Source of the DNA: Bryobacterales bacterium
GTDB lineage: Bacteria; Acidobacteriota; Terriglobia; Bryobacterales; Bryobacteraceae
Direction of reading: 5' to 3'
Assembly: GCA_963738345.1 (NCBI GenBank)
Contig: CAVTWI010000002.1
Coordinates: 3,421,860 to 3,485,859 of the forward strand
DNA length: 64,000 nt
Part shown: one piece after another, positions 1-64,000 of the stretch
Layout: each line of letters begins with the position of its first letter
How positions within the stretch are numbered: the stretch's first letter is position 1
Program-made: the position numbers and the translations under genes
The notes under the pieces: generated by a model
The model's input: the letters and a program-made list of their open reading frames with translations, nothing else
What the model was told of the DNA's origin: nothing
The model's database searches: none

Positions 1-336
1 CAAGGAGCACGCCAAGGTGGTGGCGGATGCGGGCGGAATCGTCGGGGTTTGGACGCATATGGCGGAATCGCTGGCGGACTTTGTGGGGAGCATCAAGGCG
101 ATGGTGGATGCGATTGGAATCGACCACGTGGGAATTGGTACGGATACGGATCTGCTGGCGTCGCGCGCGGGGGGGGAACGAATCGGGCGTATCCGGACCT
201 GACGCATGGGTTTTTCCCGGGCGTGGTGGCGGAGATGCTGCGGCAGGGCTTCAGCGGCGGGGAGGTTGTAAAAGTTGGCGGGGGGAATTACTGCCGCGTG
301 TTTGGTCAAGTTACGGCGGGGCATTCGGGAAGTTGA
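1..336 (+). CDS. membrane dipeptidase (peptidase M19) C-terminal fragment, partial at window edge; reading frame switches inside a run of 8 G at ~169-176
   Basis: Frame 1 (17..202) ends ...IGIDHVGIGTDTDLLASRAGGERIGRIRT*; the +1 frame (49..336) continues ...YPDLTHGFFPGVVAEMLRQGFSGGEVVKVGGGNYCRVFGQV, the typical M19 dipeptidase C-terminus. The junction is the gggggggg run. Confidence 0.55.
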   Translation, partial: QGARQGGGGCGRNRRGLDAYGGIAGGLCGEHQGDGGCDWNRPRGNWYGYGSAGVARGGGTNRAYPDLTHGFFPGVVAEMLRQGFSGGEVVKVGGGNYCRVFGQVTAGHSGS

Positions 337-388
337 CGCGGGCCCAGTACTGTAAGTGGCGAAAATATTCGCTGGATCGCGCGAGTAA

Positions 389-1642
389 GTGTACCTTAGT
401 GGGATCGGGGTGCATTTTGTGAAACGGATCATTGACGCGTGTCTTATCCTTTACGTGGCGGCACCGGCGGTTCTATTTGGACAGAGCTTCAACACTTTGG
501 TCAAGTTCGATTATGCGGACGGAGCCAACCCCAAAGCGGGGATGATTGCTGGAACCGACGGCAACTTATACGGGACCACCTTCAATGGCGGGGCGCAGCA
601 GTACGGGACGGTCTTTAAGATTAACCCGGAGGGCGCGCTCACGACGGTGTACAGCTTCTGCTCACTAAGCGGATGTTTAGACGGCGCCGGGCCTTCGGCG
701 AGCCTGGTCGAAGCCGCGAATGGGGACTTTTACGGGACGACTGCGTACGGCGGCGCGAACTGTGCGGACACTCCGTTTTATGGATGCGGGACGATTTTCA
801 AGATCACTTCGAGCGGGATCCTCACGACCCTTTACGATTTCTGCTCCCAAAGCCAATGTAGCGACGGCAGTGCTTCCAATTCGCAGGGTGGATTAGTGCA
901 GGCCGCCAACGGAGACTTGTACGGAACAACTGACAGTGGGGGGGCTAACGGGACAGGGACAGTGTACAAGATCACGCCAAGCGGCACTTTCACCACGCTA
1001 TACAACTTCTGCTCGAAACCCGGATGTGCGGACGGCGCAGCCCCCGACTCAGGACTGATACAGGCCGCCGATGGGTATCTATATGGGACAACGGCGGGGG
1101 GCGGCGCCGCATCTTATGGGACGGTTTTTAAGATCACTCCGAATGGCTTGCTGACTACGCTTTATAGCTTCTGTTCCGAGAGCGGATGCGTGGATGGCGA
1201 AGCGCCGGCGGCTAGCCTGGTGCAGGGCGCGGATGGGGACTTCTATGGGACCACGCAGTTTGGTGGAGCGGTCTGTATACGTAACGGCTCGGGCTGCGGG
1301 ACTGTCTTCAAAATCACCCCGCGTGGAAAGCTGACCACGCTGTACCGTTTCTGCGCCAGTGGCGAGTGCGGCGGTGGCTTAGGTCCCACAGCGGCGATGA
1401 TCGCGGGCACGGACGGTAACCTGTACGGAACCACGAGCGGGGACCGCTATAATGCGGGCACGGTCTTCAAAATCACGCCAACGGGTGCACTGACGACCTT
1501 ATATAAGTTCTGTTCCGAGAGCCTGTGCTTGGACGGGTACCAACCCCAGGCGCTGGTCCAAGGTGCGAGTGGGGCATTGTACGGGACCACGTATTATGGC
1601 GGGGACAGGGATGCGGGAACGGTCTTCCGCTTGTTACCCTAG
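389..1642 (+). CDS. choice-of-anchor tandem repeat GloVer-containing (Gloeo_Verruco repeat) protein
   Basis: About 9 tandem units of ...YGTT..GG....GTVFKITP.G.LTTLY.FC.....C.DG..P...L; N-terminal hydrophobic segment. Confidence 0.75.
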   Translation: MYLSGIGVHFVKRIIDACLILYVAAPAVLFGQSFNTLVKFDYADGANPKAGMIAGTDGNLYGTTFNGGAQQYGTVFKINPEGALTTVYSFCSLSGCLDGAGPSASLVEAANGDFYGTTAYGGANCADTPFYGCGTIFKITSSGILTTLYDFCSQSQCSDGSASNSQGGLVQAANGDLYGTTDSGGANGTGTVYKITPSGTFTTLYNFCSKPGCADGAAPDSGLIQAADGYLYGTTAGGGAASYGTVFKITPNGLLTTLYSFCSESGCVDGEAPAASLVQGADGDFYGTTQFGGAVCIRNGSGCGTVFKITPRGKLTTLYRFCASGECGGGLGPTAAMIAGTDGNLYGTTSGDRYNAGTVFKITPTGALTTLYKFCSESLCLDGYQPQALVQGASGALYGTTYYGGDRDAGTVFRLLP

Positions 1643-2310
1643 GCGCGCGCCGAGAACTGCGACGGGCCCGCGCCGCCAGAAACATTCGGCGTGTGCGAAG
1701 CCGGCCTGGGCCATGGTCAACAGTTCCTCGCGGACCGAGAAATAGGTATCTTCGGCGGCCCAATCGTCCAGATTGCGGTAACCCTGATCGAGAGTGAAAC
1801 CCTGAGTAGACATGAAGGCGGCCCACTGGTCGCGCAGGGAGGGCCAGAAGGGGCCGGCGGCGGCGTCATTATTCAAGAAGGCGCCGCCCGGGCCTCGCGG
1901 ATGAGGCGGTAGACTTTGGCCTTTTCTTCCAGGGTGGAAATGTGGTGAAGGGCGAAAGCGGCGAGGACGGCGTGCACGGGCGGCAAAGGATCGGCGAAGG
2001 AAGCGAGACTGAGTTCGACGCGGCCGGCAAAGGGGGCGAGGCGAGATTGAGCCACGGCGAGCATGTCGGGATCGATGTCGCGCACCAATACGGACACTTG
2101 CGGGAAGCGGTGCAGGATGGCTTCGGCAAGGGATCCGGTACCGCCGCCGAGGTCGACGATGCGGGCGTCCGGCGGAAGTTGGGCGGCGGCGAGAAGGTCA
2201 AGTTGCACTTCGCGGCTTTCATCGTAGTGCGGGATGTAGGTGCGGATGATGCGGTCGTAGGCGGCGGTATCGAGGCGCAGATGCGAGGATACGGAGTGTT
2301 CGCTTTGCAT
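1634..2310 (-). pseudogene. class I SAM-dependent methyltransferase, apparently split by a 1-nt frameshift near 1875
   Basis: ORF 1873..2310 carries the SAM-binding motif VDLGGGTGSLAEAIL followed by VRDIDPDML and ends AAPS*. ORF 1634..1876 (TTG start, NNDAAAGPFWPSLRDQW...) continues a methyltransferase-sized C-terminus; 145+80 aa is about 225 aa, a normal MTase length. Confidence 0.5.
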
Positions 2311-2313
2311 CGG

Positions 2314-5300
2314 CTAGCGTGCCTCGGATCGCACTACTGTGACAGGTCCCAACAAGCCTGACGGCAAGAGTGGAGAAGTTGCCTTATACGGCGTGACATC
2401 GGTAAACGTGATCTTTGTGGCGCCCGGCTGTTGATCTCCGATGAGCCGGTTCACCCATGCATTCACAACTGTTATTTGGATTTCGTTATTTCCGGGTTTC
2501 AGTGCGGAAGTCACATCGAGGCGGTAGGGGGCGTGCCATGCTTCGCCCACCGCTTTACCGTTCACCGTGACCACTGCGAGGTTCTTCACATCGCCGAGGT
2601 CGAGCGAGAGACGGGTTCCCTTTGCGAAGCACTCAGGCGCGGCCTGGAAGGTATTGGTATAAGTTGCGATTCCCGAGAAGTACTTCACACCAGGGTCCGT
2701 GTTTTGAGACCAGTCTGAAAGCTGATTTAGGGTGGCGGAAGCGGGGGCACCTCGACCGGACTCGAAGGCGACCACCCAGTTCCCCGTGACAGTCGCAAGG
2801 CTGGTCTCACGGGCCGCGATTATTGAGTGAGCAGTTGCCGCGGCGCGTATATCGAACACCACGAATACGGTTCCCCAGGGCTCGAGGCGAAGAGGCACAG
2901 TGGTGCGGCCGCCTGTGATTTTGAACGAAACGGGCTCCGCGGCGCCTGTCTCAGCGTGCCACAGTTCGGGTTGCTTTCCGGCTACGCGAAACGTTGCGTC
3001 GAGTGAGACTGGCTGGTCGCTGCGGTTATCGACGAAATAGATGTCACCGGCAGTCAGTTTGCGATGCACAAACTCAATCGCTAAATTAGCGTCGTGCCGG
3101 GCGTAGTCAAAGTCAGGTTTCAGATTCAGGGCAGACACAACGTTGCTCGCCTTTTGTCCAGCATACACAGTTCCCTTCCCCACGCGATGCACGCCCGAGC
3201 CATCGCCAAACAGATCCGATGAAAGTTTCACGAACTCAGCTTGATCATCGGCTTCGCTGGGATCATCGGTGGGCTTCGGACCGCCTATCACTGCCCCATC
3301 CGCCACCAGTTTGTGAATGGCGCGAAGCACGGGTAGTGACATGTGGCGGCTGTTCGAATCGAGCGCGAGCAGTTTGTATTGCATGCCGCCTTTGGTGACG
3401 ATTTGTCCGTTCGTGACGCGCAGTTCATGGATGAGAGCATCGGCGTTGACGTAATCAAACGCATAGCCCGCGGGCACATCTGGCGCCTTTCCGCCGAACA
3501 ACGCCGTGAGGTTGGAATCCTCACCGTAGAAATAGATTACGTCGGCGCCGAAGCGGCCTTGCTGCAGAAGGTAGCTCGAGCGCGCGAGGTAATCGATCCA
3601 GGGACGGGCTTGTTCGGCCCAGGTCTCGTTACGGTTAAACCATTGCCCGAAAGGGCCAAGCGTGAGTCCGGGAAGCTTGCCTGTTAGCGGCTGATGAGTC
3701 GACTCATGGATTACAAAACGATTGACTCCGTTCAGCAGTTCCGCGTCGGCAGTGGGTTTCAGCGTGGCCGGCGACCAGGCCCACGCCGCGACTCCGGAAG
3801 CAGTCATAGATTCCGCCGCTACCAGATTCTGCCCGTAGATGTGGGCGACGGAGGCCGATTCACGAATGTCGGCGTTGGCGGTGTACTGTATCTTGTTCAC
3901 GCCGGGGAGTTGGGTCCACATGGCGCTCATCGGCACTTCGTTGAACTTTTTCACCTCCATGCCATCGGCCACGAATGCGCGGCCGCCCTCGTGAGATTCT
4001 CCGTAATGCCCCATTCCACGTTCATGTAAGGTGGCTTCTAACTGGCCGTAGTGCTCGTTGGCGATGAGGTCGGCGATGGTCTTTCGGAGATCCCAAAGAA
4101 AACGATCGCTGGCTTCGCCGCTTTCCACGACGCGTCCGGTCAACACAGGCAGCCACGGCTTGGGGTCGTATCCACGGAGCGTTTTGAATTGCGCGAGCAT
4201 GTTGTCGGTCCAGTTCTGGGAACCGGCCTCCCAACTGTCGTTAATCACATAACGTATGCCGCGCTTGCCCATCCAGCCGGCGCCGACGGCGTCTTTGTAG
4301 CTGTCGAGGTACTTCTCAAAGTAGTCCTTTACGAACCGCCGATCAAGCTTATCCACTTCAAGGCCGGTCGCCTCAGGTGTGGCAGGGTGGTTCGTGATTC
4401 CGAGCAGAGAATAGCCGATGCGTAGGACCATCCAGCGACCCTCTGTCGGTGTCCAGTCCAGTGTGCCGTCGGGCCGCATCTTTGCGGTCAAATCGATTAC
4501 TTCGGATTTCCTGATGGCATTTGAGGCGTCGACGGGCGGAGTCGGGTATTGATACAAGTTGCTCTCGGGCACAAACGCGGCCTTTTCTTCGAAGCGGTTG
4601 ACGCGCGCATCGGAATGCAGAACCAATTCTGCGATCCTGTACGCCTTCGCCGCTTTGGAAGGATCGATACCGAAGGAATCGGGCGTTGACCCTTCGGCCC
4701 AGAAAGGTATGGGCGGGGCTGGTGTGGGGGTGAACGTGACCCGGAAGTATTTTGCCTTGACTGGCGCGAAGGAGGCAGTATGTTCGGGCATTTCGCCACC
4801 GGGCAAACTGGCGACCTTGCGGAAGTTCCGGCCGTCTTCGCTGGCCTCCAGCGTTTTTTGGGGAGCCCCGACGCCGGTGAGGGCAGCTTCCAGTTCTCCA
4901 GGATCCCGGGTGACATAAGTGACTGCGCGAATGGTACGCGCGGACGGGTATTCAAACTGGATCCAAGACACAGATCCAGGTTCGGGGACGGGTAGGTTCG
5001 TGGATTTGGTCAGATCACCATCACTAAGCATGGCGCTATTCAACTCGCCACCGCTGGTGGTGATTTTCGCCGGCACTGAGTCGCTTGCGTCCCCCGCGGG
5101 TACGCGGAATGCGACCACGGCCGCATCCGCATAGAATTGCGGAGTGTGATCCGCCGTGCCGGCCCCCGACGCTATGTTCTGAAAAGGGCCCGTGACGGTA
5201 GGCGGCGATGATAGTTTGCCCGCGAACGGTTTCCCGCCCTCGACCAGAGTTTCACTCCAGACGTATTTCTTCATTCCTTGCGACGGTGGTACCCAAGGGC

Positions 5301-5685
5301 CGCCCGACTCGCTCCAACCCGGAGAGCCGGCAATGGCCATCTCCATTCCGAACTGGTCGCCGATGCTGATCGCGTACTTGAATGCGTCCTTCCACTCCGG
5401 CGTCATATATACAAGCCGCTTTTCCACTACCTGCGGGGTGGAGAGGGCCGCGTCGAAGTTCTGGAAGCCGGCGATCCCAATGCGATGCATCCACTCGAGG
5501 TCGAGTTTGATGCCTTCCCGGGTGATGTTGCCATTCATCCAGTGCCACCAAACCAGCGGGCGCGCTGCGTTGGGGGGATTTTGAAAACCCTTCTTCAGCG
5601 CGTCATTAGTAATTTGGCCCATCGCGATACCGGCGAGGGAAAGAATGCCGAGAGCGGCAGGGAGAACGGTGCTCGCTTTACTCAT
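2314..5685 (-). CDS. large secreted glycoside hydrolase (~1120 aa), GH106 (alpha-L-rhamnosidase)-like / 'GH2 sugar-binding' type with C-terminal galactose-binding-like domain
   Basis: Signal peptide [24 protein letters not shown] (start moved to internal ATG ~5685 because the 5826 start overlaps the ankyrin gene). Conserved [34 protein letters not shown] block. Family is assigned from memory of this motif and is uncertain. Confidence 0.6.
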
Positions 5686-5946
5686 AAGATTTTCTGCGCG
5701 CAGTCCGGTGCCACTGAATTTCGGCTCGTGGACGACGCACGCGCGAATTCGGAGGAGTCGCCAGCTCAGTGTAACGTACATCTCTGGGGGTGATTGAAAA
5801 ACGGTCAAGTTTTGGTAGACTGGCATAGACGCGCGCAGGGCGCGTCCTGTCCGCGGAAAGGGCCGCGCCCACCTGATTTTGGAGAGTCATTCCGAGTTGA
5901 CCCTCTTTCGCCTGTCATGCGGACCAGGCATACGAAGGAGGCAGTC

Positions 5947-7422
5947 ATGAATCTTGATCAACAGAAGAAGCAGGCGCGTGAATTGTTGCGGGCGATTCGT
6001 GCCGGAAACGAAGAAGCGCTTGCGCGTTTGCGGCGGCATCACGGCGGCTGGGTTGCGGCGGACGATGCCGGCATCCGGCAATTGGCGGCTTTGCACGACG
6101 CACAGTTGGTGATCGCGCGCGAACAAGGGTTCGCCAGTTGGCCGAAGTTGAAAGCCTATGCCGAGCCGTCGCCGCGGTCCGGGCACACGCGTTTGTTCGT
6201 AGCGGACGTGGCATGGATCGAGGCGCGGGTCGAGGGCTTGCTACGTACGCGGCTATCGGCCGGTCCGGCGGCGCTCGAACAGATTCGCGAATGGCATCCG
6301 GGCTTTGCGAATTCGACGCACGAAGAAATTCTCCAGGCACCGTTCAGCGAGGAAGACGCACGGCTGGTGTATGCGCGGGAGCACGGGTTCGAGGGTTGGG
6401 ACGATTTGGTCAGCCGGGTGGCGCTGCTGGCATCGAGAGACGGCCGAGACCCTGGCGAGCCTTTCATGGCGGCGTTTGGCGCGTTGGAATGCGGGGATGT
6501 GGAGGTTTTTGAGGCGTTATTGCGAGCGAATCCAAGGTTGGCGACGGAACGCGGGACCAACGGCAATACGCTGCTGAATCTGGCTGTCAGTTTGGCAGGC
6601 AAACCTGGGTGGAGAGGCGGTTTGTCGGCGATTGAGGCGCTGCTGGCGGCGGGTGCCGACGTGAATGATGCGAACGATCGCGGGTCTACGCCGCTGCATC
6701 AAGCGGCTTATGGCAACCAAGTGGAAGTTGCGGGTTTGCTGCTCGAGAGCGGCGCGGCGGTGGATGCCGAGGCGCACGGGGCGGGAGGCACTCCGCTGAT
6801 CACGGCGCTGTTCTGGGGACATCGCGAGATGGCGGATTTACTGGCACGCTACGGGGTGGCTCCCCACAACCTGCGCGCGGCGGCGGGGCTGGGCAATTCC
6901 GAACTGGTGGAAGCTTGTTTTAACGGCGAAGGCGGGCTGACAGCGGAGGCTGGGGCGGCGCGCGGATTCTACCGGCCGCACAGCGGGTTCCCGGACTGGC
7001 AGCCGTCGACGAAAGCGCAAGAGGTACTGGACGAGGCGTTGGTGTGGGCATGCAAGAGCAATCGCGTGGGCGTGCTGGAACGGTTGGTGCGCGGCGGGGC
7101 GCGGCTGGATGCCGACCCTTATCGGGGCACTCCGCTGATTTGGGCTGCGGCACGCAACCGCATGGATGCGGCCGCATGGTTGTTGAGTCGTAGGGCCAAC
7201 GTGAACCAGAAGGCGACGTTCGGCGGGTTGACGCATGGCCAGGGTATAACGGCGCTGCATATTGCCGCGCAAAATGGACATCTGGCGATGGTGAAGTTAC
7301 TGGTGGAAGGCGGGGCCGACCTGTCGATCGAGGATGATCTTTACAATGCCACGGCTGAGGGTGGCGCGCAGTATTTTGGGCGGACCGAGGTGCGCGACTA
7401 CCTGCATTCGCTGGGGGCGTAA
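5947..7422 (+). CDS. ankyrin-repeat protein
   Basis: Repeated G.TPLH.AA..G....V..LL..GA..N blocks (GSTPLHQAAYGNQVEVAGLLLESGAAVDA; GTPLIWAAARNRMDAAAWLLSRRANVN; ALHIAAQNGHLAMVKLLVEGGADL). Start chosen at ATG 5947, preceded by GAAGGAGG. Confidence 0.8.
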   Translation: MNLDQQKKQARELLRAIRAGNEEALARLRRHHGGWVAADDAGIRQLAALHDAQLVIAREQGFASWPKLKAYAEPSPRSGHTRLFVADVAWIEARVEGLLRTRLSAGPAALEQIREWHPGFANSTHEEILQAPFSEEDARLVYAREHGFEGWDDLVSRVALLASRDGRDPGEPFMAAFGALECGDVEVFEALLRANPRLATERGTNGNTLLNLAVSLAGKPGWRGGLSAIEALLAAGADVNDANDRGSTPLHQAAYGNQVEVAGLLLESGAAVDAEAHGAGGTPLITALFWGHREMADLLARYGVAPHNLRAAAGLGNSELVEACFNGEGGLTAEAGAARGFYRPHSGFPDWQPSTKAQEVLDEALVWACKSNRVGVLERLVRGGARLDADPYRGTPLIWAAARNRMDAAAWLLSRRANVNQKATFGGLTHGQGITALHIAAQNGHLAMVKLLVEGGADLSIEDDLYNATAEGGAQYFGRTEVRDYLHSLGA

Positions 7423-7849
7423 ACCAGCGGCTCGATCAACGGCGGTGCCGTCCCATGCGGACCAGCCCGCACGCTTGGACCATACCGGTTCGGGGTGCGC
7501 GAACCAAAGGGTGCCGCTGCCGATGAGCCGCTTTCCTTAATAACCGTGGGCGGCGAGTCAACGACACGGTCACGGTCTGGCGGCGCGGCGCGTTTTGGAC
7601 GACGCGCCGATGCCCCAGATGATGCCAAATGTCCATTGGATACACTGGTGCCGGCCAAGCCGGCTTCCACCACATGGCAAAGCCGCCGCACAGAAAGTCA
7701 GCGCGAAGCGGCACTAGGGTCGATCGCTAACATGGAGTGTCCGGTCCAATGTTACTTGAAACGGAGTGAGTGTGACTATTGCTGCGATTTCGATGTGCTT
7801 ATGACTTGGCGGCGGAAGGGCCGCACGCCGGGTGTCACTCGCGGTGAGC

Positions 7850-8275
7850 CTACAAACGGCTATCAAATTCCTGTCCGCCGGGCTGTGACCGGTTTGGCGA
7901 ATGCAGGACATCGTTTATCATTCGAACCAGTTTTTCGGGCACGAATGGCTTCTGAATGTAAGCCCATCCGTAGTTAAGGACCAGAAGGTTTCCATTCGCT
8001 CCGCCAGACATCAACATCACGGGTAACTCGGGCCTGGCTTTCTTCAATATTTCGCCCAAGTCCGGGCCGGACATGCCCGGCATCTCTACGTCGGATAGGA
8101 GAAGATCGATGGTCTGGTCATCCGCTTCGGCCAAAACCAGGGCATCGCGCGCGTTTTCCGCCGACAGGACGTTAAAGTTAGCACTCTTGAGTATCGCCAC
8201 CACGATTTGAAGAACTATCGGATTATCATCCACAACCAGGATGGTCTCGAGGGTTGAATTGTGCGGATTCTCCAT
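7850..8275 (-). CDS. single-domain response regulator receiver (CheY-like)
   Basis: ILVVDDNPIVLQIVVAILKS...DLLLSDVEMPGMSGPDLGEILKK; receiver Asp in LLSDVEMPG. Start at the second ATG (MENPHN), preceded by GGAAGGAAG. Confidence 0.75.
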   Translation of the reverse strand: MENPHNSTLETILVVDDNPIVLQIVVAILKSANFNVLSAENARDALVLAEADDQTIDLLLSDVEMPGMSGPDLGEILKKARPELPVMLMSGGANGNLLVLNYGWAYIQKPFVPEKLVRMINDVLHSPNRSQPGGQEFDSRL

Positions 8276-8320
8276 GGCTGCGGCTTCCTTCCATACTGGC
8301 CTACGTATAGCTAGAGGCAT

Positions 8321-8524
8321 TTGAGCAGCCTTACATATATTTTAATGAGATTTAATGACACTTAACGACATTTCAGATATTTCTTACCAGTTTATGATCG
8401 CCATAACGACACTGTTTCGACCAAATACGGTCATAGGGGTCATAGGGTCGATGCGCAAGCTGTTGAATTTGCCAGCACTCTTTTGTTGTAGACTTGATCC
8501 TAGTCTTTTACGCACGAGGAGGAT
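8321..8524. promoter_or_regulatory. AT-rich divergent intergenic region between response regulator (-) and NHL protein (+); contains direct repeat TCATAGGGGTCATAGGGTC (~8431-8449) and ATTTAATGA twice
   Basis: Local AT richness unusual for this window; GAGGAGG Shine-Dalgarno before the + gene. Confidence 0.4.
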
Positions 8525-10456
8525 GTGAAGGTGAAAGCAATCGGGATTCTAGGCATGGTTGTGACTCTGGCGGGCGGGCTGTCGGCGACGCAATACACTT
8601 ATAGTGACTCGGGTGGGGCTGTGACACAGACCAGTATCCTAACGATAACAGGCGCGGCGTGGGCAAATCCGGCCGGCACGATCTCGATGAGTTGTCCTCT
8701 GACTGAGACTACGCCACAGTATCCCTATTATTCGGAGTGGACGTGTGTGGGCGGGAGCCTGTCGGCGCAGTCGCGCGACGGTAAGACCAAAATACAAGGG
8801 TCATTCACTTCGGGCGTATTTACGCTGGACCGGAGCAGTTTGAGCGGGGGCACCTTTACATACGCGTTGTTCGCCAATTTTGCCGGGTCGCAGTCGATCA
8901 ACGGAAAGTCTACCGCGGTGATAGGAGCGGTGACTGAAACGCTGGCGCCGCTGAGCGGCTATCTGGGAACGGGGACGATCCAAAGCGGACTGATCGATGT
9001 GAGCCAGCAGCACGAGCCGATCTACATCGCGGACACAGGTAACAATCGGGTGGTCGTATCGGCGGACGCACTGGGTTCTAACTGGACGAGCCTGGGCAAG
9101 GCAGGGTCGGGCGCGAAGCAGTTCTCGCAGCCATGGGGCATCGCACTGGACTCGGCGGGAAAAATCTATGTTTCCGACAGCGGGAATTGCCGCGTTGTGC
9201 GGGTGGACAATATATCGGGCGCGAACTGGACATCGTTCGGCGGGTGTGGTTCGGGCGCGGGCGAGTTTTCGAATCCGCAAGGCTTGTGGGTAGATGCGAA
9301 CGGGAAGATCTATGTGGCCGACACCGGGAACAACCGCATTGTGCGCATGGACGATATGAGCGGGACGAACTTTTTGGCGCTGGGGACGCTGGGCAATGGC
9401 GCCAACCAGTTCCATTCGCCGGCCGCAGTGACCACCGACGCCGCGGGGAACATCTACGTGGCCGACAACGTGAATGCGCGGGTGGCGGAGTTTGCCGATA
9501 TGACCGGCGCGAATTGGGCGGTGCTGCAGTTTCCGGTAGGCTACCTGACACCGGATGGGGTGGCGGTGGATGCGACGAATCGGATCTACGTAACAGATTC
9601 GCTGCAGAGCCAGGTGGTACGGACCGACAACATTACTGGGGCGGACGAGGTTTTCCTGAACGCCAATGGGGCGACCTCGATCGGGATGTTCCGCAATCCT
9701 TCGGGCATTTTCGTAGATCCGGACGACGCCATTTATCTGGCCGATACGGGCGACAACCGCGTGCTGCGCTTTTTCGATATGAGTTATAGCTATGAGGAGG
9801 AACTGGGGACGCTGGGAAGCGGTGTCCACAACCTGAACCAACCGCACGGCATCGCAGTGATGCCGGTGACGAAATCGGTGGCAGTGGCGGCGGTGAATCC
9901 GCCCAGCCTGGCTTTTCCGACGCAGGTGGTGGGTAGCGAAGGTCCGGCGGAGAGCGCGGTGCTGACCAATATCGGGAGCAAGGCATTCGAGATCACGAGC
10001 GTGACTTCGTCGCTGGCGGACTTTGCGCAAACAAATAATTGTCCGACGTCGCTTGCCGGGGGGCAATCGTGCACCGCAACGATCGACTTTCAACCCTCCA
10101 GCGGCGGGGTGCGCAAGGGGTCGGTGGCATTCACCTTGGCAGGAGCGCCGTCGAAGTCAGTCACACTGAGCGGGAGCGGCGCGCTGGTGGCGCTGTCGAT
10201 GAAGGTGCTGATTATGTTCGAAGGCCAGCCGGGGATGGTTACGGTGAGCAACCCGTTGCAGACGCCGACCACCCTGAAGTCAATCAAGGTGGCAGGATCG
10301 GCCTTTTCACAGACCAATAACTGCGGGACGATCGCACCGGGTGGGAGTTGCCAGATCACGGTGCACTTCCTTTACACCGGGCTTCCGGTGACGGGGACGC
10401 TGACGGTAACGGATAGCTCGGGGACGCCGCAGTACGTTTCACTGACGGGAGAGTAG
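8525..10456 (+). CDS. secreted NHL-repeat beta-propeller protein with C-terminal choice-of-anchor D (Ig-like) domains
   Basis: Six or more NHL-like repeats (IYIADTGNNRVVV, IYVSDSGNCRVVRVD, IYVADTGNNRIVRMD, IYVADNVNARVAEF, IYVTDSLQSQVVRTD, IYLADTGDNRVLRF). C-terminus has NNCPTSLAGGQSCTATIDFQPSSGG / NNCGTIAPGGSCQITVHF, typical of choice-of-anchor D. Confidence 0.7.
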   Translation: MKVKAIGILGMVVTLAGGLSATQYTYSDSGGAVTQTSILTITGAAWANPAGTISMSCPLTETTPQYPYYSEWTCVGGSLSAQSRDGKTKIQGSFTSGVFTLDRSSLSGGTFTYALFANFAGSQSINGKSTAVIGAVTETLAPLSGYLGTGTIQSGLIDVSQQHEPIYIADTGNNRVVVSADALGSNWTSLGKAGSGAKQFSQPWGIALDSAGKIYVSDSGNCRVVRVDNISGANWTSFGGCGSGAGEFSNPQGLWVDANGKIYVADTGNNRIVRMDDMSGTNFLALGTLGNGANQFHSPAAVTTDAAGNIYVADNVNARVAEFADMTGANWAVLQFPVGYLTPDGVAVDATNRIYVTDSLQSQVVRTDNITGADEVFLNANGATSIGMFRNPSGIFVDPDDAIYLADTGDNRVLRFFDMSYSYEEELGTLGSGVHNLNQPHGIAVMPVTKSVAVAAVNPPSLAFPTQVVGSEGPAESAVLTNIGSKAFEITSVTSSLADFAQTNNCPTSLAGGQSCTATIDFQPSSGGVRKGSVAFTLAGAPSKSVTLSGSGALVALSMKVLIMFEGQPGMVTVSNPLQTPTTLKSIKVAGSAFSQTNNCGTIAPGGSCQITVHFLYTGLPVTGTLTVTDSSGTPQYVSLTGE

Positions 10457-10462
10457 GCGTTG

Positions 10463-11827
10463 TTATGTTCCTGTACCCGTCATCGCTACGCTCTGAGGGC
10501 TAGCGCCACCGTCGTCGTTGAATTGAAGCGTAGCAGTTCGGGTGCCTGTGACGGTCGGCTTAAATTCGACGCTCACCTGGCAAGTCGCACCGGCACCCAG
10601 ACTGGCTCCGCAGGTATTGTCCGAAATCAGGTAATCGGTTGGGTCGGTTCCGACGATCAAGATGCCGCTGCCGTTGAAATTCACCGTAACAGTTCCATCG
10701 TTCGTCACAGTGACGGTTTTGGCCTTACTGGTGGTTCCGACTCGGTGATTGCCAAAATTCAGCCGAGAGACGGACAAGCTGATGTCGGTGGCGGATCCCG
10801 TAAGGTTCACTCTCTGCGGGCTGATGGGCGCACTATCAACAAACGTCACCTTTCCGGTCCTGGTGCCCGTGGCAGTGGGAGTAAAAGTAACGCTCGCCGT
10901 GCAGGTCTCTCCGGCTGCCAATTGTGCTGGGGGGAGCGGGCATGTATTGGTCTGAGTAAAATCGCCGGCTGTGGTAACTTTCTTGACGGTCACAGGTAGG
11001 GGAAACGAGTTTGTGGCGGTTACAGTCTTGGCGGGACTCTGGGTGCCGATGGTTTGGCGGGAGAACTTCAGGCTCGGCGGCGCGAAGGTCAAGCCCTTGC
11101 AAACCCCTGCCGTACCCGCGTTGTAGATTGCCTGTATCTGGGATTGGGACAGGGCTAGGTTGTAAGCCTGGACCTCGTCGATGACGCCGTTCCAAGTTCG
11201 GTAGTATCCAAGCGGCATGTAAATCGGGTCGGTGGCGCCAATTTCCCAATCGCTGGAAGTGTAGGAGACGGTCTTAGATTCAGAGAAGGCTCCTTCGGGT
11301 TTGCCATTTACGAAGAGCCTGAAAGTGCTTCCATCATACGTTGCCGCAACGAAGTAATAACTACCAGCCTGGAAAGTGTCCGGTGACGATATGATCTCCG
11401 ATGTGCTGCCGAAGATGAAAAGGAACTGCCCACTGATCGCGCTCCACGACAAAGCCACAGAGTCGTCTACGTCATCAATGTTCTTTTCGACGATGATACT
11501 GCCGTAGGTATCGTTGTTGGGGCCGGGACCGGCAGGCATAACCCATGCAAGCCATGTAAAGGTCTGACTGGCGAGGCCGGTAGCGTCGGGGATCTGGATA
11601 TAGCCGTGCGTCCCGAACGTAAATCCGTTCCCCACTTCGCCGGGGGCAAAAGTGACGGCTTGAACAGTCACGGGATTGTTACCGCCAATGATGTCATTCT
11701 CGTTGGTGTCGCCTGTCCACCAGCTAACCAGCCCAGGCGGTGCAGGGGTGCAGGATTGTGGCTGTGCGGTCGAGCAGCAGGAGATGAACAATAGAACTAG
11801 AAGAACTTGTAGTCGGTGTGTCGCCAT
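10463..11827 (-). CDS. secreted LamG/concanavalin-A-like lectin domain protein with two choice-of-anchor D domains
   Basis: Signal peptide MATHRLQVLLVLLFISCCSTAQPQS (start moved to internal ATG). C-terminus has TNTCPLPPAQLAAGETCTASVTF and DNTCGASLGAGATCQVSVEF repeats. Confidence 0.6.
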   Translation of the reverse strand: MATHRLQVLLVLLFISCCSTAQPQSCTPAPPGLVSWWTGDTNENDIIGGNNPVTVQAVTFAPGEVGNGFTFGTHGYIQIPDATGLASQTFTWLAWVMPAGPGPNNDTYGSIIVEKNIDDVDDSVALSWSAISGQFLFIFGSTSEIISSPDTFQAGSYYFVAATYDGSTFRLFVNGKPEGAFSESKTVSYTSSDWEIGATDPIYMPLGYYRTWNGVIDEVQAYNLALSQSQIQAIYNAGTAGVCKGLTFAPPSLKFSRQTIGTQSPAKTVTATNSFPLPVTVKKVTTAGDFTQTNTCPLPPAQLAAGETCTASVTFTPTATGTRTGKVTFVDSAPISPQRVNLTGSATDISLSVSRLNFGNHRVGTTSKAKTVTVTNDGTVTVNFNGSGILIVGTDPTDYLISDNTCGASLGAGATCQVSVEFKPTVTGTRTATLQFNDDGGASPQSVAMTGTGT

Positions 11828-11971
11828 GCACCCTCGCCGCCCACCGATTGGCCGTGCGCGCCTCTCCATTGCGGAGGTACCGGGGTGGGCGTCCCGGTTA
11901 GGCGAAATAATATCAAAATAGTCGTCATTCCCGCAACGGCTGCTATATTCAGATGCAGGACTCCACAATTT

Positions 11972-13393
11972 ATGATTCGTTTTGCGGTTCTGCTGCTAGT
12001 GGCGGGCGCGGGGATGGCTGCCCCGCCCGCTGCCCGGAATTTGCCCAAACTGAAAGTCAGCGACAATCACCGCTTCCTGGTGGACGGAACGGGCAAACCT
12101 TTCTTCTATCTGGCGGACACCGCATGGGAGATTTTTCACCGTCTGACACGGGAGGAAGCGGTGCAGTATCTGGATATCCGGGCGCGGCAGGGTTTCACGG
12201 CGATTCAGGCGGTAGCGCTGGCGGAGCACGACGGACTGCGGGTGCCGAATGCATACGGCGCGCTGCCTTTCGTGGACTACGACCCGAGCCGTCCGGCTGT
12301 GACGCCTGGGTCTAATCCGGCGCACGCTGGCGAATACGACTATTGGGACCATGTCGATTACGTCGTGGACCAGGCCAATCGCCGCGGCATCTATGTGGCA
12401 TTGCTGCCGGCGTGGGGCGGTTGGGTTACGGACCATGCGGGCGATCGGGACGACCGGGTGATCACGATGCAGAACGCCCAAAACTTCGGCGAATTCCTGG
12501 GGAAGCGGTACGGAAAGAAAGGCATCATCTGGGTGCTGGGGGGGGACCGGACGCCCAGCGGTTACGAGGAGGTTTGGCGCACGCTGGCGCGGGGCATCGC
12601 GATAGGGGCGACAGGCAAGGAAGATTATGGGGCGGTGCTGATGACGTTTCATCCGCGGGGCGCGGAGACGTCGAGCACGTGGTTTCATAACGACCCATGG
12701 CTGGCTTTCAATATGCAGCAGAACGGCCATAACACGGCCGCACTGCGGGAGGTGTGGCGCAGGATCGGCGACGACTACAAGCGCACGCCGGTGAAGCCGG
12801 TGATCGACGGCGAACCGATTTACGAGGACCATCCGATCAATTTCAACGCCAAGGCAAATGGATATTCGCTTGATGCGCATGTACGGCAGGCGATTTATTA
12901 CGATCTGTTCGCGGGGGCGTGCGGCCACACCTACGGCAATCACGCTGTCTGGCAGATGTATTCGCCGAAATATGAGCCAATCAACGGACCGCTGATGTAT
13001 TGGACCGATGCGGTGCTGCGGCCGGGCGGGTACGAAGTGGGGTATGCGCGGCGGTTGATGGAATCGCGGCCGGTGTTGGCGCGGGTGCCGGATCAATCAA
13101 TGATTGTGGACGAATTGACTGGTGCCGACCGGATCGCGGCCACGCGCGGCGATGATTATCTATTTATATATAGCGGGCAAGGGCGGCGGTTCAGCTTGAG
13201 GCTGGGACGCATCTCGGGCGTTAAGCTGGGCGGCTTTTGGTTCAACCCACGGAGTGGTACGGCGCTCCCGATCGAACCGGTGGAGAACCAGGGCACGCGG
13301 GAGTTTGTGCCGCCCAGCGAGGGATGGTCGAGCGACTGGATTCTGATGCTGGACGACACCTCGAAGGGGTATGGCGCGCCGGCTTCGAAGTAA
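11972..13393 (+). CDS. DUF4038 / GH140-like glycoside hydrolase (TIM barrel) with C-terminal collagen-binding-like beta-sandwich
   Basis: Signal peptide MIRFAVLLLVAGAGMA; N-terminal block DNHRFLVDGTGKPFFYLADTAWEIFHRLTREEAVQYLDIRARQGFTAIQ resembles the DUF4038 family to which GH140 apiosidases belong (from memory). Confidence 0.5.
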   Translation: MIRFAVLLLVAGAGMAAPPAARNLPKLKVSDNHRFLVDGTGKPFFYLADTAWEIFHRLTREEAVQYLDIRARQGFTAIQAVALAEHDGLRVPNAYGALPFVDYDPSRPAVTPGSNPAHAGEYDYWDHVDYVVDQANRRGIYVALLPAWGGWVTDHAGDRDDRVITMQNAQNFGEFLGKRYGKKGIIWVLGGDRTPSGYEEVWRTLARGIAIGATGKEDYGAVLMTFHPRGAETSSTWFHNDPWLAFNMQQNGHNTAALREVWRRIGDDYKRTPVKPVIDGEPIYEDHPINFNAKANGYSLDAHVRQAIYYDLFAGACGHTYGNHAVWQMYSPKYEPINGPLMYWTDAVLRPGGYEVGYARRLMESRPVLARVPDQSMIVDELTGADRIAATRGDDYLFIYSGQGRRFSLRLGRISGVKLGGFWFNPRSGTALPIEPVENQGTREFVPPSEGWSSDWILMLDDTSKGYGAPASK

Positions 13394-13401
13394 TGGCGCC
13401 G

Positions 13402-13623
13402 TCAGGCTGACTTCTTTTGCTGGGCTTTCTTTTGGCGGCGAGGCAGGCGATGCTTGTCTTTCTTAACCAGTTTGGGGACTTTCGTGGACTTCGTGTTTGG
13501 CTTGGCTTCGTCCGCGACGCCCACCAGTGAGGCGACTTTACCGGCAACGGAGCCGATGGCCTTGGCGGCGGTGACTAATACACTGCTTTCAGCTTCTGGA
13601 GGGGCGACGGGTTTCTTAGGCAT
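13402..13623 (-). CDS. small lysine-rich basic protein (histone H1-like tail)
   Basis: MPKKPVAPPEAESSVLVTAAKAIGSVAGKVASLVGVADEAKPNTKSTKVPKLVKKDKHRLPRRQKKAQQKKSA; AKK/KK-rich C-terminus. Confidence 0.35.
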   Translation of the reverse strand: MPKKPVAPPEAESSVLVTAAKAIGSVAGKVASLVGVADEAKPNTKSTKVPKLVKKDKHRLPRRQKKAQQKKSA

Positions 13624-13653
13624 TTTGTTAAAGACTCTCACTATTATAGGCAG

Positions 13654-14205
13654 ATGTTTGAAGATATAGTTACCGAGCGGCTGATACTGCGTGACCTGCG
13701 GGCCGGGGACGCGGAGTTCCTGGTGCAGTACCGAGCGGCCCCCGAGGTGGCCCGGTATCAATCGTGGCAGCCGGAGTCGGTAGCGAAGTTGCTAGTGTTC
13801 TTCGAGGAATTGCGTGGCGCGGACCCCGACGCCGCGCGGGGCTGGTATCAGATCGCCATCGGGCTGCGCCCCGGCGGCGAGCTGATCGGCGATTGTGGCA
13901 TCCACACTTTCGAGGACCGCCGTCTGGCGGAAATCGGAATCACGGTGGCGCCCCGATTTCAACGACGCGGCTATGCGTCCGAAGCGCTGAGAGCACTGAT
14001 GGGCTACTTGTTTGGGACTCTGGGGAAGCATCGTGTGTCGGCTTCGGTGGATCCCCGCAATGCGGAGTCGATGAGGCTCATGCAACGGGTGGGCTTCCGG
14101 CAGGAAGGCCGGCTGATTGAGAGCCAGTGGTGTCGTGGGGAATGGGCGGATGAGGTGACCTTCGCCATGCTCGCGCGCGAGTGGGAGTTGCGGCAGAGAT
14201 CCTGA
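13654..14205 (+). CDS. GNAT family N-acetyltransferase (RimJ/RimL-like)
   Basis: TERLILRDLRAGDAEFLVQY...EIGITVAPRFQRRGYASEALRALMGYLF; acetyl-CoA binding motif QRRGYA. Confidence 0.8.
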   Translation: MFEDIVTERLILRDLRAGDAEFLVQYRAAPEVARYQSWQPESVAKLLVFFEELRGADPDAARGWYQIAIGLRPGGELIGDCGIHTFEDRRLAEIGITVAPRFQRRGYASEALRALMGYLFGTLGKHRVSASVDPRNAESMRLMQRVGFRQEGRLIESQWCRGEWADEVTFAMLAREWELRQRS

Positions 14206-14217
14206 TACGATCAACTC

Positions 14218-16431
14218 GTGCTCACGAAAATCGCTTTCTTGTTGCTGATGTTATGCGCCGCGACGGTGGTTTCGGTCAGGCTGCGGGCGCAGGGAACACC
14301 ACCTTATAAAGACGCATCGCGGGGCGTTGAAGACCGCGTCAAGGATCTGCTGGCGCGCATGACGGCGGAGGAAAAGGCGGCCATGCTGGCGGGATCCGGA
14401 TGGATGGAGAGCCAGCCGAATGCGCGGCTGGGGATTCCGACGATCAAGATGGCGGATGGTCCGCTGGGTGTGCGCAACTGGCGGGGGGCATCGGCAGTGA
14501 CCAATGCAGCGTCAACGGTGCAGGTGACATCGACGGCGTTTCCGTCCGGCATCGGGATGGCGTCCAGTTGGAACCCGGAACTGGTGGCGCGCGGCGCGCG
14601 TGTGGTGGCGCAAGAGGTGATGGCGATGGGGCGCGATATGATTCTGGGGCCGACGGTAAACATCAACCGCATTCCGCTGTGGGGCCGCAACTTCGAGGGG
14701 TACGGGGAAGATCCGTACCTGGCGGCGCGCATGGGCGTGGCGTACATCAAGGCAGTGCAGGCGGAAGGGGTGATTCCGTCTGTAAAACATTTCGCGGCTA
14801 ATAACGAGGAGTACGAGCGGCACCGGATCGACGAAACCATCGACGAACGGACGCTGCACGAGATCTACTTTCCGGCTTTTAAGGCGGCGGTTCAGGAAGC
14901 GGGCGTGTGGGCAGTGATGTCGGCATACAACAAGGTGAACGGGTTGTGGTGCGCGGAGAATCCATACCTGCTGACGGACACGCTGCGCAAGCGCTGGGGG
15001 TTTCGCGGTTTCGTGATTTCCGATTGGGGAAGCACGTATAGCACGGCGGCTACGATTGCCGCGGGCATGGACTTGGAAATGCCAGGTGGAGAAGCCATGC
15101 GGCGATGGGCTGATAAGCCGGAGACCAAGCGTGACGGCAACGGCTCGGGCTGGCTCACGGCGGACAAAGTGATAGCGGAGGTAGCGGCAGGCCGGTTGGC
15201 GCAGCAGGCGGTGGACGAGGCGGTGCGGCGGATCCTGCGGGTGATGTTCACGGCCGGCCTGTTCGACCACACGCACGAGGCGGGCGGTGAGGTGGATAGC
15301 GCGGAGCAGCGGCAGGTGGCGCGGGAAGCAGCCAACCAGAGCATCGTGCTGTTGAAGAATGCTGGGGGGGTGCTGCCGTTGAGCGCGGAGCGGATGCGCA
15401 AAATCGCAGTGATTGGGCCGAATGCGGCGGTGGCGCGTACGGGCGGTGGCGGCAGTTCGCTGGTGCGTCCGAAATATGCGGTTACGGCGCTCGATGGAAT
15501 TCGGGAAGCGGCGGGACCGCGGGCAGACGTAGTGCATGCGTTAGGCGCGCTGATGGAAGGCGAGGAGGCGACCGGCAAGACGCCGGGGGAGATGCGCGAG
15601 GAAGCGGCGGCGGTGGCCCGGCATTCCGATGTGGCGCTGGTGGTAGTGGGCTACGCGCCGAAACTGGAAGGCGAGGGATTCGACCGCAAATCCATGGATC
15701 TTCCGGCTGGGCAGGACGAGTTGATCGAGGCGATCGCGGCCGCCAACAAGAGCACCGTGGTGGTGGTGATGGCGGGCGGGCCGGTGACCATGACGCGGTG
15801 GATCGATAAGGTAGCGGGCGTAGTTTATGCGTGGTATGGCGGGCAGGAGGCGGGGCACGCGATTGGGGACGTGCTGTTTGGACTGGTGAACCCGTCGGGC
15901 AAATTGCCAGTGACTTTTCCCAAGGCTCTACAGGATTCTCCGGCTTATGGCCACTATCCAGGCGAGAACCTGCACGTGGAATACGCGGAGGGGATTTATG
16001 TGGGTTATCGCGGATTCGACAAACATAATGTGGAGCCGCTGTTTCCTTTCGGGTACGGACTGTCGTACACCACATTCGAATACAGCGGATTGAGAGTATC
16101 GGCGGGCAAGGTCGCGGCGGGTAAGACGGTGGAGGTGACGGTGAGCGTACGCAACAGCGGGAAGCGCGCCGGCGCTGAAGTGGTCGAGTTATATCTGCAA
16201 CCTCCGGCCGCGCCGGTGGACCGTCCGGTAAAGGAGTTGAAGGGATTCGGAAAGGTGACTCTACAGCCGGGCGAAAGCAAGACGGTTTCGTTCACGCTGG
16301 ACCGGGCAGCGATGTCTTATTACGACACCGGGACGCACGATTGGGTAGCAGAGCCGGGGACTTTCGCGGTGCTGGTGGGCGCATCCTCACGAGATATACG
16401 GGCACGCGGGGTATTTGAGTTGGTAAGGTAA
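14218..16431 (+). CDS. glycoside hydrolase family 3 beta-glucosidase (BglX-like), secreted
   Basis: GH3 N-terminal domain with catalytic-nucleophile motif GFRGFVISDWGS, GH3 C-terminal domain and fibronectin-III-like tail; signal peptide. Confidence 0.85.
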   Translation: MLTKIAFLLLMLCAATVVSVRLRAQGTPPYKDASRGVEDRVKDLLARMTAEEKAAMLAGSGWMESQPNARLGIPTIKMADGPLGVRNWRGASAVTNAASTVQVTSTAFPSGIGMASSWNPELVARGARVVAQEVMAMGRDMILGPTVNINRIPLWGRNFEGYGEDPYLAARMGVAYIKAVQAEGVIPSVKHFAANNEEYERHRIDETIDERTLHEIYFPAFKAAVQEAGVWAVMSAYNKVNGLWCAENPYLLTDTLRKRWGFRGFVISDWGSTYSTAATIAAGMDLEMPGGEAMRRWADKPETKRDGNGSGWLTADKVIAEVAAGRLAQQAVDEAVRRILRVMFTAGLFDHTHEAGGEVDSAEQRQVAREAANQSIVLLKNAGGVLPLSAERMRKIAVIGPNAAVARTGGGGSSLVRPKYAVTALDGIREAAGPRADVVHALGALMEGEEATGKTPGEMREEAAAVARHSDVALVVVGYAPKLEGEGFDRKSMDLPAGQDELIEAIAAANKSTVVVVMAGGPVTMTRWIDKVAGVVYAWYGGQEAGHAIGDVLFGLVNPSGKLPVTFPKALQDSPAYGHYPGENLHVEYAEGIYVGYRGFDKHNVEPLFPFGYGLSYTTFEYSGLRVSAGKVAAGKTVEVTVSVRNSGKRAGAEVVELYLQPPAAPVDRPVKELKGFGKVTLQPGESKTVSFTLDRAAMSYYDTGTHDWVAEPGTFAVLVGASSRDIRARGVFELVR

Positions 16432-16477
16432 CAATCGTTGCGAGATGTCCGGCGGAAACGGGCGCATAATTGAGTAA

Positions 16478-17617
16478 ATGCCAGGAGGCGCTATGGGTAG
16501 CCGAGGGAGCGGATGCGCGGGGTGGATACTGGCCGCGGCGGTAGCGGCTTACGGACAGAGTCCGGGGCAATCGGTCATCAATAAGAGTGCGGAACGGGTG
16601 GTATTCTTCACCGGAAGTGTGATGCTGGACGATGGCTCGCCGCCGGCGGACGCGGTGCGCATTGAGCGGGTCTGCGCGGGCGTGGCCACCTTCGAAGCCT
16701 GGACCGACGAAAAGGGGCACTTCGGGTTCAAGGTATCGCCGGGGGGGGAGGATTCGGCGTCGGGCGATGCCAGCCTGGGAGCATCGCAGCGCGGGGAGAT
16801 GAACAAGGCGATCAACGCCAGTTCCACACAGTATTCGCGCCCCATCACCAGCACGCTGAAAGGGTGCGAACTACGGGCCGTACTTTCCGGCTTCCGTTCG
16901 GAGAGCGTGGCCATTTCGCTGAAGAGCACCATGGACGATGCGCGGGTGGGAACGATTCTGCTGCATCCGCTGTCGCGCGCGAGTTCGCTGGTGATCAGCG
17001 CCACCACGCTGCTGGCTCCTGCGAATGCACGCAAGGCCTACGAGAGAGGCTTGGAGGCGGCGCGCGCAGGGAAAGAGGAAGCGGCGGCGGGAGAATTCGG
17101 GAAGGCGGTGAAGATTTATCCCAAGTTCGCCGTGGCCTGGTATCAACTGGGACTGGTACGCGAGCACGGCGACGATCTGGCGGGCGCGATCGAGGCTTGG
17201 AAGGAAGCACTGAAGAGCGATACGCGGTATGTGAAGCCGATCGAAAGCCTGACGGTGACGGCGGACAGCTTGGGCAATTGGGCGGAATCGGAGAAATATT
17301 CTCGGCTATGGATACAACTCGATCCGGAAGATTTTCCGGGCGCGTACTTGTTCAGCGCGGTGGCCAATGCCCGGTTGCATAAACCCGAAGAGGCGGAACA
17401 TGCCGCGCGCGAAGGGTTGCGACTGGATAAAGACCAGAAGATTCCGCGCATGACTTATGTGCTGGGGTTGATTCTGATGGATAAGAAGGAATATGCGGAA
17501 TCGGCGCAGTGCTTCCGCAAATACCTGGAACTGGCTCCGAATGCCAGCGACGCGGGCCTGGTTCGGCAGCAATTGCCCAAGCTGGAAGAATTGGCGGGCA
17601 CGGCGAAGGCTAAGTAA
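16478..17617 (+). CDS. secreted TPR-repeat protein with N-terminal CarboxypepD_reg-like beta-sandwich
   Basis: Signal peptide; TPR-like helices (AVKIYPKFAVAWYQLGLV..., CFRKYLELAPNASDA). Confidence 0.6.
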   Translation: MPGGAMGSRGSGCAGWILAAAVAAYGQSPGQSVINKSAERVVFFTGSVMLDDGSPPADAVRIERVCAGVATFEAWTDEKGHFGFKVSPGGEDSASGDASLGASQRGEMNKAINASSTQYSRPITSTLKGCELRAVLSGFRSESVAISLKSTMDDARVGTILLHPLSRASSLVISATTLLAPANARKAYERGLEAARAGKEEAAAGEFGKAVKIYPKFAVAWYQLGLVREHGDDLAGAIEAWKEALKSDTRYVKPIESLTVTADSLGNWAESEKYSRLWIQLDPEDFPGAYLFSAVANARLHKPEEAEHAAREGLRLDKDQKIPRMTYVLGLILMDKKEYAESAQCFRKYLELAPNASDAGLVRQQLPKLEELAGTAKAK

Positions 17618-17619
17618 GG

Positions 17620-18198
17620 CTACTTCACGGCCAGCCGGAAATCCACGGTGACGATTAAGGCATCGGGCGTCACCTCGATGCGGGGCACGCTGAAATCGAG
17701 CACTTCCTGCTTGTAAACGGCTTGGGGAGCGGTTTGTTCCAGCAGGCGCTTGGCCTGGTCCGCGACACGATATTCGAATTGTTTGCGCAGGCTGTCACCT
17801 AGGGCCGCACAGACGCGCCTGACGTAATAGCCGGTAGCGTTTGATTCCACTTTGACGTCTTTCAGCGCAATCGACTGATTGTGATAGTAAGGCGCGGCGG
17901 TGATGACTACGTCGAAGGAATCGCCCACGCCGATGCAGCGGCCGAAGACGCCGACCGCGGAGCGTCCGGTGAAATGCGCTTTCAAACTGAGACGGCCGTT
18001 GACGCCGCGCAGTTCGGGGTGCTCAAGGTAGGCAAAGCTGCACTTGGCGGCGGGGGTTCCGCGCACATAGCGGCGGCCTTCCTGGGTGAAGACTTCCTGC
18101 GCCAGAATCTTCTGTATGGCGGTGTAATGAATCTCGAGGTCCGCGGCGCGCGCGGCGGCGAGGCAGAAGAACAGGAGGGCTAACGCTCGTAAGGGCAA
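17620..18198 (-). CDS. hypothetical secreted protein
   Basis: Signal peptide MPLRALALLFFCLAAARA; TTATAAT 7 nt upstream of the start within a 36-nt intergenic gap. Confidence 0.5.
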   Translation of the reverse strand: MPLRALALLFFCLAAARAADLEIHYTAIQKILAQEVFTQEGRRYVRGTPAAKCSFAYLEHPELRGVNGRLSLKAHFTGRSAVGVFGRCIGVGDSFDVVITAAPYYHNQSIALKDVKVESNATGYYVRRVCAALGDSLRKQFEYRVADQAKRLLEQTAPQAVYKQEVLDFSVPRIEVTPDALIVTVDFRLAVK

Positions 18199-18234
18199 CG
18201 GGCTGATTATAACTTCAGGCGCGTAAGCGGCCCG

Positions 18235-19515
18235 CTAGATTATCCACTCATAGGCCGTGCCGAATCCCATTCCGGCCTGCGAGGTGACTCCGAAAAGCAC
18301 GTCGCCGCGACCGAATACTACACCGCCCGATGGGGTGGCGCCGTCGGCCAAGCCGGTGAAGCTGTAGATGACGGATTCGGTCCACGATCCGCCCGGTTGC
18401 GAGGGGGGGGCCAGTTTGAAGATGGTGCCCACGTCGGCGGGGCCGCCGAATTGCGTGGTCCCCACCAGAACGCCTCTTTCGTATAGGAGCGCGAGTGGAG
18501 TGCGGCCGTCGCCGTTATGCGGTCCCGTGAAATTGTATAAGTCGGTTTCAGTCCACGCGCCACCGGGGGACGCAGGCGGAGTCAGTTCGAACACTCCGCC
18601 GCATTCGCCGTAACATGGCGCGGCGGTGACGGTACCTTCAAAGGTGGTGCCATAGAGCGCGCCGTTGGCGCCGGGGACGAGCAGGCCGTTGGGGCTGAAG
18701 ATTGCGGGACTCTGGCCGGGGAAGTTGTGGAGGATGGTCTCGGTCCAGGCGGTGCTGCCGGCAGACGGCGGTGATAGTTCAAAAACGGTGCCGCCGTTGG
18801 ACGCGCCGCCGCCCTCCGTGGTGCCGTAAAGTGCGCCGTTGATGGCGATCACGCCATTGGGCTCGACTCCGTCGCCGTTACCGTGAAAACTGTGCAGCAC
18901 GGTTTCGGTCCACGCCCCACCCGGGGAGGAAGGCGGTCTCAGACTGAATACGGTGCCTCCCGTTCCGGCAGGCCCCAACTGACCGCCGGTCGAGCCGTAA
19001 AGGACCCCGTGGGCGCCAAATACCAGCTTAGAAAGACGGAGGAAACCGTCGCCCTTCTGAACGCCGAATTCATGCAGAACGGTCTCGGTCCATGCGCCGC
19101 CCGGGGTTGAGGGGGGGGTGAGCGAGAAAGCGGTCCCGCATCCTAACTGACAGGGACCCGCGCCGCCATTGGACGTCGTGCCGTAGAGGACGCCGTTACT
19201 ATCGCGGATGAGTCCGGCGGTGGGATTGCGGCCATCGCCGTTCTGCCCGGTGAAGCTGTATAGCACGGTCTCGGTCCAGGGGGCGCCAGGGGTTGACGGC
19301 GGGGTCAGTTGGAAGACGGTGCCGTACTGGTTAGTGCCGCCCACATCGGTGGTTCCGTAGAGCACGCCGCCGGGGCCCATGAGGAGGGTGCACTGCGGTC
19401 CTGCGCCATCGCCGTTTTGGCTGGTGAAGGTATAGATGGGATTTAGTGATTGGGCGGCGATGTAATGGGGGAGGAATAGCAAGGTGGAGGATAAGACAGC
19501 GGCCTTTAGGTGCAT
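18235..19515 (-). CDS. choice-of-anchor tandem repeat GloVer-containing protein (second paralog)
   Basis: Repeats GTVFQLTPPSTPGAPWTETVLYSFTG / GTVFSLRPPSSPGGAWTETVLHSF; signal peptide MHLKAAVLSSTLLFLPHYIAAQS (internal ATG start). Confidence 0.7.
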   Translation of the reverse strand: MHLKAAVLSSTLLFLPHYIAAQSLNPIYTFTSQNGDGAGPQCTLLMGPGGVLYGTTDVGGTNQYGTVFQLTPPSTPGAPWTETVLYSFTGQNGDGRNPTAGLIRDSNGVLYGTTSNGGAGPCQLGCGTAFSLTPPSTPGGAWTETVLHEFGVQKGDGFLRLSKLVFGAHGVLYGSTGGQLGPAGTGGTVFSLRPPSSPGGAWTETVLHSFHGNGDGVEPNGVIAINGALYGTTEGGGASNGGTVFELSPPSAGSTAWTETILHNFPGQSPAIFSPNGLLVPGANGALYGTTFEGTVTAAPCYGECGGVFELTPPASPGGAWTETDLYNFTGPHNGDGRTPLALLYERGVLVGTTQFGGPADVGTIFKLAPPSQPGGSWTESVIYSFTGLADGATPSGGVVFGRGDVLFGVTSQAGMGFGTAYEWII

Positions 19516-19525
19516 GGCTGCGATT

Positions 19526-20785
19526 CTACGCTTTTGCGTGAGGCGTTGCAACGGATGGCGCGGAGATGTCAACGGCGTTCACGGCAACGGCCACGGCGCG
19601 GTCGAAACCCGTCCGCTTCGAAACTCTTACTGCTTCGAGGCCAAGCCATGCGGCCCACGCGGCGAGTTCCACGGCGAGCGCCTGGGCCACGGTGACGGAA
19701 TCTGCGCCGGGTTCGAGGTAAGCGGAGAGCACGCACAGATGGCGCGCGGCGCGATCGGCTTTCAGATCCACGCGCGCCACCAACCGGTCGCCCAGCAGGA
19801 AGGGCAGGACATAGTAACCCCAGCGGCGCCGCGGCTGCGGTACGAAGATCTCCAGGCGATATTCGAATTGAAACAGGCGCTGGGTGCGCGGACGATACCA
19901 GACCACGGGATCGAACAGCGAGAGCAGGCTGGCGGCATTGATGGCGGGCGGCAGGCGCGCCTGCCGATGCAGGTATGCGGGGGTGGTCCACCCTTCCACT
20001 TTCACGGGGCGCAGGTCGCCGGCCTCCACTAGTTCGGCTAAGCGCGGAAGCGCCTCACTTACCGGCATGCGGTAGTAATCAGCCAAGTCCGCAGCGGCGG
20101 CAACACCCAGAGCGCGGGCGGAGAGCCGCAACAATTCACGCTGCGATTCTTCGCGGCCGACAATGCGGGCGTAATGCTGGGGCGGCAGGATACGCTCGGA
20201 AAGATCATAGGAGCGGGCGAAGTTGGGAAGGCGCGCGGCGATGGCCAAGCGTCCATGGCCGAAGTGCAATTCGAGCGTGGCCCTGGGGACGGAATCGAAC
20301 CAGGCGCCGGGAATGGGGCGGGTAGCTACGCCGGTCTGCGCCAGGTCGGCGGCGAGCAAGGGGCCGCGGGTGCGCACTTCGTCGAGGACCCAATCGAGGT
20401 AGCCCGGCGTTTCATCGATGATGTTTTCGACTCCCCAGGGGCGGGCACGATGCACCTCCATGCGGTGGCGAAGCAGCGGCCAGGTTTCCACGGGGACGAT
20501 GGAGGCTTCGTGCGCCCACTGCTCGGTGAACTGGCGGCGCTTGTAGATAAGGTCGTCAAGTTGCTCGCGGCGATAGGGGCCCAAGCGCGAGAAAGGAACC
20601 TGATAGTGAGCAGGGGCCACCACGTTGACGTAGTCAATCTGCAGCAAGCCGAGTTGACGGATGACGCGTGCGAGATCGCGTGGGCCGGCGGAACGCGAGA
20701 GGCGCGGACGGTCGAAGCCCTGGGCCGCTAGGGCGATGCGGCGGGCTTCGCCAATCGACAGATCCGCCAAGGGACCTTTGCGCAC
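19526..20785 (-). CDS. winged-helix DNA glycosylase, YcaQ/AlkZ (DUF1006) family
   Basis: About 419 aa; N-terminus MRKGPLADLSIGEARRIALAAQGFDRPRL is typical of the YcaQ family (from memory); GTG start. Confidence 0.55.
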   Translation of the reverse strand: MRKGPLADLSIGEARRIALAAQGFDRPRLSRSAGPRDLARVIRQLGLLQIDYVNVVAPAHYQVPFSRLGPYRREQLDDLIYKRRQFTEQWAHEASIVPVETWPLLRHRMEVHRARPWGVENIIDETPGYLDWVLDEVRTRGPLLAADLAQTGVATRPIPGAWFDSVPRATLELHFGHGRLAIAARLPNFARSYDLSERILPPQHYARIVGREESQRELLRLSARALGVAAAADLADYYRMPVSEALPRLAELVEAGDLRPVKVEGWTTPAYLHRQARLPPAINAASLLSLFDPVVWYRPRTQRLFQFEYRLEIFVPQPRRRWGYYVLPFLLGDRLVARVDLKADRAARHLCVLSAYLEPGADSVTVAQALAVELAAWAAWLGLEAVRVSKRTGFDRAVAVAVNAVDISAPSVATPHAKA

Positions 20786-20792
20786 CGATCAA

Positions 20793-20835
20793 TTCTATCA
20801 ATGCCTGTTGATCAATGCAGATTGATCAATGCATG
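20793..20835. repeat. three tandem ~14-bp repeats with palindromic TTGATCAA core (TCTATCAATGCC / TTGATCAATGCA / TTGATCAATGCA), immediately upstream of the ycaQ-like start
   Basis: Read directly from caattctatcaatgcctgttgatcaatgcagattgatcaatgcatgg; TAGAAT -10-like hexamer sits between the repeats and the GTG start. Confidence 0.6.
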
Positions 20836-21032
20836 GCAGCGGCGATGATCAGGCAGATGCCGATGGCTGCCGCGCCGGCGAAGATCGCCACGGCCACATT
20901 GCGATGCTCCACCAGTTCGCGCCACAGATTCAGCGGGGTCACCTTCAGCAGGATAGCGACCGCAAGGGCAAAGACAGCTATGCCCAGCGACGCGAAGATC
21001 ACGGCATTGACCAGCGGATGCTCGGTCAGCAT
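20826..21032 (-). CDS. DUF350-like small two-TM membrane protein
   Basis: [33 protein letters not shown]...[23 protein letters not shown]; ATG overlaps the hypB stop (ATGCTGA). Confidence 0.45.
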
Positions 21033-21694
21033 GCGGCCGCCGGGACACCCTTGGCGTCGAGCCACTGGCGCCACAGATCCATGCCCGCGCCGGTGGTGCA
21101 CGAGACTTCCAGGATTGCAGCATCCGGCTGGATGCGGTGGATGTATTCGCGCGCCAGTTCCATCCTGAACGGGCACGTAAGGCAGCAGGTCGATTTTACT
21201 GAGCACCACCAGGTCGGCGCGGTTGAAGGTGGCCGGATACTTCAGGGGCTTGTCTTCACCCTCGGTCACGCTTAGGAGCGACGACGCGCGCTTCTTCGCC
21301 AAGATCGTAACTGGTGGGGCAGACCAAGTTGCCGACGTTCTCGATCAGCAGCAGATCGATGTCTTCGGGCCGCCATTCGGAGAGGGCGCTGGTGACCATG
21401 CGGGCGTCCAGATGGCAGGCGCCGCCGGTGGTGATCTGGCGGACGGGGAAGCCGTAGCGCGCGAGGCGCTGGGCATCGTTATCGGTTTGGATATCGCCGG
21501 TGAGCACGGCCACGCGCCGGCCGGGCTCGAAGGACGGCTAGGGTGCGCTCCAGCAGCATGGTTTTGCCGGAACCGGGCGAACTGATCAGGTTCACGCACC
21601 AGGTTCCATGGCGCAGCGAAAACCTCGGCGCAGATCCGGCGGCGAGGCGGTCGTTTTCATTCAGGACTTTGCGTTCGAGGGGCACGCGAGTCAT
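21026..21694 (-). pseudogene. hypB: hypB (hydrogenase nickel-incorporation GTPase) spread over three reading frames, at least three frameshifts
   Basis: Frame a: MTRVPLERKV...NLISSPGSGKTMLLERTLAVLRA (P-loop). Frame b: VAVLTGDIQTDNDAQRLARYGFPVRQITTGGACHLDARMV...[17 protein letters not shown]. Frame c: [36 protein letters not shown]. Frame a again: [38 protein letters not shown]. Confidence 0.7.
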
Positions 21695-22036
21695 GTTTCT
21701 TCGATCTCCATGTAGGCGAATTCCAGTTCCTTGCCGCTGGCGATTTCGGTATCCGGCGGAGCCGCATTGGGGGCACTCGGTGCGATAGTCTTGGACGGCG
21801 AAATCGTGGGCGCAATGGCGGCAGCGGTTGCGCCAGGGGAGGTGCTCGATTTGTAAGGCGAGGGGGGCGAGGTCGGTATCCTGTACCAGAGCGTCGAAGC
21901 AGAAGCGGAGCGATTCGGAATCGACGCCGGAGAGTTCGCCGATTTTCACGCCTACGGCGAGGACGTGGGCGTGGTGGCGTTCGGATTCGGCGCGGACGGC
22001 TTCTAACATCGATCCGGCGATGCTCATTTCGTGCAT
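21691..22036 (-). pseudogene. hypA: hypA (hydrogenase maturation Ni-metallochaperone) with one frameshift after the CPQCGS zinc-ribbon
   Basis: MHEMSIAGSMLEAVRAESERHHAHVLAVGVKIGELSGVDSESLRFCFDALV...CRHC...CPQCGS then the +1 frame gives DTEIASGKELEFAYMEIEET*; stop overlaps the hypB ATG (ATGA). Confidence 0.65.
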
Positions 22037-22408
22037 GGTGAGGCGCTTCTCCGATGATAGCGTGGGGGGAGGCGGGCGCGGCTGGGTGGGCTGGAGGCGT
22101 TGTGTGTTTTGCGCAGGCGGCGGGGGCGCGCCGCAACCACAGAAAGGCCTCCGCCCGTGGGACGGCCGCAAGCTCCGGTGCTCGGTCAGCGCGTTAAGGA
22201 ACTGCGGAGGCTTTCCCGATGTGTTTGCCAACTTCGAACTCTCGTCTGCGGGCATGGTGCAGGATTTTGGAAGAGCCACAGAGGCGACGAATTCTTCGGA
22301 GAGTTGCGAGCGGCTACTTCACAGTTCGGCATTATGAGATACTCATAGGCCTTAGGTTAGGCGCATAAGGTGGCTGCTCGCGCCGATGCGAGAACGGGGG
22401 AATAAGCG

Positions 22409-22780
22409 ATGAACATTCTGTTGTGGGTCCTGCAGATCCTCGCCGCGCTCGTGTATGGAGCGTCGGGTGTGATGAAAGTCTTCATGTTCGACAAAATAAG
22501 CGGGGAGGATCCGTCCTTTGGCGCGTTGCCGCGGCAGGCATGGACGGCGCTCGGCATCCTCGAACTCGTCTGCGTGGTGGGGCTGACCGTACCCGCCGCC
22601 ATCCACTGGCAGCCGGCGCTTACGGGGGTGGCCGCCGCGGTCCTGGCGATCGAGAGCCTGGTGTTCATCTGGGTGCACACCAAGTACCCCGGGATCGCGC
22701 CAGTAATCTTAAGCGCCGTGCTGGGCCTGCTTATGGCATTTACTGCGTACGGCCGCCTGGTCCTTAAGCCGATTTTGTGA
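22409..22780 (+). CDS. DoxX family membrane protein
   Basis: MNILLWVLQILAALVYGASGVMKVF...; four hydrophobic helices, DoxX-like. Confidence 0.65.
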   Translation: MNILLWVLQILAALVYGASGVMKVFMFDKISGEDPSFGALPRQAWTALGILELVCVVGLTVPAAIHWQPALTGVAAAVLAIESLVFIWVHTKYPGIAPVILSAVLGLLMAFTAYGRLVLKPIL

Positions 22781-22892
22781 GTTAGGCGGCCAACGCGATT
22801 GAGCCGCAATTGTTCTAAAGCGAGAAAAACAAAACGAATACATACGGCGCAAGCGGTTTAGTTCGTATAGCTTTTTCACGTATAATCGACCA

Positions 22893-24593
22893 ATGCGCAT
22901 TCGTTTGTTTGCCTATTTTGCTTGCATTTCCGCTTTTGTGACGGTTGCCGGATGCACGCGGAAGGTCGCGCCGGTCCCGTCGTCTGAGGCCGTGATGTGG
23001 AGCGAAAACGGCTGGTCGGCGGCGGAGAGGGCCGAGTTCCACCATCTGCCGGAGGGCAGCGAACTGATGCCCTACGCGTTGCTGCACAACGTGGTGAGCG
23101 TAAAGACGGGCAAGCCGTTCTTAGAAAATATGGAGCGGTTCGGGTTCATTCCGGACGCGGCCAGTGCGACGAATCCGCGCGGGCTGCCGGTTGGTTTGAC
23201 GACGGTTCACTCGCGGGACAAAAGCCATGCCGGGCTGGAAATTGTTGGATTTAATTGTGCGGCCTGCCATGTGGGCGAAGTCACGCATCAGGGAAAGAGG
23301 CTGCTGATCGATGGGGCTCCGTCGCTGGTGAATTTACAGGGTTATCAAGTGGAATTCAAGGACTCGCTGGATGCGGCACTGCGAGATCCGGTGAAAGCGG
23401 CGGCGCTCGGGATCGCGGTGCTGCGGGACACCCCGGAGGCCGGGGCGACACCGGCGGCTGACGCGTCGAGTTACGCGTCCGATCCGGCGGTGAAAGCCGC
23501 GGCAGAGGTGGCACCGGCGCGGACGGCGGACACGAGTTTTCACAGCGTGCCGTCGGAAACCGCGGACCATACAGCAGGTGGGACGGCGCTACAGGGCGAC
23601 ACATTCGCCGCGCGGTGGCATCGGGCGCTGGCGCTGGCGAAGGCCAGACTCGCGTTTTTGAAAAACGGCCGGCTGCTGACGGATGGCACGGAACCGGGTC
23701 CGGGACGGATTGACGCCTTTGGCGCGGCGCGCAATTTACTGTTCCCGAAGGATGCGGTACGGATGCAATCGCCGGTCAGTTTTCCGTTCATTTGGGACGT
23801 GCCGGACACGACGCAGCAACGCTCGGGCGCCGATGCGGTTTGGATCCACTACGACGGCAACACGAATTCGATTCTGGAGCGGAACATCGGACAGGCGCTG
23901 GGAATGGGTGCGGTATTCGATCCGAAGACTTACGAATCAACTTTGCGGATCGGCAATTTGCACCGGTTGGAAGTGCTGACGCATAAGTTGCAGGCGCCGA
24001 AATGGCCGGTGGATTTACTGGGACCCATCGACCAGGCGAAAGCGGCGGCGGGGGCTAAGGTCTTTAACGAGACCTGCCGTGATTGCCATCAGAACCGGTT
24101 GTATGCGCTGACTGACGTAGGGACGGATCCGCTGCGAGCCAACAGTTTTGGGCGGGTGATCACGGGGGGGGTGCCGTTTCCAGATGCGGTGAAACCGATT
24201 CTGGACGGGTTGAAGGCGCGGGCTTTCGCGGACGACGGAATTTCGGCGGCCGATCAGGCGAGCATGGACGCTAATCCGGTGATCTGGCGGGCGCCGGGGC
24301 AGTATCTGGCGCGGCCGTTGACGGGGGTGTGGGCGACGGCGCCGTATTTGCATAACGGATCGGTGCCGACGTTGTGGCATTTGCTGCATCCGGCGCAGAG
24401 GCCGGTAAGTTTCGTGGTGGGGAATCGGGAGTACGATGCGGCGAAGGTGGGATATGCCACGGACGGTAGCGGGTGGACGTTCGACACGACGCAGGCGGGG
24501 AACAGCAATATCGGGCATGCGGGCGATCGATATGGAACGAATTTGAGTGAGGATCGGAAGGCGGCGTTGTTGGAGTATTTGAAGACGATGTAG
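22893..24593 (+). CDS. di-heme c-type cytochrome lipoprotein (two CxxCH motifs), possibly peroxidase/thiol-oxidoreductase-like
   Basis: Lipoprotein signal ...VTVAGC; heme motifs FNCAACHVGE and NETCRDCHQN; TATAAT 10 nt upstream of the ATG. Confidence 0.55.
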   Translation: MRIRLFAYFACISAFVTVAGCTRKVAPVPSSEAVMWSENGWSAAERAEFHHLPEGSELMPYALLHNVVSVKTGKPFLENMERFGFIPDAASATNPRGLPVGLTTVHSRDKSHAGLEIVGFNCAACHVGEVTHQGKRLLIDGAPSLVNLQGYQVEFKDSLDAALRDPVKAAALGIAVLRDTPEAGATPAADASSYASDPAVKAAAEVAPARTADTSFHSVPSETADHTAGGTALQGDTFAARWHRALALAKARLAFLKNGRLLTDGTEPGPGRIDAFGAARNLLFPKDAVRMQSPVSFPFIWDVPDTTQQRSGADAVWIHYDGNTNSILERNIGQALGMGAVFDPKTYESTLRIGNLHRLEVLTHKLQAPKWPVDLLGPIDQAKAAAGAKVFNETCRDCHQNRLYALTDVGTDPLRANSFGRVITGGVPFPDAVKPILDGLKARAFADDGISAADQASMDANPVIWRAPGQYLARPLTGVWATAPYLHNGSVPTLWHLLHPAQRPVSFVVGNREYDAAKVGYATDGSGWTFDTTQAGNSNIGHAGDRYGTNLSEDRKAALLEYLKTM

Positions 24594-24607
24594 GGCGGCG
24601 CTTGGCG

Positions 24608-25732
24608 CTATTTCACGGTGATTTCGCCTAGGCCAATGGCCTTCGTCGTTTGCCCTACGCCGAAGACTTGATTGAGTCCAGGCGAAGCGTTCGCCGGGAT
24701 CGTGATCGTCAGAGTGCTGGTGCCTCGGCCGCCCGCTGTCGCCGTACCGAGTAACTGGCGGGGGTTGTTCCAATAAAGGTCAACCGTTTCCCCGGCACCG
24801 AACCCAAGGCCGTATGCCACGGTTGTGCCGCCGGGCGGCGCCGATGCAGGGCTCATGGCGAGGGCAGGCGTTACAGAGAGGGTCGCCACTCCGAGTTTGT
24901 GACTGCTCACCCCTACGGCGTACACGTCCATGGGACCGTAAGGCTGCTGCGGTTCTTGGGCCACGGCCGAGAAGGAACCGTTGGCATCAGTCGTGGCCGT
25001 GCCGAGTAGCGGGGGCGCGCCGATGTGACCGCCGTAGAGTTCGATGGACTCGGTAGGCGCAAATCCACTGCCCGTTAGAGTGACTTTGGTTCCGGGCGAC
25101 CCGGTGGCTTGACTGAGACTCAGGGATGCGGCGGGCCAGACCTGCAGTGTGAAGGATCCGTAGTAATCCGGCTCATTTCCAGGTGAGAAGACAAAGGCTT
25201 GGCACACGTCGCCGGGCGGGGTCGCAGGGGAGTTCCAATCGTAGCCGGCAAGCACGACGACGATGCCGCCGGAACTGTATGCGGCGCTGCCGGAACCCGC
25301 AACGGGGGCGCCTTGCAGCGTTAACGTGGAGCGTAAGTTTGGTAGAAAGTATGCGGTGTTGGTCGGGCCGAATACCGAGATGCCTGGGATAGAATTGTTG
25401 CCGTCGAAAAACAGGTTCAGGCCGTTGAAACCGGTTATGAGACCGGGACCGGGCTGGCCGAAGATGTACAACTTGTAGGTGTTGCCCGCTTCCAGTTGTA
25501 ATGCGATACCAGCTTGGGCGTCGGCGGGACCGTTGACGGGCGAGGTGGCATCGGGAGACAGTGCCAGCCACAGGTTGTAATAGGAGTCGCCACCAAAGGT
25601 ATTCCATAACAAGCCTCCGTAGGCAGCGCCTGTGGAATTGGCGGAGAATTGAATTGCTCCGGTCAGCGTGGTCTGCGGATACGCCGAGAGAGGCAGCATC
25701 AGCAATACCATGAGTCTTAGAGTTGGCTTCAT
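24608..25732 (-). CDS. secreted hypothetical protein with C-terminal IPT/TIG-like Ig domains
   Basis: Signal peptide MKPTLRLMVLLMLPLSAYPQ; Gly/Thr-rich beta-strand repeats (GTKVTLTGSGF, GLNQVFGVGQT). Confidence 0.5.
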   Translation of the reverse strand: MKPTLRLMVLLMLPLSAYPQTTLTGAIQFSANSTGAAYGGLLWNTFGGDSYYNLWLALSPDATSPVNGPADAQAGIALQLEAGNTYKLYIFGQPGPGLITGFNGLNLFFDGNNSIPGISVFGPTNTAYFLPNLRSTLTLQGAPVAGSGSAAYSSGGIVVVLAGYDWNSPATPPGDVCQAFVFSPGNEPDYYGSFTLQVWPAASLSLSQATGSPGTKVTLTGSGFAPTESIELYGGHIGAPPLLGTATTDANGSFSAVAQEPQQPYGPMDVYAVGVSSHKLGVATLSVTPALAMSPASAPPGGTTVAYGLGFGAGETVDLYWNNPRQLLGTATAGGRGTSTLTITIPANASPGLNQVFGVGQTTKAIGLGEITVK

Positions 25733-25917
25733 AACTGACTAGTGATCGACTTTACTCCCGTTAGATGCAGGGCGTCAAGGCCGATCGCGGCGTCGCTGGT
25801 GTTCGATTTGGGACAGCGTTTTTCGATTGGGGACAAAACTGGGAGTTGAATGGTTGAGGGGGGCATGCGCCGATGCGCCGGGCCGCTTCGTCGCGAGTGG
25901 GGTAGACGGCCATCGGC

Positions 25918-26724
25918 GTGCAGATAAGGCGGCCCGAGGGGGTGTCTGTGTTCAAGCGAATTCTTGTAATCCTGCCGGCGATTTGGCTGGCGACGGGCGT
26001 GATGGGTGCGGCGGATAGTCCGTTCATCGGCGAGTGGAAGCTCGACTCGTCGAAGAGCAGAATGCCCGATGAGATGAAGGTTCAAAATAAGGGCGGGAAC
26101 CGGTATGCGTTCGATTTTGGCGGGGGGGCCGAGGAGATCGTAGTAGATGGGACCGATCAACCGGGCAACGGCGGGACTCTGCTGTCAGTGAAGCCTGAGG
26201 CACCCGACACTTGGATCGTCGAGCGCAAGAAAGATGGACGTTTGATGCTGAAGGCGACGTGGAAGCTTTCAAAGGACGGCAAGACGCTGACGGATTATTA
26301 CAGGGAGTTTGAGTCCGACGGTTCGACGGTCAGCATGGATTACGTGTACGAGTGCACGGGCGAAGCATCGGGCTTCGCGGCGGACTGGCAGAGCGTTAAG
26401 GAGACGATAAACTCGCCCTTCTTGCTGGAGGTGAAGGCGTTTGAGATCGACGGGCTTTCTTTCATCAGGCAATCGGGGAAAGAGACGAAGAACGTGAAAT
26501 TTGACGGGAAGGAATATCCGCACGAGGGGCCGAACGCTCGTCGTGGCGCTTCATCGTCGGCCCGGCGGGTAGACGAGCGCAGGCTGGTGATCACGGACAA
26601 GGCCGACGGCAAGGTGACGGACACCGAGGAGGTTGAGCTCTCAGCCGATCTGAAGACGTTGACGATCACGGTGCATGTGACGGGCAGCGACAAGCCGATT
26701 GTGATGGCGTTCGACCGGAAGTAG
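25918..26724 (+). CDS. hypothetical secreted protein (start probably GTG ~25942-25948)
   Basis: Signal-like VFKRILVILPAIWLATGVMGAADSP; no recognisable catalytic motif. Confidence 0.45.
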   Translation: MQIRRPEGVSVFKRILVILPAIWLATGVMGAADSPFIGEWKLDSSKSRMPDEMKVQNKGGNRYAFDFGGGAEEIVVDGTDQPGNGGTLLSVKPEAPDTWIVERKKDGRLMLKATWKLSKDGKTLTDYYREFESDGSTVSMDYVYECTGEASGFAADWQSVKETINSPFLLEVKAFEIDGLSFIRQSGKETKNVKFDGKEYPHEGPNARRGASSSARRVDERRLVITDKADGKVTDTEEVELSADLKTLTITVHVTGSDKPIVMAFDRK

Positions 26725-27198
26725 TTGGACAAATACGTGAATCGGCATGGCGACACTGTGAGCCGCGGTCTTCGTTATTGATCCTGCGGTTCGAATTACG
26801 GAAGCCGAACTCGTCCGCGATATTCACGCCGTGCTGGCAAAGGTTGAGGAGGGAGTTGAGGTAATCGTGGAGCGGGAGCATCGCGCCGTGGCTGTTATTA
26901 AGACGCCGACGGGGCCGGGCCGGAAAACCAGCGAGTGCATCGCTATGGCGAGTACCTCAATACGGTTTTCGCGGCGATCCCTAGTGAACCGTTTACAGGG
27001 AAATGGCTCAGCTTGCGGCGAAAGTTGATGCCGCGCGGCTGGAGCCTCGGTAGCACGATGCCGCCCTTCATTTCGGCTATGCGGCCGGCTCCCAGAACCT
27101 GCGACACTTCCAGATGACTCTGACGCGTGCCGAGAACCGGGGCCGCGCCAGCCGTTATGATGATGTACATGCTCAATCACCAACCGGGTGCGGCCGTC

Positions 27199-28151
27199 AT
27201 GAAAGATCCGCTGACGTGGTTGTACCCTCCTATCGAGCCCTACAATACGGGACGCCTGCAGGTGTCGCCGGTTCACGAGATTTACTTTGAGGAAAGCGGC
27301 AACCCGGCGGGCAAGCCGGTGGTTTTCCTGCACGGGGGGCCGGGCGGCGGCTCGGATCCGAAGCAGCGGCGTTTCTTCCACCCTGGCAAGTATCGCATCG
27401 TAAATTTCGATCAGCGCGGCTGCGGCAAGAGCACGCCTTACGCATCGCTCGAAGCCAATACGACTTGGGATCTGGTCGCCGATATCGAGAAGCTACGGGG
27501 GCACCTCGGCATTCAGCGGTGGCAGGTGTTCGGCGGGTCGTGGGGGTCCACACTGGCACTGGCTTACGCGCAGACGCATCCCGAGCGCGCGACCGAACTG
27601 GTCTTACGCGGCATCTTTTTAATACGCAAACAGGAAATCGATTGGTTCTATCAGCGGGGCGCTTCGATTTTATATCCGGACGCGTGGGAGCCTTATCTGG
27701 CGCACATTCCGGAAGGCGAACGCGGCGATTTGCTTTCTGCTTACCACCGGCGGCTGACGAGCGACGATCCGGCGGTGCGACTGGCGGCGGCGAAGATCTG
27801 GAGCGGGTGGAGGGGGCCACGTCGAAATTGTTGCCCGACGCGGACTTTACCAGCCATTACGAGGAGGACGAATTCGCTTTGGCGTTCGCGCGGATTGAGT
27901 CGCACTACTTCGTGAACAAAGCGTTCATGGAGACGGACGACCAGTTGTTGGTGAATGCCGAGCGCATCCGGCATATTCCCGGAGTGATCGTGCAGGGCCG
28001 TTATGATGTGGTGTGTCCGATGGAGAGCGCCTGGGCACTGCACCGGGCGTGGCCGGAGGCTGACCTCATTATCACTCCGGATAGCGGGCACAGTGCGTTC
28101 GAAGCGCCTAATAGCCGCGCGCTGGTGGCGGCGACGGATCGGTTCGCGTAG
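27199..28151 (+). CDS. pip: proline iminopeptidase (S33 alpha/beta hydrolase), split by a 1-nt frameshift near ~27800 in a G-run
   Basis: N-terminus MKDPLTWLYPPIEPYNTGRLQVSPVHEIYFEESGNP...GGSWGSTLALAYAQTHPE (nucleophile GGSWGS). Frame 2 continues EGATSKLLPDADF...HIPGVIVQGRYDVVCPMESAWALHRAWPEADLIITPDSGHSAFE. Junction sequence gggtggagggggcc. Confidence 0.7.
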
Positions 28152-28154
28152 AGA

Positions 28155-28598
28155 TCATTCGACGGGCGTGCCGTAAGGCGTCAGCACTCTCACGCCTTCG
28201 GTATTTTCTTGGCGGGCGATGCGCCATCCGGCGGGCGACTGTTGTAGGAAATACATCTGGGCTTCGTTGCGGTCACTGTAAACATACTCGACGCGTAAGC
28301 GGACCTCCCCTTCGGCAACGGTCTGAGGCTCCTGGATGGCGACGCCCTTCACCGAACCGTTAAAGCGGCGAATATAGTCGGCCAGGGATGCATCGCCTTT
28401 CTCTTTCACGATCTGGCGGAGCGAGCTTTCCATCGGGCCGGTGAAGCATGCCAAGTATGTGCCGACATCACCGTCGCGGGCCGCATCCATCATGGCGTAG
28501 ACGGTATCCTGCGGCGTCTTTGGCGCGCTGGAGCGAAGGATTGCGGGAGGGCGCCAGGCACCGCGTTTGGCGGCAACCAGGGTGAGGGCGCCGGCCAA
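28155..28598 (-). CDS. small hypothetical protein (NTF2-like fold?), last gene of the ATPase/SPFH array; true start probably internal (MMDAARDGD...)
   Basis: ORF overlaps the 3' end of the hflK-like gene if the full ORF is used. Confidence 0.35.
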   Translation of the reverse strand: MAGALTLVAAKRGAWRPPAILRSSAPKTPQDTVYAMMDAARDGDVGTYLACFTGPMESSLRQIVKEKGDASLADYIRRFNGSVKGVAIQEPQTVAEGEVRLRVEYVYSDRNEAQMYFLQQSPAGWRIARQENTEGVRVLTPYGTPVE

Positions 28599-29699
28599 GA
28601 CTCAGTACGGTGGCGATTTGCGCCTTACGTTCGCGGGTCATGGATTCTTCCTCGCATTCTGCGGGTCTTGCCTTGCGTATAATGGTCAAGTCGAAATTGC
28701 CGTTCTTGTCGACGATGAGTTTTTTGATTTTGGGCAGGACCTGTTCCATGGTTTCCAGATAGAGGCGGCGTCCATTGACTGCCGAGGCGCGCGCGTATTC
28801 GCTGGCGACCAGGTCGAAGCGGGCGGCGTCGCCTTTGGCTTCGTCGATCTTGCTTTGCTTGTAGGCTTGGGAGGCTTCGGTCATCTGCTGGGCTTCGCCA
28901 CGCGCACGGGGGACGAGATCGTTTTCGTAGCCGAGGGCTTCGTTGTAAATACGAGCGCCATCGGCGCGGGCGCTGGCCACATCGCGGAATGCGTCAGCGG
29001 CCTCTGGGGGGGGCGTCACGCTCTCGATATTGACGCTGGCTATGCGAACGCCCAGGCGGTAGCGATCGATCACGTTCTGGGCCGCGGCGCGCACTTGCTC
29101 CTGAATCGCGGTCTTGCCGGTGGTGAGGATGGCGTCCACGGGATTTTGGCCGATGCGGCGGGCGAGTTCGGTTTCGACGGCTGCGCCGACGCTGCGGGCT
29201 ACATCCTGTGCACCGAACAGATAGTCGGATGGAGTGCCGACGGAGTACTGCACGACGGCGCGCAGATTAATAATGTTCTGATCGCCGGTGAGGAATTGCG
29301 AGGCCAGCGGCTGGGTGCGGCCGAGAACGCTATCGGGAAGATCGCCGCCTACGACCAGGCGCTGGCGCTGCTGGACTTTCAGTTTAGTGACGCGATCGAT
29401 GGGCCACGGCAGGGCGATGTGGATGCCTGGAAAGACGCGGGGCTCGACCACTTGCCCAAAGCGCGTTACGACGGCTTGTTGGTCGGCCGGCACAATGTAG
29501 ACGCCGCTGACGAGCCACAAGCCCGCGAGAGCCAAGGCGATGCGGCGAAGGGGAGGGCGGCTGCCCGGTTCCCTGGCGGGTGGGTGCGGATGTTCGTGGT
29601 GATGGTGTTCATGGGTATGGGGGTGGTGATGCCCATGCTGTGATCGTGGTGATCGTGATGATCGTGGTGGTGCGGTTCTACCGCGGGAGCGGTACTCAT
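28468..29699 (-). CDS. HflK-like SPFH/band-7 protein with His-rich N-terminus; -1 frame change inside the His-codon repeat
   Basis: ATG overlaps the upstream hflC-like stop (ATGA). Frame A: MSTAPAVEPHHHDHHDHHDHS. Frame B: QHGHHHPHTHEHHHHEHPHPPAREPGSRPPLRRIALALAGLWLVSGVYIVPADQQAVVTRFGQ... through a full band-7 domain (EALGYENDLVPRARGEAQQMTEASQAYK). Frame B has no start codon before 29535. Confidence 0.6.
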
Positions 29700-30558
29700 T
29701 GCGCGCCGCCTTCGCCTTTCATGAGCACTTTCAGCAGCTCGGAATCGGAACTGAGAATTGCAGTGGTCTTGTCGTCGAGGATTTTCTTATACGATTCCAG
29801 CGTGCGGACTAGTTTGTAGAATTTCGGATTCCGGGAATAGGCTTCGCTATAGATGCGGGTGGAAGCGGCATCGCCCTCGCCGCGAGTTTTTTCCGCGTCT
29901 TTGTAGGCGGCGGAGAGGATCTCATCGCGCTGACGGTCGGCATCGGCACGGATGCGCAGCGCCTGCTCTTCGCCCTCGGCACGATACTGGCGAGCGATGC
30001 GCTCGCGTTCGGCACGCATGCGGGCGTACACGCTCTGCTTGTTCTGTTCGGGAAGATTGATGCCGCTTGATGCGCACATCGACGATGTCGATGCCGTACT
30101 GAGACAAGGCCGAACTGCCGGTAGCAGCGGTCAACTGGTCGAGGAAGGCTTCCGACTGGGTACCACCGGCGTTGGCGGCGACGATGGAATCGAGGTCGTG
30201 GGTGCCAAGGACGGCCGACAAGTCCGGACCATACGATGTCGTGTAAACGCATCTCGGCGGAGATCGGGTCGCCCACGGTTTCGACGAAACGCTTGGGATC
30301 GCGAATGCGCCAAGCGACATAGCTTTCGATGACCAGATTCTTCTTGTCGCGGGTGAGGAATTCGCTGGGCCGCGGATCGTAAATGCGCAGGCGGCGGTCA
30401 AAGTAAGTGACGCTTTGAAAGAACCATTTAGCATTCAGGCCGGCGCCGGTAATGGTGCGGACGGGTCTGCCGAATTGGGTGATGAGCGCGAATTCGGTTT
30501 CGCGAACGGAGAACAATGTGAGCCAGACGAACAGAAGGAGAGCAACCGCCACGACCAA
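29696..30558 (-). pseudogene. HflC-like SPFH/band-7 protein in three frames (two 1-nt indels)
   Basis: Frame 1: MVVAVALLLFVWLTLFSVRETEFALITQFGRPV...DPISAEMRL. Frame 2: YTTSYGPDLSAVLGTHDLDSIVAANAGG...GIDIVDVRIKR. Frame 3: INLPEQNKQSVYARMRAERERIARQYRAEGEE...FYKLVRTLESYKKIL...DSELLKVLMKGEGGAQ*. These align to E. coli HflC (recalled). Confidence 0.6.
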
Positions 30559-30599
30559 CAGATATAGTGCGTTTTTTTAAGATGCATGATTTCCGTCTT

Positions 30600-31698
30600 C
30601 TTACTGTCCCAATCCCAAGGTTCCGGGGGGCGCGACCTCCACGCCATCTTCGAGCAGTAGGAGATGGCGGCGTCCAGAGGACGAATCCAGAATTAGTTTT
30701 TTCTTGCCCGGCAGGACCTGGTCCATGGTTTCCAGATAAAGGCGGAAGCGGTGGATGGCGGGCGCGGTATTGAAGGCTGCCTCGGTGAGATCGAAAGCGG
30801 GCGCCGTCGCCATCCGCGCGCTGGGTGCGGCTGATTTTATAGCCTTGCGCGGATTGCAGGCGGGCCTGGGCGTTGCCGCGGGCCAAGCGCCACTTGCTCA
30901 TTGCGATAACCCTCGGCTTCATTGATCGAGGCGGTTCTTTTCTTCGTAGGCGGCGGAGACTTCGCGGAACGCGTCGACCACTTCGAGCGAAGGATGGACA
31001 TCGAGCAACTTGACGCGGATGACTGTTGCGCCCGCGCCATAGCGATCGAGCTTTGTTCTGCAGCGCCGCCATGACGCGGCTTTCGATGGACTGCCGGCCG
31101 GTAGTTAGGACGTCGTCGAGCGGGGCGGCGGAGACGGTGGTTTGCAGAGCCGATTCGGCGGCGGTACGGACGGTAGTTTCAGCGTCGAGTTGCTGGAATA
31201 GGAAATCGTCAGGGCGGTCCATCTGGTAGTGGACGACGGCGTTCACTTCGATCATGTTCTGGTCGCCGGTGAGCATGAGAGCCTCTTCGGGCTTGCGGAG
31301 GAAACGGCCGGAGCGATGCTGCACGTTCCACTCGTAGGCGGCAGGTTCGGCATCCAGACTGGCGCCGTTGGAACGGAAACCGACCTCCACCACGCGCACG
31401 TTACGGCTGCGGACACGGGTGAGGCGTTCGATGGGCCAGGGGAGTTTGTAGTGCAGGCCGGACTGGCGATAGGGAAGGATCTTGCGGCCGAAGCGCTCGA
31501 CCACGCCGGTTTCATTGGGCCCCAGTGAGTAAAAGCCGCTCAAGATCAGCAGGGCAGCGGCAGCGGCCAGGACGGGGCGGGTAAGTTGGCGGCGGTGGGC
31601 GACGGCGCGATCGAACCAGTGCTTAGGATCGAGATCGTGCGACAGGTGGTGGAGTCGATGCGAGAGTTGGTGCAGGCGGGCGGCCGGGATCCAGGCGA
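30600..31698 (-). pseudogene. decayed HflK-like SPFH copy (at least 4 frameshifts) immediately downstream of, and in frame with, the P-type ATPase
   Basis: His-rich linker LHQLSHRLHHLSHD, TM helix, NETGVVERFGRK...DQNMIEVNAVVHYQMDRPDDFLFQ in the ATPase frame. INEAEGYRNEQVAL, ARGNAQARLQSAQGYK and YLETMDQVLPGKKKLILD appear in other frames. Confidence 0.5.
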
Positions 31699-33574
31699 AC
31701 AGGCCGCTACGGCGCTCGACGCGCAGCAGGCGCAGGGAATTCAAGACTACTAATAAAGATGCGATCTGGTGGGTGACGGCCGCGCCGATGGGTCCCAGTT
31801 TGCCGGTGGCGGCAGCGGTGATGGCGACGGCATTCACGATGCCCGCGAAGATGATGATATTTTGCCAAGCCGTGCGGAGGGCGCGGCGGCTCACTTCGAA
31901 AAGCTGGGGCAGCGCTTCCAGGGAGTGACCTAGGAAGACCACGCCTGCGGCTTCAGCGGTGATATCGTTGGCGCCACCGACGGCGATGCCGACATCCGCG
32001 GCGGCTAGTGCGGGAGCGTCGTTCAGTCCGTCGCCCACCATGGCAACGTGGTGACCATGGGCGGTGGCATGGCGGATGCGTTCCAGCTTATCTTCGGGCA
32101 GCAGCCCGGCGGCGACGTCGCGGAGGCCGGCCTCGCGGGCAATGGCTTCGGCCGCGCGCTGGCGATCGCCGGTGAGCATGGTGAGACGCGAAATCTCAAG
32201 GTGCTCGAGTTCATGGACGGCGCGGCGGGCGCCTTCGCGGAGGCGATCGCGAAGTAGGAGGCTGCCGGCCAGCACTCCGTTTTCGGCGATCAGGACCGCG
32301 GTGGCTCCGTAGCGATCGGCTTCTTCGAGTAGCGGTTCGAGGCCGGTGACATGGTGGTCGGCCAGGAATGCCGCGTTTCCGGCGATGATGGTGCGGCCTC
32401 CGGCGCGGGCGGTGGCGCCACGGCCGGGCACGATATTCGACTCGTCAGGGGGGGGGATGGGCAGGGCGCGATGCCGGGCTTCGTCCAGGATGGCGCGCGC
32501 CAGGACGTGCTCGGAACCGTACTCGGCAGTGGCTGCCAGTGACAGGACTTCGGACTCGGTGCGCCCGACGGCAGTGACTTTCACTACTCCGAAGCGGCCT
32601 TCGGTGATGGTGCCGGTCTTATCGAAGAAGACTGTGTCGATTTTGGCAGCCGCTTGTAGGACGGTACCGCCGCGCACCAGAATACCGCGCCGGGCCAGAC
32701 CTCCTATGGCGGCGACCATGGCCGCGGGAGTGGCGAGGATTAGGGCACAGGGGCAGGCGACGATCAAGACAGAGACGGTGCGCAGCCAATCGCGGGTGAA
32801 GTAGAAAGTGAGCCCAGCGACCAGCATCAGAGCGGGTAGGAAGTAGCGGGCAAAACGATCGGCGAGGCGTTCTACGGGGGCGCGCTTTTCGCGAGCGTGC
32901 TCGACGAGTTTAATTACGCGGGCGAGAGTGGTTTCCGATCCGGCGCGAGTTACGGTGATGCGCAGGGGGCCGAGACCGTTGAGCGTTCCAGAGAATACGG
33001 GGTCGCCGGCGCTCTTATCGCGCGGGAGCGGTTCGCCGGTGATGGTGCTTTCGTCGATGCTGGAGGTGCCGTGAAAGATTACGCCATCGGCGGCGACACG
33101 CTCGCCGGGCCGGACCAACACGACGTCCCCGGGCACCAACTGGGCGGCGTCTACTTCAGCCTCGACACCGTCCCGAAGGACGCGCGCGTGGCGCGGCAGT
33201 TGTTCCACGAAGCGTTGAATGGCGGCGTGAGTACGGCCCGCCGCGTAGCCTTCCAGCGCTTCGCCGATCAGCATGATGAACATGGCTTCGGCGGCGGCGA
33301 GAAACTGGCCAGAGGCGAGAGCCGCGATTACCGCCACGCAAATGGCAAGATCAGCCGAAATCTTGCGTTGTAGCAAACCGGAGATAGCGGTGAAGAAGGT
33401 ACGGTATCCGGCGATTAGAGTGAGTATGGCGGCGGTGTCTATGCCTGCGATGGTGGTGAAAGCGCCGGTTACATTGAGTAATAGAAGGATGCCGATGAAG
33501 GCGGCGAAGCCGAACTGTTGGATCAGTTGCTTGCGTACATCGTATACCGGTTCCTTAGGTAAATGAACGTGCAT
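31699..33574 (-). CDS. heavy-metal P1B-type ATPase (CPC motif) lacking an N-terminal HMA domain; no stop codon before the HflK-like segment
   Basis: TM6 IVACPCALILATPAAM, phosphorylation site DKTGTITEG, hinge GDGLNDAPALAAADVGIAVG; starts 3 nt after the stop of the upstream propeller-PHP paralog. Confidence 0.8.
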
Positions 33575-33577
33575 AAG

Positions 33578-36466
33578 TTATCTCTTTTGGATCCATACGG
33601 GCGAACTCCAGGCGAGGTTGCCATCCTCCTGCTCGACGCGGACGTAATAGCGGTTCTCGCCCGGCACGGGGTGCGGGTCCATGTAAGTGAACTGCGAGTG
33701 GCGTTCGCCGGTGGGGGTGACCTCGTAGGCGTACGACTCGTTGTGAATGACGGCGATGCGCCGGATGGGCCCGGTACCGACGGCGTTGACGCGAAGCACA
33801 TACTGGCTGGTGGCGGGGATTTCGTCGCCTTGCAGATACTCACGACCGCCAGCCTCGACGCGGAAATCTAGAATGATGTTGTCAGTGGCGCCGTAGGAAT
33901 GGCGCTTGCGCATGGCGTCGACAAGGTCCTGACGGCCGGTGCCGGTAGCCAGGATGCAGGAGTAGGAAATGTGAGTAGAGCAATGGTCAGATGCGGCTTC
34001 GAAGCCGATGCGATAGCCCTTGGCCAGTGCATTCCAAATGAAACCCGCGGGGCGGTAGCCACTACGCTGGGTGTATAGCTTTTCGGCGGTGGGAGCTTTC
34101 GGTCCACCTTCATGCTCGTAGGCGTCGCGATGACCCTGGTACACTTCGACCAACGGTTCGAGCGTGTTGTCATGATCCTGCCAGTCGGTGCCTTGATCCG
34201 TGGCGGTGGTGTGACGAAAAGCCAGCCCGTCATATTGGCGCAAGTACGGAAGCACGCGGGTAGCGGAGCGGATGGTGCCCGGTTTGTCGGGTCCCGTTTG
34301 CTCGGCAGGATCGATAGGCAAGATGGGAATATCGCGCTTGGTGAAAACGATATTGCGGTGTCCGTTGGGGTAAACGACGCTGCGTTCGTAGGCGTAAAGA
34401 GTAGTCAAGCGGTGAGTGACTTGAAAGACATCGCAGGACTTTTGTGTCTTCCACCAGTTGTAAGATGTGCCGCCACCCTGATGATCGGTGACGGTGGAAA
34501 AGTCCAGACTGGCGGCGTCGAGAGCATAGCGGTAGAAATCCCATAGCGAGCCATCACCTACGCCGTCGGTGGAGAGGGATGTGTGACGATGTAAGTCGCC
34601 GCGCAAGACGCGATATTCAGTGCCCGCTACTTGCATGCGGTAATCGCGGATGGAGCGCACGTCGGCGGGCTCGGCGGGATGCGTAGGCGCGGATAGTTCG
34701 GGGCGTTCCACGAAGGGCTTAAAGCGGATTTCCCCAGAGGGGGGGGCCTCGGGGACAGTGGCCGCGTACACGGTTTGGCGGCCCGGCTTGGCGGTCTGAA
34801 AGTCGCGATTGTCGCCGGACCAAGCGGCCCAGAGTTGGCCATCGGGCGTGGCGGCGAGGGCTACGCGAGCGTCGTTTGCGCCGGTAGATTGGGGCAGGGT
34901 CTGGCTACGATGCCATCCTGTGCCGTCAAGGGTGAAGACGGCGTCTTCCCATACGCCATTGGCGCCCCAAACCTCGATCACACTGTTTGACTTAGTCAGT
35001 TGCAAAGCGGCGAGTGCGACTTTGCCGTCCGGAGTTACGGTGATCTGCGGGTTCTGCAAGAAGCGCGGGAGTGACAGGGGAAAGGCATCGCCAAGGGGCG
35101 CTTCGGGTTCTTCGATGCGGTCACCGGTGATCCGGAGTACGCGTACTTTGCGGGATTGATATAGCGGGTTCCCAGCGGTCTTGACTAGAAAGCCGTAGTC
35201 CTTGCCCCAGTTGGCTTCCGCTTCATCGAAGGCCATCCACAGGTGCCCAGCTTTGTCACAGGCGAGTGCAGCATGGGCCTCCATGCGGGGCGAGTGAGTG
35301 ACCGATCGGATTGGCGAAGCTTGGCCTTCGGAGAACGAGCGCAAGAACACGTCGTAATTGCCGCGATCATAGCTATCCCATGCGATCCAGACCGTACCGT
35401 TGGCGTCGGCGGCGATGGCGGGTTCCCAATCGTTGGCAGGGGACTCGCTGACCCGCCGTTCGGGCTGCCATTGTCCGCCGTGAAATGTCTTGGTGTAGAT
35501 GTCGGACTGGCCATCGCGAAAAGCTTGCCAAGCGAGCCAGAGATCGCCCTGGCTATCGGTGGCTACGCGGGGGTTGATGTCGGAACCAGGGGCGCTGGTC
35601 ACGCGCTCGACATTGCTCCATGCGCCGGCGGAGTTGCGGCGTTCGTAGAGATCCCAGTTGCCGTCAACCTGCGCCGCCCAAATTACGTGCAGGACACCTG
35701 CGCCATCGTATCCGGCCGTGGGCCGCAGCACGTCACGGGTCTCGGACTGTTCCACGATTTCTGGGGGGTTCCATTGATGGCCATTCCACTCGCGAGTGAC
35801 TATGCGGTCGCGCTCGCCCATGAATTCCTGCCATGCGACGGCAACGCGCCCGGAGGGTCCGGCGGCGACGGCGGGGAAGTCCGCTTCGTTCGCGGTGCTG
35901 GCGCTAAAGGGATAAGCGGCGGATTCGACTTCGATGTTTCCGTTGTCGAAAGTCAGTTGCTTGCGGGCGGCCAGATCGCCTAGCGAGAAGGTGAAATTCC
36001 CTGCCCCCAATACGTGAAAGCGGGCCGCCATACTGCCTGATACGACCGCATATATGCCGTTAGGAAACACAGCGCGGGGCCCTGGAAGAACGGGGCTTAG
36101 ATCGACTTGTTGAACATTGGGCGTCCAGGCGCGGGTGGAGAAAGAGAATTCAGCGGCGCCACTGTCGGAGGCCGTAATCTGGTCTTCATTCTGAAAGTGG
36201 TAGCCCGCCAGCGACAGCACTTTGGCGTCTTCGGACACCGGTTCGATCCACCCGCGCCAGATACGGGTGGCCGAGTCAGTGACGCCGTAGCGAATCAGGA
36301 TTTGTTGAGCCGAGGCGTTCCACGGGTGGCCGGTTTCGGCTGGCGATTGTGCCCGCAGGCGCGTACCGAAGCGGGCGGCGAAAAAGCCTAGAGCCGCTAC
36401 GGCCAGTATGACGATCGCTTTGCGCACTATTTTCCCGTGTAAGTGATCCACATGGGGGAAGCCCAC
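33578..36466 (-). CDS. secreted beta-propeller (PD40/BNR-like repeats) + C-terminal PHP-type (CehA/McbA-like) metallo-phosphoesterase, paralog 1 (divergent)
   Basis: Repeats ...GRVAVAWQEF, GVLHVIWAAQVDGNWDLY, GDLWLAWQAFRDGQSDIY, GTVWIAWDSYDRGNYDVF. PHP motifs LRGDLHRHTSLSTDGVGDG, TDHQGG, NGHRN, FRHTTATDQGTDW, AASDHCSTH. True start uncertain (overlaps the paralog 2 stop by 40 nt). Confidence 0.6.
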   Translation of the reverse strand: MGFPHVDHLHGKIVRKAIVILAVAALGFFAARFGTRLRAQSPAETGHPWNASAQQILIRYGVTDSATRIWRGWIEPVSEDAKVLSLAGYHFQNEDQITASDSGAAEFSFSTRAWTPNVQQVDLSPVLPGPRAVFPNGIYAVVSGSMAARFHVLGAGNFTFSLGDLAARKQLTFDNGNIEVESAAYPFSASTANEADFPAVAAGPSGRVAVAWQEFMGERDRIVTREWNGHQWNPPEIVEQSETRDVLRPTAGYDGAGVLHVIWAAQVDGNWDLYERRNSAGAWSNVERVTSAPGSDINPRVATDSQGDLWLAWQAFRDGQSDIYTKTFHGGQWQPERRVSESPANDWEPAIAADANGTVWIAWDSYDRGNYDVFLRSFSEGQASPIRSVTHSPRMEAHAALACDKAGHLWMAFDEAEANWGKDYGFLVKTAGNPLYQSRKVRVLRITGDRIEEPEAPLGDAFPLSLPRFLQNPQITVTPDGKVALAALQLTKSNSVIEVWGANGVWEDAVFTLDGTGWHRSQTLPQSTGANDARVALAATPDGQLWAAWSGDNRDFQTAKPGRQTVYAATVPEAPPSGEIRFKPFVERPELSAPTHPAEPADVRSIRDYRMQVAGTEYRVLRGDLHRHTSLSTDGVGDGSLWDFYRYALDAASLDFSTVTDHQGGGTSYNWWKTQKSCDVFQVTHRLTTLYAYERSVVYPNGHRNIVFTKRDIPILPIDPAEQTGPDKPGTIRSATRVLPYLRQYDGLAFRHTTATDQGTDWQDHDNTLEPLVEVYQGHRDAYEHEGGPKAPTAEKLYTQRSGYRPAGFIWNALAKGYRIGFEAASDHCSTHISYSCILATGTGRQDLVDAMRKRHSYGATDNIILDFRVEAGGREYLQGDEIPATSQYVLRVNAVGTGPIRRIAVIHNESYAYEVTPTGERHSQFTYMDPHPVPGENRYYVRVEQEDGNLAWSSPVWIQKR

Positions 36467-39420
36467 ACTAACTCGCCGTTATCTTGCTCGCCCCGCACAT
36501 AGTAGTAGCTGGTTTTGCCCTTGGATGGCGCGTTGTCACGCCAGGAGAATTCGACGTTTCCAGCGTGCGGTTCGGCGGAGTAGACATATTCGTTGTCTTT
36601 CACGATCACGACCTTAGAGATCGGGTTCTGGGCCGAGAGCCTCACATGTAGGCTAGGAGGTTCGGCGGTGGAAAAGACGTCGCCCATCATGTACGGACCG
36701 CAGCGCACGTCGGCCACGATCTGCTCGGTCGATGCGTAGACGTGGCGCTTGCGGAGAGCGTCCACAATGGCCTCGCGGGTGTCACCCGACACCAGCACGT
36801 TGGCGTAACTCTGGTGGGTGGAGATGTGATCCGAACTGGCCTGGAAGCCGAGTTTATAACCCTTCTCCAGGGCCAGATTGACGAAACCCTTGGGACGCCA
36901 TCCGCCGATGGAATCGGTGGCGGAATTGGAGCGCGGCGCATCCGGCATCTCGTAGTTCTGGCGCATGCCCTGATAGATTTCGACGACTGGTTCGGCATCG
37001 GGATCGTTGTCGCGCCAGTCGGTACCCATGTCGGTGGCGCTGGTATGAGAGGCGGTCACGCCGCCGAACTTCTTCAGATATTCGTAGAACAGCAGCGTAT
37101 CGGGCGCATGGCCTGTGGAGTTTTCATCGACCTTAGGAAGGCGCGGCAAGGGCCGCACGCCGCGCTGTGCGAAGACCACGTTGCGGTGCCCTTCGGGATA
37201 CGAAACGCTGCGCTCGTAGTTGAAAAGGGGAGCGAACTTGCCGGGGGTGTAAAAGACGTCGGTCAATTTCTGGGTGGTCCACCAAGTGTATTCGCGTCCA
37301 CCGCCGTTGTCATGATCGCAGCAGCCCACCCAATCGAGCGACGCGGCATCGAGGATGTAGCGCCATTGGTCGATCAAGGTGCCATCCAGGCCGCCATCCA
37401 TGGAAATCTCGCTGTGGCGATGGAACTCGCCGCGCACGATCTGGAGCGGCTGTCCCTTGGAATCGATGCGATAGCTGCGCACAGCGTTAGTTCCGGCGCG
37501 TTCCGATTCTGATTCGACAACGAGGGCCGGGGCCGGGGGCGGCCCGATCGACTTAGCGGGCACCTGGCCCGCGGCGGCAGGCAACTTGATCACGCTGGCG
37601 TATAGATCGTTGTTGTATGGGTCAGGGATTGCGGAACCGAGCAATTGTCCAAGGCTCCAGCCCTTCTTCAACATGTATTGCACTTCGCGGCGCGAGTCTG
37701 AAGAGTTGATGACTATCAGTTCGCCGCCTGCTTTCGAGATCAATGCGGGCCGGTTATCGAGCACATTGTCACTGCGGAAGATATAAGTAGGACCGGTCCA
37801 GGCTTTGCCGTCGTAACTAATTACAAACTCGGACCAAGAGGTGCCGAGGGGCGTCCATACCTGGGGGTGCATGCTGCGATAGGCCAACCAGAGCCTACCG
37901 GAAGCGTCCACCGTGAGCCGGGGCAAAGTATTGCGCGGATTGTTTTCGGGCCAGGGATGCGCGTTCGATGGACGGCGCGTGAACAACTCAGAATCGGATC
38001 GCTCCCAACCCTTGACATTGACTTGACGACCACCGCCATCCTCGCGGATATCGGACAAACCCTGCAGTGCGACGTCGGGATTGACGGCGGGTTGCAGCAG
38101 GCGGCCCGACCGATCGAGCCCTACCATGCGGATGCCGCGCGACAGATAGACGGGAACGCCCGAACTGCGGTGCGCTCCGAAATCCTTGCCCCAGTTGTCG
38201 GATCCGGTTTCGTAGGCGATCCACAAGCGGCCCTCGCCATCGTATGCGATGGAAGGATACGCTTCATAGAGGGGCGTGGCGGCCACCGGAATCTCAGCGC
38301 CCCACTGGCCCGGTGCGGTCGCGGTACGCGCATAGATGTCATAGCTACCGTTGCGGTAGGAATCCCACGCGACCGATACACGGCCGGAGGAATCCGCCGC
38401 GATGGCCGGATTCCATTCATTGCCTTTCGAGTTCGAGACGGCCTCGGGCGCAGAGAAGCCGTTGCCCTGTTGGGTTGCGGCAAAGATGACGCCGCGGCCG
38501 TCGCGCCAACCCTGCCAGGCGACCCAAACGCGACCGCCGGAATCAGTCGTAGCCGCGGGAAAAACATCTGAGCCGGGTGAGTTGGTAATGCGCACGGTGG
38601 CGCCCGGCGTACCATTGTCGATCACGCGAGCCCATAGGTCGAAGTTGTTGGCTTGGTTGGCAGACCAGAAGACCCACGGCTTGCCGGAGCCATCCACAGC
38701 GATAGCCGGCCGGTATAGGTCGCCGCCGGGGGGGGTAATGGCAATCGGCTCACTCCAACGATTCCCCGAGAAGCGCTTGACCAGGATCTGGTCACCCTCG
38801 GCTTTGGCTACCAATGGCGACAAGTCCGTGGGCTTCTCTTTATAGGGAGCGCGCAATTGATCATGATCGGGACGATGTTTGAACTCAACGTAAGCAACCC
38901 AAATGTCACCATTGGCCGTTGCCGCCGCCGGATAATCCTGCTCGTCGGGCGAGTCGGTCAGGCGCGACGAAGGGGGGATCCGGTCAACGGCGACGTTGCC
39001 GTCGAGAGCGTAGTGGAACTTACCGTAAGGCAGGTCGGCCAGTTTGAAGGTGAACGGTCCAAGCGGAGTTGTGACCTGGATCTTGCTGTCCTCGCCTTCA
39101 CCGCTGAGCCATAAGATGACACCGTTGGGCCCCACGGGCGGGGTTTGCCGCTGTACCAAGTGGAGGAATGACAGCACAGGCGCGGTGGAGAGCTTCCACG
39201 ATCCGTCACTGGCAATTTCGTCGTCTTTACCAAACCGCCAAGGGTCAACCTTGGTGATACGGCCGCCGTCAATAGTGGCGGACCCATCCCATTTCTTGCC
39301 GGCCCGATCCATCAGGCCGAGTAAGACACGGACACCCATGTCCGCTCGAATGGGAAGCGCCGCAGCGAACAGCGTGGCCGCAAGCGCGGTGGAATTGAAT
39401 AGTATACGTGAAGTCGACAT
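36427..39420 (-). CDS. secreted beta-propeller + PHP-type metallo-phosphoesterase, paralog 2
   Basis: Signal peptide; GDIWVAYVEF, GKPWVFWSANQANNFDLW, GRVWVAWQGWRDGRGVIF, GRVSVAWDSYRNGSYDIY, GRLWIAYETGSDNWGKDFG; IVRGEFHRHSEISMDGGLDG...CCDHDNGG...EGHRNV...ASHTSATDMGTDW...ASSDHISTH. Confidence 0.65.
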   Translation of the reverse strand: MSTSRILFNSTALAATLFAAALPIRADMGVRVLLGLMDRAGKKWDGSATIDGGRITKVDPWRFGKDDEIASDGSWKLSTAPVLSFLHLVQRQTPPVGPNGVILWLSGEGEDSKIQVTTPLGPFTFKLADLPYGKFHYALDGNVAVDRIPPSSRLTDSPDEQDYPAAATANGDIWVAYVEFKHRPDHDQLRAPYKEKPTDLSPLVAKAEGDQILVKRFSGNRWSEPIAITPPGGDLYRPAIAVDGSGKPWVFWSANQANNFDLWARVIDNGTPGATVRITNSPGSDVFPAATTDSGGRVWVAWQGWRDGRGVIFAATQQGNGFSAPEAVSNSKGNEWNPAIAADSSGRVSVAWDSYRNGSYDIYARTATAPGQWGAEIPVAATPLYEAYPSIAYDGEGRLWIAYETGSDNWGKDFGAHRSSGVPVYLSRGIRMVGLDRSGRLLQPAVNPDVALQGLSDIREDGGGRQVNVKGWERSDSELFTRRPSNAHPWPENNPRNTLPRLTVDASGRLWLAYRSMHPQVWTPLGTSWSEFVISYDGKAWTGPTYIFRSDNVLDNRPALISKAGGELIVINSSDSRREVQYMLKKGWSLGQLLGSAIPDPYNNDLYASVIKLPAAAGQVPAKSIGPPPAPALVVESESERAGTNAVRSYRIDSKGQPLQIVRGEFHRHSEISMDGGLDGTLIDQWRYILDAASLDWVGCCDHDNGGGREYTWWTTQKLTDVFYTPGKFAPLFNYERSVSYPEGHRNVVFAQRGVRPLPRLPKVDENSTGHAPDTLLFYEYLKKFGGVTASHTSATDMGTDWRDNDPDAEPVVEIYQGMRQNYEMPDAPRSNSATDSIGGWRPKGFVNLALEKGYKLGFQASSDHISTHQSYANVLVSGDTREAIVDALRKRHVYASTEQIVADVRCGPYMMGDVFSTAEPPSLHVRLSAQNPISKVVIVKDNEYVYSAEPHAGNVEFSWRDNAPSKGKTSYYYVRGEQDNGELVWASPMWITYTGK

Positions 39421-39429
39421 GCCGGTTCC

Positions 39430-42400
39430 TTATTTGCCCGAGTAAGTAATCCACATTGGCGATACCCATACGATCTCGCCGTTATCCTGCTCGCCACGCA
39501 CGTAGTAGTAACTGGTCTTTCCCTTAGACGGTGAATTGTCCCGCCAGGAAAACTCCACTTTGTCGGTACCGGGTTGGGTGGAGTACACATACTCGTTGTC
39601 TTTCACCACTACGACTTTTGCGAACTTAGCAGTGCCTTCCAGTTTGACGTGGAGGTTGGGGGCCTCCGCGGTGGTAAACACATCGCCCATCAGGTTGGGC
39701 CCGCTCCGCACGTCGGCAAGGATGTTGTCGGTTGACCCATAGACATGACGCTTCTCAAAAGCATCCAGCACGGATTCGCGCGTCAGATCCTTAGCCAGCA
39801 GATTGCAGTAACTCATGTGGGTGGAAATGTGGTCCGAACTGGCCTGAAAACCCAATTTGTAGCCCTTGGCGAGAGCCAGGTTCACGAAGCCTTTGGGACG
39901 CCAATTGCCAATGGAATCCTTCTCGGAGTTGGCGCGCGGGCCGTCGGGTATTTCGTAGTTCTGGCGATCGCCCTGGTAGATTTCGACCACGGGTTCGGCC
40001 ACCGGATCGTTGTCGCGCCAGTCCGTACCCATCGCGGTAGCGCTGGTATGCGAGGCGCCGATGCCATGGAAATATTTCAAATACGCGTAGAGGTTTAACG
40101 TGTCGGGCGCGTGACCGGTGAACTGTTCGGTGGTGATGGGCATGCGCGGCAGGGTGCGAACGCCGCGTTGCGCGAAGATTACGTTGCGATGCCCTTCGGG
40201 ATAATTGACGCTCCGTTCATAGCTGAACATCGGGACGAACTTACCCGGAGAATAGAAGATATCGGTCAGTTTCTGACTAATCCACCAGGAGTACTCGCGT
40301 CCTGCGCCGTTGTCATGATCGCAGCATCCCACCCAATCGAGGGCGCCGGCGTCGAGGACGTAGCGGTATTGATCGAGGATCGTGCCGTCGCCACCGCCGT
40401 CCATAGAGATTTCACTGTGACGGTGGAATTCACCGCGGACAATTTTCAATTCCGACTGACTGCCTTCTTTATAACCGCGAAGCCTGCTGACGAGGCCGAG
40501 GTCGGTTTTATCTGCCACTTCCGGCCCAGCTTGTTCGATGGGTCTGGCCTCTTTGAGCGCAGCCGGCTGCGCGGCGGGGCCGAGATCGATTTCGTTGGCG
40601 TATAGGTCGTTATTATACGGATCGCTTTTGGAGGTCGCAGTGATGCCCAGTGGAGAACTGACATTCTCACCAAGATAGAATTGACGGCGATTGTCGGAGG
40701 ATCCGAGCACTAAGAGTTGGCCCGGCTTGGTGGAAACCAATGCTGGACGATTGTCTAATATGTTATCGGTGTGATTCAGATAGATCGGCTGGCTCCAGGA
40801 CTTGCCGTCGAAGGAGACCAGGTGTTCGGTCCAGACGGTGCCGAGGATGCTCCACCAGATGGGATGGGCGCTGCGAAAGGCCAGCCAGATGCGGCCGGAG
40901 GCATCCACCGTAAGGCGGGGCAGGGTGTTGCGGGCATTCTGCATGTTACGGGCGGCACGGTCGGCCTCGCGCGTCTGCGCGTTCTTCGGATCGGGATCGA
41001 GTTTCTCGAAGTCCTTCTGCACGCCGGCTTTGTCCAGATGAATATTGGCGAACCCGGGGAGGACTGCGCTCAGGTCACCGGCAGTTTCGACGGCACGCCC
41101 ATCGGATTCGAAGCCCCGCAGGCGGATGGCGCGGCCCTGATAGACGGCCACACCGCTGGTGGCATAGGCGCCGAAGTCTTTGCCCCAGCCCTTACCCCCC
41201 TCTTCGTAGGCCACCCACAAGCGGCCCTCGCCATCATACGCGACCGACGGATACGCTTCGTAGCGCGCGGAGGCGGCGACGGGGGTTTCGGCACCCCAGT
41301 TTCCCGCTGCCGCGGTGCGGAAGTAGACGTCGTAATTCTGATTCCGATAAGAATCCCACGCCACCGTCACGCGGCCTGTTTTGTCGGCGGCGATAGCGGG
41401 ATTCCACTCGTTACCTTCGGAGTTGGACACTGCCGTAGAGGCGCTGAACTTATTGCCGCTCTGGGAGGCGGCGAAGATCGACGCACGCCCGCTGCGCCAA
41501 CCTTGCCATGCTACCCAGACGTTGCCAGCGGAGTCAGTGGTGGCGACGGGGTCGATATCCGACCCGGGATCGCTCGAGATCTGGACCTTGGCGCCAGGAA
41601 CGCCGTTCGAGATCACACGTCCAAAAATTTCGAAGTTCGCTTGCGATCCGGCGGGGCGGACGTTCTGTGCCCAGAAGACCCAGGGCCTTCCCTGCCCGTC
41701 AATGGCGATGGCCGAGCGATACAAATCTCCGCCGGCGGGAGTAACGGCAATGGGAGCGCCCCACGCGCCACCAGTATATTGGCGGGCGAAGATCTGATCG
41801 CCACCGGTCGGACTTTTCCAACGCGAGAAATCTTTGGGAGCGGTGTCGAGTGCGGCGCGCAGGGCATTGTGGTCGGGGTTGTGATGAAACTGGACGTAAG
41901 CCATCCATACTTCGCCGTTCTTGCCTACGGCGGCTGAGGGATAATCCTCTTCCTCGGAGGTTTTAGTGAGCTGAGTACTTGCGGGGACGCGGTCGACGAC
42001 TACGCGGCCGTCCAACTTCGAAACGGTCTTGGCGTAGGCCACTTCGTCCAAGGCGATGTTGAAGTCACCCTGCGCGGTGGTCAGTTTCAGTTCCGCGCCG
42101 GATCCCGATCCGGATAGGTTTACGATGATCCCGTTGGCGACAATGCTGCTGACGCCTTGCGCGGAGATCTGGGTGCCGCCACCAAACAGGCGGATGGGAT
42201 GCGTATTCAAGTGCCAAGTGTTTCCCACCAGCGCATCAGTGCCCTCGAAGCGCCACGGCTCGATGGAAGCAATCTGCGCACCCTGCGCGGAGATGGTCCC
42301 ATCCCAGCGGATAGGGCCTTTATCGTTCACTCCGAAGAGAATGCGTACGCTGATTTGGGCTTGGGCGGCGGTGGCAGCAATCAGGACTGCTCCGAGGGTG

Positions 42401-42432
42401 GCGCAGGCTTTACCGATGATTGTTTCACGCAT
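39430..42432 (-). CDS. secreted beta-propeller + PHP-type metallo-phosphoesterase, paralog 3
   Basis: Near-identical architecture and motifs to paralog 2 (GEVWMAYVQFHHNPDHNALRA..., IVRGEFHRHSEISMDGGGDG, CCDHDNGAGREYSWW); 9-nt gap to paralog 2. Confidence 0.65.
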   Translation of the reverse strand: MRETIIGKACATLGAVLIAATAAQAQISVRILFGVNDKGPIRWDGTISAQGAQIASIEPWRFEGTDALVGNTWHLNTHPIRLFGGGTQISAQGVSSIVANGIIVNLSGSGSGAELKLTTAQGDFNIALDEVAYAKTVSKLDGRVVVDRVPASTQLTKTSEEEDYPSAAVGKNGEVWMAYVQFHHNPDHNALRAALDTAPKDFSRWKSPTGGDQIFARQYTGGAWGAPIAVTPAGGDLYRSAIAIDGQGRPWVFWAQNVRPAGSQANFEIFGRVISNGVPGAKVQISSDPGSDIDPVATTDSAGNVWVAWQGWRSGRASIFAASQSGNKFSASTAVSNSEGNEWNPAIAADKTGRVTVAWDSYRNQNYDVYFRTAAAGNWGAETPVAASARYEAYPSVAYDGEGRLWVAYEEGGKGWGKDFGAYATSGVAVYQGRAIRLRGFESDGRAVETAGDLSAVLPGFANIHLDKAGVQKDFEKLDPDPKNAQTREADRAARNMQNARNTLPRLTVDASGRIWLAFRSAHPIWWSILGTVWTEHLVSFDGKSWSQPIYLNHTDNILDNRPALVSTKPGQLLVLGSSDNRRQFYLGENVSSPLGITATSKSDPYNNDLYANEIDLGPAAQPAALKEARPIEQAGPEVADKTDLGLVSRLRGYKEGSQSELKIVRGEFHRHSEISMDGGGDGTILDQYRYVLDAGALDWVGCCDHDNGAGREYSWWISQKLTDIFYSPGKFVPMFSYERSVNYPEGHRNVIFAQRGVRTLPRMPITTEQFTGHAPDTLNLYAYLKYFHGIGASHTSATAMGTDWRDNDPVAEPVVEIYQGDRQNYEIPDGPRANSEKDSIGNWRPKGFVNLALAKGYKLGFQASSDHISTHMSYCNLLAKDLTRESVLDAFEKRHVYGSTDNILADVRSGPNLMGDVFTTAEAPNLHVKLEGTAKFAKVVVVKDNEYVYSTQPGTDKVEFSWRDNSPSKGKTSYYYVRGEQDNGEIVWVSPMWITYSGK

Positions 42433-42472
42433 GTTAGTTTCCGGTTACCTCGACGTTGTAAACTACAAAACC

Positions 42473-43507
42473 TTACGCAGCGCGTTCGATGACTTTGGGA
42501 GTGTCAGTGCGGACGACGGGTCCATCGGCAGCCAGTTCGCTGCCGGGAACATTTGATTTGACGATGGGCCAGAGCAACTGCGCATACCATTCGTCCTTTT
42601 GGTAATGCGAGATGCCATAGGAACTCGGGTAACGCCGGGAGATGTGAGCGGTACCGAAGAGCATGTCCCACAGGAAAAACATATTGCCGAAATTGCCCTT
42701 GTAGAAGCCCACGCCGTCGTCCGTAGTGTCAGCGTGGTGCGCGTGATGGGTAGCGGGCGTGGAGACCAGGCGTTCCAGGACCCAAGCCAGCGGATGGAGC
42801 ACTCTATGTTGGTAGGGAGGACGATCCCACGGGATGCTGGAGTGGGCCAGCGTAGTGATGATGCTCTTCAAGGCCAGCGCGAAAATGGATGGCGCACCGA
42901 GCCCCAGATATACCAGCGCGGCGGTTAGGTAGGTCTGGGAGAAGAAGACGGTATAGAACAAATTTTGGCGGCTGGACATAGCCATACCCATGTAAGAAGC
43001 CGAGTGATGGGTACGATGGAACCGCCACAGCCAAGGTATTTCGTGATGCAAGCGGTGGTACCAATATTGAGTGAGGTCATCGGCGACACAGATGATGAGG
43101 AAACCCCAGATAAACGGCACCCAGGCAAAGCTGTTTCTCATGCCCGGCAGAACCAGGGGCAGTAGTTTCAAGGTGGCATAAGCGGTAAGGGGCTTCACCA
43201 CCAAGTGGGGTAGCGCGAAGGAGGCGATATCCAGCAGCCGTTCGTTCTTGTTCCAGCGGTTCTCATAGAGGCCCAGAGAGAATTCGACCACACCTAACAA
43301 CAGAACGAAGAGACTGAGGCCGTAGGCGTTGAACGAGTTCAACGCTGTTTCGAGCGACGCGCCGACATGCTGCGGCGAGGCCCCGATGGGCTGTTGGCCC
43401 TTTATATAAAGGGCCAGGAACATCAGAAAAACAGGGAGCACATAAATGAGAAGGCTCAACAGCGCATTGCGAACGATACGGTTTCGCGTTTTAGCTTCCA
43501 GTTTCAT
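42473..43507 (-). CDS. sterol desaturase / fatty-acid hydroxylase superfamily membrane protein
   Basis: His boxes HRLHHEIPWLWRFHRTHH and HHAHHAD; multiple TM helices. Confidence 0.7.
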   Translation of the reverse strand: MKLEAKTRNRIVRNALLSLLIYVLPVFLMFLALYIKGQQPIGASPQHVGASLETALNSFNAYGLSLFVLLLGVVEFSLGLYENRWNKNERLLDIASFALPHLVVKPLTAYATLKLLPLVLPGMRNSFAWVPFIWGFLIICVADDLTQYWYHRLHHEIPWLWRFHRTHHSASYMGMAMSSRQNLFYTVFFSQTYLTAALVYLGLGAPSIFALALKSIITTLAHSSIPWDRPPYQHRVLHPLAWVLERLVSTPATHHAHHADTTDDGVGFYKGNFGNMFFLWDMLFGTAHISRRYPSSYGISHYQKDEWYAQLLWPIVKSNVPGSELAADGPVVRTDTPKVIERAA

Positions 43508-43680
43508 GAGGTCTTCCTATTTCGATTGCCCGGCGCGAACGGACTTCGCACGAGTGGCTAAGGCCGTTTGGGAAAGCTGGAGTGCGCCAAGCAGCAGAGT
43601 CAGCGGTACGAGCGTAATGACCAGGCCCACGACGACTTTTTTCCCAAGGAGTGACAAATCGGAGAAGCGCATAGACGGCG

Positions 43681-45231
43681 TTATCCAGCCTTTTCATTGA
43701 AACTGCCACCAGTGATGGGCCAGCCCGAAGCGATGTACTGCTCGAGCTTGGCGTGAAGTTCCTTCACCACGGACGGATTGTCGTCCGCCACAGTCTTCAG
43801 TTCTTCGGGATCGTTCTTCCGGTTATAGAGCTGAGGCTTGTACTGGCCTACATATTTTTCACGATTCCAGATGGCCGAGTAATTCCATTCGGGCGTGCGT
43901 ACGGCGGCGATATAACCGTAGGCCTGCACGACGTGATCGCGCGTGTTGGCTTGTTCGCCAGTGACGAAAGGCCAGAGATCTTTGCCGGTGACGCGCGAAG
44001 GCGGTTTCAGGTTCAGCCGCCCAAGAATAGTGGGTGCGATGTCCGGTATCTGAACGAAGCCAGGCACGCGTTTGCCGGCGAACTGATTTCCGGGCACCTT
44101 CATTAGAAGTGGGATATGGGTGACCTGCTTGCGGAGCCTTTCGGGACCTTTGACAAACTGCCCCTGCTCGCCGAGCAAAGCGCCGTGATCGGACATAAAG
44201 ATCACTACGGAGTTTTCGAGCAAACCCAAATCGGCTACGGTGTTCAGGATCTTGCCATACCAATGATCGACATTGGACGCTTCGCCCGCATAATTCGCAC
44301 GCAAGCGTTCGATTCCTTCGGGCGGTACATGAGCGCTGCTATAGGGCGGTTCGGGCCAGGCGTGAGGGCCTGGCTGCCTCATGTACTTCTCCAGGAACTC
44401 ACGCGGGGGATCCCAAGGCTCATGCGGATCGAAGGCTTCGACGTGCAGGAAGAACGGACCTTCATGGTGGTTCTCCTTCAGCCAAGTGATCGCTTTGCGG
44501 GAGGTTTGCTCCACGATGGAATCGCCATCCTGCAGCCACCGTTTCCTATTGGCAGTGTACTGATTCAGGAAGGTACGGAAGTCCTGACCCTTGCCGAATT
44601 GAGCGTTCAGTTCGGGCTGGCTCAGATAGTCAGCCGGATAGAGATCTAGAAAGTCGGGTTGTTTGCGGGGCGCCTGGCCGTAGAAATCCACTTCCTGTCC
44701 ACGAACCCAATCGAAGTGTCCGTAGCCTTTATGAAAATTGCGGCCGGGCCTTTGCAGGTGGGGAAGGTCGGCGATCAGCGCAGTGACGTAGCCTGCTTCA
44801 GTCAGGACCTCACTCAGAGTGACATCTTCGTTATAGAGTTGATGCCAGCCGGGCAACTGGACTGGCTCAGGCTGCTGATAGTAGTAAGTGGGAACAATCC
44901 GCCGACCGGTGTATAGTTGCCGTCGGATCGGAATAGTTGGCATGCCCTCCGGGTAAGCGTCTTCGAAGATAGCAGCCTGTTGGGCGAAGCGATTCAGATT
45001 GGGGCAGTCGACCCACTGGCTGCCGTAGGCCGCAAGGTTATCCGCGCGGAAGGTATCGGAAACCAGAAGGATAACATTCAGATTGTTTCCTTGCTGTTGG
45101 GGGGGGCGCTCCCAATGGGAACCCCCCGTAGTTCCGGCTTGCGGAGCAGCAACGGCTCCGCCCGGAATGCCCGCCAAGCCGGCTAGGGCGCCCGCACCCT
45201 TCAAGAGACTACGTCTCGTAGTGTTGCTCAT
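43681..45231 (-). CDS. alkaline-phosphatase-superfamily 'sulfatase-like' hydrolase/transferase with Thr in the nucleophile position (TxPxR), Tat-secreted
   Basis: Tat signal MSNTTRRSLLKGAGALAGLAG. Sulfatase-fold N-terminus NVILLVSDTFRADNLAAYG...AYPEGMPTIPIRRQLYTGR, where the canonical C/SxPxR motif is TIPIR. Confidence 0.6.
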   Translation of the reverse strand: MSNTTRRSLLKGAGALAGLAGIPGGAVAAPQAGTTGGSHWERPPQQQGNNLNVILLVSDTFRADNLAAYGSQWVDCPNLNRFAQQAAIFEDAYPEGMPTIPIRRQLYTGRRIVPTYYYQQPEPVQLPGWHQLYNEDVTLSEVLTEAGYVTALIADLPHLQRPGRNFHKGYGHFDWVRGQEVDFYGQAPRKQPDFLDLYPADYLSQPELNAQFGKGQDFRTFLNQYTANRKRWLQDGDSIVEQTSRKAITWLKENHHEGPFFLHVEAFDPHEPWDPPREFLEKYMRQPGPHAWPEPPYSSAHVPPEGIERLRANYAGEASNVDHWYGKILNTVADLGLLENSVVIFMSDHGALLGEQGQFVKGPERLRKQVTHIPLLMKVPGNQFAGKRVPGFVQIPDIAPTILGRLNLKPPSRVTGKDLWPFVTGEQANTRDHVVQAYGYIAAVRTPEWNYSAIWNREKYVGQYKPQLYNRKNDPEELKTVADDNPSVVKELHAKLEQYIASGWPITGGSFNEKAG

Positions 45232-45244
45232 GTTTGTCTCGCTC

Positions 45245-48200
45245 TTAGAAGGTCAGATGGAGGCCAAGCTGTAGCTGCCGTTCCGGTGTGACGACAGTGG
45301 TGATGACACCGGTAGTGGCCACGCCGACCTTATTGTTCGGCAGCCCAAACTGCGGCGTATTAAAGAGATTGAAGGCCTGCGCGGTGAACTCAAGGTTGTA
45401 ACGCTCTTTGAAGGTGGCGGAGCGCAGTAATCCGAGGTCGTTGTTGAAGGTGTTGGGTCCGCGCAGAATATTGCGACCAGCATTGCCGTAAGTGTAGGCC
45501 GCCGGGGCCACGAAGGCTGAGCTATTGAACCAATCGCTGGGGCCCTGGTTCGCGGGATACAGCGCGGCCCCAGGTACTACGTTGGGGTGCGCGGTGGTCC
45601 CGGTATTGGTTGGGTCGAAACTCAGAATCGGAGTGAAGGGCAGCCCGGTCTGGTAGGAAGAAACTCCCGAAAGCTGCCATCCGCCGAGGATCGCACGTCC
45701 CACGCCCGGTTTGTTCAGCAAGGCCTTGCCGCGCCCGAAGGGCAATTCGTAAATGTAGCTCAAGGACAGGCGCTGCCTTACGTCAAAATTCGAATTGCCG
45801 TAGTTCGAAGTCCAATTGAAGGGATTCTGGGGTGCGTAGTCCAGGGAGTCGGAAACCTGCCCACCGTAATCGAACGAGTGGCTCCAGGTATACGCGCCGA
45901 GGAAGCTGAAGCCGCTGCGGAAGCGGCGTTCGACCTGCGCGATCATGGAATTGTAATTGGAGCGATCGAGCGGCAGATAGGCATTGATAGCGCTGTACAG
46001 AGGGAAGGGCCGCCGGGGACCGATGGCGCCGGGACCCGGTTGCGGCTGGTTGTAGTTAGGATCGACGTACAGATCGTGCGATGCGGACCCGACGTAGCCG
46101 AGTTGGGCGGTAAAACCACCACCTAGCTGCCGCTGGAGGTTGAAATTCCATTCATAAGTGTAGGGCAACGGCATGGAGATGGGCCACGAATTCACATTCG
46201 AGTTCGCAACGTTGTTCGGATTGCTGAGCAATCCGGCGGGAAGACCTTCATCCAGGGTGATCAGGGTGTGGATTTGATCTCCGGTAGCGATGGAGCGCAG
46301 GAAGTAGGGCGGATTATTGGTCGGCCGCGAAGAGATACCGAGGTTCTCGTCCGTGCGGCCGTAGAACAGACCGAAACCGCTGCGGATGACGGTTTTGGGA
46401 GTCAGTTGGTAAGCGAGACCAACGCGCGGGGCAAAGCCCTTGGTATCGGGAGTTGCGAAGGAGTTACGGAATCCGTACTGGCTGGCCTCCGCGGCGGTCA
46501 CGAGTTGGCCGTAGGCCGGACCAGGCTGCAGAATGAAATCGGAATAGTGATTGGACGTTTCATACCAGGGCATTGCCAGTTCGTAGCGAAGGCCCAGGTT
46601 CAGGGTCAATTTGGGAGATACTTTCCAGTCGTCCTGTATATAGCCTTCGTAGGTGTGCTGGCGGCTTTCATTTTCGGGACGCGTGGAGACTTGGTAATCG
46701 TTAACATCGCCCAGTAGGAAGTCCGCGAACGCGGAGCCGGTTCCGGCGCGGCTTTGCGGATTCTGTGTATACACACCAGTGAAGTCGAAAACCGGGCGGG
46801 CTTGCAACGTCACGTGGGCGTATAGGGTGACCTGCTCGAAATCAATTCCGAACTTCAGGGTATGACGCCCTTTCACCCACGAGAGGTTATCGAGGAATTG
46901 GATGTTCCGGCCTTGCTTATCGAGCGGCAAGTTGCCGGATCCGGTAGTTGCCAGCGGCAACGTGCCAGGTCCCGTGGTGCCCAGGGTATTGATCCCGCTG
47001 ATGGTAAAGGTGGGCAGGCCGTGAATCTCCGGGTAGTCCGGCGCCCCTTGGATTCCGTATTGGGAATCCAGATTGGTACCGCCAACCTGCTGTACTTCGC
47101 GCGTCTCCATATAGCCCATACGCGCTTCGTTGATTAAGTTGTTGCGGAAGATGTGGGTTTCGCTGGCGGCCACCGAGTGGGACTCGGTCCAGACGTCACT
47201 GGGCAAACTAGTGGGCGGGGGTAGTGGCGCCGGGAGAACGCTGCTCACGTCCTGCTTGGAGTAACGGACAAAGAAGGTGTCTTTCTCGTTGAAGCGGTGA
47301 TCGCCGCGGATGTTTCCCTGCTGGACGCCCAATCGCTCCGTCTGATCGGAGAGAAAGTTAGAAGCGCCGGTTAGATTCGGGAGCGGATAGAGCGACAGTA
47401 GATTAGCGGCCACGGGGTCCCATGCCGTCGAAGGGATTTTGTTCCCGGGGAACGGGGTGCGCACGTATCCGGAGCCGTTGGGGTTCGGGATAGTCGATGC
47501 AGGATCGTATACCGGTGTGCCGAAGATTCCCTGGCGCTGCTTCAGGGTGGGCACGGTAGCTAATTGCGGCGCTATTTCCACCGACTGCTGTTCCTGCCAA
47601 CTGGCAAAGAAGAACGTACGGTCTTTGATGATGGGTCCGCCAAAGGTAGCCCCAAACTGATTCTGGTTGTAGTTCGGCTTCTGACCGGCGACTTGGAAAT
47701 AAGGTTTTGCGTCGAAGAACGAGTTGCGCAGATATTCCCAGAGGCTGGCATGAAACTGATTGGTGCCGGATTTCAGAGTGACGTTGACTACGGCGCCGGC
47801 GGCTTGTCCGAACTCAGCCGAGAACGTGCTGGTCTGCACTTTGAATTCCTGTACGCCGTCGATGACAGGTTCGATCGATTGCGCGGCCGAGCCATCGAAT
47901 CCCACGATTTTGTTCTTATTGTCGATGCCGTCGAGGAGATACGTGTTCTGGATTTCGCGCGCGCCGTTGGCTATGAATGTATCGCGCTCAGCGCCGCGGC
48001 GTGACGGTGATGTGCCGGCGCCCAAGGTGGCGAGTTGGATGTAGTTACGTCCATTTAGGGGCAGGTTCTCCATGGTTTCCTGTTCGACTACCTGGCCCAT
48101 GGAGGAGTCTTCGGTCTGCATTAGGGGTGCGCCGCCCTCGACTGTGACGACAGTGGTGGTTTGGCCAGGGTTTAGGCTGAAGTCGATGTTGAGACGATCC

Positions 48201-48490
48201 TGAACGCGGAGGTCGAGATCGGTTTTGGTTTCGGTAGCGAAGCCGGCCGCCGAAGCGGAGACGCTGTATTTTCCGATGTGCAGAGAGGGCGCGGAATAGA
48301 ATCCGGCGCCGTTAGTGAGCAGCATGGAAACCGTTCCAGTGTCGGTTTGGGTGATCTTGACACTAGCGGACGCGACAACGGCTCCGCTGGAGTCTTTGAC
48401 CGTCCCGGAGATGGCGCCTGTGTCAAGCTGTCCGTAGAGAGCGGGTGTAGCGGCGAGCAGCAGGCTAGCCAGGATGTATCTGTAGCGCAT
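45245..48490 (-). CDS. TonB-dependent receptor with N-terminal carboxypeptidase-regulatory-like (CarboxypepD_reg) domain
   Basis: Signal peptide; GAISGTVKDSSGAVVASASVKITQTDTGTV; ~1080 aa beta-barrel ending ...QLQLGLHLTF (aromatic C-terminus). Confidence 0.8.
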   Translation of the reverse strand: MRYRYILASLLLAATPALYGQLDTGAISGTVKDSSGAVVASASVKITQTDTGTVSMLLTNGAGFYSAPSLHIGKYSVSASAAGFATETKTDLDLRVQDRLNIDFSLNPGQTTTVVTVEGGAPLMQTEDSSMGQVVEQETMENLPLNGRNYIQLATLGAGTSPSRRGAERDTFIANGAREIQNTYLLDGIDNKNKIVGFDGSAAQSIEPVIDGVQEFKVQTSTFSAEFGQAAGAVVNVTLKSGTNQFHASLWEYLRNSFFDAKPYFQVAGQKPNYNQNQFGATFGGPIIKDRTFFFASWQEQQSVEIAPQLATVPTLKQRQGIFGTPVYDPASTIPNPNGSGYVRTPFPGNKIPSTAWDPVAANLLSLYPLPNLTGASNFLSDQTERLGVQQGNIRGDHRFNEKDTFFVRYSKQDVSSVLPAPLPPPTSLPSDVWTESHSVAASETHIFRNNLINEARMGYMETREVQQVGGTNLDSQYGIQGAPDYPEIHGLPTFTISGINTLGTTGPGTLPLATTGSGNLPLDKQGRNIQFLDNLSWVKGRHTLKFGIDFEQVTLYAHVTLQARPVFDFTGVYTQNPQSRAGTGSAFADFLLGDVNDYQVSTRPENESRQHTYEGYIQDDWKVSPKLTLNLGLRYELAMPWYETSNHYSDFILQPGPAYGQLVTAAEASQYGFRNSFATPDTKGFAPRVGLAYQLTPKTVIRSGFGLFYGRTDENLGISSRPTNNPPYFLRSIATGDQIHTLITLDEGLPAGLLSNPNNVANSNVNSWPISMPLPYTYEWNFNLQRQLGGGFTAQLGYVGSASHDLYVDPNYNQPQPGPGAIGPRRPFPLYSAINAYLPLDRSNYNSMIAQVERRFRSGFSFLGAYTWSHSFDYGGQVSDSLDYAPQNPFNWTSNYGNSNFDVRQRLSLSYIYELPFGRGKALLNKPGVGRAILGGWQLSGVSSYQTGLPFTPILSFDPTNTGTTAHPNVVPGAALYPANQGPSDWFNSSAFVAPAAYTYGNAGRNILRGPNTFNNDLGLLRSATFKERYNLEFTAQAFNLFNTPQFGLPNNKVGVATTGVITTVVTPERQLQLGLHLTF

Positions 48491-48612
48491 GGGTTTTGGT
48501 TAGATCCTCTAGTCTATAAGATTAGTAGTTTTTTATCCTACTCGCAGGATGCTTTTAGTGTAAAGACCCACTCGTATGTGGTGGCTAAATAAATGAAGAT
48601 AACGTTAGTCTT

Positions 48613-48641
48613 GTGTGTCAACGACACCAAGAAGACACACA
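48613..48641. promoter_or_regulatory. inverted repeat TGTGTGTC-N13-GACACACA in the AT-rich region upstream of the CarboxypepD_reg gene
   Basis: Read directly: ttgtgtgtcaacgacaccaagaagacacacaaag. Confidence 0.35.
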
Positions 48642-48700
48642 AAGTATAGTATTTCGCTTGACTATTGGCTATTGCGTGTTTTATTCTGGAAATTCAACAA

Positions 48701-49150
48701 ATGCGGATTTTGTTTCGATGGACGCTGTCTCTTTCCGTGGCGATGTCTGTGGCGCTTGCGGCAGAAGAGCGCAGAATTTCCGGCAGCGTTTTGACCGGGG
48801 ACAAGGAGGCCGTTTCGGGAGCGGTCGTCAGCGTTCTTCAGCCGCAGTCGGGATGGACGCGCGCAGTACTCTCGAATGCGCAGGGCCAGTTCTTTCTGCG
48901 GCTATCCCCCGGTGTTTATTTACTCGAGGCAAATAAACCGGGATATAAGCGGGTCCAGCGTAATGCGGTTGTCTCGGAAGGCAGTGACGCCTTGGCGATC
49001 GATCTGCGCTTGACCACGGATCCGGCTCCGCAGTCGATTGCCTTCCGAGCGGTCTGCACCCCGGATCAAGCGGACGGAAATGTCGAGCCTTTAGTGAACT
49101 GCACTACACGACTTCTGCTGCCGGTAATGTTCCCCCCAGTCCTGCCGTGA
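48701..49150 (+). CDS. secreted CarboxypepD_reg-like domain protein
   Basis: MRILFRWTLSLSVAMSVALAAEERRISGSVLTGDKEAVSGAVVSV...AQGQFFLRLSPGVYLLEANKPGY. Confidence 0.5.
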   Translation: MRILFRWTLSLSVAMSVALAAEERRISGSVLTGDKEAVSGAVVSVLQPQSGWTRAVLSNAQGQFFLRLSPGVYLLEANKPGYKRVQRNAVVSEGSDALAIDLRLTTDPAPQSIAFRAVCTPDQADGNVEPLVNCTTRLLLPVMFPPVLP

Positions 49151-49200
49151 GAGAAGTCTCAGCGGTCTCTCGAACTTCGTGATACTCTGTCGTTCGGGGG

Positions 49201-49800
49201 ATGCCACTGCCGCGGCTCCTGATAGTCTGGCTTCTTGCTTTGTCTGTCGCGCCGGCTTGGGCTGAGCGCGTGCAGGTGGGAGTCTATCTGGACTTCGAGC
49301 AATCACCGTCTTTGATAGCCGCGGATGCTATGCGCGCGGAGGCCACGGGAGACCTGAGGCAACTGGGGTTCGAAATTGTCTGGCGCCTGGTCAGTGAAAA
49401 CCGCGGCACGGAGGCGTTCGAGAATTTAGTCGTCGTCAGAATGTCCGGCATGTGCGCTTGCGGGGGGTTCCTGCAACAGACTCGTGAAATTTTGATTCTG
49501 GGTTCGACTGCGGTCACTGACGGACGGGTGCTTCCCTATAGCCAAGTCCGCTGCGACGATCTGCGCCGGGTGTTGCCGAATGTGGAGTTCTCATCCGACC
49601 GCCCCCACGCAAACGCCGCGCTTGGGAGGGCCATGGGCCGGGTACTTGCCCACGAACTCTACCATGTTCTGAAGGGAACGACGCATCACGCGGCGACAGG
49701 AATCGCAAAGGCCGTGCAAAGTACTGACGACCTCACGTCTGACGAATTCTCGTTCGAATTGCTCGAACCGCTAACCGCGCACGGCGCGCTTGTGCGGTAG
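49201..49800 (+). CDS. small secreted hypothetical protein with HExxH motif (AHELYH)
   Basis: Signal peptide MPLPRLLIVWLLALSVAPAWA; single zinc-metalloprotease-type HExxH. Confidence 0.4.
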   Translation: MPLPRLLIVWLLALSVAPAWAERVQVGVYLDFEQSPSLIAADAMRAEATGDLRQLGFEIVWRLVSENRGTEAFENLVVVRMSGMCACGGFLQQTREILILGSTAVTDGRVLPYSQVRCDDLRRVLPNVEFSSDRPHANAALGRAMGRVLAHELYHVLKGTTHHAATGIAKAVQSTDDLTSDEFSFELLEPLTAHGALVR

Positions 49801-49987
49801 GGTCTCCCGTTTTCGTCCCTCCCTAGAGAAGTCCATTACTCCGATTGTCTAATAGTACAATTTCTCTTCGCAATTTAAATTGCCGTATTATCAAATATTT
49901 ATATAGTATCGTATGCCTACCTTATTTATCGAGTAGCTTGACAGAGACAATCGGCATGTCCTAAACTCGTTCCAATTGCAATCCTAA

Positions 49988-50479
49988 TTGGAGCGTTTGA
50001 TGCAAGCATGCATGGTTGACACACCCATCGAGATGGGGCCGCAGGAAACGGACAGTGTGCCTAAAACTCTTTCTCAGGCACTGGCATTTTATAGCCACCC
50101 TTACGTAGCAACGATGACTCTGGCGCGGGCGCGGTGGGGCGAGGCGGTAGAGTGCCTGCATTGCCATTCGCGGATGAAGCATTTTTACATCTCGACGCGG
50201 CGGATCTGGAAATGCCGGTCATGCCGGAAACAGTTTTCCCCGAAGGCGGGGACTATTTTCGAAGACTCGCCTATTGGGTTGGATCGATGGCTTGCCGCGT
50301 TATGGATCGTGGCAAATAGCGAAAGGCGCGTAGGTTCCTACAAGCTACATCGATTTTTGGGAGTGACGCAGACTACCGCTCAGTTCATGCTGCGCCGTAT
50401 CTATGTGGCAATGGCGGCCCGGAAAACGGAGAACGCGGAAAACGGTCGTTCCAGTTTGGCAACAGGTTCACCGTTATGA
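49988..50479 (+). mobile_element. IS1595-family transposase N-terminal fragment (zinc-ribbon + HTH), truncated, flanked upstream by ~190 bp of AT-rich DNA
   Basis: RWGEAVECLHCHSRMKHFYISTRRIWKCRSCRKQFSPKAGTIFEDSPIGLDRWLAALWIV...KLHRFLGVTQTTAQFMLRRI matches the IS1595 N-terminal domain (recalled). ORF stops after 163 aa without the DDE domain. Confidence 0.6.
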
Positions 50480-50654
50480 CCGGCCCTCCGACGGAAGATC
50501 CGGAAGAGCAGAATTCGGCGGAATACGACCGGTTCCTGCGTCTGTTGACGGAGGTCGCGGCGGTGCCCAAGGTAGAGGTCTATTCGCTTGACCCCACGCT
50601 AAGTCCGAAACGGAAGACCGCGCCTAAGGAATCCGAGTCGGACGACAAAACCGG

Positions 50655-51893
50655 CTAGCGTAACGGGATCTTCCAGATCTGCGATTTCACCGGCGCGATT
50701 TCTTTCTTGCGCTTCCCATCTTCCCCGTAAGCGTCCCAACCTGTGTTTGCGAGGAAGTAGAAGGTATCGCCGACGAGCGTGCCGTGGCTCGGCTCACCCA
50801 GGCCCGGCGTATTGCTTTCCAATATTTCCTGAGTCTGCAGATTGTCACCGAAGCGTACCAGGCGCTCGGGGGCAACACCGTTCTGGACCGCCAAGAATGA
50901 ATCCCGGTAACGATAGAAGCCGTCGATGCCACAGAGGACGATACCACGTGCGGGCGCAAGCCAGCGGACGGCTCGCGTTTGCAAATCCATCGCAGCGATG
51001 CCGCGGATATAGTCGGGAATATACAGGGTACGTTCATCGAGAGAGAGTGCCGGCGTTTGCGGCGAACGGAACTCACCCACGCTATCCAGACGTTCCAGAA
51101 CCGAGGCGCCGGCTTTCAAACGGAACACGGCACCGTGAGAGCCTTCGGAAACGTAAAGATCTCCAGAGCGGCTGATGGTCATATCGCCGAGCAAACCCTT
51201 CACGGGTGAATCGACGCGTTTGACAGCCGCACCTGAATCCAGATTGAAGGCGATGACCGCAGTCTTTTCGTTGTCTGCGGGGTCGCACTGCCGGCAATTG
51301 GCGATCCAGCCAGTTGCGGCCCACAGAATACGACGATCGGGATCGACGCGCAATGCCATCACCGGCCAGTCGGATTTCGCGAAAAGCTTGCCGTCCGCCG
51401 TGACGATTTTGCACATGGTTACGCTTGCGATGAAGAAGCGGTGCGTCTTCGGATCGTAGGCAATATCCTCCGGAAGCATGTCGTCCTCCGGAAGATCGGA
51501 GACTTTAGTTGCGTGGGCGATGGGTTTCCGATTGCGTTCGACTTGGCGCAGGACCGCAGCGAAGGGCACGGAGCCACGCAGGGAGGCAAAATCCTGGTCG
51601 CCTGTGAAGTCATAGACCAGACCAGCGTTCGCCAAGCCTTCCAATTCGGTAATGGCCGCCTCCGCGTGCCCCAGATGAGCCTCGACCGCTGCCAGGTTGT
51701 ATAGAAGGCGTGCGTTACCCGGTAGCAAGGGCTGCAATTTCAGTAGACTCTGGCGGAGTTTGGCGTAATCCTTGGATTTTGCCGCGGCGCCTGCCTCGCG
51801 GTTCAGGACGATCCACTGAGGATCGGAGGCCGCCGACGCCATTGCTAAAGCGGCGGCCGCGCAAACGAAACCGCAATTTAGGTGCGTCACCAA
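50655..51893 (-). CDS. secreted TPR-like + beta-propeller protein (SMP-30/gluconolactonase-like fold?)
   Basis: Signal ...VTHLNCGFVCAAAALAMA (TTG/GTG start); C-terminal propeller-like repeats. Confidence 0.45.
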   Translation of the reverse strand: MVTHLNCGFVCAAAALAMASAASDPQWIVLNREAGAAAKSKDYAKLRQSLLKLQPLLPGNARLLYNLAAVEAHLGHAEAAITELEGLANAGLVYDFTGDQDFASLRGSVPFAAVLRQVERNRKPIAHATKVSDLPEDDMLPEDIAYDPKTHRFFIASVTMCKIVTADGKLFAKSDWPVMALRVDPDRRILWAATGWIANCRQCDPADNEKTAVIAFNLDSGAAVKRVDSPVKGLLGDMTISRSGDLYVSEGSHGAVFRLKAGASVLERLDSVGEFRSPQTPALSLDERTLYIPDYIRGIAAMDLQTRAVRWLAPARGIVLCGIDGFYRYRDSFLAVQNGVAPERLVRFGDNLQTQEILESNTPGLGEPSHGTLVGDTFYFLANTGWDAYGEDGKRKKEIAPVKSQIWKIPLR

Positions 51894-52703
51894 GCATAGG
51901 ACGTGCTGGAGGGCGACTTGTTTGCCGGGGCGAAGGCCGATGTTATTCTGGAAGCGTCTTGAGCGCCAGGCCACGAGTATTCTTGCTTTCACCAGCGAAT
52001 GTGAGCGGCGTGCGGGGACGGCAGTTGATGCAGCCCGCCGCCAATTTCGAGTTGGCCGTACGCCTGCGCCACGAAGGCTTGCCGCTTGGAGATGCCTTCG
52101 CATTTATCAGTGGTCTATATTTTCGCGGAAAACTGGCCTACGCGCGATCATTCGCATCCCCTCCCCAGGGCGCTCCAGGGGCACTCGTCATAACTTCCGG
52201 ACATGGGCTCCTGCCGCCGGAAACGATCATCTCGATCGACGACCTACAGCACATGGCATCCATTCCGATCGATGCCGGCGACCCGCGTTACCGGGAACCT
52301 CTTCAAGATGCTTGCCGCCAGTTGGATCGTAGTGCCGGGCCGGACTGCGAGTTCATCCTGCTGGGCAGCGTTGCCACGCCTAAATACATCGAACCAATAT
52401 TCGAGGTTTTCGGCGACCGGCTTCTCTTCCCGGAAGAGTTTGTGGGGCGCGGCGACATGAGCCGCGGGGGCTTGATGTTGCGCTGTGTGAGTGCCCGGAC
52501 AGAACTCACCTGCGGCCCCTTGGGCGGCGCCACGCGCCATGGAAAACGGCCTTCGACTCTGCCAAAAAACGCAGGGACTGGCGGGCGGGTTCCGGCGTAA
52601 GTCATCGTACAGTGGCGCGGGACCTGCCCTGATGGTGCGCAGCAGAACAAGTACAATTGGAAGGTATGTCGATCCGAATGCCCCGGTCGTAGCGCTTTGA
52701 CCA

Positions 52704-53987
52704 GTGACGGAAACGCCTGAAATTCGCGAGAAACCGGCAGGATTATTCCGGCGTTTTTTCGCGTGTCTTGGGCCCGGGTTGATCACTGGGGCGGCGGACG
52801 ACGACCCATCGGGGATTTCAACCTATTCCGTGACGGGAGCGGCATTCGGCTATTCCCTGCTCTGGACCGCCCTGATCTCCTTTCCCTTAATGGCTGCGGT
52901 GCAACTGATGTGCGCGCGCCTCGGCATGGTTACGGGCCGCGGCTTGGCCGGAGGCATTCGCCGCAGATATTCGACCTATGTTCTCTGGCCCGCCTGTCTC
53001 ATCCTGATTGTTGCCAACGTCTTTAACATCGGCGCCGATTTGGGCGGCATGGCCGATGCGATGCAAATGGTCAGTGGCGTCAATCGATATATATGGACGC
53101 CGTTCTTCGCAATACTGATCACGGCGCTATTAATGTGGACTTCCTACACATCGATTGCGAAAATCTTCAAGTGGCTGACGCTGGTTCTCTTTGCTTACGT
53201 GATTACAGCATTCCTGGCAAGGCCGGACTGGGCCGCAGTTTTGCGCGGAGCGCTGGTGCCGCACCTGGAGTGGTCGCGATCGTACATGGCTGTGTTGGTC
53301 GGAATTTTAGGGACCACGATTTCTCCATATCTATTCTTCTGGCAAGCAGCGCAGGAAGTGGAAGAGGACGTGAAACGCGGCAAGACCACAGTGGCACAGC
53401 GGCGAGGATCCACAAACGAGGAACTCAACGTGGCGACGATGGACGTGGTCAGCGGCATGTTTGTCTCTAACCTGGTAATGTTCTTCATTATCCTAACCAC
53501 CGCCGCAACGCTACACTCGCACGGCATGAAAGACATTGAAACGGCCAAGCAGGCGTCGGAAGCGTTGCGGCCGCTGGCGGGCCGGTCCGCCTATTTGTTA
53601 TTCACGTTGGGTTTGATTGGAACCGGAATGCTCGGAGTGCCCGTACTGGCTGGATCGTGCGCGTACGCGATTGCCGAGGCCGCTTCCTGGAAAGGGGCGT
53701 CGCTCAGCAAAACGCCGCTGCGTGCACCGCAGTTTTACTTCGTGATCGCGGGCGCCATGGTGGTGGGCCTGGCATTGAATTTCGCAAAGCTCAACGCAGT
53801 GAAAATGCTTTTTTGGTCCGCGGTGCTGAACGGTGTGCTGGCTCCTCCATTAGTCATCTTAGTGGTCCTGTTGACGAGTGACCGGAAGGTAATGGGTAAG
53901 CGGGTGAATTCGCGCGGGGCCACGGTGCTCGGGTGGATCTGTGCGGCGGTGATGACAGCCGCGGCGATCGCGCTGTTCGTCACATAA
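52704..53987 (+). CDS. mntH: NRAMP-family divalent metal (Mn2+/Fe2+) transporter
   Basis: GPGLITGAADDDPSGISTYSVTGAAFGYSLLW and ~11 TM helices. Confidence 0.85.
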   Translation: MTETPEIREKPAGLFRRFFACLGPGLITGAADDDPSGISTYSVTGAAFGYSLLWTALISFPLMAAVQLMCARLGMVTGRGLAGGIRRRYSTYVLWPACLILIVANVFNIGADLGGMADAMQMVSGVNRYIWTPFFAILITALLMWTSYTSIAKIFKWLTLVLFAYVITAFLARPDWAAVLRGALVPHLEWSRSYMAVLVGILGTTISPYLFFWQAAQEVEEDVKRGKTTVAQRRGSTNEELNVATMDVVSGMFVSNLVMFFIILTTAATLHSHGMKDIETAKQASEALRPLAGRSAYLLFTLGLIGTGMLGVPVLAGSCAYAIAEAASWKGASLSKTPLRAPQFYFVIAGAMVVGLALNFAKLNAVKMLFWSAVLNGVLAPPLVILVVLLTSDRKVMGKRVNSRGATVLGWICAAVMTAAAIALFVT

Positions 53988-54864
53988 TCTGCACATGGTT
54001 CAGGATCTTTTGGACGGCCGTTTTCTTAGCGTCGAGTTCACGGTTATGGCGCCGGCCATACACGAAGTCACCTATAAACCATCCCATCGCCGAACCCGCT
54101 ACGACATCACCGGGGAAGTGCTGACGCGCGCTCACTCGCGCTGCAACGACGGCTGTGGCAAATGTGTAGGCCAAAATCGGAACGATCAGGGGGTGAGGAT
54201 ATTGGTGAGCCACAATGGACGCCATGGCCCAGGTGTTAATCGCATGGCCCGAAGGAAAACCGGAACTCCAGCGGCTCGGGCCAGCCTCAAAATGTCCGTT
54301 GCCGTCGCCTTGGTACGGGCGTGCACGGTCGGTCGCCAGTTTCACCGCTTCCACCACGATGTTGCTGTCGATTAGAGCTTCAAAACAAAGCAATCCGGTT
54401 TCGCGAAAGCGATCATCGTGCGTGCCCGTGCCCACTAGGTAGAAGCCCGCACTGATCGGAATTAGAGAATACGCCGAGCCAAATCGTGAGATCCAAGTAC
54501 CGACGGAGACTTGACTCGAAGAGTTGGGCAGATCCTTGGCAGTCAGATGGTCGGTGGCGATGAGCGCACCTGTGCTAGCGCCTAAAATTACCCACCACTT
54601 CACGTCGCTTTTCGCGGTGTGAACCGGGCTGGTCCAAATGGCCGTCTGGTCTTGCAGAATGTACTTGGGCATCCGCACGAACGGATGAAAGACTCCAGTC
54701 TCGTTCCAGAAATCTTTCTGTTTGATCGCTGGCGAGCCGGGCTTCACTTCGATAGTAGAGTCTTGTGCATCCTGATTAGCTGCGTCACCCTGCTGGCCCC
54801 AGAGGGGAAAGGCAAGAAGAAGTAATATAGGCAGCTTCGTGGTGGCGGGCATCGGGAGCCTCAA
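53980..54864 (-). CDS. PAP2-family (type 2 phosphatidic acid phosphatase) secreted phosphatase
   Basis: Motifs KLATDRARP, FPSGHA, SARQHFPGD (KxxxxxxRP / PSGH / SRxxxxxHxxxD); signal peptide. Confidence 0.75.
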   Translation of the reverse strand: MRLPMPATTKLPILLLLAFPLWGQQGDAANQDAQDSTIEVKPGSPAIKQKDFWNETGVFHPFVRMPKYILQDQTAIWTSPVHTAKSDVKWWVILGASTGALIATDHLTAKDLPNSSSQVSVGTWISRFGSAYSLIPISAGFYLVGTGTHDDRFRETGLLCFEALIDSNIVVEAVKLATDRARPYQGDGNGHFEAGPSRWSSGFPSGHAINTWAMASIVAHQYPHPLIVPILAYTFATAVVAARVSARQHFPGDVVAGSAMGWFIGDFVYGRRHNRELDAKKTAVQKILNHVQIM

Positions 54865-54933
54865 AGCACGCCGGCGTCCTTTGTGGGTCGCGGCTCATGC
54901 GAAAACGGTGAGTGAACTCACATTGCGAGTGGC

Positions 54934-55620
54934 ATGTGTATTGCTCAGTGCAGCAGCATGACAGACTTAGGCAGGCCGAGGGTGCAGATAAGGACTGTAG
55001 CATCGGCGTGGATGTTATTCGCTGCGGTCGGGTGCATGGCCCAGACGCAGAATTCCGCCGACCGGATGGAACCTACCGCCGAAGCTATCGGAGTTCCAGA
55101 TGGACCGGGGACGTATGTGCCTATGACGGCCAGCGAGCGGCGCCATCAGTATTTGAGGGACTTATACGATCCGCTTCCGTTCTTAAGTACAGCAGTCGGC
55201 GCGGGGATCGGGCAATGGCGCGATAGTCCGAAGGAATGGGGCCAAGGGGCGCAAGGCTTTAGTCTTCGCTTTGTCAGCGGCTACGGCGAAATCGTGGTAC
55301 GCGAGACTCTGATCTATGGTGTCTCGAGCGCATTGCATGAAGACAATCGTTACTTCCGTTCGCATCGTACGGGGTTTGGCCCCCGGCTGCGCTACGCCGT
55401 GGAGAGTAGTTTTCTAACACGGCATGAGGACGGATTTCGCGGAGTTTCCATCTCGAAGATGGGAGGCTTCGCCGGCGCGTCTTTGATCTCGCGGCTCTGG
55501 CAACCGCCCAGCACCGGTAGCGGAGTGGACGCTTTGAATAACTTCGGGCTCGCGATCGCGGTATCCGTGGGATTTAACGTTGCCCGCGAGTTCTTACCTG
55601 ATTTATTACACGCGAAGTGA
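54934..55620 (+). CDS. hypothetical secreted protein
   Basis: Signal-like ...RTVASAWMLFAAVGCMAQTQ; no recognisable domain. Confidence 0.4.
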   Translation: MCIAQCSSMTDLGRPRVQIRTVASAWMLFAAVGCMAQTQNSADRMEPTAEAIGVPDGPGTYVPMTASERRHQYLRDLYDPLPFLSTAVGAGIGQWRDSPKEWGQGAQGFSLRFVSGYGEIVVRETLIYGVSSALHEDNRYFRSHRTGFGPRLRYAVESSFLTRHEDGFRGVSISKMGGFAGASLISRLWQPPSTGSGVDALNNFGLAIAVSVGFNVAREFLPDLLHAK

Positions 55621-57432
55621 TTGGGAGAGTCCATTTTGAAAACTTTTCGGATCCGCGATCTGTTGCGGCCGCACTCGAAATCCCTATTTTTTGGATTCTT
55701 GGCGGTGTTAGGTGAAGGTACGGCGGACCTGCTACAACCTTGGCCGTTGAAGGTTGTTTTCGACGACGTCTTGAAGTCAAAGTCTTTGCACGGGCCGGGG
55801 TGGCTGAACCACTTTATTCTGGCTACGGTGGGTTCAGACAACCTGGCAGTCCTACGCTTCGCGGCGCTGGCTGCCTTGGCGATCGCCGTTGTGGGGGCGC
55901 TCTGTTCCTACGCTGAGAATTATCTGACCGCCAGTATCGGCCAGTGGGTGATGCACGACCTGAGGCGGACTCTTTATTCTCACGTGCAAAAGCTATCGCT
56001 CTCATACCACGATCACAAGCAGACGGGCGACCTGATCAGCCGGGTCACCAGCGACATTTCGGCAATCCAGAGTTTTATCGCCTCCGGATTGTTGAGCGCC
56101 ATCGTCGATTGCATTACCTTGTTCGGGATGGTAGGCGTGATGTTCTACCTCAACTGGCGTTTCACGCTAATCGCTCTCTCAGTGGCGCCGTTGCTTTTCG
56201 TGGTGGTCTATAGCTTTACCCGGCGGATCAAGAAAGCCGCACGTGACGTGCGTAAGAAGGAGGGCGAGATTGTTTCGACGATCCAGGAGGTACTGACTTC
56301 CATTCGGGTGGTGAAGGCCTTCGCGCGGGAGGACTACGAGCAGCAACGCCTGGAGGAAGAGAGCCTGGAAAGCGTGGAGATTGCGCTGAAGGCACGGGGC
56401 CTGAAGGCAAAACTGTCTCCTATTGTTGAAATCATGGTCGCCGTGGGCACCAGTATGGTCCTGTGGTTCGGGGCCAAGATGGTGCTGAACGGAAGTCTGA
56501 CAGCCGGTTCGTTGATCGTATTTGTTTTCTATCTCGGCAAGATGTATAAGCCGATGCAAGACCTGTCGAAGATGACGGATTCCTACTCGAAGGCGGCAGT
56601 CGGTTACGAACGCATACGCGAGGTGCTGGAGACGAGCCATGAACTGAAGGAAATGCCCGGCGCGCGGCCGGCGCCTAGATTTCGCGGACTTATCGAATTT
56701 GAAAACGTATCGTTTCATTACGAGCCGGACCGTCCTATTCTAAAAGACATTAGTTTCCGCATTGAGCCAGGCCAGTCTGCCGCTCTCGTGGGGCCTACGG
56801 GCGCGGGTAAAAGCACGATCATCAGCCTGATTCCGCGCTTCTACGACCCCGTTTCCGGCACAGTCAAGATTGACGGAACCGATATCCGCCGGTACCAGCA
56901 AAAGTCGGTACGCGAGCAAATCAGCTTCGTGTTACAAGAGACCGCGTTGTTTCATGGACCGGTCTGGTATAACATCGCATACGGCAAACCGGGCGCCAGC
57001 CGGAGCGAGATTTTAGAGGCGGCGAAGTTAGCTAATGCGGATGAATTCATCGATAAGATGCCCAATGGCTATGACACACTGGTAGGCGAGCGGGGAGTGA
57101 CACTATCGGGCGGCCAGCGCCAGAGAATTGCCATCGCACGCGCGGTCATTCGCGACAGCCCTATTCTGATCCTGGATGAGCCCAGTTCGGGTCTGGATGC
57201 CGGTTCGGAAAAGTTGGTTTTTGAAGCCCTCGACCGGTTAATGGAAGGGAAGACTTCCATCGTGATCGCCCACCGCCTTGCCACCATACAGCGTGCAGAT
57301 ATAATATTCGTAGTCGATGACGGCATCATCATTGAGCGCGGCAAGCACGACGAACTGTTGTCCTCGGGCGGCTTGTACGCAAGACTGTACGAACTACAGT
57401 TCAATCCGGAGCAGCAGCTCACAGGCCTGTAA
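55621..57432 (+). CDS. ABC transporter permease/ATPase fusion (MsbA/lipid exporter type)
   Basis: Six TM helices then Walker A GPTGAGKST, signature LSGGQRQRIAIARAV, Walker B ILILDEPSS. Confidence 0.85.
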   Translation: MGESILKTFRIRDLLRPHSKSLFFGFLAVLGEGTADLLQPWPLKVVFDDVLKSKSLHGPGWLNHFILATVGSDNLAVLRFAALAALAIAVVGALCSYAENYLTASIGQWVMHDLRRTLYSHVQKLSLSYHDHKQTGDLISRVTSDISAIQSFIASGLLSAIVDCITLFGMVGVMFYLNWRFTLIALSVAPLLFVVVYSFTRRIKKAARDVRKKEGEIVSTIQEVLTSIRVVKAFAREDYEQQRLEEESLESVEIALKARGLKAKLSPIVEIMVAVGTSMVLWFGAKMVLNGSLTAGSLIVFVFYLGKMYKPMQDLSKMTDSYSKAAVGYERIREVLETSHELKEMPGARPAPRFRGLIEFENVSFHYEPDRPILKDISFRIEPGQSAALVGPTGAGKSTIISLIPRFYDPVSGTVKIDGTDIRRYQQKSVREQISFVLQETALFHGPVWYNIAYGKPGASRSEILEAAKLANADEFIDKMPNGYDTLVGERGVTLSGGQRQRIAIARAVIRDSPILILDEPSSGLDAGSEKLVFEALDRLMEGKTSIVIAHRLATIQRADIIFVVDDGIIIERGKHDELLSSGGLYARLYELQFNPEQQLTGL

Positions 57433-57860
57433 GCCCGGTGACGCGCCAAGCGACCTCGTCGGTAGAGGGCTTATCGAGGTAGCGGCTCAATAACCCCTGT
57501 TTCGGTTAGCACGAAACAAACTTCAGCAGCTATCGCCGCCCGGACGAGCAGCGGATGTCCACTTACTACACCAAGCTTTCGGACTTCACGTCTTGATAGA
57601 TAGCACGCTCAACCGAAGCGCACCGGAAATGTGGTCGAGAGCGCTGACTGCGGTAAGCTACTTTCATACGGTGAACTAGCTTCTGCTCTTACACTCCCGT
57701 AGGCACTTTCAAGGCAGTTCGTGGTGCGCGAACAGAATGCAACCAAGCCAACGAAACGTCGAACACTCTTAAACAGGCGAACATATTCTTGCCTCCCTGT
57801 TCCGGAGAAAGGGACATCCAGGCGGCCAAACCTACAGGTCTGTAAGCATGGTGATGCGCC
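57421..57860. repeat. 27-bp imperfect direct repeat (ACAGGYCTGTAAGCMYGGTGAYGCGCC) at 57421-57447 and 57834-57860, bracketing the ~400-bp convergent intergenic segment
   Basis: Read from the sequence; 23/27 identical; each copy overlaps the stop codon region of the flanking gene. Confidence 0.45.
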
Positions 57861-58809
57861 GGGCCACCACCGCGGCAAAAGCATCTGCCTCGCGTGGCGA
57901 ATATCCTGCCGCCCGGAAGGCATCGTGAATCTGCGCAGGCGATAGGGTCGCCAGCAGTTTACCCATCCATTTGGCATCTTCGCGAGGGATGTTCCTGCCG
58001 ATCCACTCCAGGCGTATGCGACTGATGAATTCTTTTGGGTTGAAGATATAGATAAACGCCGGCCGCCCGGGGACGGTAAAGTCGACTGTGGTAGGAGTAG
58101 TCTTCCGTATGAATCTGGAGTGACTGTATTGGTCCAGGTTGCTCTTCCCCTGGCCGAAAGGCGCGCGCCCGGTAGCACCGAAGGTGGCGCCCAGATCGCT
58201 CACCATGTAGATGTCCTTGTCGCCATCGCTGTAGATGTGGTTGTTTTGATCCTTCAGATCCCAATTGTTCATCACCGCCATCAGAACTCTAAGACCGTTC
58301 AGTTCGCGGGTTCCTGTGAACGGGTCCTGCCGCCACTTCCAGTCGCCGGTGTCTTTCTCTTTATCCCCATGCCTTTTCAGGCGAACATTATGTACAAGCC
58401 CGTTGGGGCCAACTTGACTCTGACCCCGGTGCAAGTGAGCGGGCATACCGCTGACCTGCAAATCTTGCACAAAGTACTCGTCATCTGTGTAATAGCCCAC
58501 AGCCCAAGCGATGCGGCTGGCGGCAGTTTCCGGCTTCGCCTCTATGCCCATCTTCACTTTCCACTTCAGCCCCGCGGCATCGCGCACCACAAACTTTGGA
58601 TTGGTGCCGGCCATATCCTCTTCTACGAAGGTGAACGGGGCCCTCGGCTGGTGTTCTTCGCCGCCCGGGCCGTAAAACAGGTTCCGTGAGGCGATGTCAG
58701 CCGGATTTTGCCAAAGGACGGCTCGTTTCCCGTCGGGCCCTTGAGCCGGCAGCGCGCACACAAACAATGCAGCAACCAAAAATGTATTAGCTTTCACATT
58801 TAAACGCAC
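57832..58809 (-). CDS. secreted hypothetical protein with protein-kinase-like catalytic motifs
   Basis: Signal peptide MRLNVKANTFLVAALFVCALPAQG; LKWKVK (candidate VAIK Lys), NNWDLKDQNN (D-L-K-x-x-N catalytic-loop-like) and SDLGATFG (DFG-like) 20 aa apart. Confidence 0.4.
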   Translation of the reverse strand: MRLNVKANTFLVAALFVCALPAQGPDGKRAVLWQNPADIASRNLFYGPGGEEHQPRAPFTFVEEDMAGTNPKFVVRDAAGLKWKVKMGIEAKPETAASRIAWAVGYYTDDEYFVQDLQVSGMPAHLHRGQSQVGPNGLVHNVRLKRHGDKEKDTGDWKWRQDPFTGTRELNGLRVLMAVMNNWDLKDQNNHIYSDGDKDIYMVSDLGATFGATGRAPFGQGKSNLDQYSHSRFIRKTTPTTVDFTVPGRPAFIYIFNPKEFISRIRLEWIGRNIPREDAKWMGKLLATLSPAQIHDAFRAAGYSPREADAFAAVVARRITMLTDL

Positions 58810-58903
58810 GAATCACTCCTCGCGATAAACGGCCCGCGACCTGCATACTCCTAGCAGGATCGATGCCAGAGTCAAGATTCGACATAGAGGAGGAACGCTA
58901 CAG

Positions 58904-60007
58904 GTGAGATTGCTCGTGCAGCCAGGCGACGGGATTACGCCGTTGATTAAGGGTATTGCCGCCGCGAAGAGCAGCGTCCAGATCGTCATTTTTCGATGCG
59001 ACCGCAAGGAGATCGAGAGAGCGCTGGCGGCGGCCGTGGGCCGTGGCGTAGCCGTGCACGCGTTGATCGCGCATACGAACCGTGCCGGCGAGGAGAATCT
59101 CCGTAGGCTTGAGCTACGCCTGTTGGAAGCGGGCGTAACGGTGGGCAGGACCGCCGACGACCTGGTCCGCTACCATAGCAAGCTGATGATCATCGACCGG
59201 CGGGAATTGTATCTACTGGCTTTCAATTTCACCTACATGGATATTGAACGCAGCCGCAGCTTTGCCGTGATTACGGAAGATCGTTCCTTAGTGCGGGAAG
59301 CCGTTAAGCTCTTTGAGGCCGATACTTCGCGCCAAGCTTATGAATCTTCGTCTAACGAGTTTGTGGTTAGCCCGATCAACGCCCGAAAGCGGCTCTCCGC
59401 ATTCATCACGGGTGCGAAAAAGACCTTGAGTATTTACGATCCAAACGTGGCCGACGCGGCCATGATCAAACTGCTACAGGAGCGGGCGAAGGCGGGCGTT
59501 TCGGTGCGAATTATTGGACGTCTGACGCCGAAGCTGCCAGGGCTGCTGGTTCACAAACTGGCCGATATGCGGCTGCATACACGCACAATCATCCGTGATA
59601 ATCAGAGCGCCTTCGTGGGAAGCCAGAGCCTGCGCACGCTGGAATTGGATGCACGGCGCGAAGTCGGCATCATCTTCCGCAATGCTCAGGCGGTGAGCAA
59701 GCTTACCCGCACGTTTGAAGAGGACTGGGCTCATGCGGAAGAGCGTGGACAACAGGGCGAGGCGGAAATGGCGCCGGCCGCGAAGGTTGCCAAGAAAGTA
59801 GCCAAGGCAATCACTAAGGATTTACCCCCACTGGGAGCTGTGTTGAATGGGGCCGTGAAGGAAGTCTCCGGCGGTAATATTGAAGTGGAAGTGAACCCCG
59901 AAGAAGTGGAACGTATCGTAAAAGAGGTGGTAAAAGAAGCGGTGAGGGACGCCGTGCAAGGCGCCCTGGAGGAAGTAATCGAACAGAACAGCGAGGCTGA
60001 GGGATGA
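58904..60007 (+). CDS. phospholipase D-family protein (HKD motif), acidic C-terminal tail
   Basis: RYHSKLMIID (HxKxxxxD) and a second degenerate motif LHTRTIIRD; GAGGAGG SD before the GTG start. Confidence 0.65.
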   Translation: MRLLVQPGDGITPLIKGIAAAKSSVQIVIFRCDRKEIERALAAAVGRGVAVHALIAHTNRAGEENLRRLELRLLEAGVTVGRTADDLVRYHSKLMIIDRRELYLLAFNFTYMDIERSRSFAVITEDRSLVREAVKLFEADTSRQAYESSSNEFVVSPINARKRLSAFITGAKKTLSIYDPNVADAAMIKLLQERAKAGVSVRIIGRLTPKLPGLLVHKLADMRLHTRTIIRDNQSAFVGSQSLRTLELDARREVGIIFRNAQAVSKLTRTFEEDWAHAEERGQQGEAEMAPAAKVAKKVAKAITKDLPPLGAVLNGAVKEVSGGNIEVEVNPEEVERIVKEVVKEAVRDAVQGALEEVIEQNSEAEG

Positions 60008-60570
60008 TACCGGCGATTTTGCTTTTGCTCCTCTTTGGCCCGCTTCCGCAGAGCGCGCAGGCGCAGGCTAAGGGGAACACGGACTCTCCAATCGCGCAGG
60101 AGTTTGCCAAGCGCGTGGCTGGGTATGTCGACCTGCACAACAGTGTCAAGTCAGAGATTCACAAGTTGAAACCCACGAAGTCGGCGGAAGCCATCAATAT
60201 TCACGAGCACAAGTTTTCTCGGGCACTGAGGCATGCCCGCCGCGGCGTCCGGCAGGGAAATATTTTTAGTGTTGACATCGCGACTGAATTTCGCAGGCTG
60301 ATCGCAACAGCGATGCAGGGCGCCGGCGCCACACGTATCTCGAAGAGCCTGAAGCATGCCGAGCCGGTCCATTTGCCCGCTCTCCGGGTTAACTCGATCT
60401 ACCCCGAGGGCGTGCCCCTGCAATCCACACCTCCGTCGCTATTGCTGAACCTGCCGAAATTGCCTTCGGAATTGGAGTACAGGCTAGTAGGCACAAACTT
60501 GGTCTTGCGGGATGTGGAAGCGAATCTGATTGTCGATCTGATGCCGAACGCTATTCAAACACAGCCATGA
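60004..60570 (+). CDS. hypothetical secreted protein, translationally coupled between PLD and metallophosphoesterase
   Basis: Signal MIPAILLLLLFGPLPQSAQAQA; ATGA overlaps at both ends. Confidence 0.45.
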   Translation: MIPAILLLLLFGPLPQSAQAQAKGNTDSPIAQEFAKRVAGYVDLHNSVKSEIHKLKPTKSAEAINIHEHKFSRALRHARRGVRQGNIFSVDIATEFRRLIATAMQGAGATRISKSLKHAEPVHLPALRVNSIYPEGVPLQSTPPSLLLNLPKLPSELEYRLVGTNLVLRDVEANLIVDLMPNAIQTQP

Positions 60571-61409
60571 GATTCTCTATCGCGATCGTTTTAGTAGCAG
60601 GTCTACAGGCCGCCACCTGTCCGGAACTGAAACTGCCATTGGCCCAGAATTCCGTGCGTTTTGCGGTGATCGGGGATAGCGGCACGGGGGAGCCAGCACA
60701 ATACGAAACAGCCGCGGAGATGACGGCGTGCCGCCAGCCGTTTCCGTTCGACTTTGTCCTGATGCTCGGCGACAATATATACGGCGGCAAGAGCGCCGAC
60801 GATTTCAAACGAAAGTTTGAGGATCCCTACCGGGCGTTGTTGGACGGCGGCGTGAAGTTTTATGCTTCATTGGGCAACCATGACGATTCGAACGAGCGGC
60901 TCTACAAGCCGTTCAATATGGATGGAAAGCGCTACTACAGTTTCAAGCGAGCGAATGCGGAGTTCTTCGCCCTAGATAGCAACTATATGGACCCGGCCCA
61001 GTTGGATTGGCTGACCAAGCAGCTTGACAACTCGCAGGCGAAGTGGAAAATCTGCTTTTTCCATCATCCGTTATATTCGAACGCCAGGACACACGGGCCC
61101 GATGTAGATTTGCGAGCGCAGTTGGAGCCCATCTTCCAGCAACATGGCGTGTGCCTGGTGTTATCCGGACACGAGCACGTGTACGAAAGAATTGCCCCGC
61201 AAAAGGGCATTTACTACTTCGTCCTGGGGAACTCCGGCCAGCTTCGCATGCACGACCTGCGGAAGGCGCCTGAGATTTCGAAGGGTCTGGATACGAATCA
61301 AACGTTCGCAATCATGGAAATCGCCGGTGACGCGTTGACGTTTCAGACGATCTCGCGTACCGGCGAAACGGTAGACTCAGGTTCTTTGTCGTGTACGCCG
61401 CAAAAGTAA
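60567..61409 (+). CDS. calcineurin-like metallophosphoesterase (purple-acid-phosphatase-like)
   Basis: Motifs VIGDSGTG, MLGDNIY, GNHD, FFHHPLYS, GHEHVYER. Confidence 0.8.
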   Translation: MRFSIAIVLVAGLQAATCPELKLPLAQNSVRFAVIGDSGTGEPAQYETAAEMTACRQPFPFDFVLMLGDNIYGGKSADDFKRKFEDPYRALLDGGVKFYASLGNHDDSNERLYKPFNMDGKRYYSFKRANAEFFALDSNYMDPAQLDWLTKQLDNSQAKWKICFFHHPLYSNARTHGPDVDLRAQLEPIFQQHGVCLVLSGHEHVYERIAPQKGIYYFVLGNSGQLRMHDLRKAPEISKGLDTNQTFAIMEIAGDALTFQTISRTGETVDSGSLSCTPQK

Positions 61410-61410
61410 A

Positions 61411-62121
61411 CTAGGCTTCCAACAGTCGTTGCTGCCGAGCCTGGACGCAACGCCGTAGTTCGTCGGAATGCGGCAATGCACCTAATAGGATGAATCCGCC
61501 GAAGACCAGAACTTGGTATTCCCATGCAATGGACGGATGCCGCAGGCGGAACCGGTAGTCGGGCCGTTGTGAGCCCCGCCCGATCAGAGCCAAAGCTTGC
61601 TCCCAATGGATAGCGATGGCGACCGAGGCTACGCAGAAGGGTATCATCTCCAGAAAGCTATGGGTGTGTTGCCTGGCCGGACCGATCAAGCGCTTCGGGG
61701 ACGTGTAGACCACATCGCAAATTGCAGTCAGTTCGTGCAAGACGGCGGCGGACACCAGCATCGCTAACACGCCTGCATTGACTTCGAGGAATAGTGCGCC
61801 CATGACGGCGGGGCCCGCTTCGATCATCATGACCGTATGCAACAGGCTCTCCGAAAGGCCGCTAGTGGTTTCGATCTTCGTGCGGCGGTGCCAGACATAA
61901 TCAAGGAAGCCAGCCGCAAGCCAGACCGGCAGCACGACATAGCCGATGAATCGACGCATCGCCTGATCGCTGCCATCCGGCGCCGTCACCTGCGGCCTTT
62001 TAATGGGGCCCAGAGTTCGAACAACAGGCCGCCGGGACAGCCACATCTTGAAACCAAAGCCGAGGAGAGCCAGCAGGAGTCGTCTCTTCATAGCCACGCG
62101 CCGCTGCACGAAGGAAGCCAT
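61411..62121 (-). CDS. hypothetical 4-TM membrane protein (start uncertain)
   Basis: Hydrophobic helices; full ORF would overlap the VWA gene start, so an internal start (MASF.. or MKRRLLL) is assumed. Confidence 0.4.
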   Translation of the reverse strand: MASFVQRRVAMKRRLLLALLGFGFKMWLSRRPVVRTLGPIKRPQVTAPDGSDQAMRRFIGYVVLPVWLAAGFLDYVWHRRTKIETTSGLSESLLHTVMMIEAGPAVMGALFLEVNAGVLAMLVSAAVLHELTAICDVVYTSPKRLIGPARQHTHSFLEMIPFCVASVAIAIHWEQALALIGRGSQRPDYRFRLRHPSIAWEYQVLVFGGFILLGALPHSDELRRCVQARQQRLLEA

Positions 62122-62174
62122 TGCGATTGCGCGTACCCCCGGAAATTGGCAACATTTTAGTATATAATCGCCCA

Positions 62175-63149
62175 ATGCTTTGGACACCCTTGCAAACGGG
62201 GCTCGCCAGCGTTCTGCTCCTCTGTTCAACTGGCTCGGCCTTTCAGGATCTTGGTGAATCCGGCCCCATTGCGCCAATACGGGTCCGAACCCCGGCGCTC
62301 CCGGTGCCGATTAGCGATCACGCCAATACCATCAGCGTCGATTCTTCTTTGGTCCTGATTCCCGCGCATGTGACCAATTATGCTGGTGCGATCGTCGCCG
62401 GCTTGGCCAAAGAGGATTTCCAAATCACTGAAGACGACGTTCCGCAGAATATCACGCATTTTTCCCTAGATGACGCACCCGCATCCATCGGTTTAATCTA
62501 CGATTGCAGCGGCAGCATGCGCGAAAAAATGCATCGCTCCGCCGTTGCGGCTGAGGCTTTTTTCCGGACGGCAAATCCGGAGGATGAATTTTTCCTTGTG
62601 AAAGTAGGTGATCGGGCGAAACTTGCTATGCCCTTCTCCAACCAGGCGGACGACATTCTGGGCTTGATCGATCGGACTAAGCCCTTCGGACGCACAGCCT
62701 TGTTGGATGGTCTTCAGGTGGCAATGACACAGATGAAAAGAGCGCGCAATTCTCGCAAGGCGCTCGTCATACTTTCCGATGGCGGGGACAATCAAAGTCG
62801 GCGCAACATCCGCCAGATCAAAGCTGGACTAATCGAGTCGGACGTGCAAGTTTACGCCATGGGCCTATTCGAAGCCGAAGGAAAGAAGCAGACTGCGGAG
62901 GAAAGGCGGGGCCCTGAACTGCTTGGAGATCTTACCACGCAGACTGGAGGACGACTCTATCCCGTCACCGATTTAGGGGATTTACCGACAATTAATGCGC
63001 GAATCAGCCACGATGTTCGCACGCAGTATCTGCTCGGATTTACGCCGCGAACTGAAAATCGTGACGGCAAGTATCATCGTGTAAAAGTAACAGTGACATC
63101 GCCTGGATTACGCACCTACTATAGGCCGGGATACTACGCTACGAAGTAG
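62175..63149 (+). CDS. von Willebrand factor A domain protein, secreted
   Basis: MIDAS-like IGLIYDCSGSM, ...LSDGGDNQS; signal peptide; TATATAAT 8 nt before the ATG. Confidence 0.7.
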   Translation: MLWTPLQTGLASVLLLCSTGSAFQDLGESGPIAPIRVRTPALPVPISDHANTISVDSSLVLIPAHVTNYAGAIVAGLAKEDFQITEDDVPQNITHFSLDDAPASIGLIYDCSGSMREKMHRSAVAAEAFFRTANPEDEFFLVKVGDRAKLAMPFSNQADDILGLIDRTKPFGRTALLDGLQVAMTQMKRARNSRKALVILSDGGDNQSRRNIRQIKAGLIESDVQVYAMGLFEAEGKKQTAEERRGPELLGDLTTQTGGRLYPVTDLGDLPTINARISHDVRTQYLLGFTPRTENRDGKYHRVKVTVTSPGLRTYYRPGYYATK

Positions 63150-63154
63150 AAGTA

Positions 63155-63195
63155 TAAGTCGGGGCGGGGCAAGAATTCCCCCGCCCCGACTTCAA
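63155..63195. terminator. bidirectional intrinsic terminator hairpin between convergent VWA (+) and beta-barrel (-) genes
   Basis: GTCGGGGCGGGG-caagaattc-CCCCGCCCCGAC perfect 12-bp inverted repeat, followed by a T/A-rich tract on both strands. Confidence 0.7.
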
Positions 63196-63199
63196 TAAT

Positions 63200-63826
63200 C
63201 TACCAGCGGAAGCCAAAAGTCACAGGCATGTAATCAGTGTGGTAATAGTTGCCGAAAATGCGGTTGTAACGTGCCTCGGCGAAGAATTTGCCGTGCCATT
63301 TAGAACCGAAGGCGATTCCGATTCCGCCATCAATGCCCGGCTTATTGGTTGAGGACGACGCCAGCACCTGCGTGGTAGGCACCGCTACCGGATAGAATCC
63401 GAAGAACGGATCGAACCCGGTGAACACGGCCGTTGACGGCTGGGTGAAATCTTGCTGCCGATGATACAGTCCACCGCCACCGGTAACGTAGAGATCGAAA
63501 TGCGACTTAGGTGTCAAATGCACGATTGGGTCTAGGGTGGCGGAAAACACGTGCAAGCCGCCGCCAGGAACGCCGATGTTTTGAAGTGTCGTGCTATTAA
63601 TACCGAACGAGTTGTAGTTGACGTCGATCATTGCGCCGATGTACGAGTTGAAGTTATATCCGGCACCGGCGCCGACATTCCATCCATAGTCAACGTGACG
63701 TCCGGTGTTGCCAAGCGGCGTGGTGAATCCACCGCCGACATCGAATGCGAAATGCGAAGTTTCCTGCGCGCTCGACACGCCCAGGGCGGTAAGGCCGAAG
63801 CACAACGTTAGGACAAGTTTGTTCAT
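63200..63826 (-). CDS. outer-membrane beta-barrel protein (OmpA-like/porin family fold)
   Basis: Signal MNKLVLTLCFGLTALGVSSAQE; alternating amphipathic strands; C-terminal ...VTFGFRW. Confidence 0.65.
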   Translation of the reverse strand: MNKLVLTLCFGLTALGVSSAQETSHFAFDVGGGFTTPLGNTGRHVDYGWNVGAGAGYNFNSYIGAMIDVNYNSFGINSTTLQNIGVPGGGLHVFSATLDPIVHLTPKSHFDLYVTGGGGLYHRQQDFTQPSTAVFTGFDPFFGFYPVAVPTTQVLASSSTNKPGIDGGIGIAFGSKWHGKFFAEARYNRIFGNYYHTDYMPVTFGFRW

Positions 63827-64000
63827 TGTTAAGTGGTCTCCCAATAAAAGTGAAGCTGAGCCTTGTGGTAGGCTAACCCCTGCACAGTTATTGGCACGAT
63901 GGTTGCCTTTGTTAGAGGCTCAACATCGTTACTTGGAGTTGTGTCCCATCGCTCGAAAGAGGGCTTCCAATGCAGTTTTCTGTAACGCCCAAGCCGTGGC

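Follow-up and report, generated by a model that had tools for sequence, protein, structure and literature searches.

The window, i.e. the whole stretch of 64,000 nucleotides that was analysed, carries on its minus strand a gene in which a CPC-type P1B ATPase (33574 to about 31724) is joined by a His-rich linker, with no stop codon in between, to an HflK-like SPFH protein, here called HflK1. It is preceded by genes for DUF3604-like proteins and followed by three further genes, encoding HflC, a second HflK paralogue (HflK2) and an NTF2-like protein. The features, with the evidence used to place them, are:

36427..42432, minus strand: two further DUF3604-like paralogues, 997 and 1000 aa (same orientation)
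33578..36466, minus strand: exported 962-aa protein with propeller-like repeats and a DUF3604 domain (ORF, domain match)
30601..33574, minus strand: P1B ATPase::HflK1 fusion gene, ~989 aa after taking out 4 extra bases
31724..33574, minus strand: P1B ATPase part (TIGR01525 score, motifs, hydropathy)
31580..31723, minus strand: cytoplasmic linker between ATPase TM6 and the HflK1 transmembrane helix, ~48 aa
31520..31579, minus strand: HflK1 transmembrane helix, the ninth of the fusion (hydropathy peak at residues 664-685)
30601..31519, minus strand: HflK1 SPFH domains, coiled-coil and C-terminal region (TIGR01933, 7VHP match)
29696..30587, minus strand: HflC-like gene, ~295 aa corrected (TIGR01932)
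28638..29699, minus strand: HflK2, second HflK paralogue, 353 aa corrected (TIGR01933)
28155..28641, minus strand: NTF2-like protein gene, fourth in the operon, 161 aa

A first-pass annotation, made from the sequence alone, had described an ATPase reading frame lacking a stop before a His-rich linker and an HflK band-7 domain, and this arrangement was recovered at the positions listed. The E1-E2_ATPase, Hydrolase and Band_7 domains of Pfam all fall within the uncorrected open reading frame 30428..33574 (minus strand), which also contains the motifs DKTGT, TGEP, GDGLNDAP and CPC, and whose translation runs on without a stop codon from the last ATPase helix (..LNSLRLL) into the linker. The frame of the entire gene, ending at a TAA (30603-30601), was restored by frameshift-aware alignment to P0001. 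The linker is His-rich here (LHQLSHRLHHLSHD at 31634-31675); its length is conserved among relatives, but the abundance of His is mainly a trait of the clade to which the window belongs. Through the HflK1 helix the chain crosses from the cytoplasmic to the periplasmic side, as follows from the established topologies of P1B ATPases and HflK.

The HflC-like gene and the second HflK with its His-rich N-terminus, both noticed in the first pass, were found downstream. Against TIGR01933 (HflK, cut-off 159) HflK1 and HflK2 score 213 and 224 bits, HflC scores 223 bits against TIGR01932 (cut-off 134), and E. coli HflK (7VHP) matches HflK1 at E=1.8e-35; hydropathy peaks place a single N-terminal transmembrane helix ahead of the SPFH and coiled-coil regions, as in HflK. 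The cytoplasmic N-tail of HflK2 (~41 aa, 29575-29699) contains both MSTAPAVEPHHHDHHDHHDH and HGHHHPHTHEHHHHEHPHPP, in two frames. The stop of HflC and the start of HflK2 do overlap as ATGA, at 29699-29696, and a further ATGA overlap lies between HflK2 and the NTF2-like gene after frame correction; the HflC, HflK2 and NTF2-like genes are predicted to be translationally coupled to the fusion gene.

The fourth gene had not been named in the first pass. Its product is predicted to be exported or membrane-anchored, matches the NTF2-like fold (AlphaFold model, pLDDT 84.7), and shows no conserved Cys or His cluster; an intact, identical protein, P0241, was found.

Conservation of the fusion and of its neighbours

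The ATPase::HflK1 fusion is real. It was found as a single open frame in 65/79 related species genomes, mostly Bryobacterales; one match segment spans the junction in all of the 80 best genome loci, and in 65 of these DKTGT, CPC and the HflK motif are contained together in one stop-free ORF. The same read-through is seen in independent metagenome proteins; when 1.84 billion protein representatives were searched, ATPase and HflK were found combined in 84 of the 150 top-ranking clusters (50 %-identity representatives). The in-frame junction at about 31700, for which confirmation had been sought, is present well beyond the window.

Among Bryobacterales-type loci extending far enough, HflC follows in 74/74 and HflK2 in 67/67, in conserved order, while the NTF2-like gene is found in 57/64. 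The locus is a conserved four-gene module, made up of ATPase::HflK1, whose pump is a transition-metal exporter of the P1B type lacking any metal-binding domain, HflC, a pump-less HflK2 and an exported NTF2-like protein. HflC was not detected downstream in a subgroup of ATPase::HflK genes (9/25 loci), and a hetero-oligomer is therefore not universal.

That an SPFH scaffold is physically coupled to a metal exporter, as proposed in the first pass, held up: the coupling is conserved and also independently repeated, a Cation_efflux domain (CDF, PF01545) being fused to the same HflK clade in another 20 representative clusters and in 29 metagenome loci. This CDF::HflK architecture occurs in relatives and not in the window. 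Like Zn-type cation diffusion facilitators (ZitB/CzcD/YiiP class), these proteins bear the HxxxD/HxxxD site in TM2/TM5; unlike them, they appear to have, in place of the cytoplasmic C-terminal domain, a linker and a TM helix leading to a periplasmic HflK, whose Band_7 domain begins near residue 265. Downstream of them come orthologues of HflC (46-60 % identity to that of the window, 23/23 loci) and HflK2 (36-54 %, 18/18), and the NTF2-like gene is missing (0/16 loci). The exporter is swappable between module types. Canonical unfused HflK-HflC pairs fall into a separate group, in a neighbour-joining tree of the SPFH parts which is poorly resolved, and have a second HflK beside them in 1/11 loci only.

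His-rich cytoplasmic segments recur at the HflK2 tail, in the linker and, in other lineages, at ATPase N-termini. The tails on which the first pass had placed emphasis are indeed present here; as a hallmark they did not stand, since no more than 10/73 species have a His-rich HflK2 tail, and its absence from ~86 % indicates that it is not essential to the module. Such tails are a lineage-specific addition rather than a defining feature.

Metal site and proposed role

Hydropathy gives the ATPase part 4+2+2 TM helices and a short N-terminus, and the heavy-metal ATPase model TIGR01525 is matched at 556 bits (cut-off 346). The phosphorylation site FFDKTGTITEG, the actuator motif TITGEPLP and the hinge MVGDGLNDAPALAAA are all present in the ORF translation, which matches PF00122 and PF00702, and the TM4 tripeptide is CPC (IVACPCALI). 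No HMA domain was matched by Pfam at the N-terminus, where the first TM helix begins after only ~20 residues; an N-terminal HMA/CxxC metal-binding domain is common in P1B ATPases, not obligatory. Among solved structures its closest relatives are CopA and ZntA, with sCoaT joining them at fold level.

The window ATPase has all core P-type/P1B motifs, including CPC; from the CopA (P1B-1), ZntA (P1B-2), CoaT/CzcP (P1B-4) and CtpC-like (P1B-6-like) pumps it differs by lacking the HMA domain and by its C-terminal SPFH fusion. The His-Gln of TM6 is invariant, reading H-Q or H-E across the fused family, and its His aligns with ZntA D714 and CopA M717. In the alignment to LpCopA (3RFU), Val-Asn and His-Gln-Ile-Ala-Ser are found in place of the TM5 Tyr-Asn and TM6 Met-x-x-Ser-Ser that mark Cu+ pumps (P1B-1); in that to SsZntA (4UMV), the TM5 Lys and TM6 Asp-x-Gly of the Zn2+/Cd2+/Pb2+ class (P1B-2) are replaced by Val at the Lys and His at D714. 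P1B-4 pumps (Co2+/Zn2+) have SPC in TM4, unlike the CPC found here, and HEGxT in TM6, which the H(Q/E)xxS of the fused family resembles. A similar likeness is seen with the P1B-6 motif between TM5 and TM6, quoted as N-X18-H-N-X-(S/T) (PMC13460109): set beside the motif as quoted there, the window reads N-X20-H-Q-I-A-S and its relatives H-Q-x-S-S.

The reading that we favour, and hold to be reasonably probable, is that a divalent-metal exporter is built into an HflK/HflC-type cage and that the frameshifts described below are assembly errors. We infer that HflK1, HflC and HflK2 would form a ring or cage of the HflK/HflC type, lying against the inner membrane on its periplasmic side and having pumps in its wall, HflK2 probably occupying those HflK positions too tight for the bulky pump. 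The assembly would act as an efflux platform for a divalent metal, a Zn2+-like ion being the best guess; it may be a membrane microdomain or a chaperone for metal efflux, as suggested in the first pass. In the window's lineage the His-rich segments of the cytoplasmic linker and of the HflK2 tail may bind or deliver metal locally.

An alternative, considered unlikely, is that the pump delivers a cofactor metal into the SPFH cage, making it a periplasmic compartment where exported apo-enzymes are loaded, with no role in detoxification. The candidate clients would be the adjacent DUF3604-like proteins, possibly helped by the NTF2-like protein. That P1B ATPases metallate secreted proteins is an established idea, e.g. 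for mycobacterial CtpC. CtpC is discussed in PMC13460109. The genomic context fits: the nearest DUF3604-like gene ends 3 nt ahead of the ATPase start (TAA ctt ATG), three such paralogues lie upstream in the window, and their products start with a hydrophobic signal or anchor and contain HxH...DH...H motifs, which may be PHP-like. A DUF3604-like gene is found within 6 kb in 33/79 loci, directly upstream in 17/56, and also upstream in 8/21 distant ATPase-type loci. More than half of the loci, however, have no such neighbour, none was noted beside CDF-type modules, the uncharacterised DUF3604 matches no solved structure by sequence and is mentioned in a single paper, on an unrelated question, and the NTF2-like protein lacks the Cys or His cluster mentioned above.

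Still less probable is a canonical FtsH-modulating HflK/C complex having the pump as its client, in which the fusion would tie pump turnover or quality control to FtsH and would not organise efflux. HflK/C cages around FtsH are established. Both HflK proteins and HflC score higher than the cut-offs of the curated 'FtsH protease activity modulator' equivalogs, and HflK1 aligns to the E. coli HflK of the FtsH-HflK/C structures. The window proteins share further features with E. coli HflK/HflC, whose cage surrounds FtsH (PDB 7VHP, 7WI3): the two genes are adjacent, and an N-in single TM helix precedes the periplasmic SPFH and coiled-coil regions. The module differs in having a whole metal pump in place of the HflK cytoplasmic N-tail, in always including a second HflK paralogue, which the separate group of unfused pairs generally lacks, and, in the Bryobacterales type, in its NTF2-like fourth gene. 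In addition, no ftsH gene was found in or beside the module in any examined locus, an absence of linkage which does not exclude interaction. That two unrelated metal exporters carry the same SPFH trio favours a role in metal export over one in general proteolysis.

The first pass knew of no description of the association, and a literature search found no published account of the ATPase::HflK architecture or of its operon, which appears to be undescribed; a functional analogue has nevertheless been published, the PacL-Ctp effluxosomes of M. tuberculosis (PMC9374683, PMC13460109). There, PacL1-3 and CtpC, CtpG and CtpV form 'effluxosomes'; PacL, a small DUF1490 protein with one TM helix and a cytoplasmic Glu/Ala-repeat region, has been suggested to work 'like bacterial flotillins', and the foci of PacL and CtpC do not depend on flotillin (PMC9374683, PMC13043812, PMC13460109). 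In both systems a membrane scaffold shares an operon with a P1B ATPase, and the cytoplasmic part of the scaffold bears an optional, His-rich and metal-binding motif (DLHDHDH in PacL1, HHHDHHDHHDH... here), dispensable or absent in paralogues; CtpC, like the window ATPase, joins CPC with a TM6 His motif. PacL is not an SPFH protein, whereas here a true periplasmic HflK/HflC set is covalently fused to the pump, and the scaffold genes give Band_7 only in Pfam, with no match to DUF1490. The module is an analogue in function of the PacL scaffold, not a member of its family.

Origin of the frame breaks

Multiple frameshifts in the first HflK and in HflC had been reported in the first pass, which took HflK2 as intact. 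The former were located (four and three, respectively); HflK2 was found to contain two as well. In all, ~11 small frame-breaking indels, mostly +1, fall within 3.4 kb:

~31054, 30928, 30886, 30796, minus strand: HflK1, +1 each
~30566, minus strand: HflC, extra TA (+2), by comparison with relatives
30221, 30061, minus strand: HflC, +1 each, by comparison with relatives
29639, minus strand: HflK2, -1, by comparison with L086
28670, minus strand: HflK2, +1, by comparison with L086
28603, minus strand: NTF2-like gene, +1
27810, strand not given: neighbouring pip gene, -1

Whether these mark a decaying duplication or sequence error had been left as a question, and the data argue for the latter: the indels are most likely errors of long-read assembly. 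They are unique to the window relative to 4-6 relatives, and all of the testable ones (4/4) are absent from contig L086, which comes from an independent assembly, is 98.8 % identical to the window and encodes an intact 353-aa HflK2, the NTF2-like protein and pip; L086 represents a closely related strain and a different genome, and spans neither the HflK1 nor the upstream HflC frameshifts. Values of dN/dS are 0.04-0.09 in shifted and unshifted segments alike (HflK1 0.05, HflC 0.04), and no internal stops are left once the extra bases are removed.

That the frameshifts are real mutations, HflK1, HflC and HflK2 being pseudogenes of a decaying duplicated operon, is very unlikely. The density of the indels would suit such decay, and so would a sister lineage (L087-L092) in which reproducible frame breaks occur in the operon on at least 6 independent metagenome contigs, in the ATPase loop, in HflK1 at most 8 nt away from position 31054 of the window, and at the stop of HflK1, so that real disruption of the operon may occur in nature. 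Besides the unchanged dN/dS and the intact copies in L086, what speaks against decay in the window is that the indels are mostly single-base insertions, all confined to it, that the unrelated genes pip and hypA/hypB are frameshifted in the same patchy manner, and that the source is a single 7.3-Mb contig, on which the window protein P0128 is located. HflK1 and HflK2, moreover, are ~38 % identical and are ancient paralogues, not the outcome of a recent duplication.

Indel errors so close by could also suggest that a stop codon between ATPase and HflK1 was lost in sequencing, an artefact which was rejected and has practically no chance of being correct, since the junction is in frame in the 65 other genomes, mostly short-read MAGs, and in dozens of 50 %-identity clusters, and apparent 'separate HflK' calls come from contigs in which the ATPase itself is split in 2-3 pieces.

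The fusion gene and its operon

In the uncorrected sequence, a single frame of 1048 aa carries E1-E2_ATPase, Hydrolase and Band_7 domains. Its translation includes the motifs TGEP, CPC (IVACPCALI), DKTGT and GDGLNDAP, and the last ATPase helix (..THQIASLLVVLNSLRLL) continues into RVERRSGLFAWIPAARLHQLSHRLHHLSHDLDPKHWFDRAVAHRRQLTRP with no intervening stop, followed by a hydrophobic helix and then by the SPFH domain. The first-pass annotation had described an ATPase running into a His-rich linker and an HflK domain, and this is what the frame encodes; both His-rich strings quoted there were found in the window. Several frames further downstream hold HflC-like and HflK-like pieces, from which the following operon was reconstructed.

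30428..33574, minus strand: fusion frame as it stands
33574..30601, minus strand: corrected ATPase::HflK1 fusion, ~989 aa (HflK1 is its SPFH part)
30587..29696, minus strand: HflC, corrected by frameshift-aware alignment and the DNA of relatives
29699..28638, minus strand: corrected HflK2, 353 aa, a separate HflK paralogue lacking a pump
28641..28155, minus strand: corrected small protein, 161 aa

The HflC stop and HflK2 start overlap as ATGA at 29699-29696, as had been annotated, and after correction the same overlap is found between HflK2 and the small protein gene. Both HflK copies and HflC exceed the cut-offs of the curated models TIGR01933/TIGR01932, and HflK1 matches the E. coli HflK of the FtsH-HflK/C structures with E=1.8e-35. 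The C-terminus of P1B pumps is cytoplasmic, while HflK has its N-terminus inside and its body in the periplasm. Since these topologies and the hydropathy profile agree, the linker is placed in the cytoplasm and a ninth helix leads the chain out. The small protein has a hydrophobic N-terminal helix; its confident AlphaFold model (pLDDT 84.7) matched only generic NTF2-like folds in a fold search, with TM-scores of 0.3-0.5 and no link to metallochaperones.

A search with a 296-aa query spanning the junction revealed many proteins that run from the C-terminal ATPase helices through a linker into HflK; in a homologue from Candidatus Sulfopaludibacter SbA3, the gene is split by nothing but a scaffold gap of Ns. 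With one representative genome per species, 332 places were found to encode a relative. All of the best 80 of these loci, nearly all from Bryobacterales, Bryobacteraceae, Solibacteraceae or Terriglobia MAGs, match across the junction as a single segment, and 65 contain one stop-free ORF of ~990-1010 aa with DKTGT, CPC and the HflK motif; the remaining ones, with no complete fusion ORF, are cut by contig ends. The pump's true N-terminus is short (MHVHLPKEP.., MDEERxERIRYY.., MHQHKLE..) and has no HMA domain. Three proteins considered as natural unfused HflK (P0053, P0117 and P0103) were rejected: the ATPase itself is broken into 2-3 pieces on their contigs, so that these are frame breaks and not clean gene boundaries.

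In Bryobacterales-type loci, the gene order ATPase::HflK1 - HflC - HflK2 - small protein is essentially invariant: where enough sequence was available, every locus has HflC (74/74) and HflK2 (67/67), and 57/64 have the small protein. The in-frame junction, which the annotation had wished to see verified, is thus stop-free in 65 related loci and in independent proteins, and the synteny sought in relatives is kept. That fusion and module are real is virtually certain.

Frame breaks in the window and in a sister lineage

Frame breaks were placed by frameshift-aware alignment to homologues and by DNA alignments to relatives.

~31054, 30928, 30886 and 30796, minus strand: breaks in HflK1, each +1
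~30566, 30221 and 30061, minus strand: breaks in HflC, the first an extra TA, the others +1
29639 and 28670, minus strand: breaks in HflK2, -1 and +1
28603, minus strand: break in the small protein gene, +1
27127-28151, plus strand: neighbouring proline iminopeptidase gene pip, split by a C missing from a C-run at ~27810 (-1)

The multiple frameshifts noticed earlier in the first HflK and in HflC are therefore present, four in the one and three in the other. When the window was compared with 4-6 relatives, the breaks within well-aligned coding sequence were all unique to it and, except for one +2, were single-base insertions; GATC is found near several insertions. Removal of the extra bases left zero internal stops, and dN/dS against the closest species (L003) was 0.04-0.09 in frameshifted and intact segments alike, which together indicate that selection has not been relaxed.

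The window's own fragment of the small protein (P0128, 100% identical) lies on a single contig of 7,301,412 bp, which suggests a long-read assembly. In an independent assembly of run ERR11523676, a member of the same 90% cluster (P0241) is exactly the corrected 161-aa protein. The contig that encodes it (L086, 2.6 kb) aligns to window 27408-30044 at 98.8% identity, with four indels located exactly at the breaks 29639, 28670, 28603 and 27810; lacking these, it encodes an intact HflK2 (353 aa), small protein and pip. The HflK1 frameshifts and the two upstream ones of HflC fall outside this contig, and for them the argument is indirect. Judged from these sequence comparisons, the frameshifts of the window are very probably assembly errors. 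A decaying duplication, the option entertained earlier, fits poorly with the low dN/dS, with the indel-free contig and with the identity of only ~38% between HflK1 and HflK2, which marks them as old paralogues and not as products of a recent duplication. Clusters of frameshifts in long-read MAGs can mimic pseudogenisation.

In a codon-usage scan, frame switches formed three clusters (27.7-31.05 kb, 20.8-22.05 kb and ~1.7-2.3 kb); the stretch from 31.05 to 48.5 kb was free of them. Same-strand patches were delimited at 1683-2308, 13409-13735 and 20830-22052. Besides pip, the genes hypA and hypB are struck, by the cluster at 20.8-22.3 kb. Coverage, strain mixture or methylation are possible causes of the clustering.

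A sister lineage with ~80% DNA identity to the window (L087-L092) carries frame breaks that are reproducible in several independent JGI metagenomes.

First break: +1, in the loop between TM5 and TM6 of the ATPase
Second break: +1, at CTGCA[A]GAAG, 8 nt or less from the window's 31054 site
Third break: -1, before the HflK1 stop, joining the C-terminal part of HflK1 to HflC in a protein of 457 aa

The 457-aa protein was found on 20 contigs. These breaks may stem from genuine decay, from a functional split or from an error of a systematic kind; L087 and L092 differ at 57 positions, too sparse for a selection test on the frame-broken operon. In L087 the operon occupies 3500-8911, with an IS element upstream, and the ATPase could not be called in L091 and L092.

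Exchange of the exporter

When 1.84 billion representative proteins were searched with a profile covering the junction and HflK, 2359 matches were obtained at E<=1e-30. The best 150 clusters (50% identity) comprise 84 ATPase+HflK fusions, 49 of them full length (987-1301 aa), 46 clusters of HflK only, for the most part fragments, and 20 in which a Cation_efflux (cation diffusion facilitator, CDF) domain is fused to the same HflK clade, in proteins of 548-618 aa. The CDF parts contain ADAxHSxSD in TM2 and ADGxHSxxD in TM5, which is the HxxxD/HxxxD site typical of Zn-type CDFs.

After CDF::HflK genes come orthologues of HflC (46-60% identity) and HflK2 (36-54%) of the window. Among 29 metagenome loci of the CDF type, 23/23 have HflC downstream, 18/18 have HflK2 and 0/16 the small protein. 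As the same SPFH trio occurs with both kinds of exporter, exporter::HflK1-HflC-HflK2 is regarded as an old module with an exchangeable exporter. In the same scan, only 1/11 loci with an unfused HflK-HflC pair had a second HflK, so that the extra pump-less HflK goes with the fused pump. Resolution is poor in a neighbor-joining tree built from the SPFH parts, which has a star-like shape; it groups HflK2 of both module types together and keeps unfused HflKs as a group of their own.

Variants of the module were also observed. The CDFs fused to HflK in L093-L123, L128, L133 and L141, with HflC and HflK2 downstream, lack the usual cytoplasmic C-terminal domain; their host organisms range in GC content from 0.31 to 0.67. 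In L097 (6001-11120), the genes immediately after CDF::HflK and HflC encode a metal-dependent repressor of the DtxR family, carrying a FeoA domain, and FeoB, which suggests an Fe/Mn-linked variant with no HflK2. Among distant ATPase::HflK genes, a subgroup (9/25 loci) has no HflC downstream. In an ATPase::HflK subgroup with a GC content of 0.51-0.54 (L140, L142, L145, L146, L153, L157, L160, L168 and L170), neither HflC nor HflK2 was detected downstream although ~5 kb of flank was available; it may form a homo-oligomeric variant.

Metal, proposed mechanism and neighbouring genes

With 556 bits the pump clears the general P1B model, and it is also accepted by both subfamily models, Cd-type and Cu-type. 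Aligned to the solved CopA, it has Val-Asn in place of Tyr-Asn and His at Met717; aligned to ZntA, it has His at Asp714, and Lys693 is without a counterpart. All fused ATPases share CPC (rarely CSC) in TM4 and H-(Q/E)-x-x-S...N-(S/A)-(L/M)-R-L in TM6, as an unplaced subgroup of pumps. The TM6 motif resembles HEGxT of P1B-4 and, by comparison with the quoted motif only, H-N-x-(S/T), the hallmark given for the P1B-6-like zinc exporter CtpC (PMC13460109). His-rich segments recur at different places: in the N-terminal tail of HflK2 in 10/73 species (the window's clade and two others), in the linker mainly in the window's clade, and at the ATPase N-terminus in other lineages. Because of the TM6 motif, these recurrent cytoplasmic segments and the Zn-type CDF partners, a divalent metal such as Zn2+ (or Co, Ni, Cd) is favoured over Cu+ as the probable substrate.

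Structurally, the nearest family is E. coli HflK/HflC; the closest functional analogue is the PacL-Ctp effluxosome of M. tuberculosis. The scaffold PacL, a small DUF1490 protein whose His-rich motif (DLHDHDH) is optional, stabilises and clusters P1B pumps and has explicitly been compared to flotillins, although the flotillin of mycobacteria is not itself required (PMC9374683, PMC13043812, PMC13460109). The module is no member of the PacL family, having no DUF1490 match; it puts the same principle into practice with genuine SPFH proteins, linked covalently to the pump. In full-text literature outside subscription-only sources, no description was found of HflK/SPFH proteins fused to a P-type (P1B) ATPase or to a CDF, in line with the earlier remark that the association of exporter and SPFH protein was not known to be described. 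What is new is the combination, each component being of a known kind.

The interpretation first offered, a membrane microdomain or chaperone for metal efflux, is partly supported and open to generalisation. A divalent-metal exporter would be anchored in a ring or cage of the HflK/HflC type. The E. coli cage is 12+12; from this and the size of a P-type ATPase, geometry suggests that HflK2 would occupy those HflK positions unable to hold a pump. In the window's lineage, the His-rich cytoplasmic linker and tail would provide local metal binding to a pump lacking any binding domain of its own. This mechanism as a whole is considered somewhat probable, and a cage-like efflux platform about as likely as not. 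More tentatively, a widespread, hitherto undescribed class of SPFH assemblies for transition-metal export may exist, in which a P1B ATPase or, interchangeably, a CDF would form the N-terminal part of one HflK paralogue in the cage wall, a pump-less second HflK would alternate with it, and metal would be released into a private, cage-enclosed periplasmic space, for controlled efflux or for the metallation of exported enzymes such as DUF3604-like proteins.

In this module a metal pump, as a defined client, has become joined in evolution to the subunit of an SPFH cage, and two unrelated pump families have been used in this way. For the question of how SPFH cages (HflK/C, prohibitins, stomatins, flotillins) serve their enclosed proteins, the module offers a natural 'Rosetta stone', in which cage-client stoichiometry, geometry and function are accessible to cryo-EM, metal-transport assays and genetics. 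To our knowledge, scaffold-organised metal-efflux platforms have so far been shown for mycobacterial PacL-Ctp only, and the concept would be widened to true SPFH proteins and to the abundant soil Acidobacteriota.

The gene context supports, but does not establish, a role of the pump in metallating exported enzymes. The gene for an exported protein of 962 aa, which combines propeller-like repeats with a DUF3604 domain, stops 3 nt upstream of the pump's ATG and is preceded by two further DUF3604-like paralogues. DUF3604-like genes lie within 6 kb of the module in 33/79 loci, directly upstream on the same strand in 17/56, and upstream of distant ATPase-type modules in 8/21. Their HxH...DH...H motifs look PHP-like; a PDB sequence search with such a protein gave no match, and for this uncharacterised family the literature yielded a single paper, without relevance here.

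33578-48490, minus strand: long co-directional gene run upstream of the pump, with a TonB-dependent-like outer-membrane barrel (1081 aa), a Tat-signal sulfatase, a fatty-acid hydroxylase and the three DUF3604-like paralogues
20800-22300, minus strand: hypA and hypB, then a DUF350-like membrane protein; several frame switches interrupt hypB, as they do the SPFH genes

Two of the three paralogues share a 40-nt overlap, and a gene set similar to this run is found on a nanopore contig (L001). In several Bryobacterales species (L028, L037, L052, L059, L071 and L081; ~3100-4300, minus strand), the divergent gene upstream of the pump is not DUF3604-like but ribBA, encoding DHBP synthase / GTP cyclohydrolase II. 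One CDF-type module (L094/L095) has downstream of it an 830-aa BNR_4-like propeller protein (10210-12702), which recalls the propeller region seen in the DUF3604-like neighbours, and CorA (12971-13797). The hypA/hypB pair, a nickel-insertion metallochaperone and its GTPase, is located ~6 kb from the metal-pump operon. Every 2-kb bin of the window has a positive GC skew, (G-C)/(G+C), of 0.01 to 0.25, with the strongest values over about the first 36 kb.

Follow-up and report, generated by a model that had tools for sequence, protein, structure and literature searches.

The window that we analyzed is a stretch of 64,000 nucleotides from a soil Acidobacterium (Bryobacterales; GCA_963738345.1, CAVTWI010000002.1:3421860-3485859), and it contains an array of minus-strand genes that begins with an outer-membrane receptor gene and includes three co-directional paralogs, P3, P2, and P1 (table 1). 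An earlier note on this DNA, made from the sequence alone, had given the positions and common direction of the three paralogs, and the ORFs were found exactly there. The spacing that it described was also recovered: P3 and P2 are separated by 9 nt, P2 and P1 overlap by 40 nt (an overlap that depends on the GTG start chosen for P1), and the ATPase gene starts 3 nt past the P1 stop. Likewise, Pfam and NCBIfam matches identify the neighbors that it had named, that is, the receptor, the Tat-secreted sulfatase-fold enzyme, the FA_hydroxylase protein, and the P1B ATPase. The ATPase frame is disturbed after approximately aa 845 when compared with an intact 1034-aa ortholog (locus L038), and all the downstream module genes are frameshifted in the window, where Pfam Band_7 matches lie at 29809-30558 and 28468-29535. 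A 170-nt AT-rich region is located upstream of the receptor gene. A promoter and terminator scan of positions 29000-48900 gave counts that were not above those of shuffles; the intergenic minus-strand promoter-like sites in this region lie upstream of the receptor gene only, a pattern that is consistent with, and no proof of, a single long operon.

Table 1. Genes of the array and domains of P2, with positions in the window
Feature	Position (window)	Strand	Size or residues	Remarks
Receptor gene	45245..48490	-	1081 aa	First gene of array; Pfam OMP_b-brl_4, CarboxypepD_reg
Sulfatase-fold gene	43681..45231	-	516 aa	Tat signal; Pfam Sulfatase
FA_hydroxylase gene	42473..43507	-	344 aa	Pfam FA_hydroxylase
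Paralog 3 (P3)	39430..42432	-	1000 aa
Paralog 2 (P2)	36427..39420	-	997 aa	Copy used for structure model
P2 signal peptide	39343-39420	-	aa 1-26
P2 N-terminal beta-sandwich	38956-39342	-	aa 27-155
P2 seven-repeat Asp-box-like beta-propeller	37531-38955	-	aa ~156-630
P2 PHP-like barrel	36721-37530	-	aa ~631-900	HRH at 37414-37422
P2 C-terminal Ig-like sandwich	36430-36720	-	aa 901-997
Paralog 1 (P1)	33578..36466	-	962 aa	GTG start
P1B ATPase-HflK fusion	30428..33574	-		Pfam E1-E2_ATPase, Hydrolase, Band_7; TIGR01525
Remaining ATPase module: two Band_7/SPFH genes and one further gene	28155..30558	-	~150-170 aa (further gene)	Pfam Band_7; ORF fragments

Domain architecture and family assignment of the paralogs

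P1, P2, and P3 align over their full length and have a common plan consisting of a signal peptide, a beta-sandwich, a seven-repeat propeller, a PHP-like barrel, and a C-terminal Ig-like sandwich. This end-to-end alignment and an AF2 model of full-length P2 (pLDDT 88.7, pTM 0.90) bear out the shared architecture that had been proposed, and we hold the architecture and family assignment of the three proteins with high confidence. The propeller repeats are of the type D-x-x-G-x-x-W-V-A-W, and Foldseek matched the propeller to Asp-box/sialidase-like propellers of GH33, GH145, PL25, and PL42 (E ~1e-10 to 1e-11, probability 1.0), including many GH33 structures (E=3e-11 to 1e-9) at a sequence identity of 9-13%. 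Fold and repeats together mark it as an Asp-box propeller like that of Sialidase/BNR (GH33) proteins. Pfam PD40 (PF07676), which the earlier note had suggested, had no match in the paralogs at E<=0.01, Reg_prop matched weakly, and the TolB model TIGR02800 reached 19.5 bits (cut-off 343).

Every motif previously read in the C-terminal domain (HRH..S.DG, DHD, GHRN, H..ATD.GTDW, and SDH.STH) falls in invariant columns of an alignment of 63 family members. In P2 numbering the invariant residues are HRH 667-669, S673/D675/G676, D702-H703, E736, G744-H745-R746-N747, H792, T796/G799-T800-D801-W802, and S863-D864-H865/S867-T868-H869, and many further invariant Arg, Tyr, and Trp residues surround them. 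P1-P3 all have the complete PHP-type ligand set (H667, H669, D675, D702-H703, E736, H745, H792, D864-H865, and H869), whose allotment to individual metal sites we infer.

Domain models place this region near several families. DUF3604 (PF12228; gathering cut-off 20.4 bits) matched P1, P2, and P3 with 22.5, 38.4, and 33.9 bits, respectively, and exceeded the cut-off in 18/18 family C-terminal domains; the match covers model positions 134-252 of 591 (~119 positions) and spans the DH to GHRN/H motifs. This membership explains nothing because DUF3604 has no known function. CehA_McbA (NF038032) aligned with P2 over model positions 4-314 of 315, with 40.3 bits against a curated cut-off of 80, and matched 15/18 family C-terminal domains (best E=4.9e-10), all of them under the cut-off; P1 and P3 had no match at E<=0.01. 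Pfam PHP (PF02811) gave no match at E<=1 in the 18 C-terminal domains; this and the sub-cut-off CehA_McbA score speak against the PHP reading, and the PHP fold match (3e38 and 2anu) was obtained with a low-confidence model (pLDDT 60). Of the earlier proposal, a C-terminal metal hydrolase akin to DUF3604 and CehA/McbA and equipped with the full ligand set is supported.

CehA and McbA, the sole characterized relatives to which the matching model points, are carbaryl (carbamate) hydrolases, and CehA_McbA_metalo is the only curated model that covers the whole C-terminal region; P1-P3 might accordingly be carbamate or aryl-ester hydrolases of that type, with aromatic esters of xenobiotic or plant origin as substrates. 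This is most unlikely given the half-strength score of P2 and the missing matches of P1 and P3, the lack of recurring aromatic-catabolism genes among the neighbors, and the size of this bog and soil Acidobacteria family, for which pesticides are an improbable target. PsfC, which is among the structural neighbors of the C-terminal domain, is a PHP-fold di-iron oxidase and thus an example of non-hydrolytic chemistry on this fold (PMC12871164). Because the relatives include both carbamate hydrolases and a di-iron oxidase, they do not fix the reaction type. The C-terminal domain is probably a metal-dependent hydrolase, and the label "phosphoesterase" is drawn from the superfamily.

Age and distribution of the family

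P2 and P3 are 57% identical in BLASTP comparisons, whereas P1 is 32% identical to either (E<=1e-144), in keeping with the earlier note's view of P1 as the outlying copy. Orthologs of all three occur in the same gene order in three other species-level Bryobacterales genomes (loci L012, L013, and L026), with identities of 78-86% for P3, 78-86% for P2, and 76-82% for P1. P1 orthologs (68-82% identity) were found at these loci and at L044 and L063, and P1 represents a divergent old subfamily that has kept all metal-ligand motifs. P3-type copies (52-86% identical) are present in most related loci, and it is this type that abuts the ATPase at single-copy loci; P2-type and P3-type genes also occur singly elsewhere, and two-copy versions were found at L008, L010, L011, L022, and L025. 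Given these ortholog identities and the conserved order, P1, P2, and P3 are, as judged from sequence, anciently diverged lineages with their own orthologs rather than products of a recent local event. The adjacency of three co-directional copies with tiny gaps would fit a recent tandem triplication by gene amplification in this genome, as the wording of the earlier note suggests, yet such an event is extremely improbable in the face of the divergence between the copies, the ordered orthologs, and the two-copy loci, and we consider it ruled out.

The family comprises at least 883 clusters (E<=1e-30, clustered at 50% identity), is almost confined to Acidobacteriota, and has several copies per genome. 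Among the matches listed, the source names of relatives are "hypothetical protein" or DUF3604 throughout, and no PDB relative was found for P3, the full-family profile, the C-domain profile, or an 849-aa DUF3604 relative (best E=0.15, insignificant). Literature searches returned nothing relevant on PHP combined with sulfatase and PUL, and nothing relevant on DUF3604, a term that turned up in a single paper, a Chlamydia transposon-mutagenesis study in which it appears once. The claim that no function has been described for such proteins is thereby upheld; the propeller-PHP family is uncharacterised and not categorically new.

Genes neighboring the family

The receptor gene product is a TonB-dependent-receptor-like outer-membrane barrel (OMP_b-brl_4, E=3.7e-250; CarboxypepD_reg, E=4e-19). 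Receptors of this class are present in 36/83 related loci, a count that may be near chance as such receptors are probably numerous in these genomes, and stand directly beside a family gene in 13. Sulfatase-fold genes occur in 24/83 related loci. The sulfatase-fold protein of the window (Pfam Sulfatase, E=7e-38; weak TAT_signal match) has T-I-P-I-R at aa 99-103 in place of C-x-P-x-R, which agrees with its earlier description as Thr-type; the C/S-x-P-x-R motif of formylglycine (type I) sulfatases is absent from it. TIPIR was found in nine sulfatase-fold ORFs from eight related loci, and TxPxR in 118/120 homologs. The FA_hydroxylase product (E=3e-23), with the His boxes HRLHH, HRTHH, and HHAHH, is predicted to be a membrane di-iron enzyme of the fatty-acid hydroxylase/sterol-desaturase type; this gene was found in 3/85 loci searched and is accessory, lying outside the conserved array. 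The receptor and the Thr-type sulfatase have close orthologs in approximately ten closely related loci only. The import and lipid-processing module that had been envisaged is lineage-restricted, and because the hydroxylase is so rare, lipid processing is without support and was dropped.

The ATPase product is a CPC-type P1B metal ATPase that carries an HflK-like SPFH domain at its C-terminus, joined via an extra transmembrane helix. It matches TIGR01525 (554.6 bits, cut-off 346; E=3e-166), has an 8-helix P1B core with CPx in the helix before the P-domain, contains FDKTGT (DKTGT) and VACPCALILATP, and lacks an N-terminal metal-binding domain. Residues C274-P-C276, N581, and T-H602-Q603 are invariant in 35 orthologs. 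P1B-1 pumps are characterized by YN and MxxSS, P1B-2 pumps by K and DxG, and P1B-4 pumps by HEGxT with SPC. None of the P1B-1 (Cu+), P1B-2 (Zn2+), and P1B-4 (Co2+/Zn2+) signatures fits CPC, N581, and H602-Q603 (subgroup list in PMC7558416), no NCBIfam equivalog reached its cut-off, and the PDB scores are alike for CopA (357 bits), ZntA (320 bits), and sCoaT (305 bits). More than 100 clusters of such fusions of ~988-990 aa exist. Intact modules (L086-L092) contain Band_7 genes of 295-297 aa and 306-336 aa and, where called, a fourth gene of 160-169 aa. A literature search on P1B combined with SPFH/HflK returned nothing relevant. A NicO-like permease is encoded in the same clusters as the module and family genes.

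The ATPase-HflK gene, followed by two more SPFH genes, is the commonest direct neighbor of the family (24/83 related loci), so that, being also fused to HflK, it is not the incidental neighbor for which it had been taken. This recurrent adjacency suggests metal supply for the enzymes. Approximately 70% of family loci are without the ATPase, and 5/7 independently sampled modules stand alone without a family gene; therefore, the pump is not dedicated to the family. One alternative is that, instead of being catabolic enzymes, the paralogs assist the ATPase-SPFH module in the periplasm as metal acceptor, buffer, sensor, or regulator, with the His/Asp cluster binding the exported metal. The close adjoining or overlap of family and ATPase genes, the flanking of the module by family genes on both sides in four loci, the missing N-terminal metal-binding domain, and the NicO-like permease all favor such a role. 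It is nevertheless very unlikely, since a 1000-aa four-domain protein with conserved hydrolase ligands and invariant Arg, Tyr, and Trp residues exceeds the needs of a metal binder, several copies are present per genome, and most family genes are far from such a module, many of them beside sulfatases or receptors.

An alternative that we rate higher, and still as unlikely, is that the proteins are glycan-degrading (PUL-like) enzymes. The propeller would be catalytic or glycan-binding, as in sialidases, GH145, PL25, and PL42, the PHP-like domain would strip an ester group from polysaccharides, sulfated or decorated in another way, that the TonB-type receptor imports, and the ATPase adjacency would be inherited synteny, as the modules lacking family genes would allow. 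In structure, the propeller comes closest to sialidases, a Rha-GlcA lyase (7esk), GH145 (5mul/5mum), and an ulvan lyase (5uam). In addition, CxPxR sulfatases are encoded at L001 (four, together with an FGE gene) and L016 (three), a receptor, a rhamnosidase, and a sulfatase beside the family gene at L005 and L021, a GH2 protein nearby at L006, and a cellulase-family protein at L091.

Proposed function and comparison with known systems

Our best overall explanation, to which we give somewhat less than an even chance, is that P1-P3 are exported propeller-PHP metal hydrolases that obtain substrate via the receptor and metal via the ATPase pump. They would be ~105-kDa periplasmic enzymes whose barrel ligands hold a di- or trinuclear metal center and which hydrolyze anionic esters, each paralog with a different specificity. 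Substrates would enter via the adjacent TonB-type receptor, with the Thr-nucleophile sulfatase-fold enzyme acting alongside, and the ATPase-HflK pump would export the divalent metal with which the metal center is filled in the periplasm. Phosphate esters would be the most likely substrates, with sulfate or carbamate/aryl esters possible; a phosphoester substrate is in itself somewhat unlikely. Functional coupling of the family to the ATPase module is plausible and tentative, and the several frameshifts in the window's own module argue against the metal-pump reading. A bolder version, distinctly improbable, is that family and module form an undescribed periplasmic metallation system, in which the periplasmic HflK-like domain on the pump, two HflC-like partners, and the ~165-aa protein would assemble into an SPFH cage that covers the pump exit; it is in or at this structure that the exported enzymes would acquire their di- or trinuclear center.

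Acidobacteriota belong to the dominant bacteria of soil and peat, and many of the enzymes that they export lack annotation. A family of this size, with several copies per genome and receptor, sulfatase, and pump neighbors, points to a considerable gap in models of organic P, S, or C harvest. A functional ATPase-HflK link would give an unusual SPFH-fused transporter a role and would make dedicated delivery of metal to secreted enzymes accessible to testing; without such a link, a defined architecture and a catalytic-residue list still result for biochemical screening. Were the metallation system true, secreted enzymes could acquire their metal even where bog and soil water is acidic and poor in metals. 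It would also assign a function, for the first time apart from FtsH, to a transporter caged by SPFH proteins, and it would be the first metal supply known to be dedicated to PHP enzymes.

The family resembles known systems in its parts. A classic-looking 849-aa DUF3604 protein (E=2.5e-19; L055, L059, and L061) has the family's C-terminal ending YYYxR..Q..G...W.SP.WI, whereas the N-terminal beta-sandwich and propeller of P1-P3 fall outside the DUF3604 model. The propeller has its fold and Asp-box-type repeats in common with those of GH33, GH145, PL25, and PL42. With the CehA/McbA family the paralogs' family shares a nearly full-length model alignment, in P2 and in most C-terminal domains searched, but it differs in architecture, and the catabolic context is absent at family loci. 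The structures 3e38 (a Bacteroides two-domain PHP protein) and 2anu (TM0559) are PHP-superfamily phosphoesterases with no described function; unlike them, the family is exported and propeller-bearing, and none of the PDB chains matches it at the sequence level. P1B pumps that supply exported metalloenzymes include CcoI/FixI for cbb3 oxidase and CtpC for a secreted Mn-SOD. A P1B pump gene beside an exported metalloenzyme is the same logic that we propose for the ATPase and the family; in contrast to those pumps, this ATPase is fused to HflK, is without an N-terminal metal-binding domain, and has an unusual transmembrane signature, and its link to a client is putative.

A conserved array of old paralogs

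From 28.1 to 48.5 kb, ORF calling resolved the minus strand as an unbroken array of co-directional ORFs, in which genes for a TonB-type receptor, a sulfatase-fold protein and a fatty-acid hydroxylase precede three ORFs of approximately 1,000 aa (P3, P2, and P1), an ATPase gene and SPFH genes (see table). The observation of three consecutive co-directional paralogs in the earlier note was confirmed as a whole by the ORF coordinates, by full-length alignment among all three proteins and by the spacing (9 nt between P3 and P2, a 40-nt overlap of P2 and P1, and 3 nt between P1 and the ATPase gene). As reported there, P2 and P3 are closer to each other (57% BLASTP identity) than either is to P1 (32%).

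The earlier note interpreted these genes as a triplication by successive duplications; however, typing of every family copy across 85 related loci did not bear this out. P3-type genes are the common form (52–86% identical), P2-type orthologs (65–69%) are found singly elsewhere, and P1-type orthologs (68–82%) occur in five loci. The gene order P3-P2-P1-ATPase is repeated in L012, L013, and L026, and P3-P2-ATPase in L008, L010, L011, L022, and L025. Judged by these orthologs, the three genes belong to three old lineages. Because the copies type in this way and their order recurs, we rejected a recent triplication in favor of a conserved array in which old paralogs are maintained in tandem.

The 15 kb of genes from the receptor to P1 are intact, whereas at least five apparent frameshifts on both strands fall within ~4 kb further downstream, affecting the ATPase-HflK tail beyond aa ~845, the two SPFH genes downstream of it, the overlap region of a ~150-aa gene and a plus-strand alpha/beta-hydrolase; they reflect either a local misassembly or decay of the module. 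A small, stand-alone CarboxypepD_reg-domain ORF (161 aa) is oriented divergently to the receptor gene, and an IS1595-type transposase zinc-ribbon fragment immediately precedes the array. The host is a Bryobacteraceae-like Acidobacterium, to which bog MAGs of Bryobacteraceae/Bryobacterales are the closest relatives at species level.

Coordinates of features in the window and, where prefixed by L, in related loci
Feature	Coordinates	Strand
GH106 alpha-L-rhamnosidase, apiosidase-like, GH3 genes	2314-5826, 11816-13393, 14218-16431	-, +, +
Frameshifted stretch	27127-30700	both
Alpha/beta-hydrolase	27127-27915 / 27465-28151	+
SPFH genes (downstream of ATPase gene)		-
ATPase-HflK fusion	30428-33574	-
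P1	33578-36466	-
P2	36427-39420	-
P3	39430-42432	-
Fatty-acid hydroxylase	42473-43507	-
Sulfatase-fold gene	43681-45231	-
Receptor	45245-48490	-
CarboxypepD_reg ORF and IS1595-type fragment (one entry)	48665-49150, 49988-50479	+, +
Second DUF3604-type protein	L055:8855-11404, L059:19957-22572, L061:13956-16532, L091:1-111	
NicO-like protein	L017:572-1327, L019:16977-17726, L038:18452-19207, L068:18476-19201, L072:18563-19312	
Phage integrase context of a family gene	L004:5843-9873	
814-aa genes	L006:7560-10004, L006:16568-19012	

Domains and distribution of the family

P1–P3 are exported multidomain proteins with a conserved cluster of metal ligands. For the propeller and PHP-type domains proposed in the earlier note, Pfam returned a partial match to DUF3604, above cut-off in all three paralogs, and otherwise just a weak match to Reg_prop. 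The NCBIfam CehA/McbA metallohydrolase model aligned at near full length with P2 and with 15 of 18 family C-domains, below cut-off every time. A confident AlphaFold2 model of P2 (pLDDT 88.7, pTM 0.90), built with an alignment of 63 homologs, comprises an N-terminal helix (signal peptide), a beta-sandwich (aa 27–155), a propeller (aa ~156–630), an alternating beta/alpha region (aa ~651–900) and a terminal beta-sandwich (aa 901–997). The motif set recognized earlier (HRH; S.DG; DH; E; GHRN; H; T..GTDW; SDH.STH) is invariant in the 63 sequences and intact in P1, P2, and P3, and its HxH-first, DxH-type-last order is the PHP superfamily pattern. A sequence search of the PDB found zero chains related to the family. 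The C-terminal half is thus quite likely a PHP-like, DUF3604-related metal-dependent enzyme domain, for which phosphoester hydrolysis would follow by analogy with the superfamily.

A word-indexed search gave over 900 relatives, the best 120 of which are mostly ~1,000 aa, fragments aside, and are named, where the source gives a name, 'hypothetical protein' or DUF3604. An exhaustive search at E ≤ 1e-3 identified 11,067 representatives, of which 883 remain at E ≤ 1e-30. Species-representative genomes contain at least 578 stretches with family matches, nearly all in Acidobacteriota, with a few contigs labeled Verrucomicrobia or Gammaproteobacteria. L018 and L063 (labeled Nevskia soli) and L044 (labeled Gammaproteobacteria) carry P1-, P2-, and P3-type genes 67–72% identical to those of the window together with the same receptor class; these are probably mis-binned acidobacterial contigs rather than cases of horizontal transfer. 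Several loci also encode a second DUF3604-type protein (~850–1,000 aa; DUF3604 E = 2.5e-19) that differs from the family in its N-terminal half and shares its C-terminal ending, which suggests that the family is part of a broader group of exported enzymes. In L004 a phage integrase and small genes, one of them for an Acb2/Tad1-hairpin protein, precede the family gene, and this copy may mark the border of a mobile element.

A metal pump module and looser neighbors

ORFs were called and clustered in 83 non-redundant loci. ATPase/SPFH genes are present in 28 and directly adjoin a family gene in 24, compared with 36 and 13 for the TonB-type receptor class, 24 and 12 for sulfatase-fold genes, 11 and 4 for a ~168-aa gene, 5 and 1 for a NicO-like permease, and 4 and 2 for FGE; a second SPFH gene occurs in 19, and another family gene in 27 (adjacent in 19). 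The family is thus frequently and tightly linked to the metal pump, and more loosely to outer-membrane importers and sulfatase-fold enzymes. The window's own receptor, like its Thr-type sulfatase, has close orthologs in just ~10 closely related loci. The hydroxylase was found in just 3 of 85 loci searched.

The ATPase starts −18 to +480 nt from a family stop codon in 20 of 67 loci with sufficient downstream sequence. These loci are variously labeled (Bryobacterales, Acidobacteriaceae, Sulfotelmatobacter, Solibacteraceae, and Terriglobia), their ATPases are 52–85% identical, and family genes lie on both sides of the module in four loci. In the reverse view, seven ATPase loci chosen independently include two with a family gene within 8 kb. 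The two are therefore strongly but not completely associated, with an autonomous module that the family often accompanies. Our literature search found no report of this link.

The intact module, as seen in loci L086–L092, consists of the ATPase-HflK fusion, a ~297-aa and a 306–336-aa Band_7 gene and, mostly, a 160–169-aa gene (no gene of this type follows in L091), and is conserved in Acidobacteriota. Fusions of ~989 aa form more than 100 clusters, publicly named 'FtsH protease activity modulator HflK' or 'Cu+-exporting ATPase'. The window's fusion has a P1B core that carries DKTGT and CPC (TIGR01525, 554 bits), no N-terminal metal-binding domain, and a C-terminal cytoplasmic linker, one extra hydrophobic helix and an HflK-like SPFH domain, which should be periplasmic given the analogous topology of HflK. 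Its invariant membrane residues (CPC, N581, and H602-Q603) fit, to our knowledge, no P1B subgroup signature, and PDB scores do not separate CopA, ZntA, and sCoaT.

In five loci, the family/ATPase-SPFH cluster has beside it a gene for a membrane protein of ~250 aa that contains an 'H-x4-D-H' motif and weakly matches the Pfam NicO (Ni/Co transporter) model (E = 2.6e-4); this gene is absent from the window. In L006/L007, two 814-aa genes matching no Pfam model lie on either side of the family gene and its receptor, one overlapping the family gene start by 4 nt; they are a further, uncharacterized companion family.

In the window's Tat-signal sulfatase-fold protein, T-x-P-x-R replaces C/S-x-P-x-R, and Thr is common to 118 of the 120 closest homologs (≥60% identity). 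This widespread subfamily is routinely annotated 'arylsulfatase A-like'. In NPP, LtaS, and EptA-type members of the alkaline-phosphatase superfamily the nucleophile is Thr, a residue that cannot be converted to formylglycine. This suggests that phosphoryl, not sulfuryl, groups are transferred in this lineage; the subfamily probably acts on phospho-esters. Genuine CxPxR sulfatases occur in other loci (four plus FGE in L001, three in L016).

Proposed role and known relatives

The observation of the earlier note stands and its interpretation is partly supported. The emphasis moves from a triplication with a lipid/phosphoester import module to a conserved array of old paralogs from a large, uncharacterized enzyme family with an associated metal pump. 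P1–P3 may be periplasmic metal-dependent esterases that cover different substrates and would be loaded with the metal exported by the P1B pump. The main rival is glycan degradation, with a propeller that would bind or cleave a polymer and an ATPase adjacency that is mere inherited synteny. The window contains a neighborhood of plant-pectin-type glycan degradation, 17–40 kb from the array, where GH106, apiosidase-like, and GH3 genes are interspersed with NHL-propeller and lectin-like genes.

The components (Asp-box propeller, PHP/DUF3604-like barrel, P1B ATPase) are of kinds already known, and the propeller-PHP fusion family itself is uncharacterized. The substrates of the named relatives, CehA and McbA, are carbamates. 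The PHP-fold protein PsfC is a di-iron oxidase (PMC12871164).
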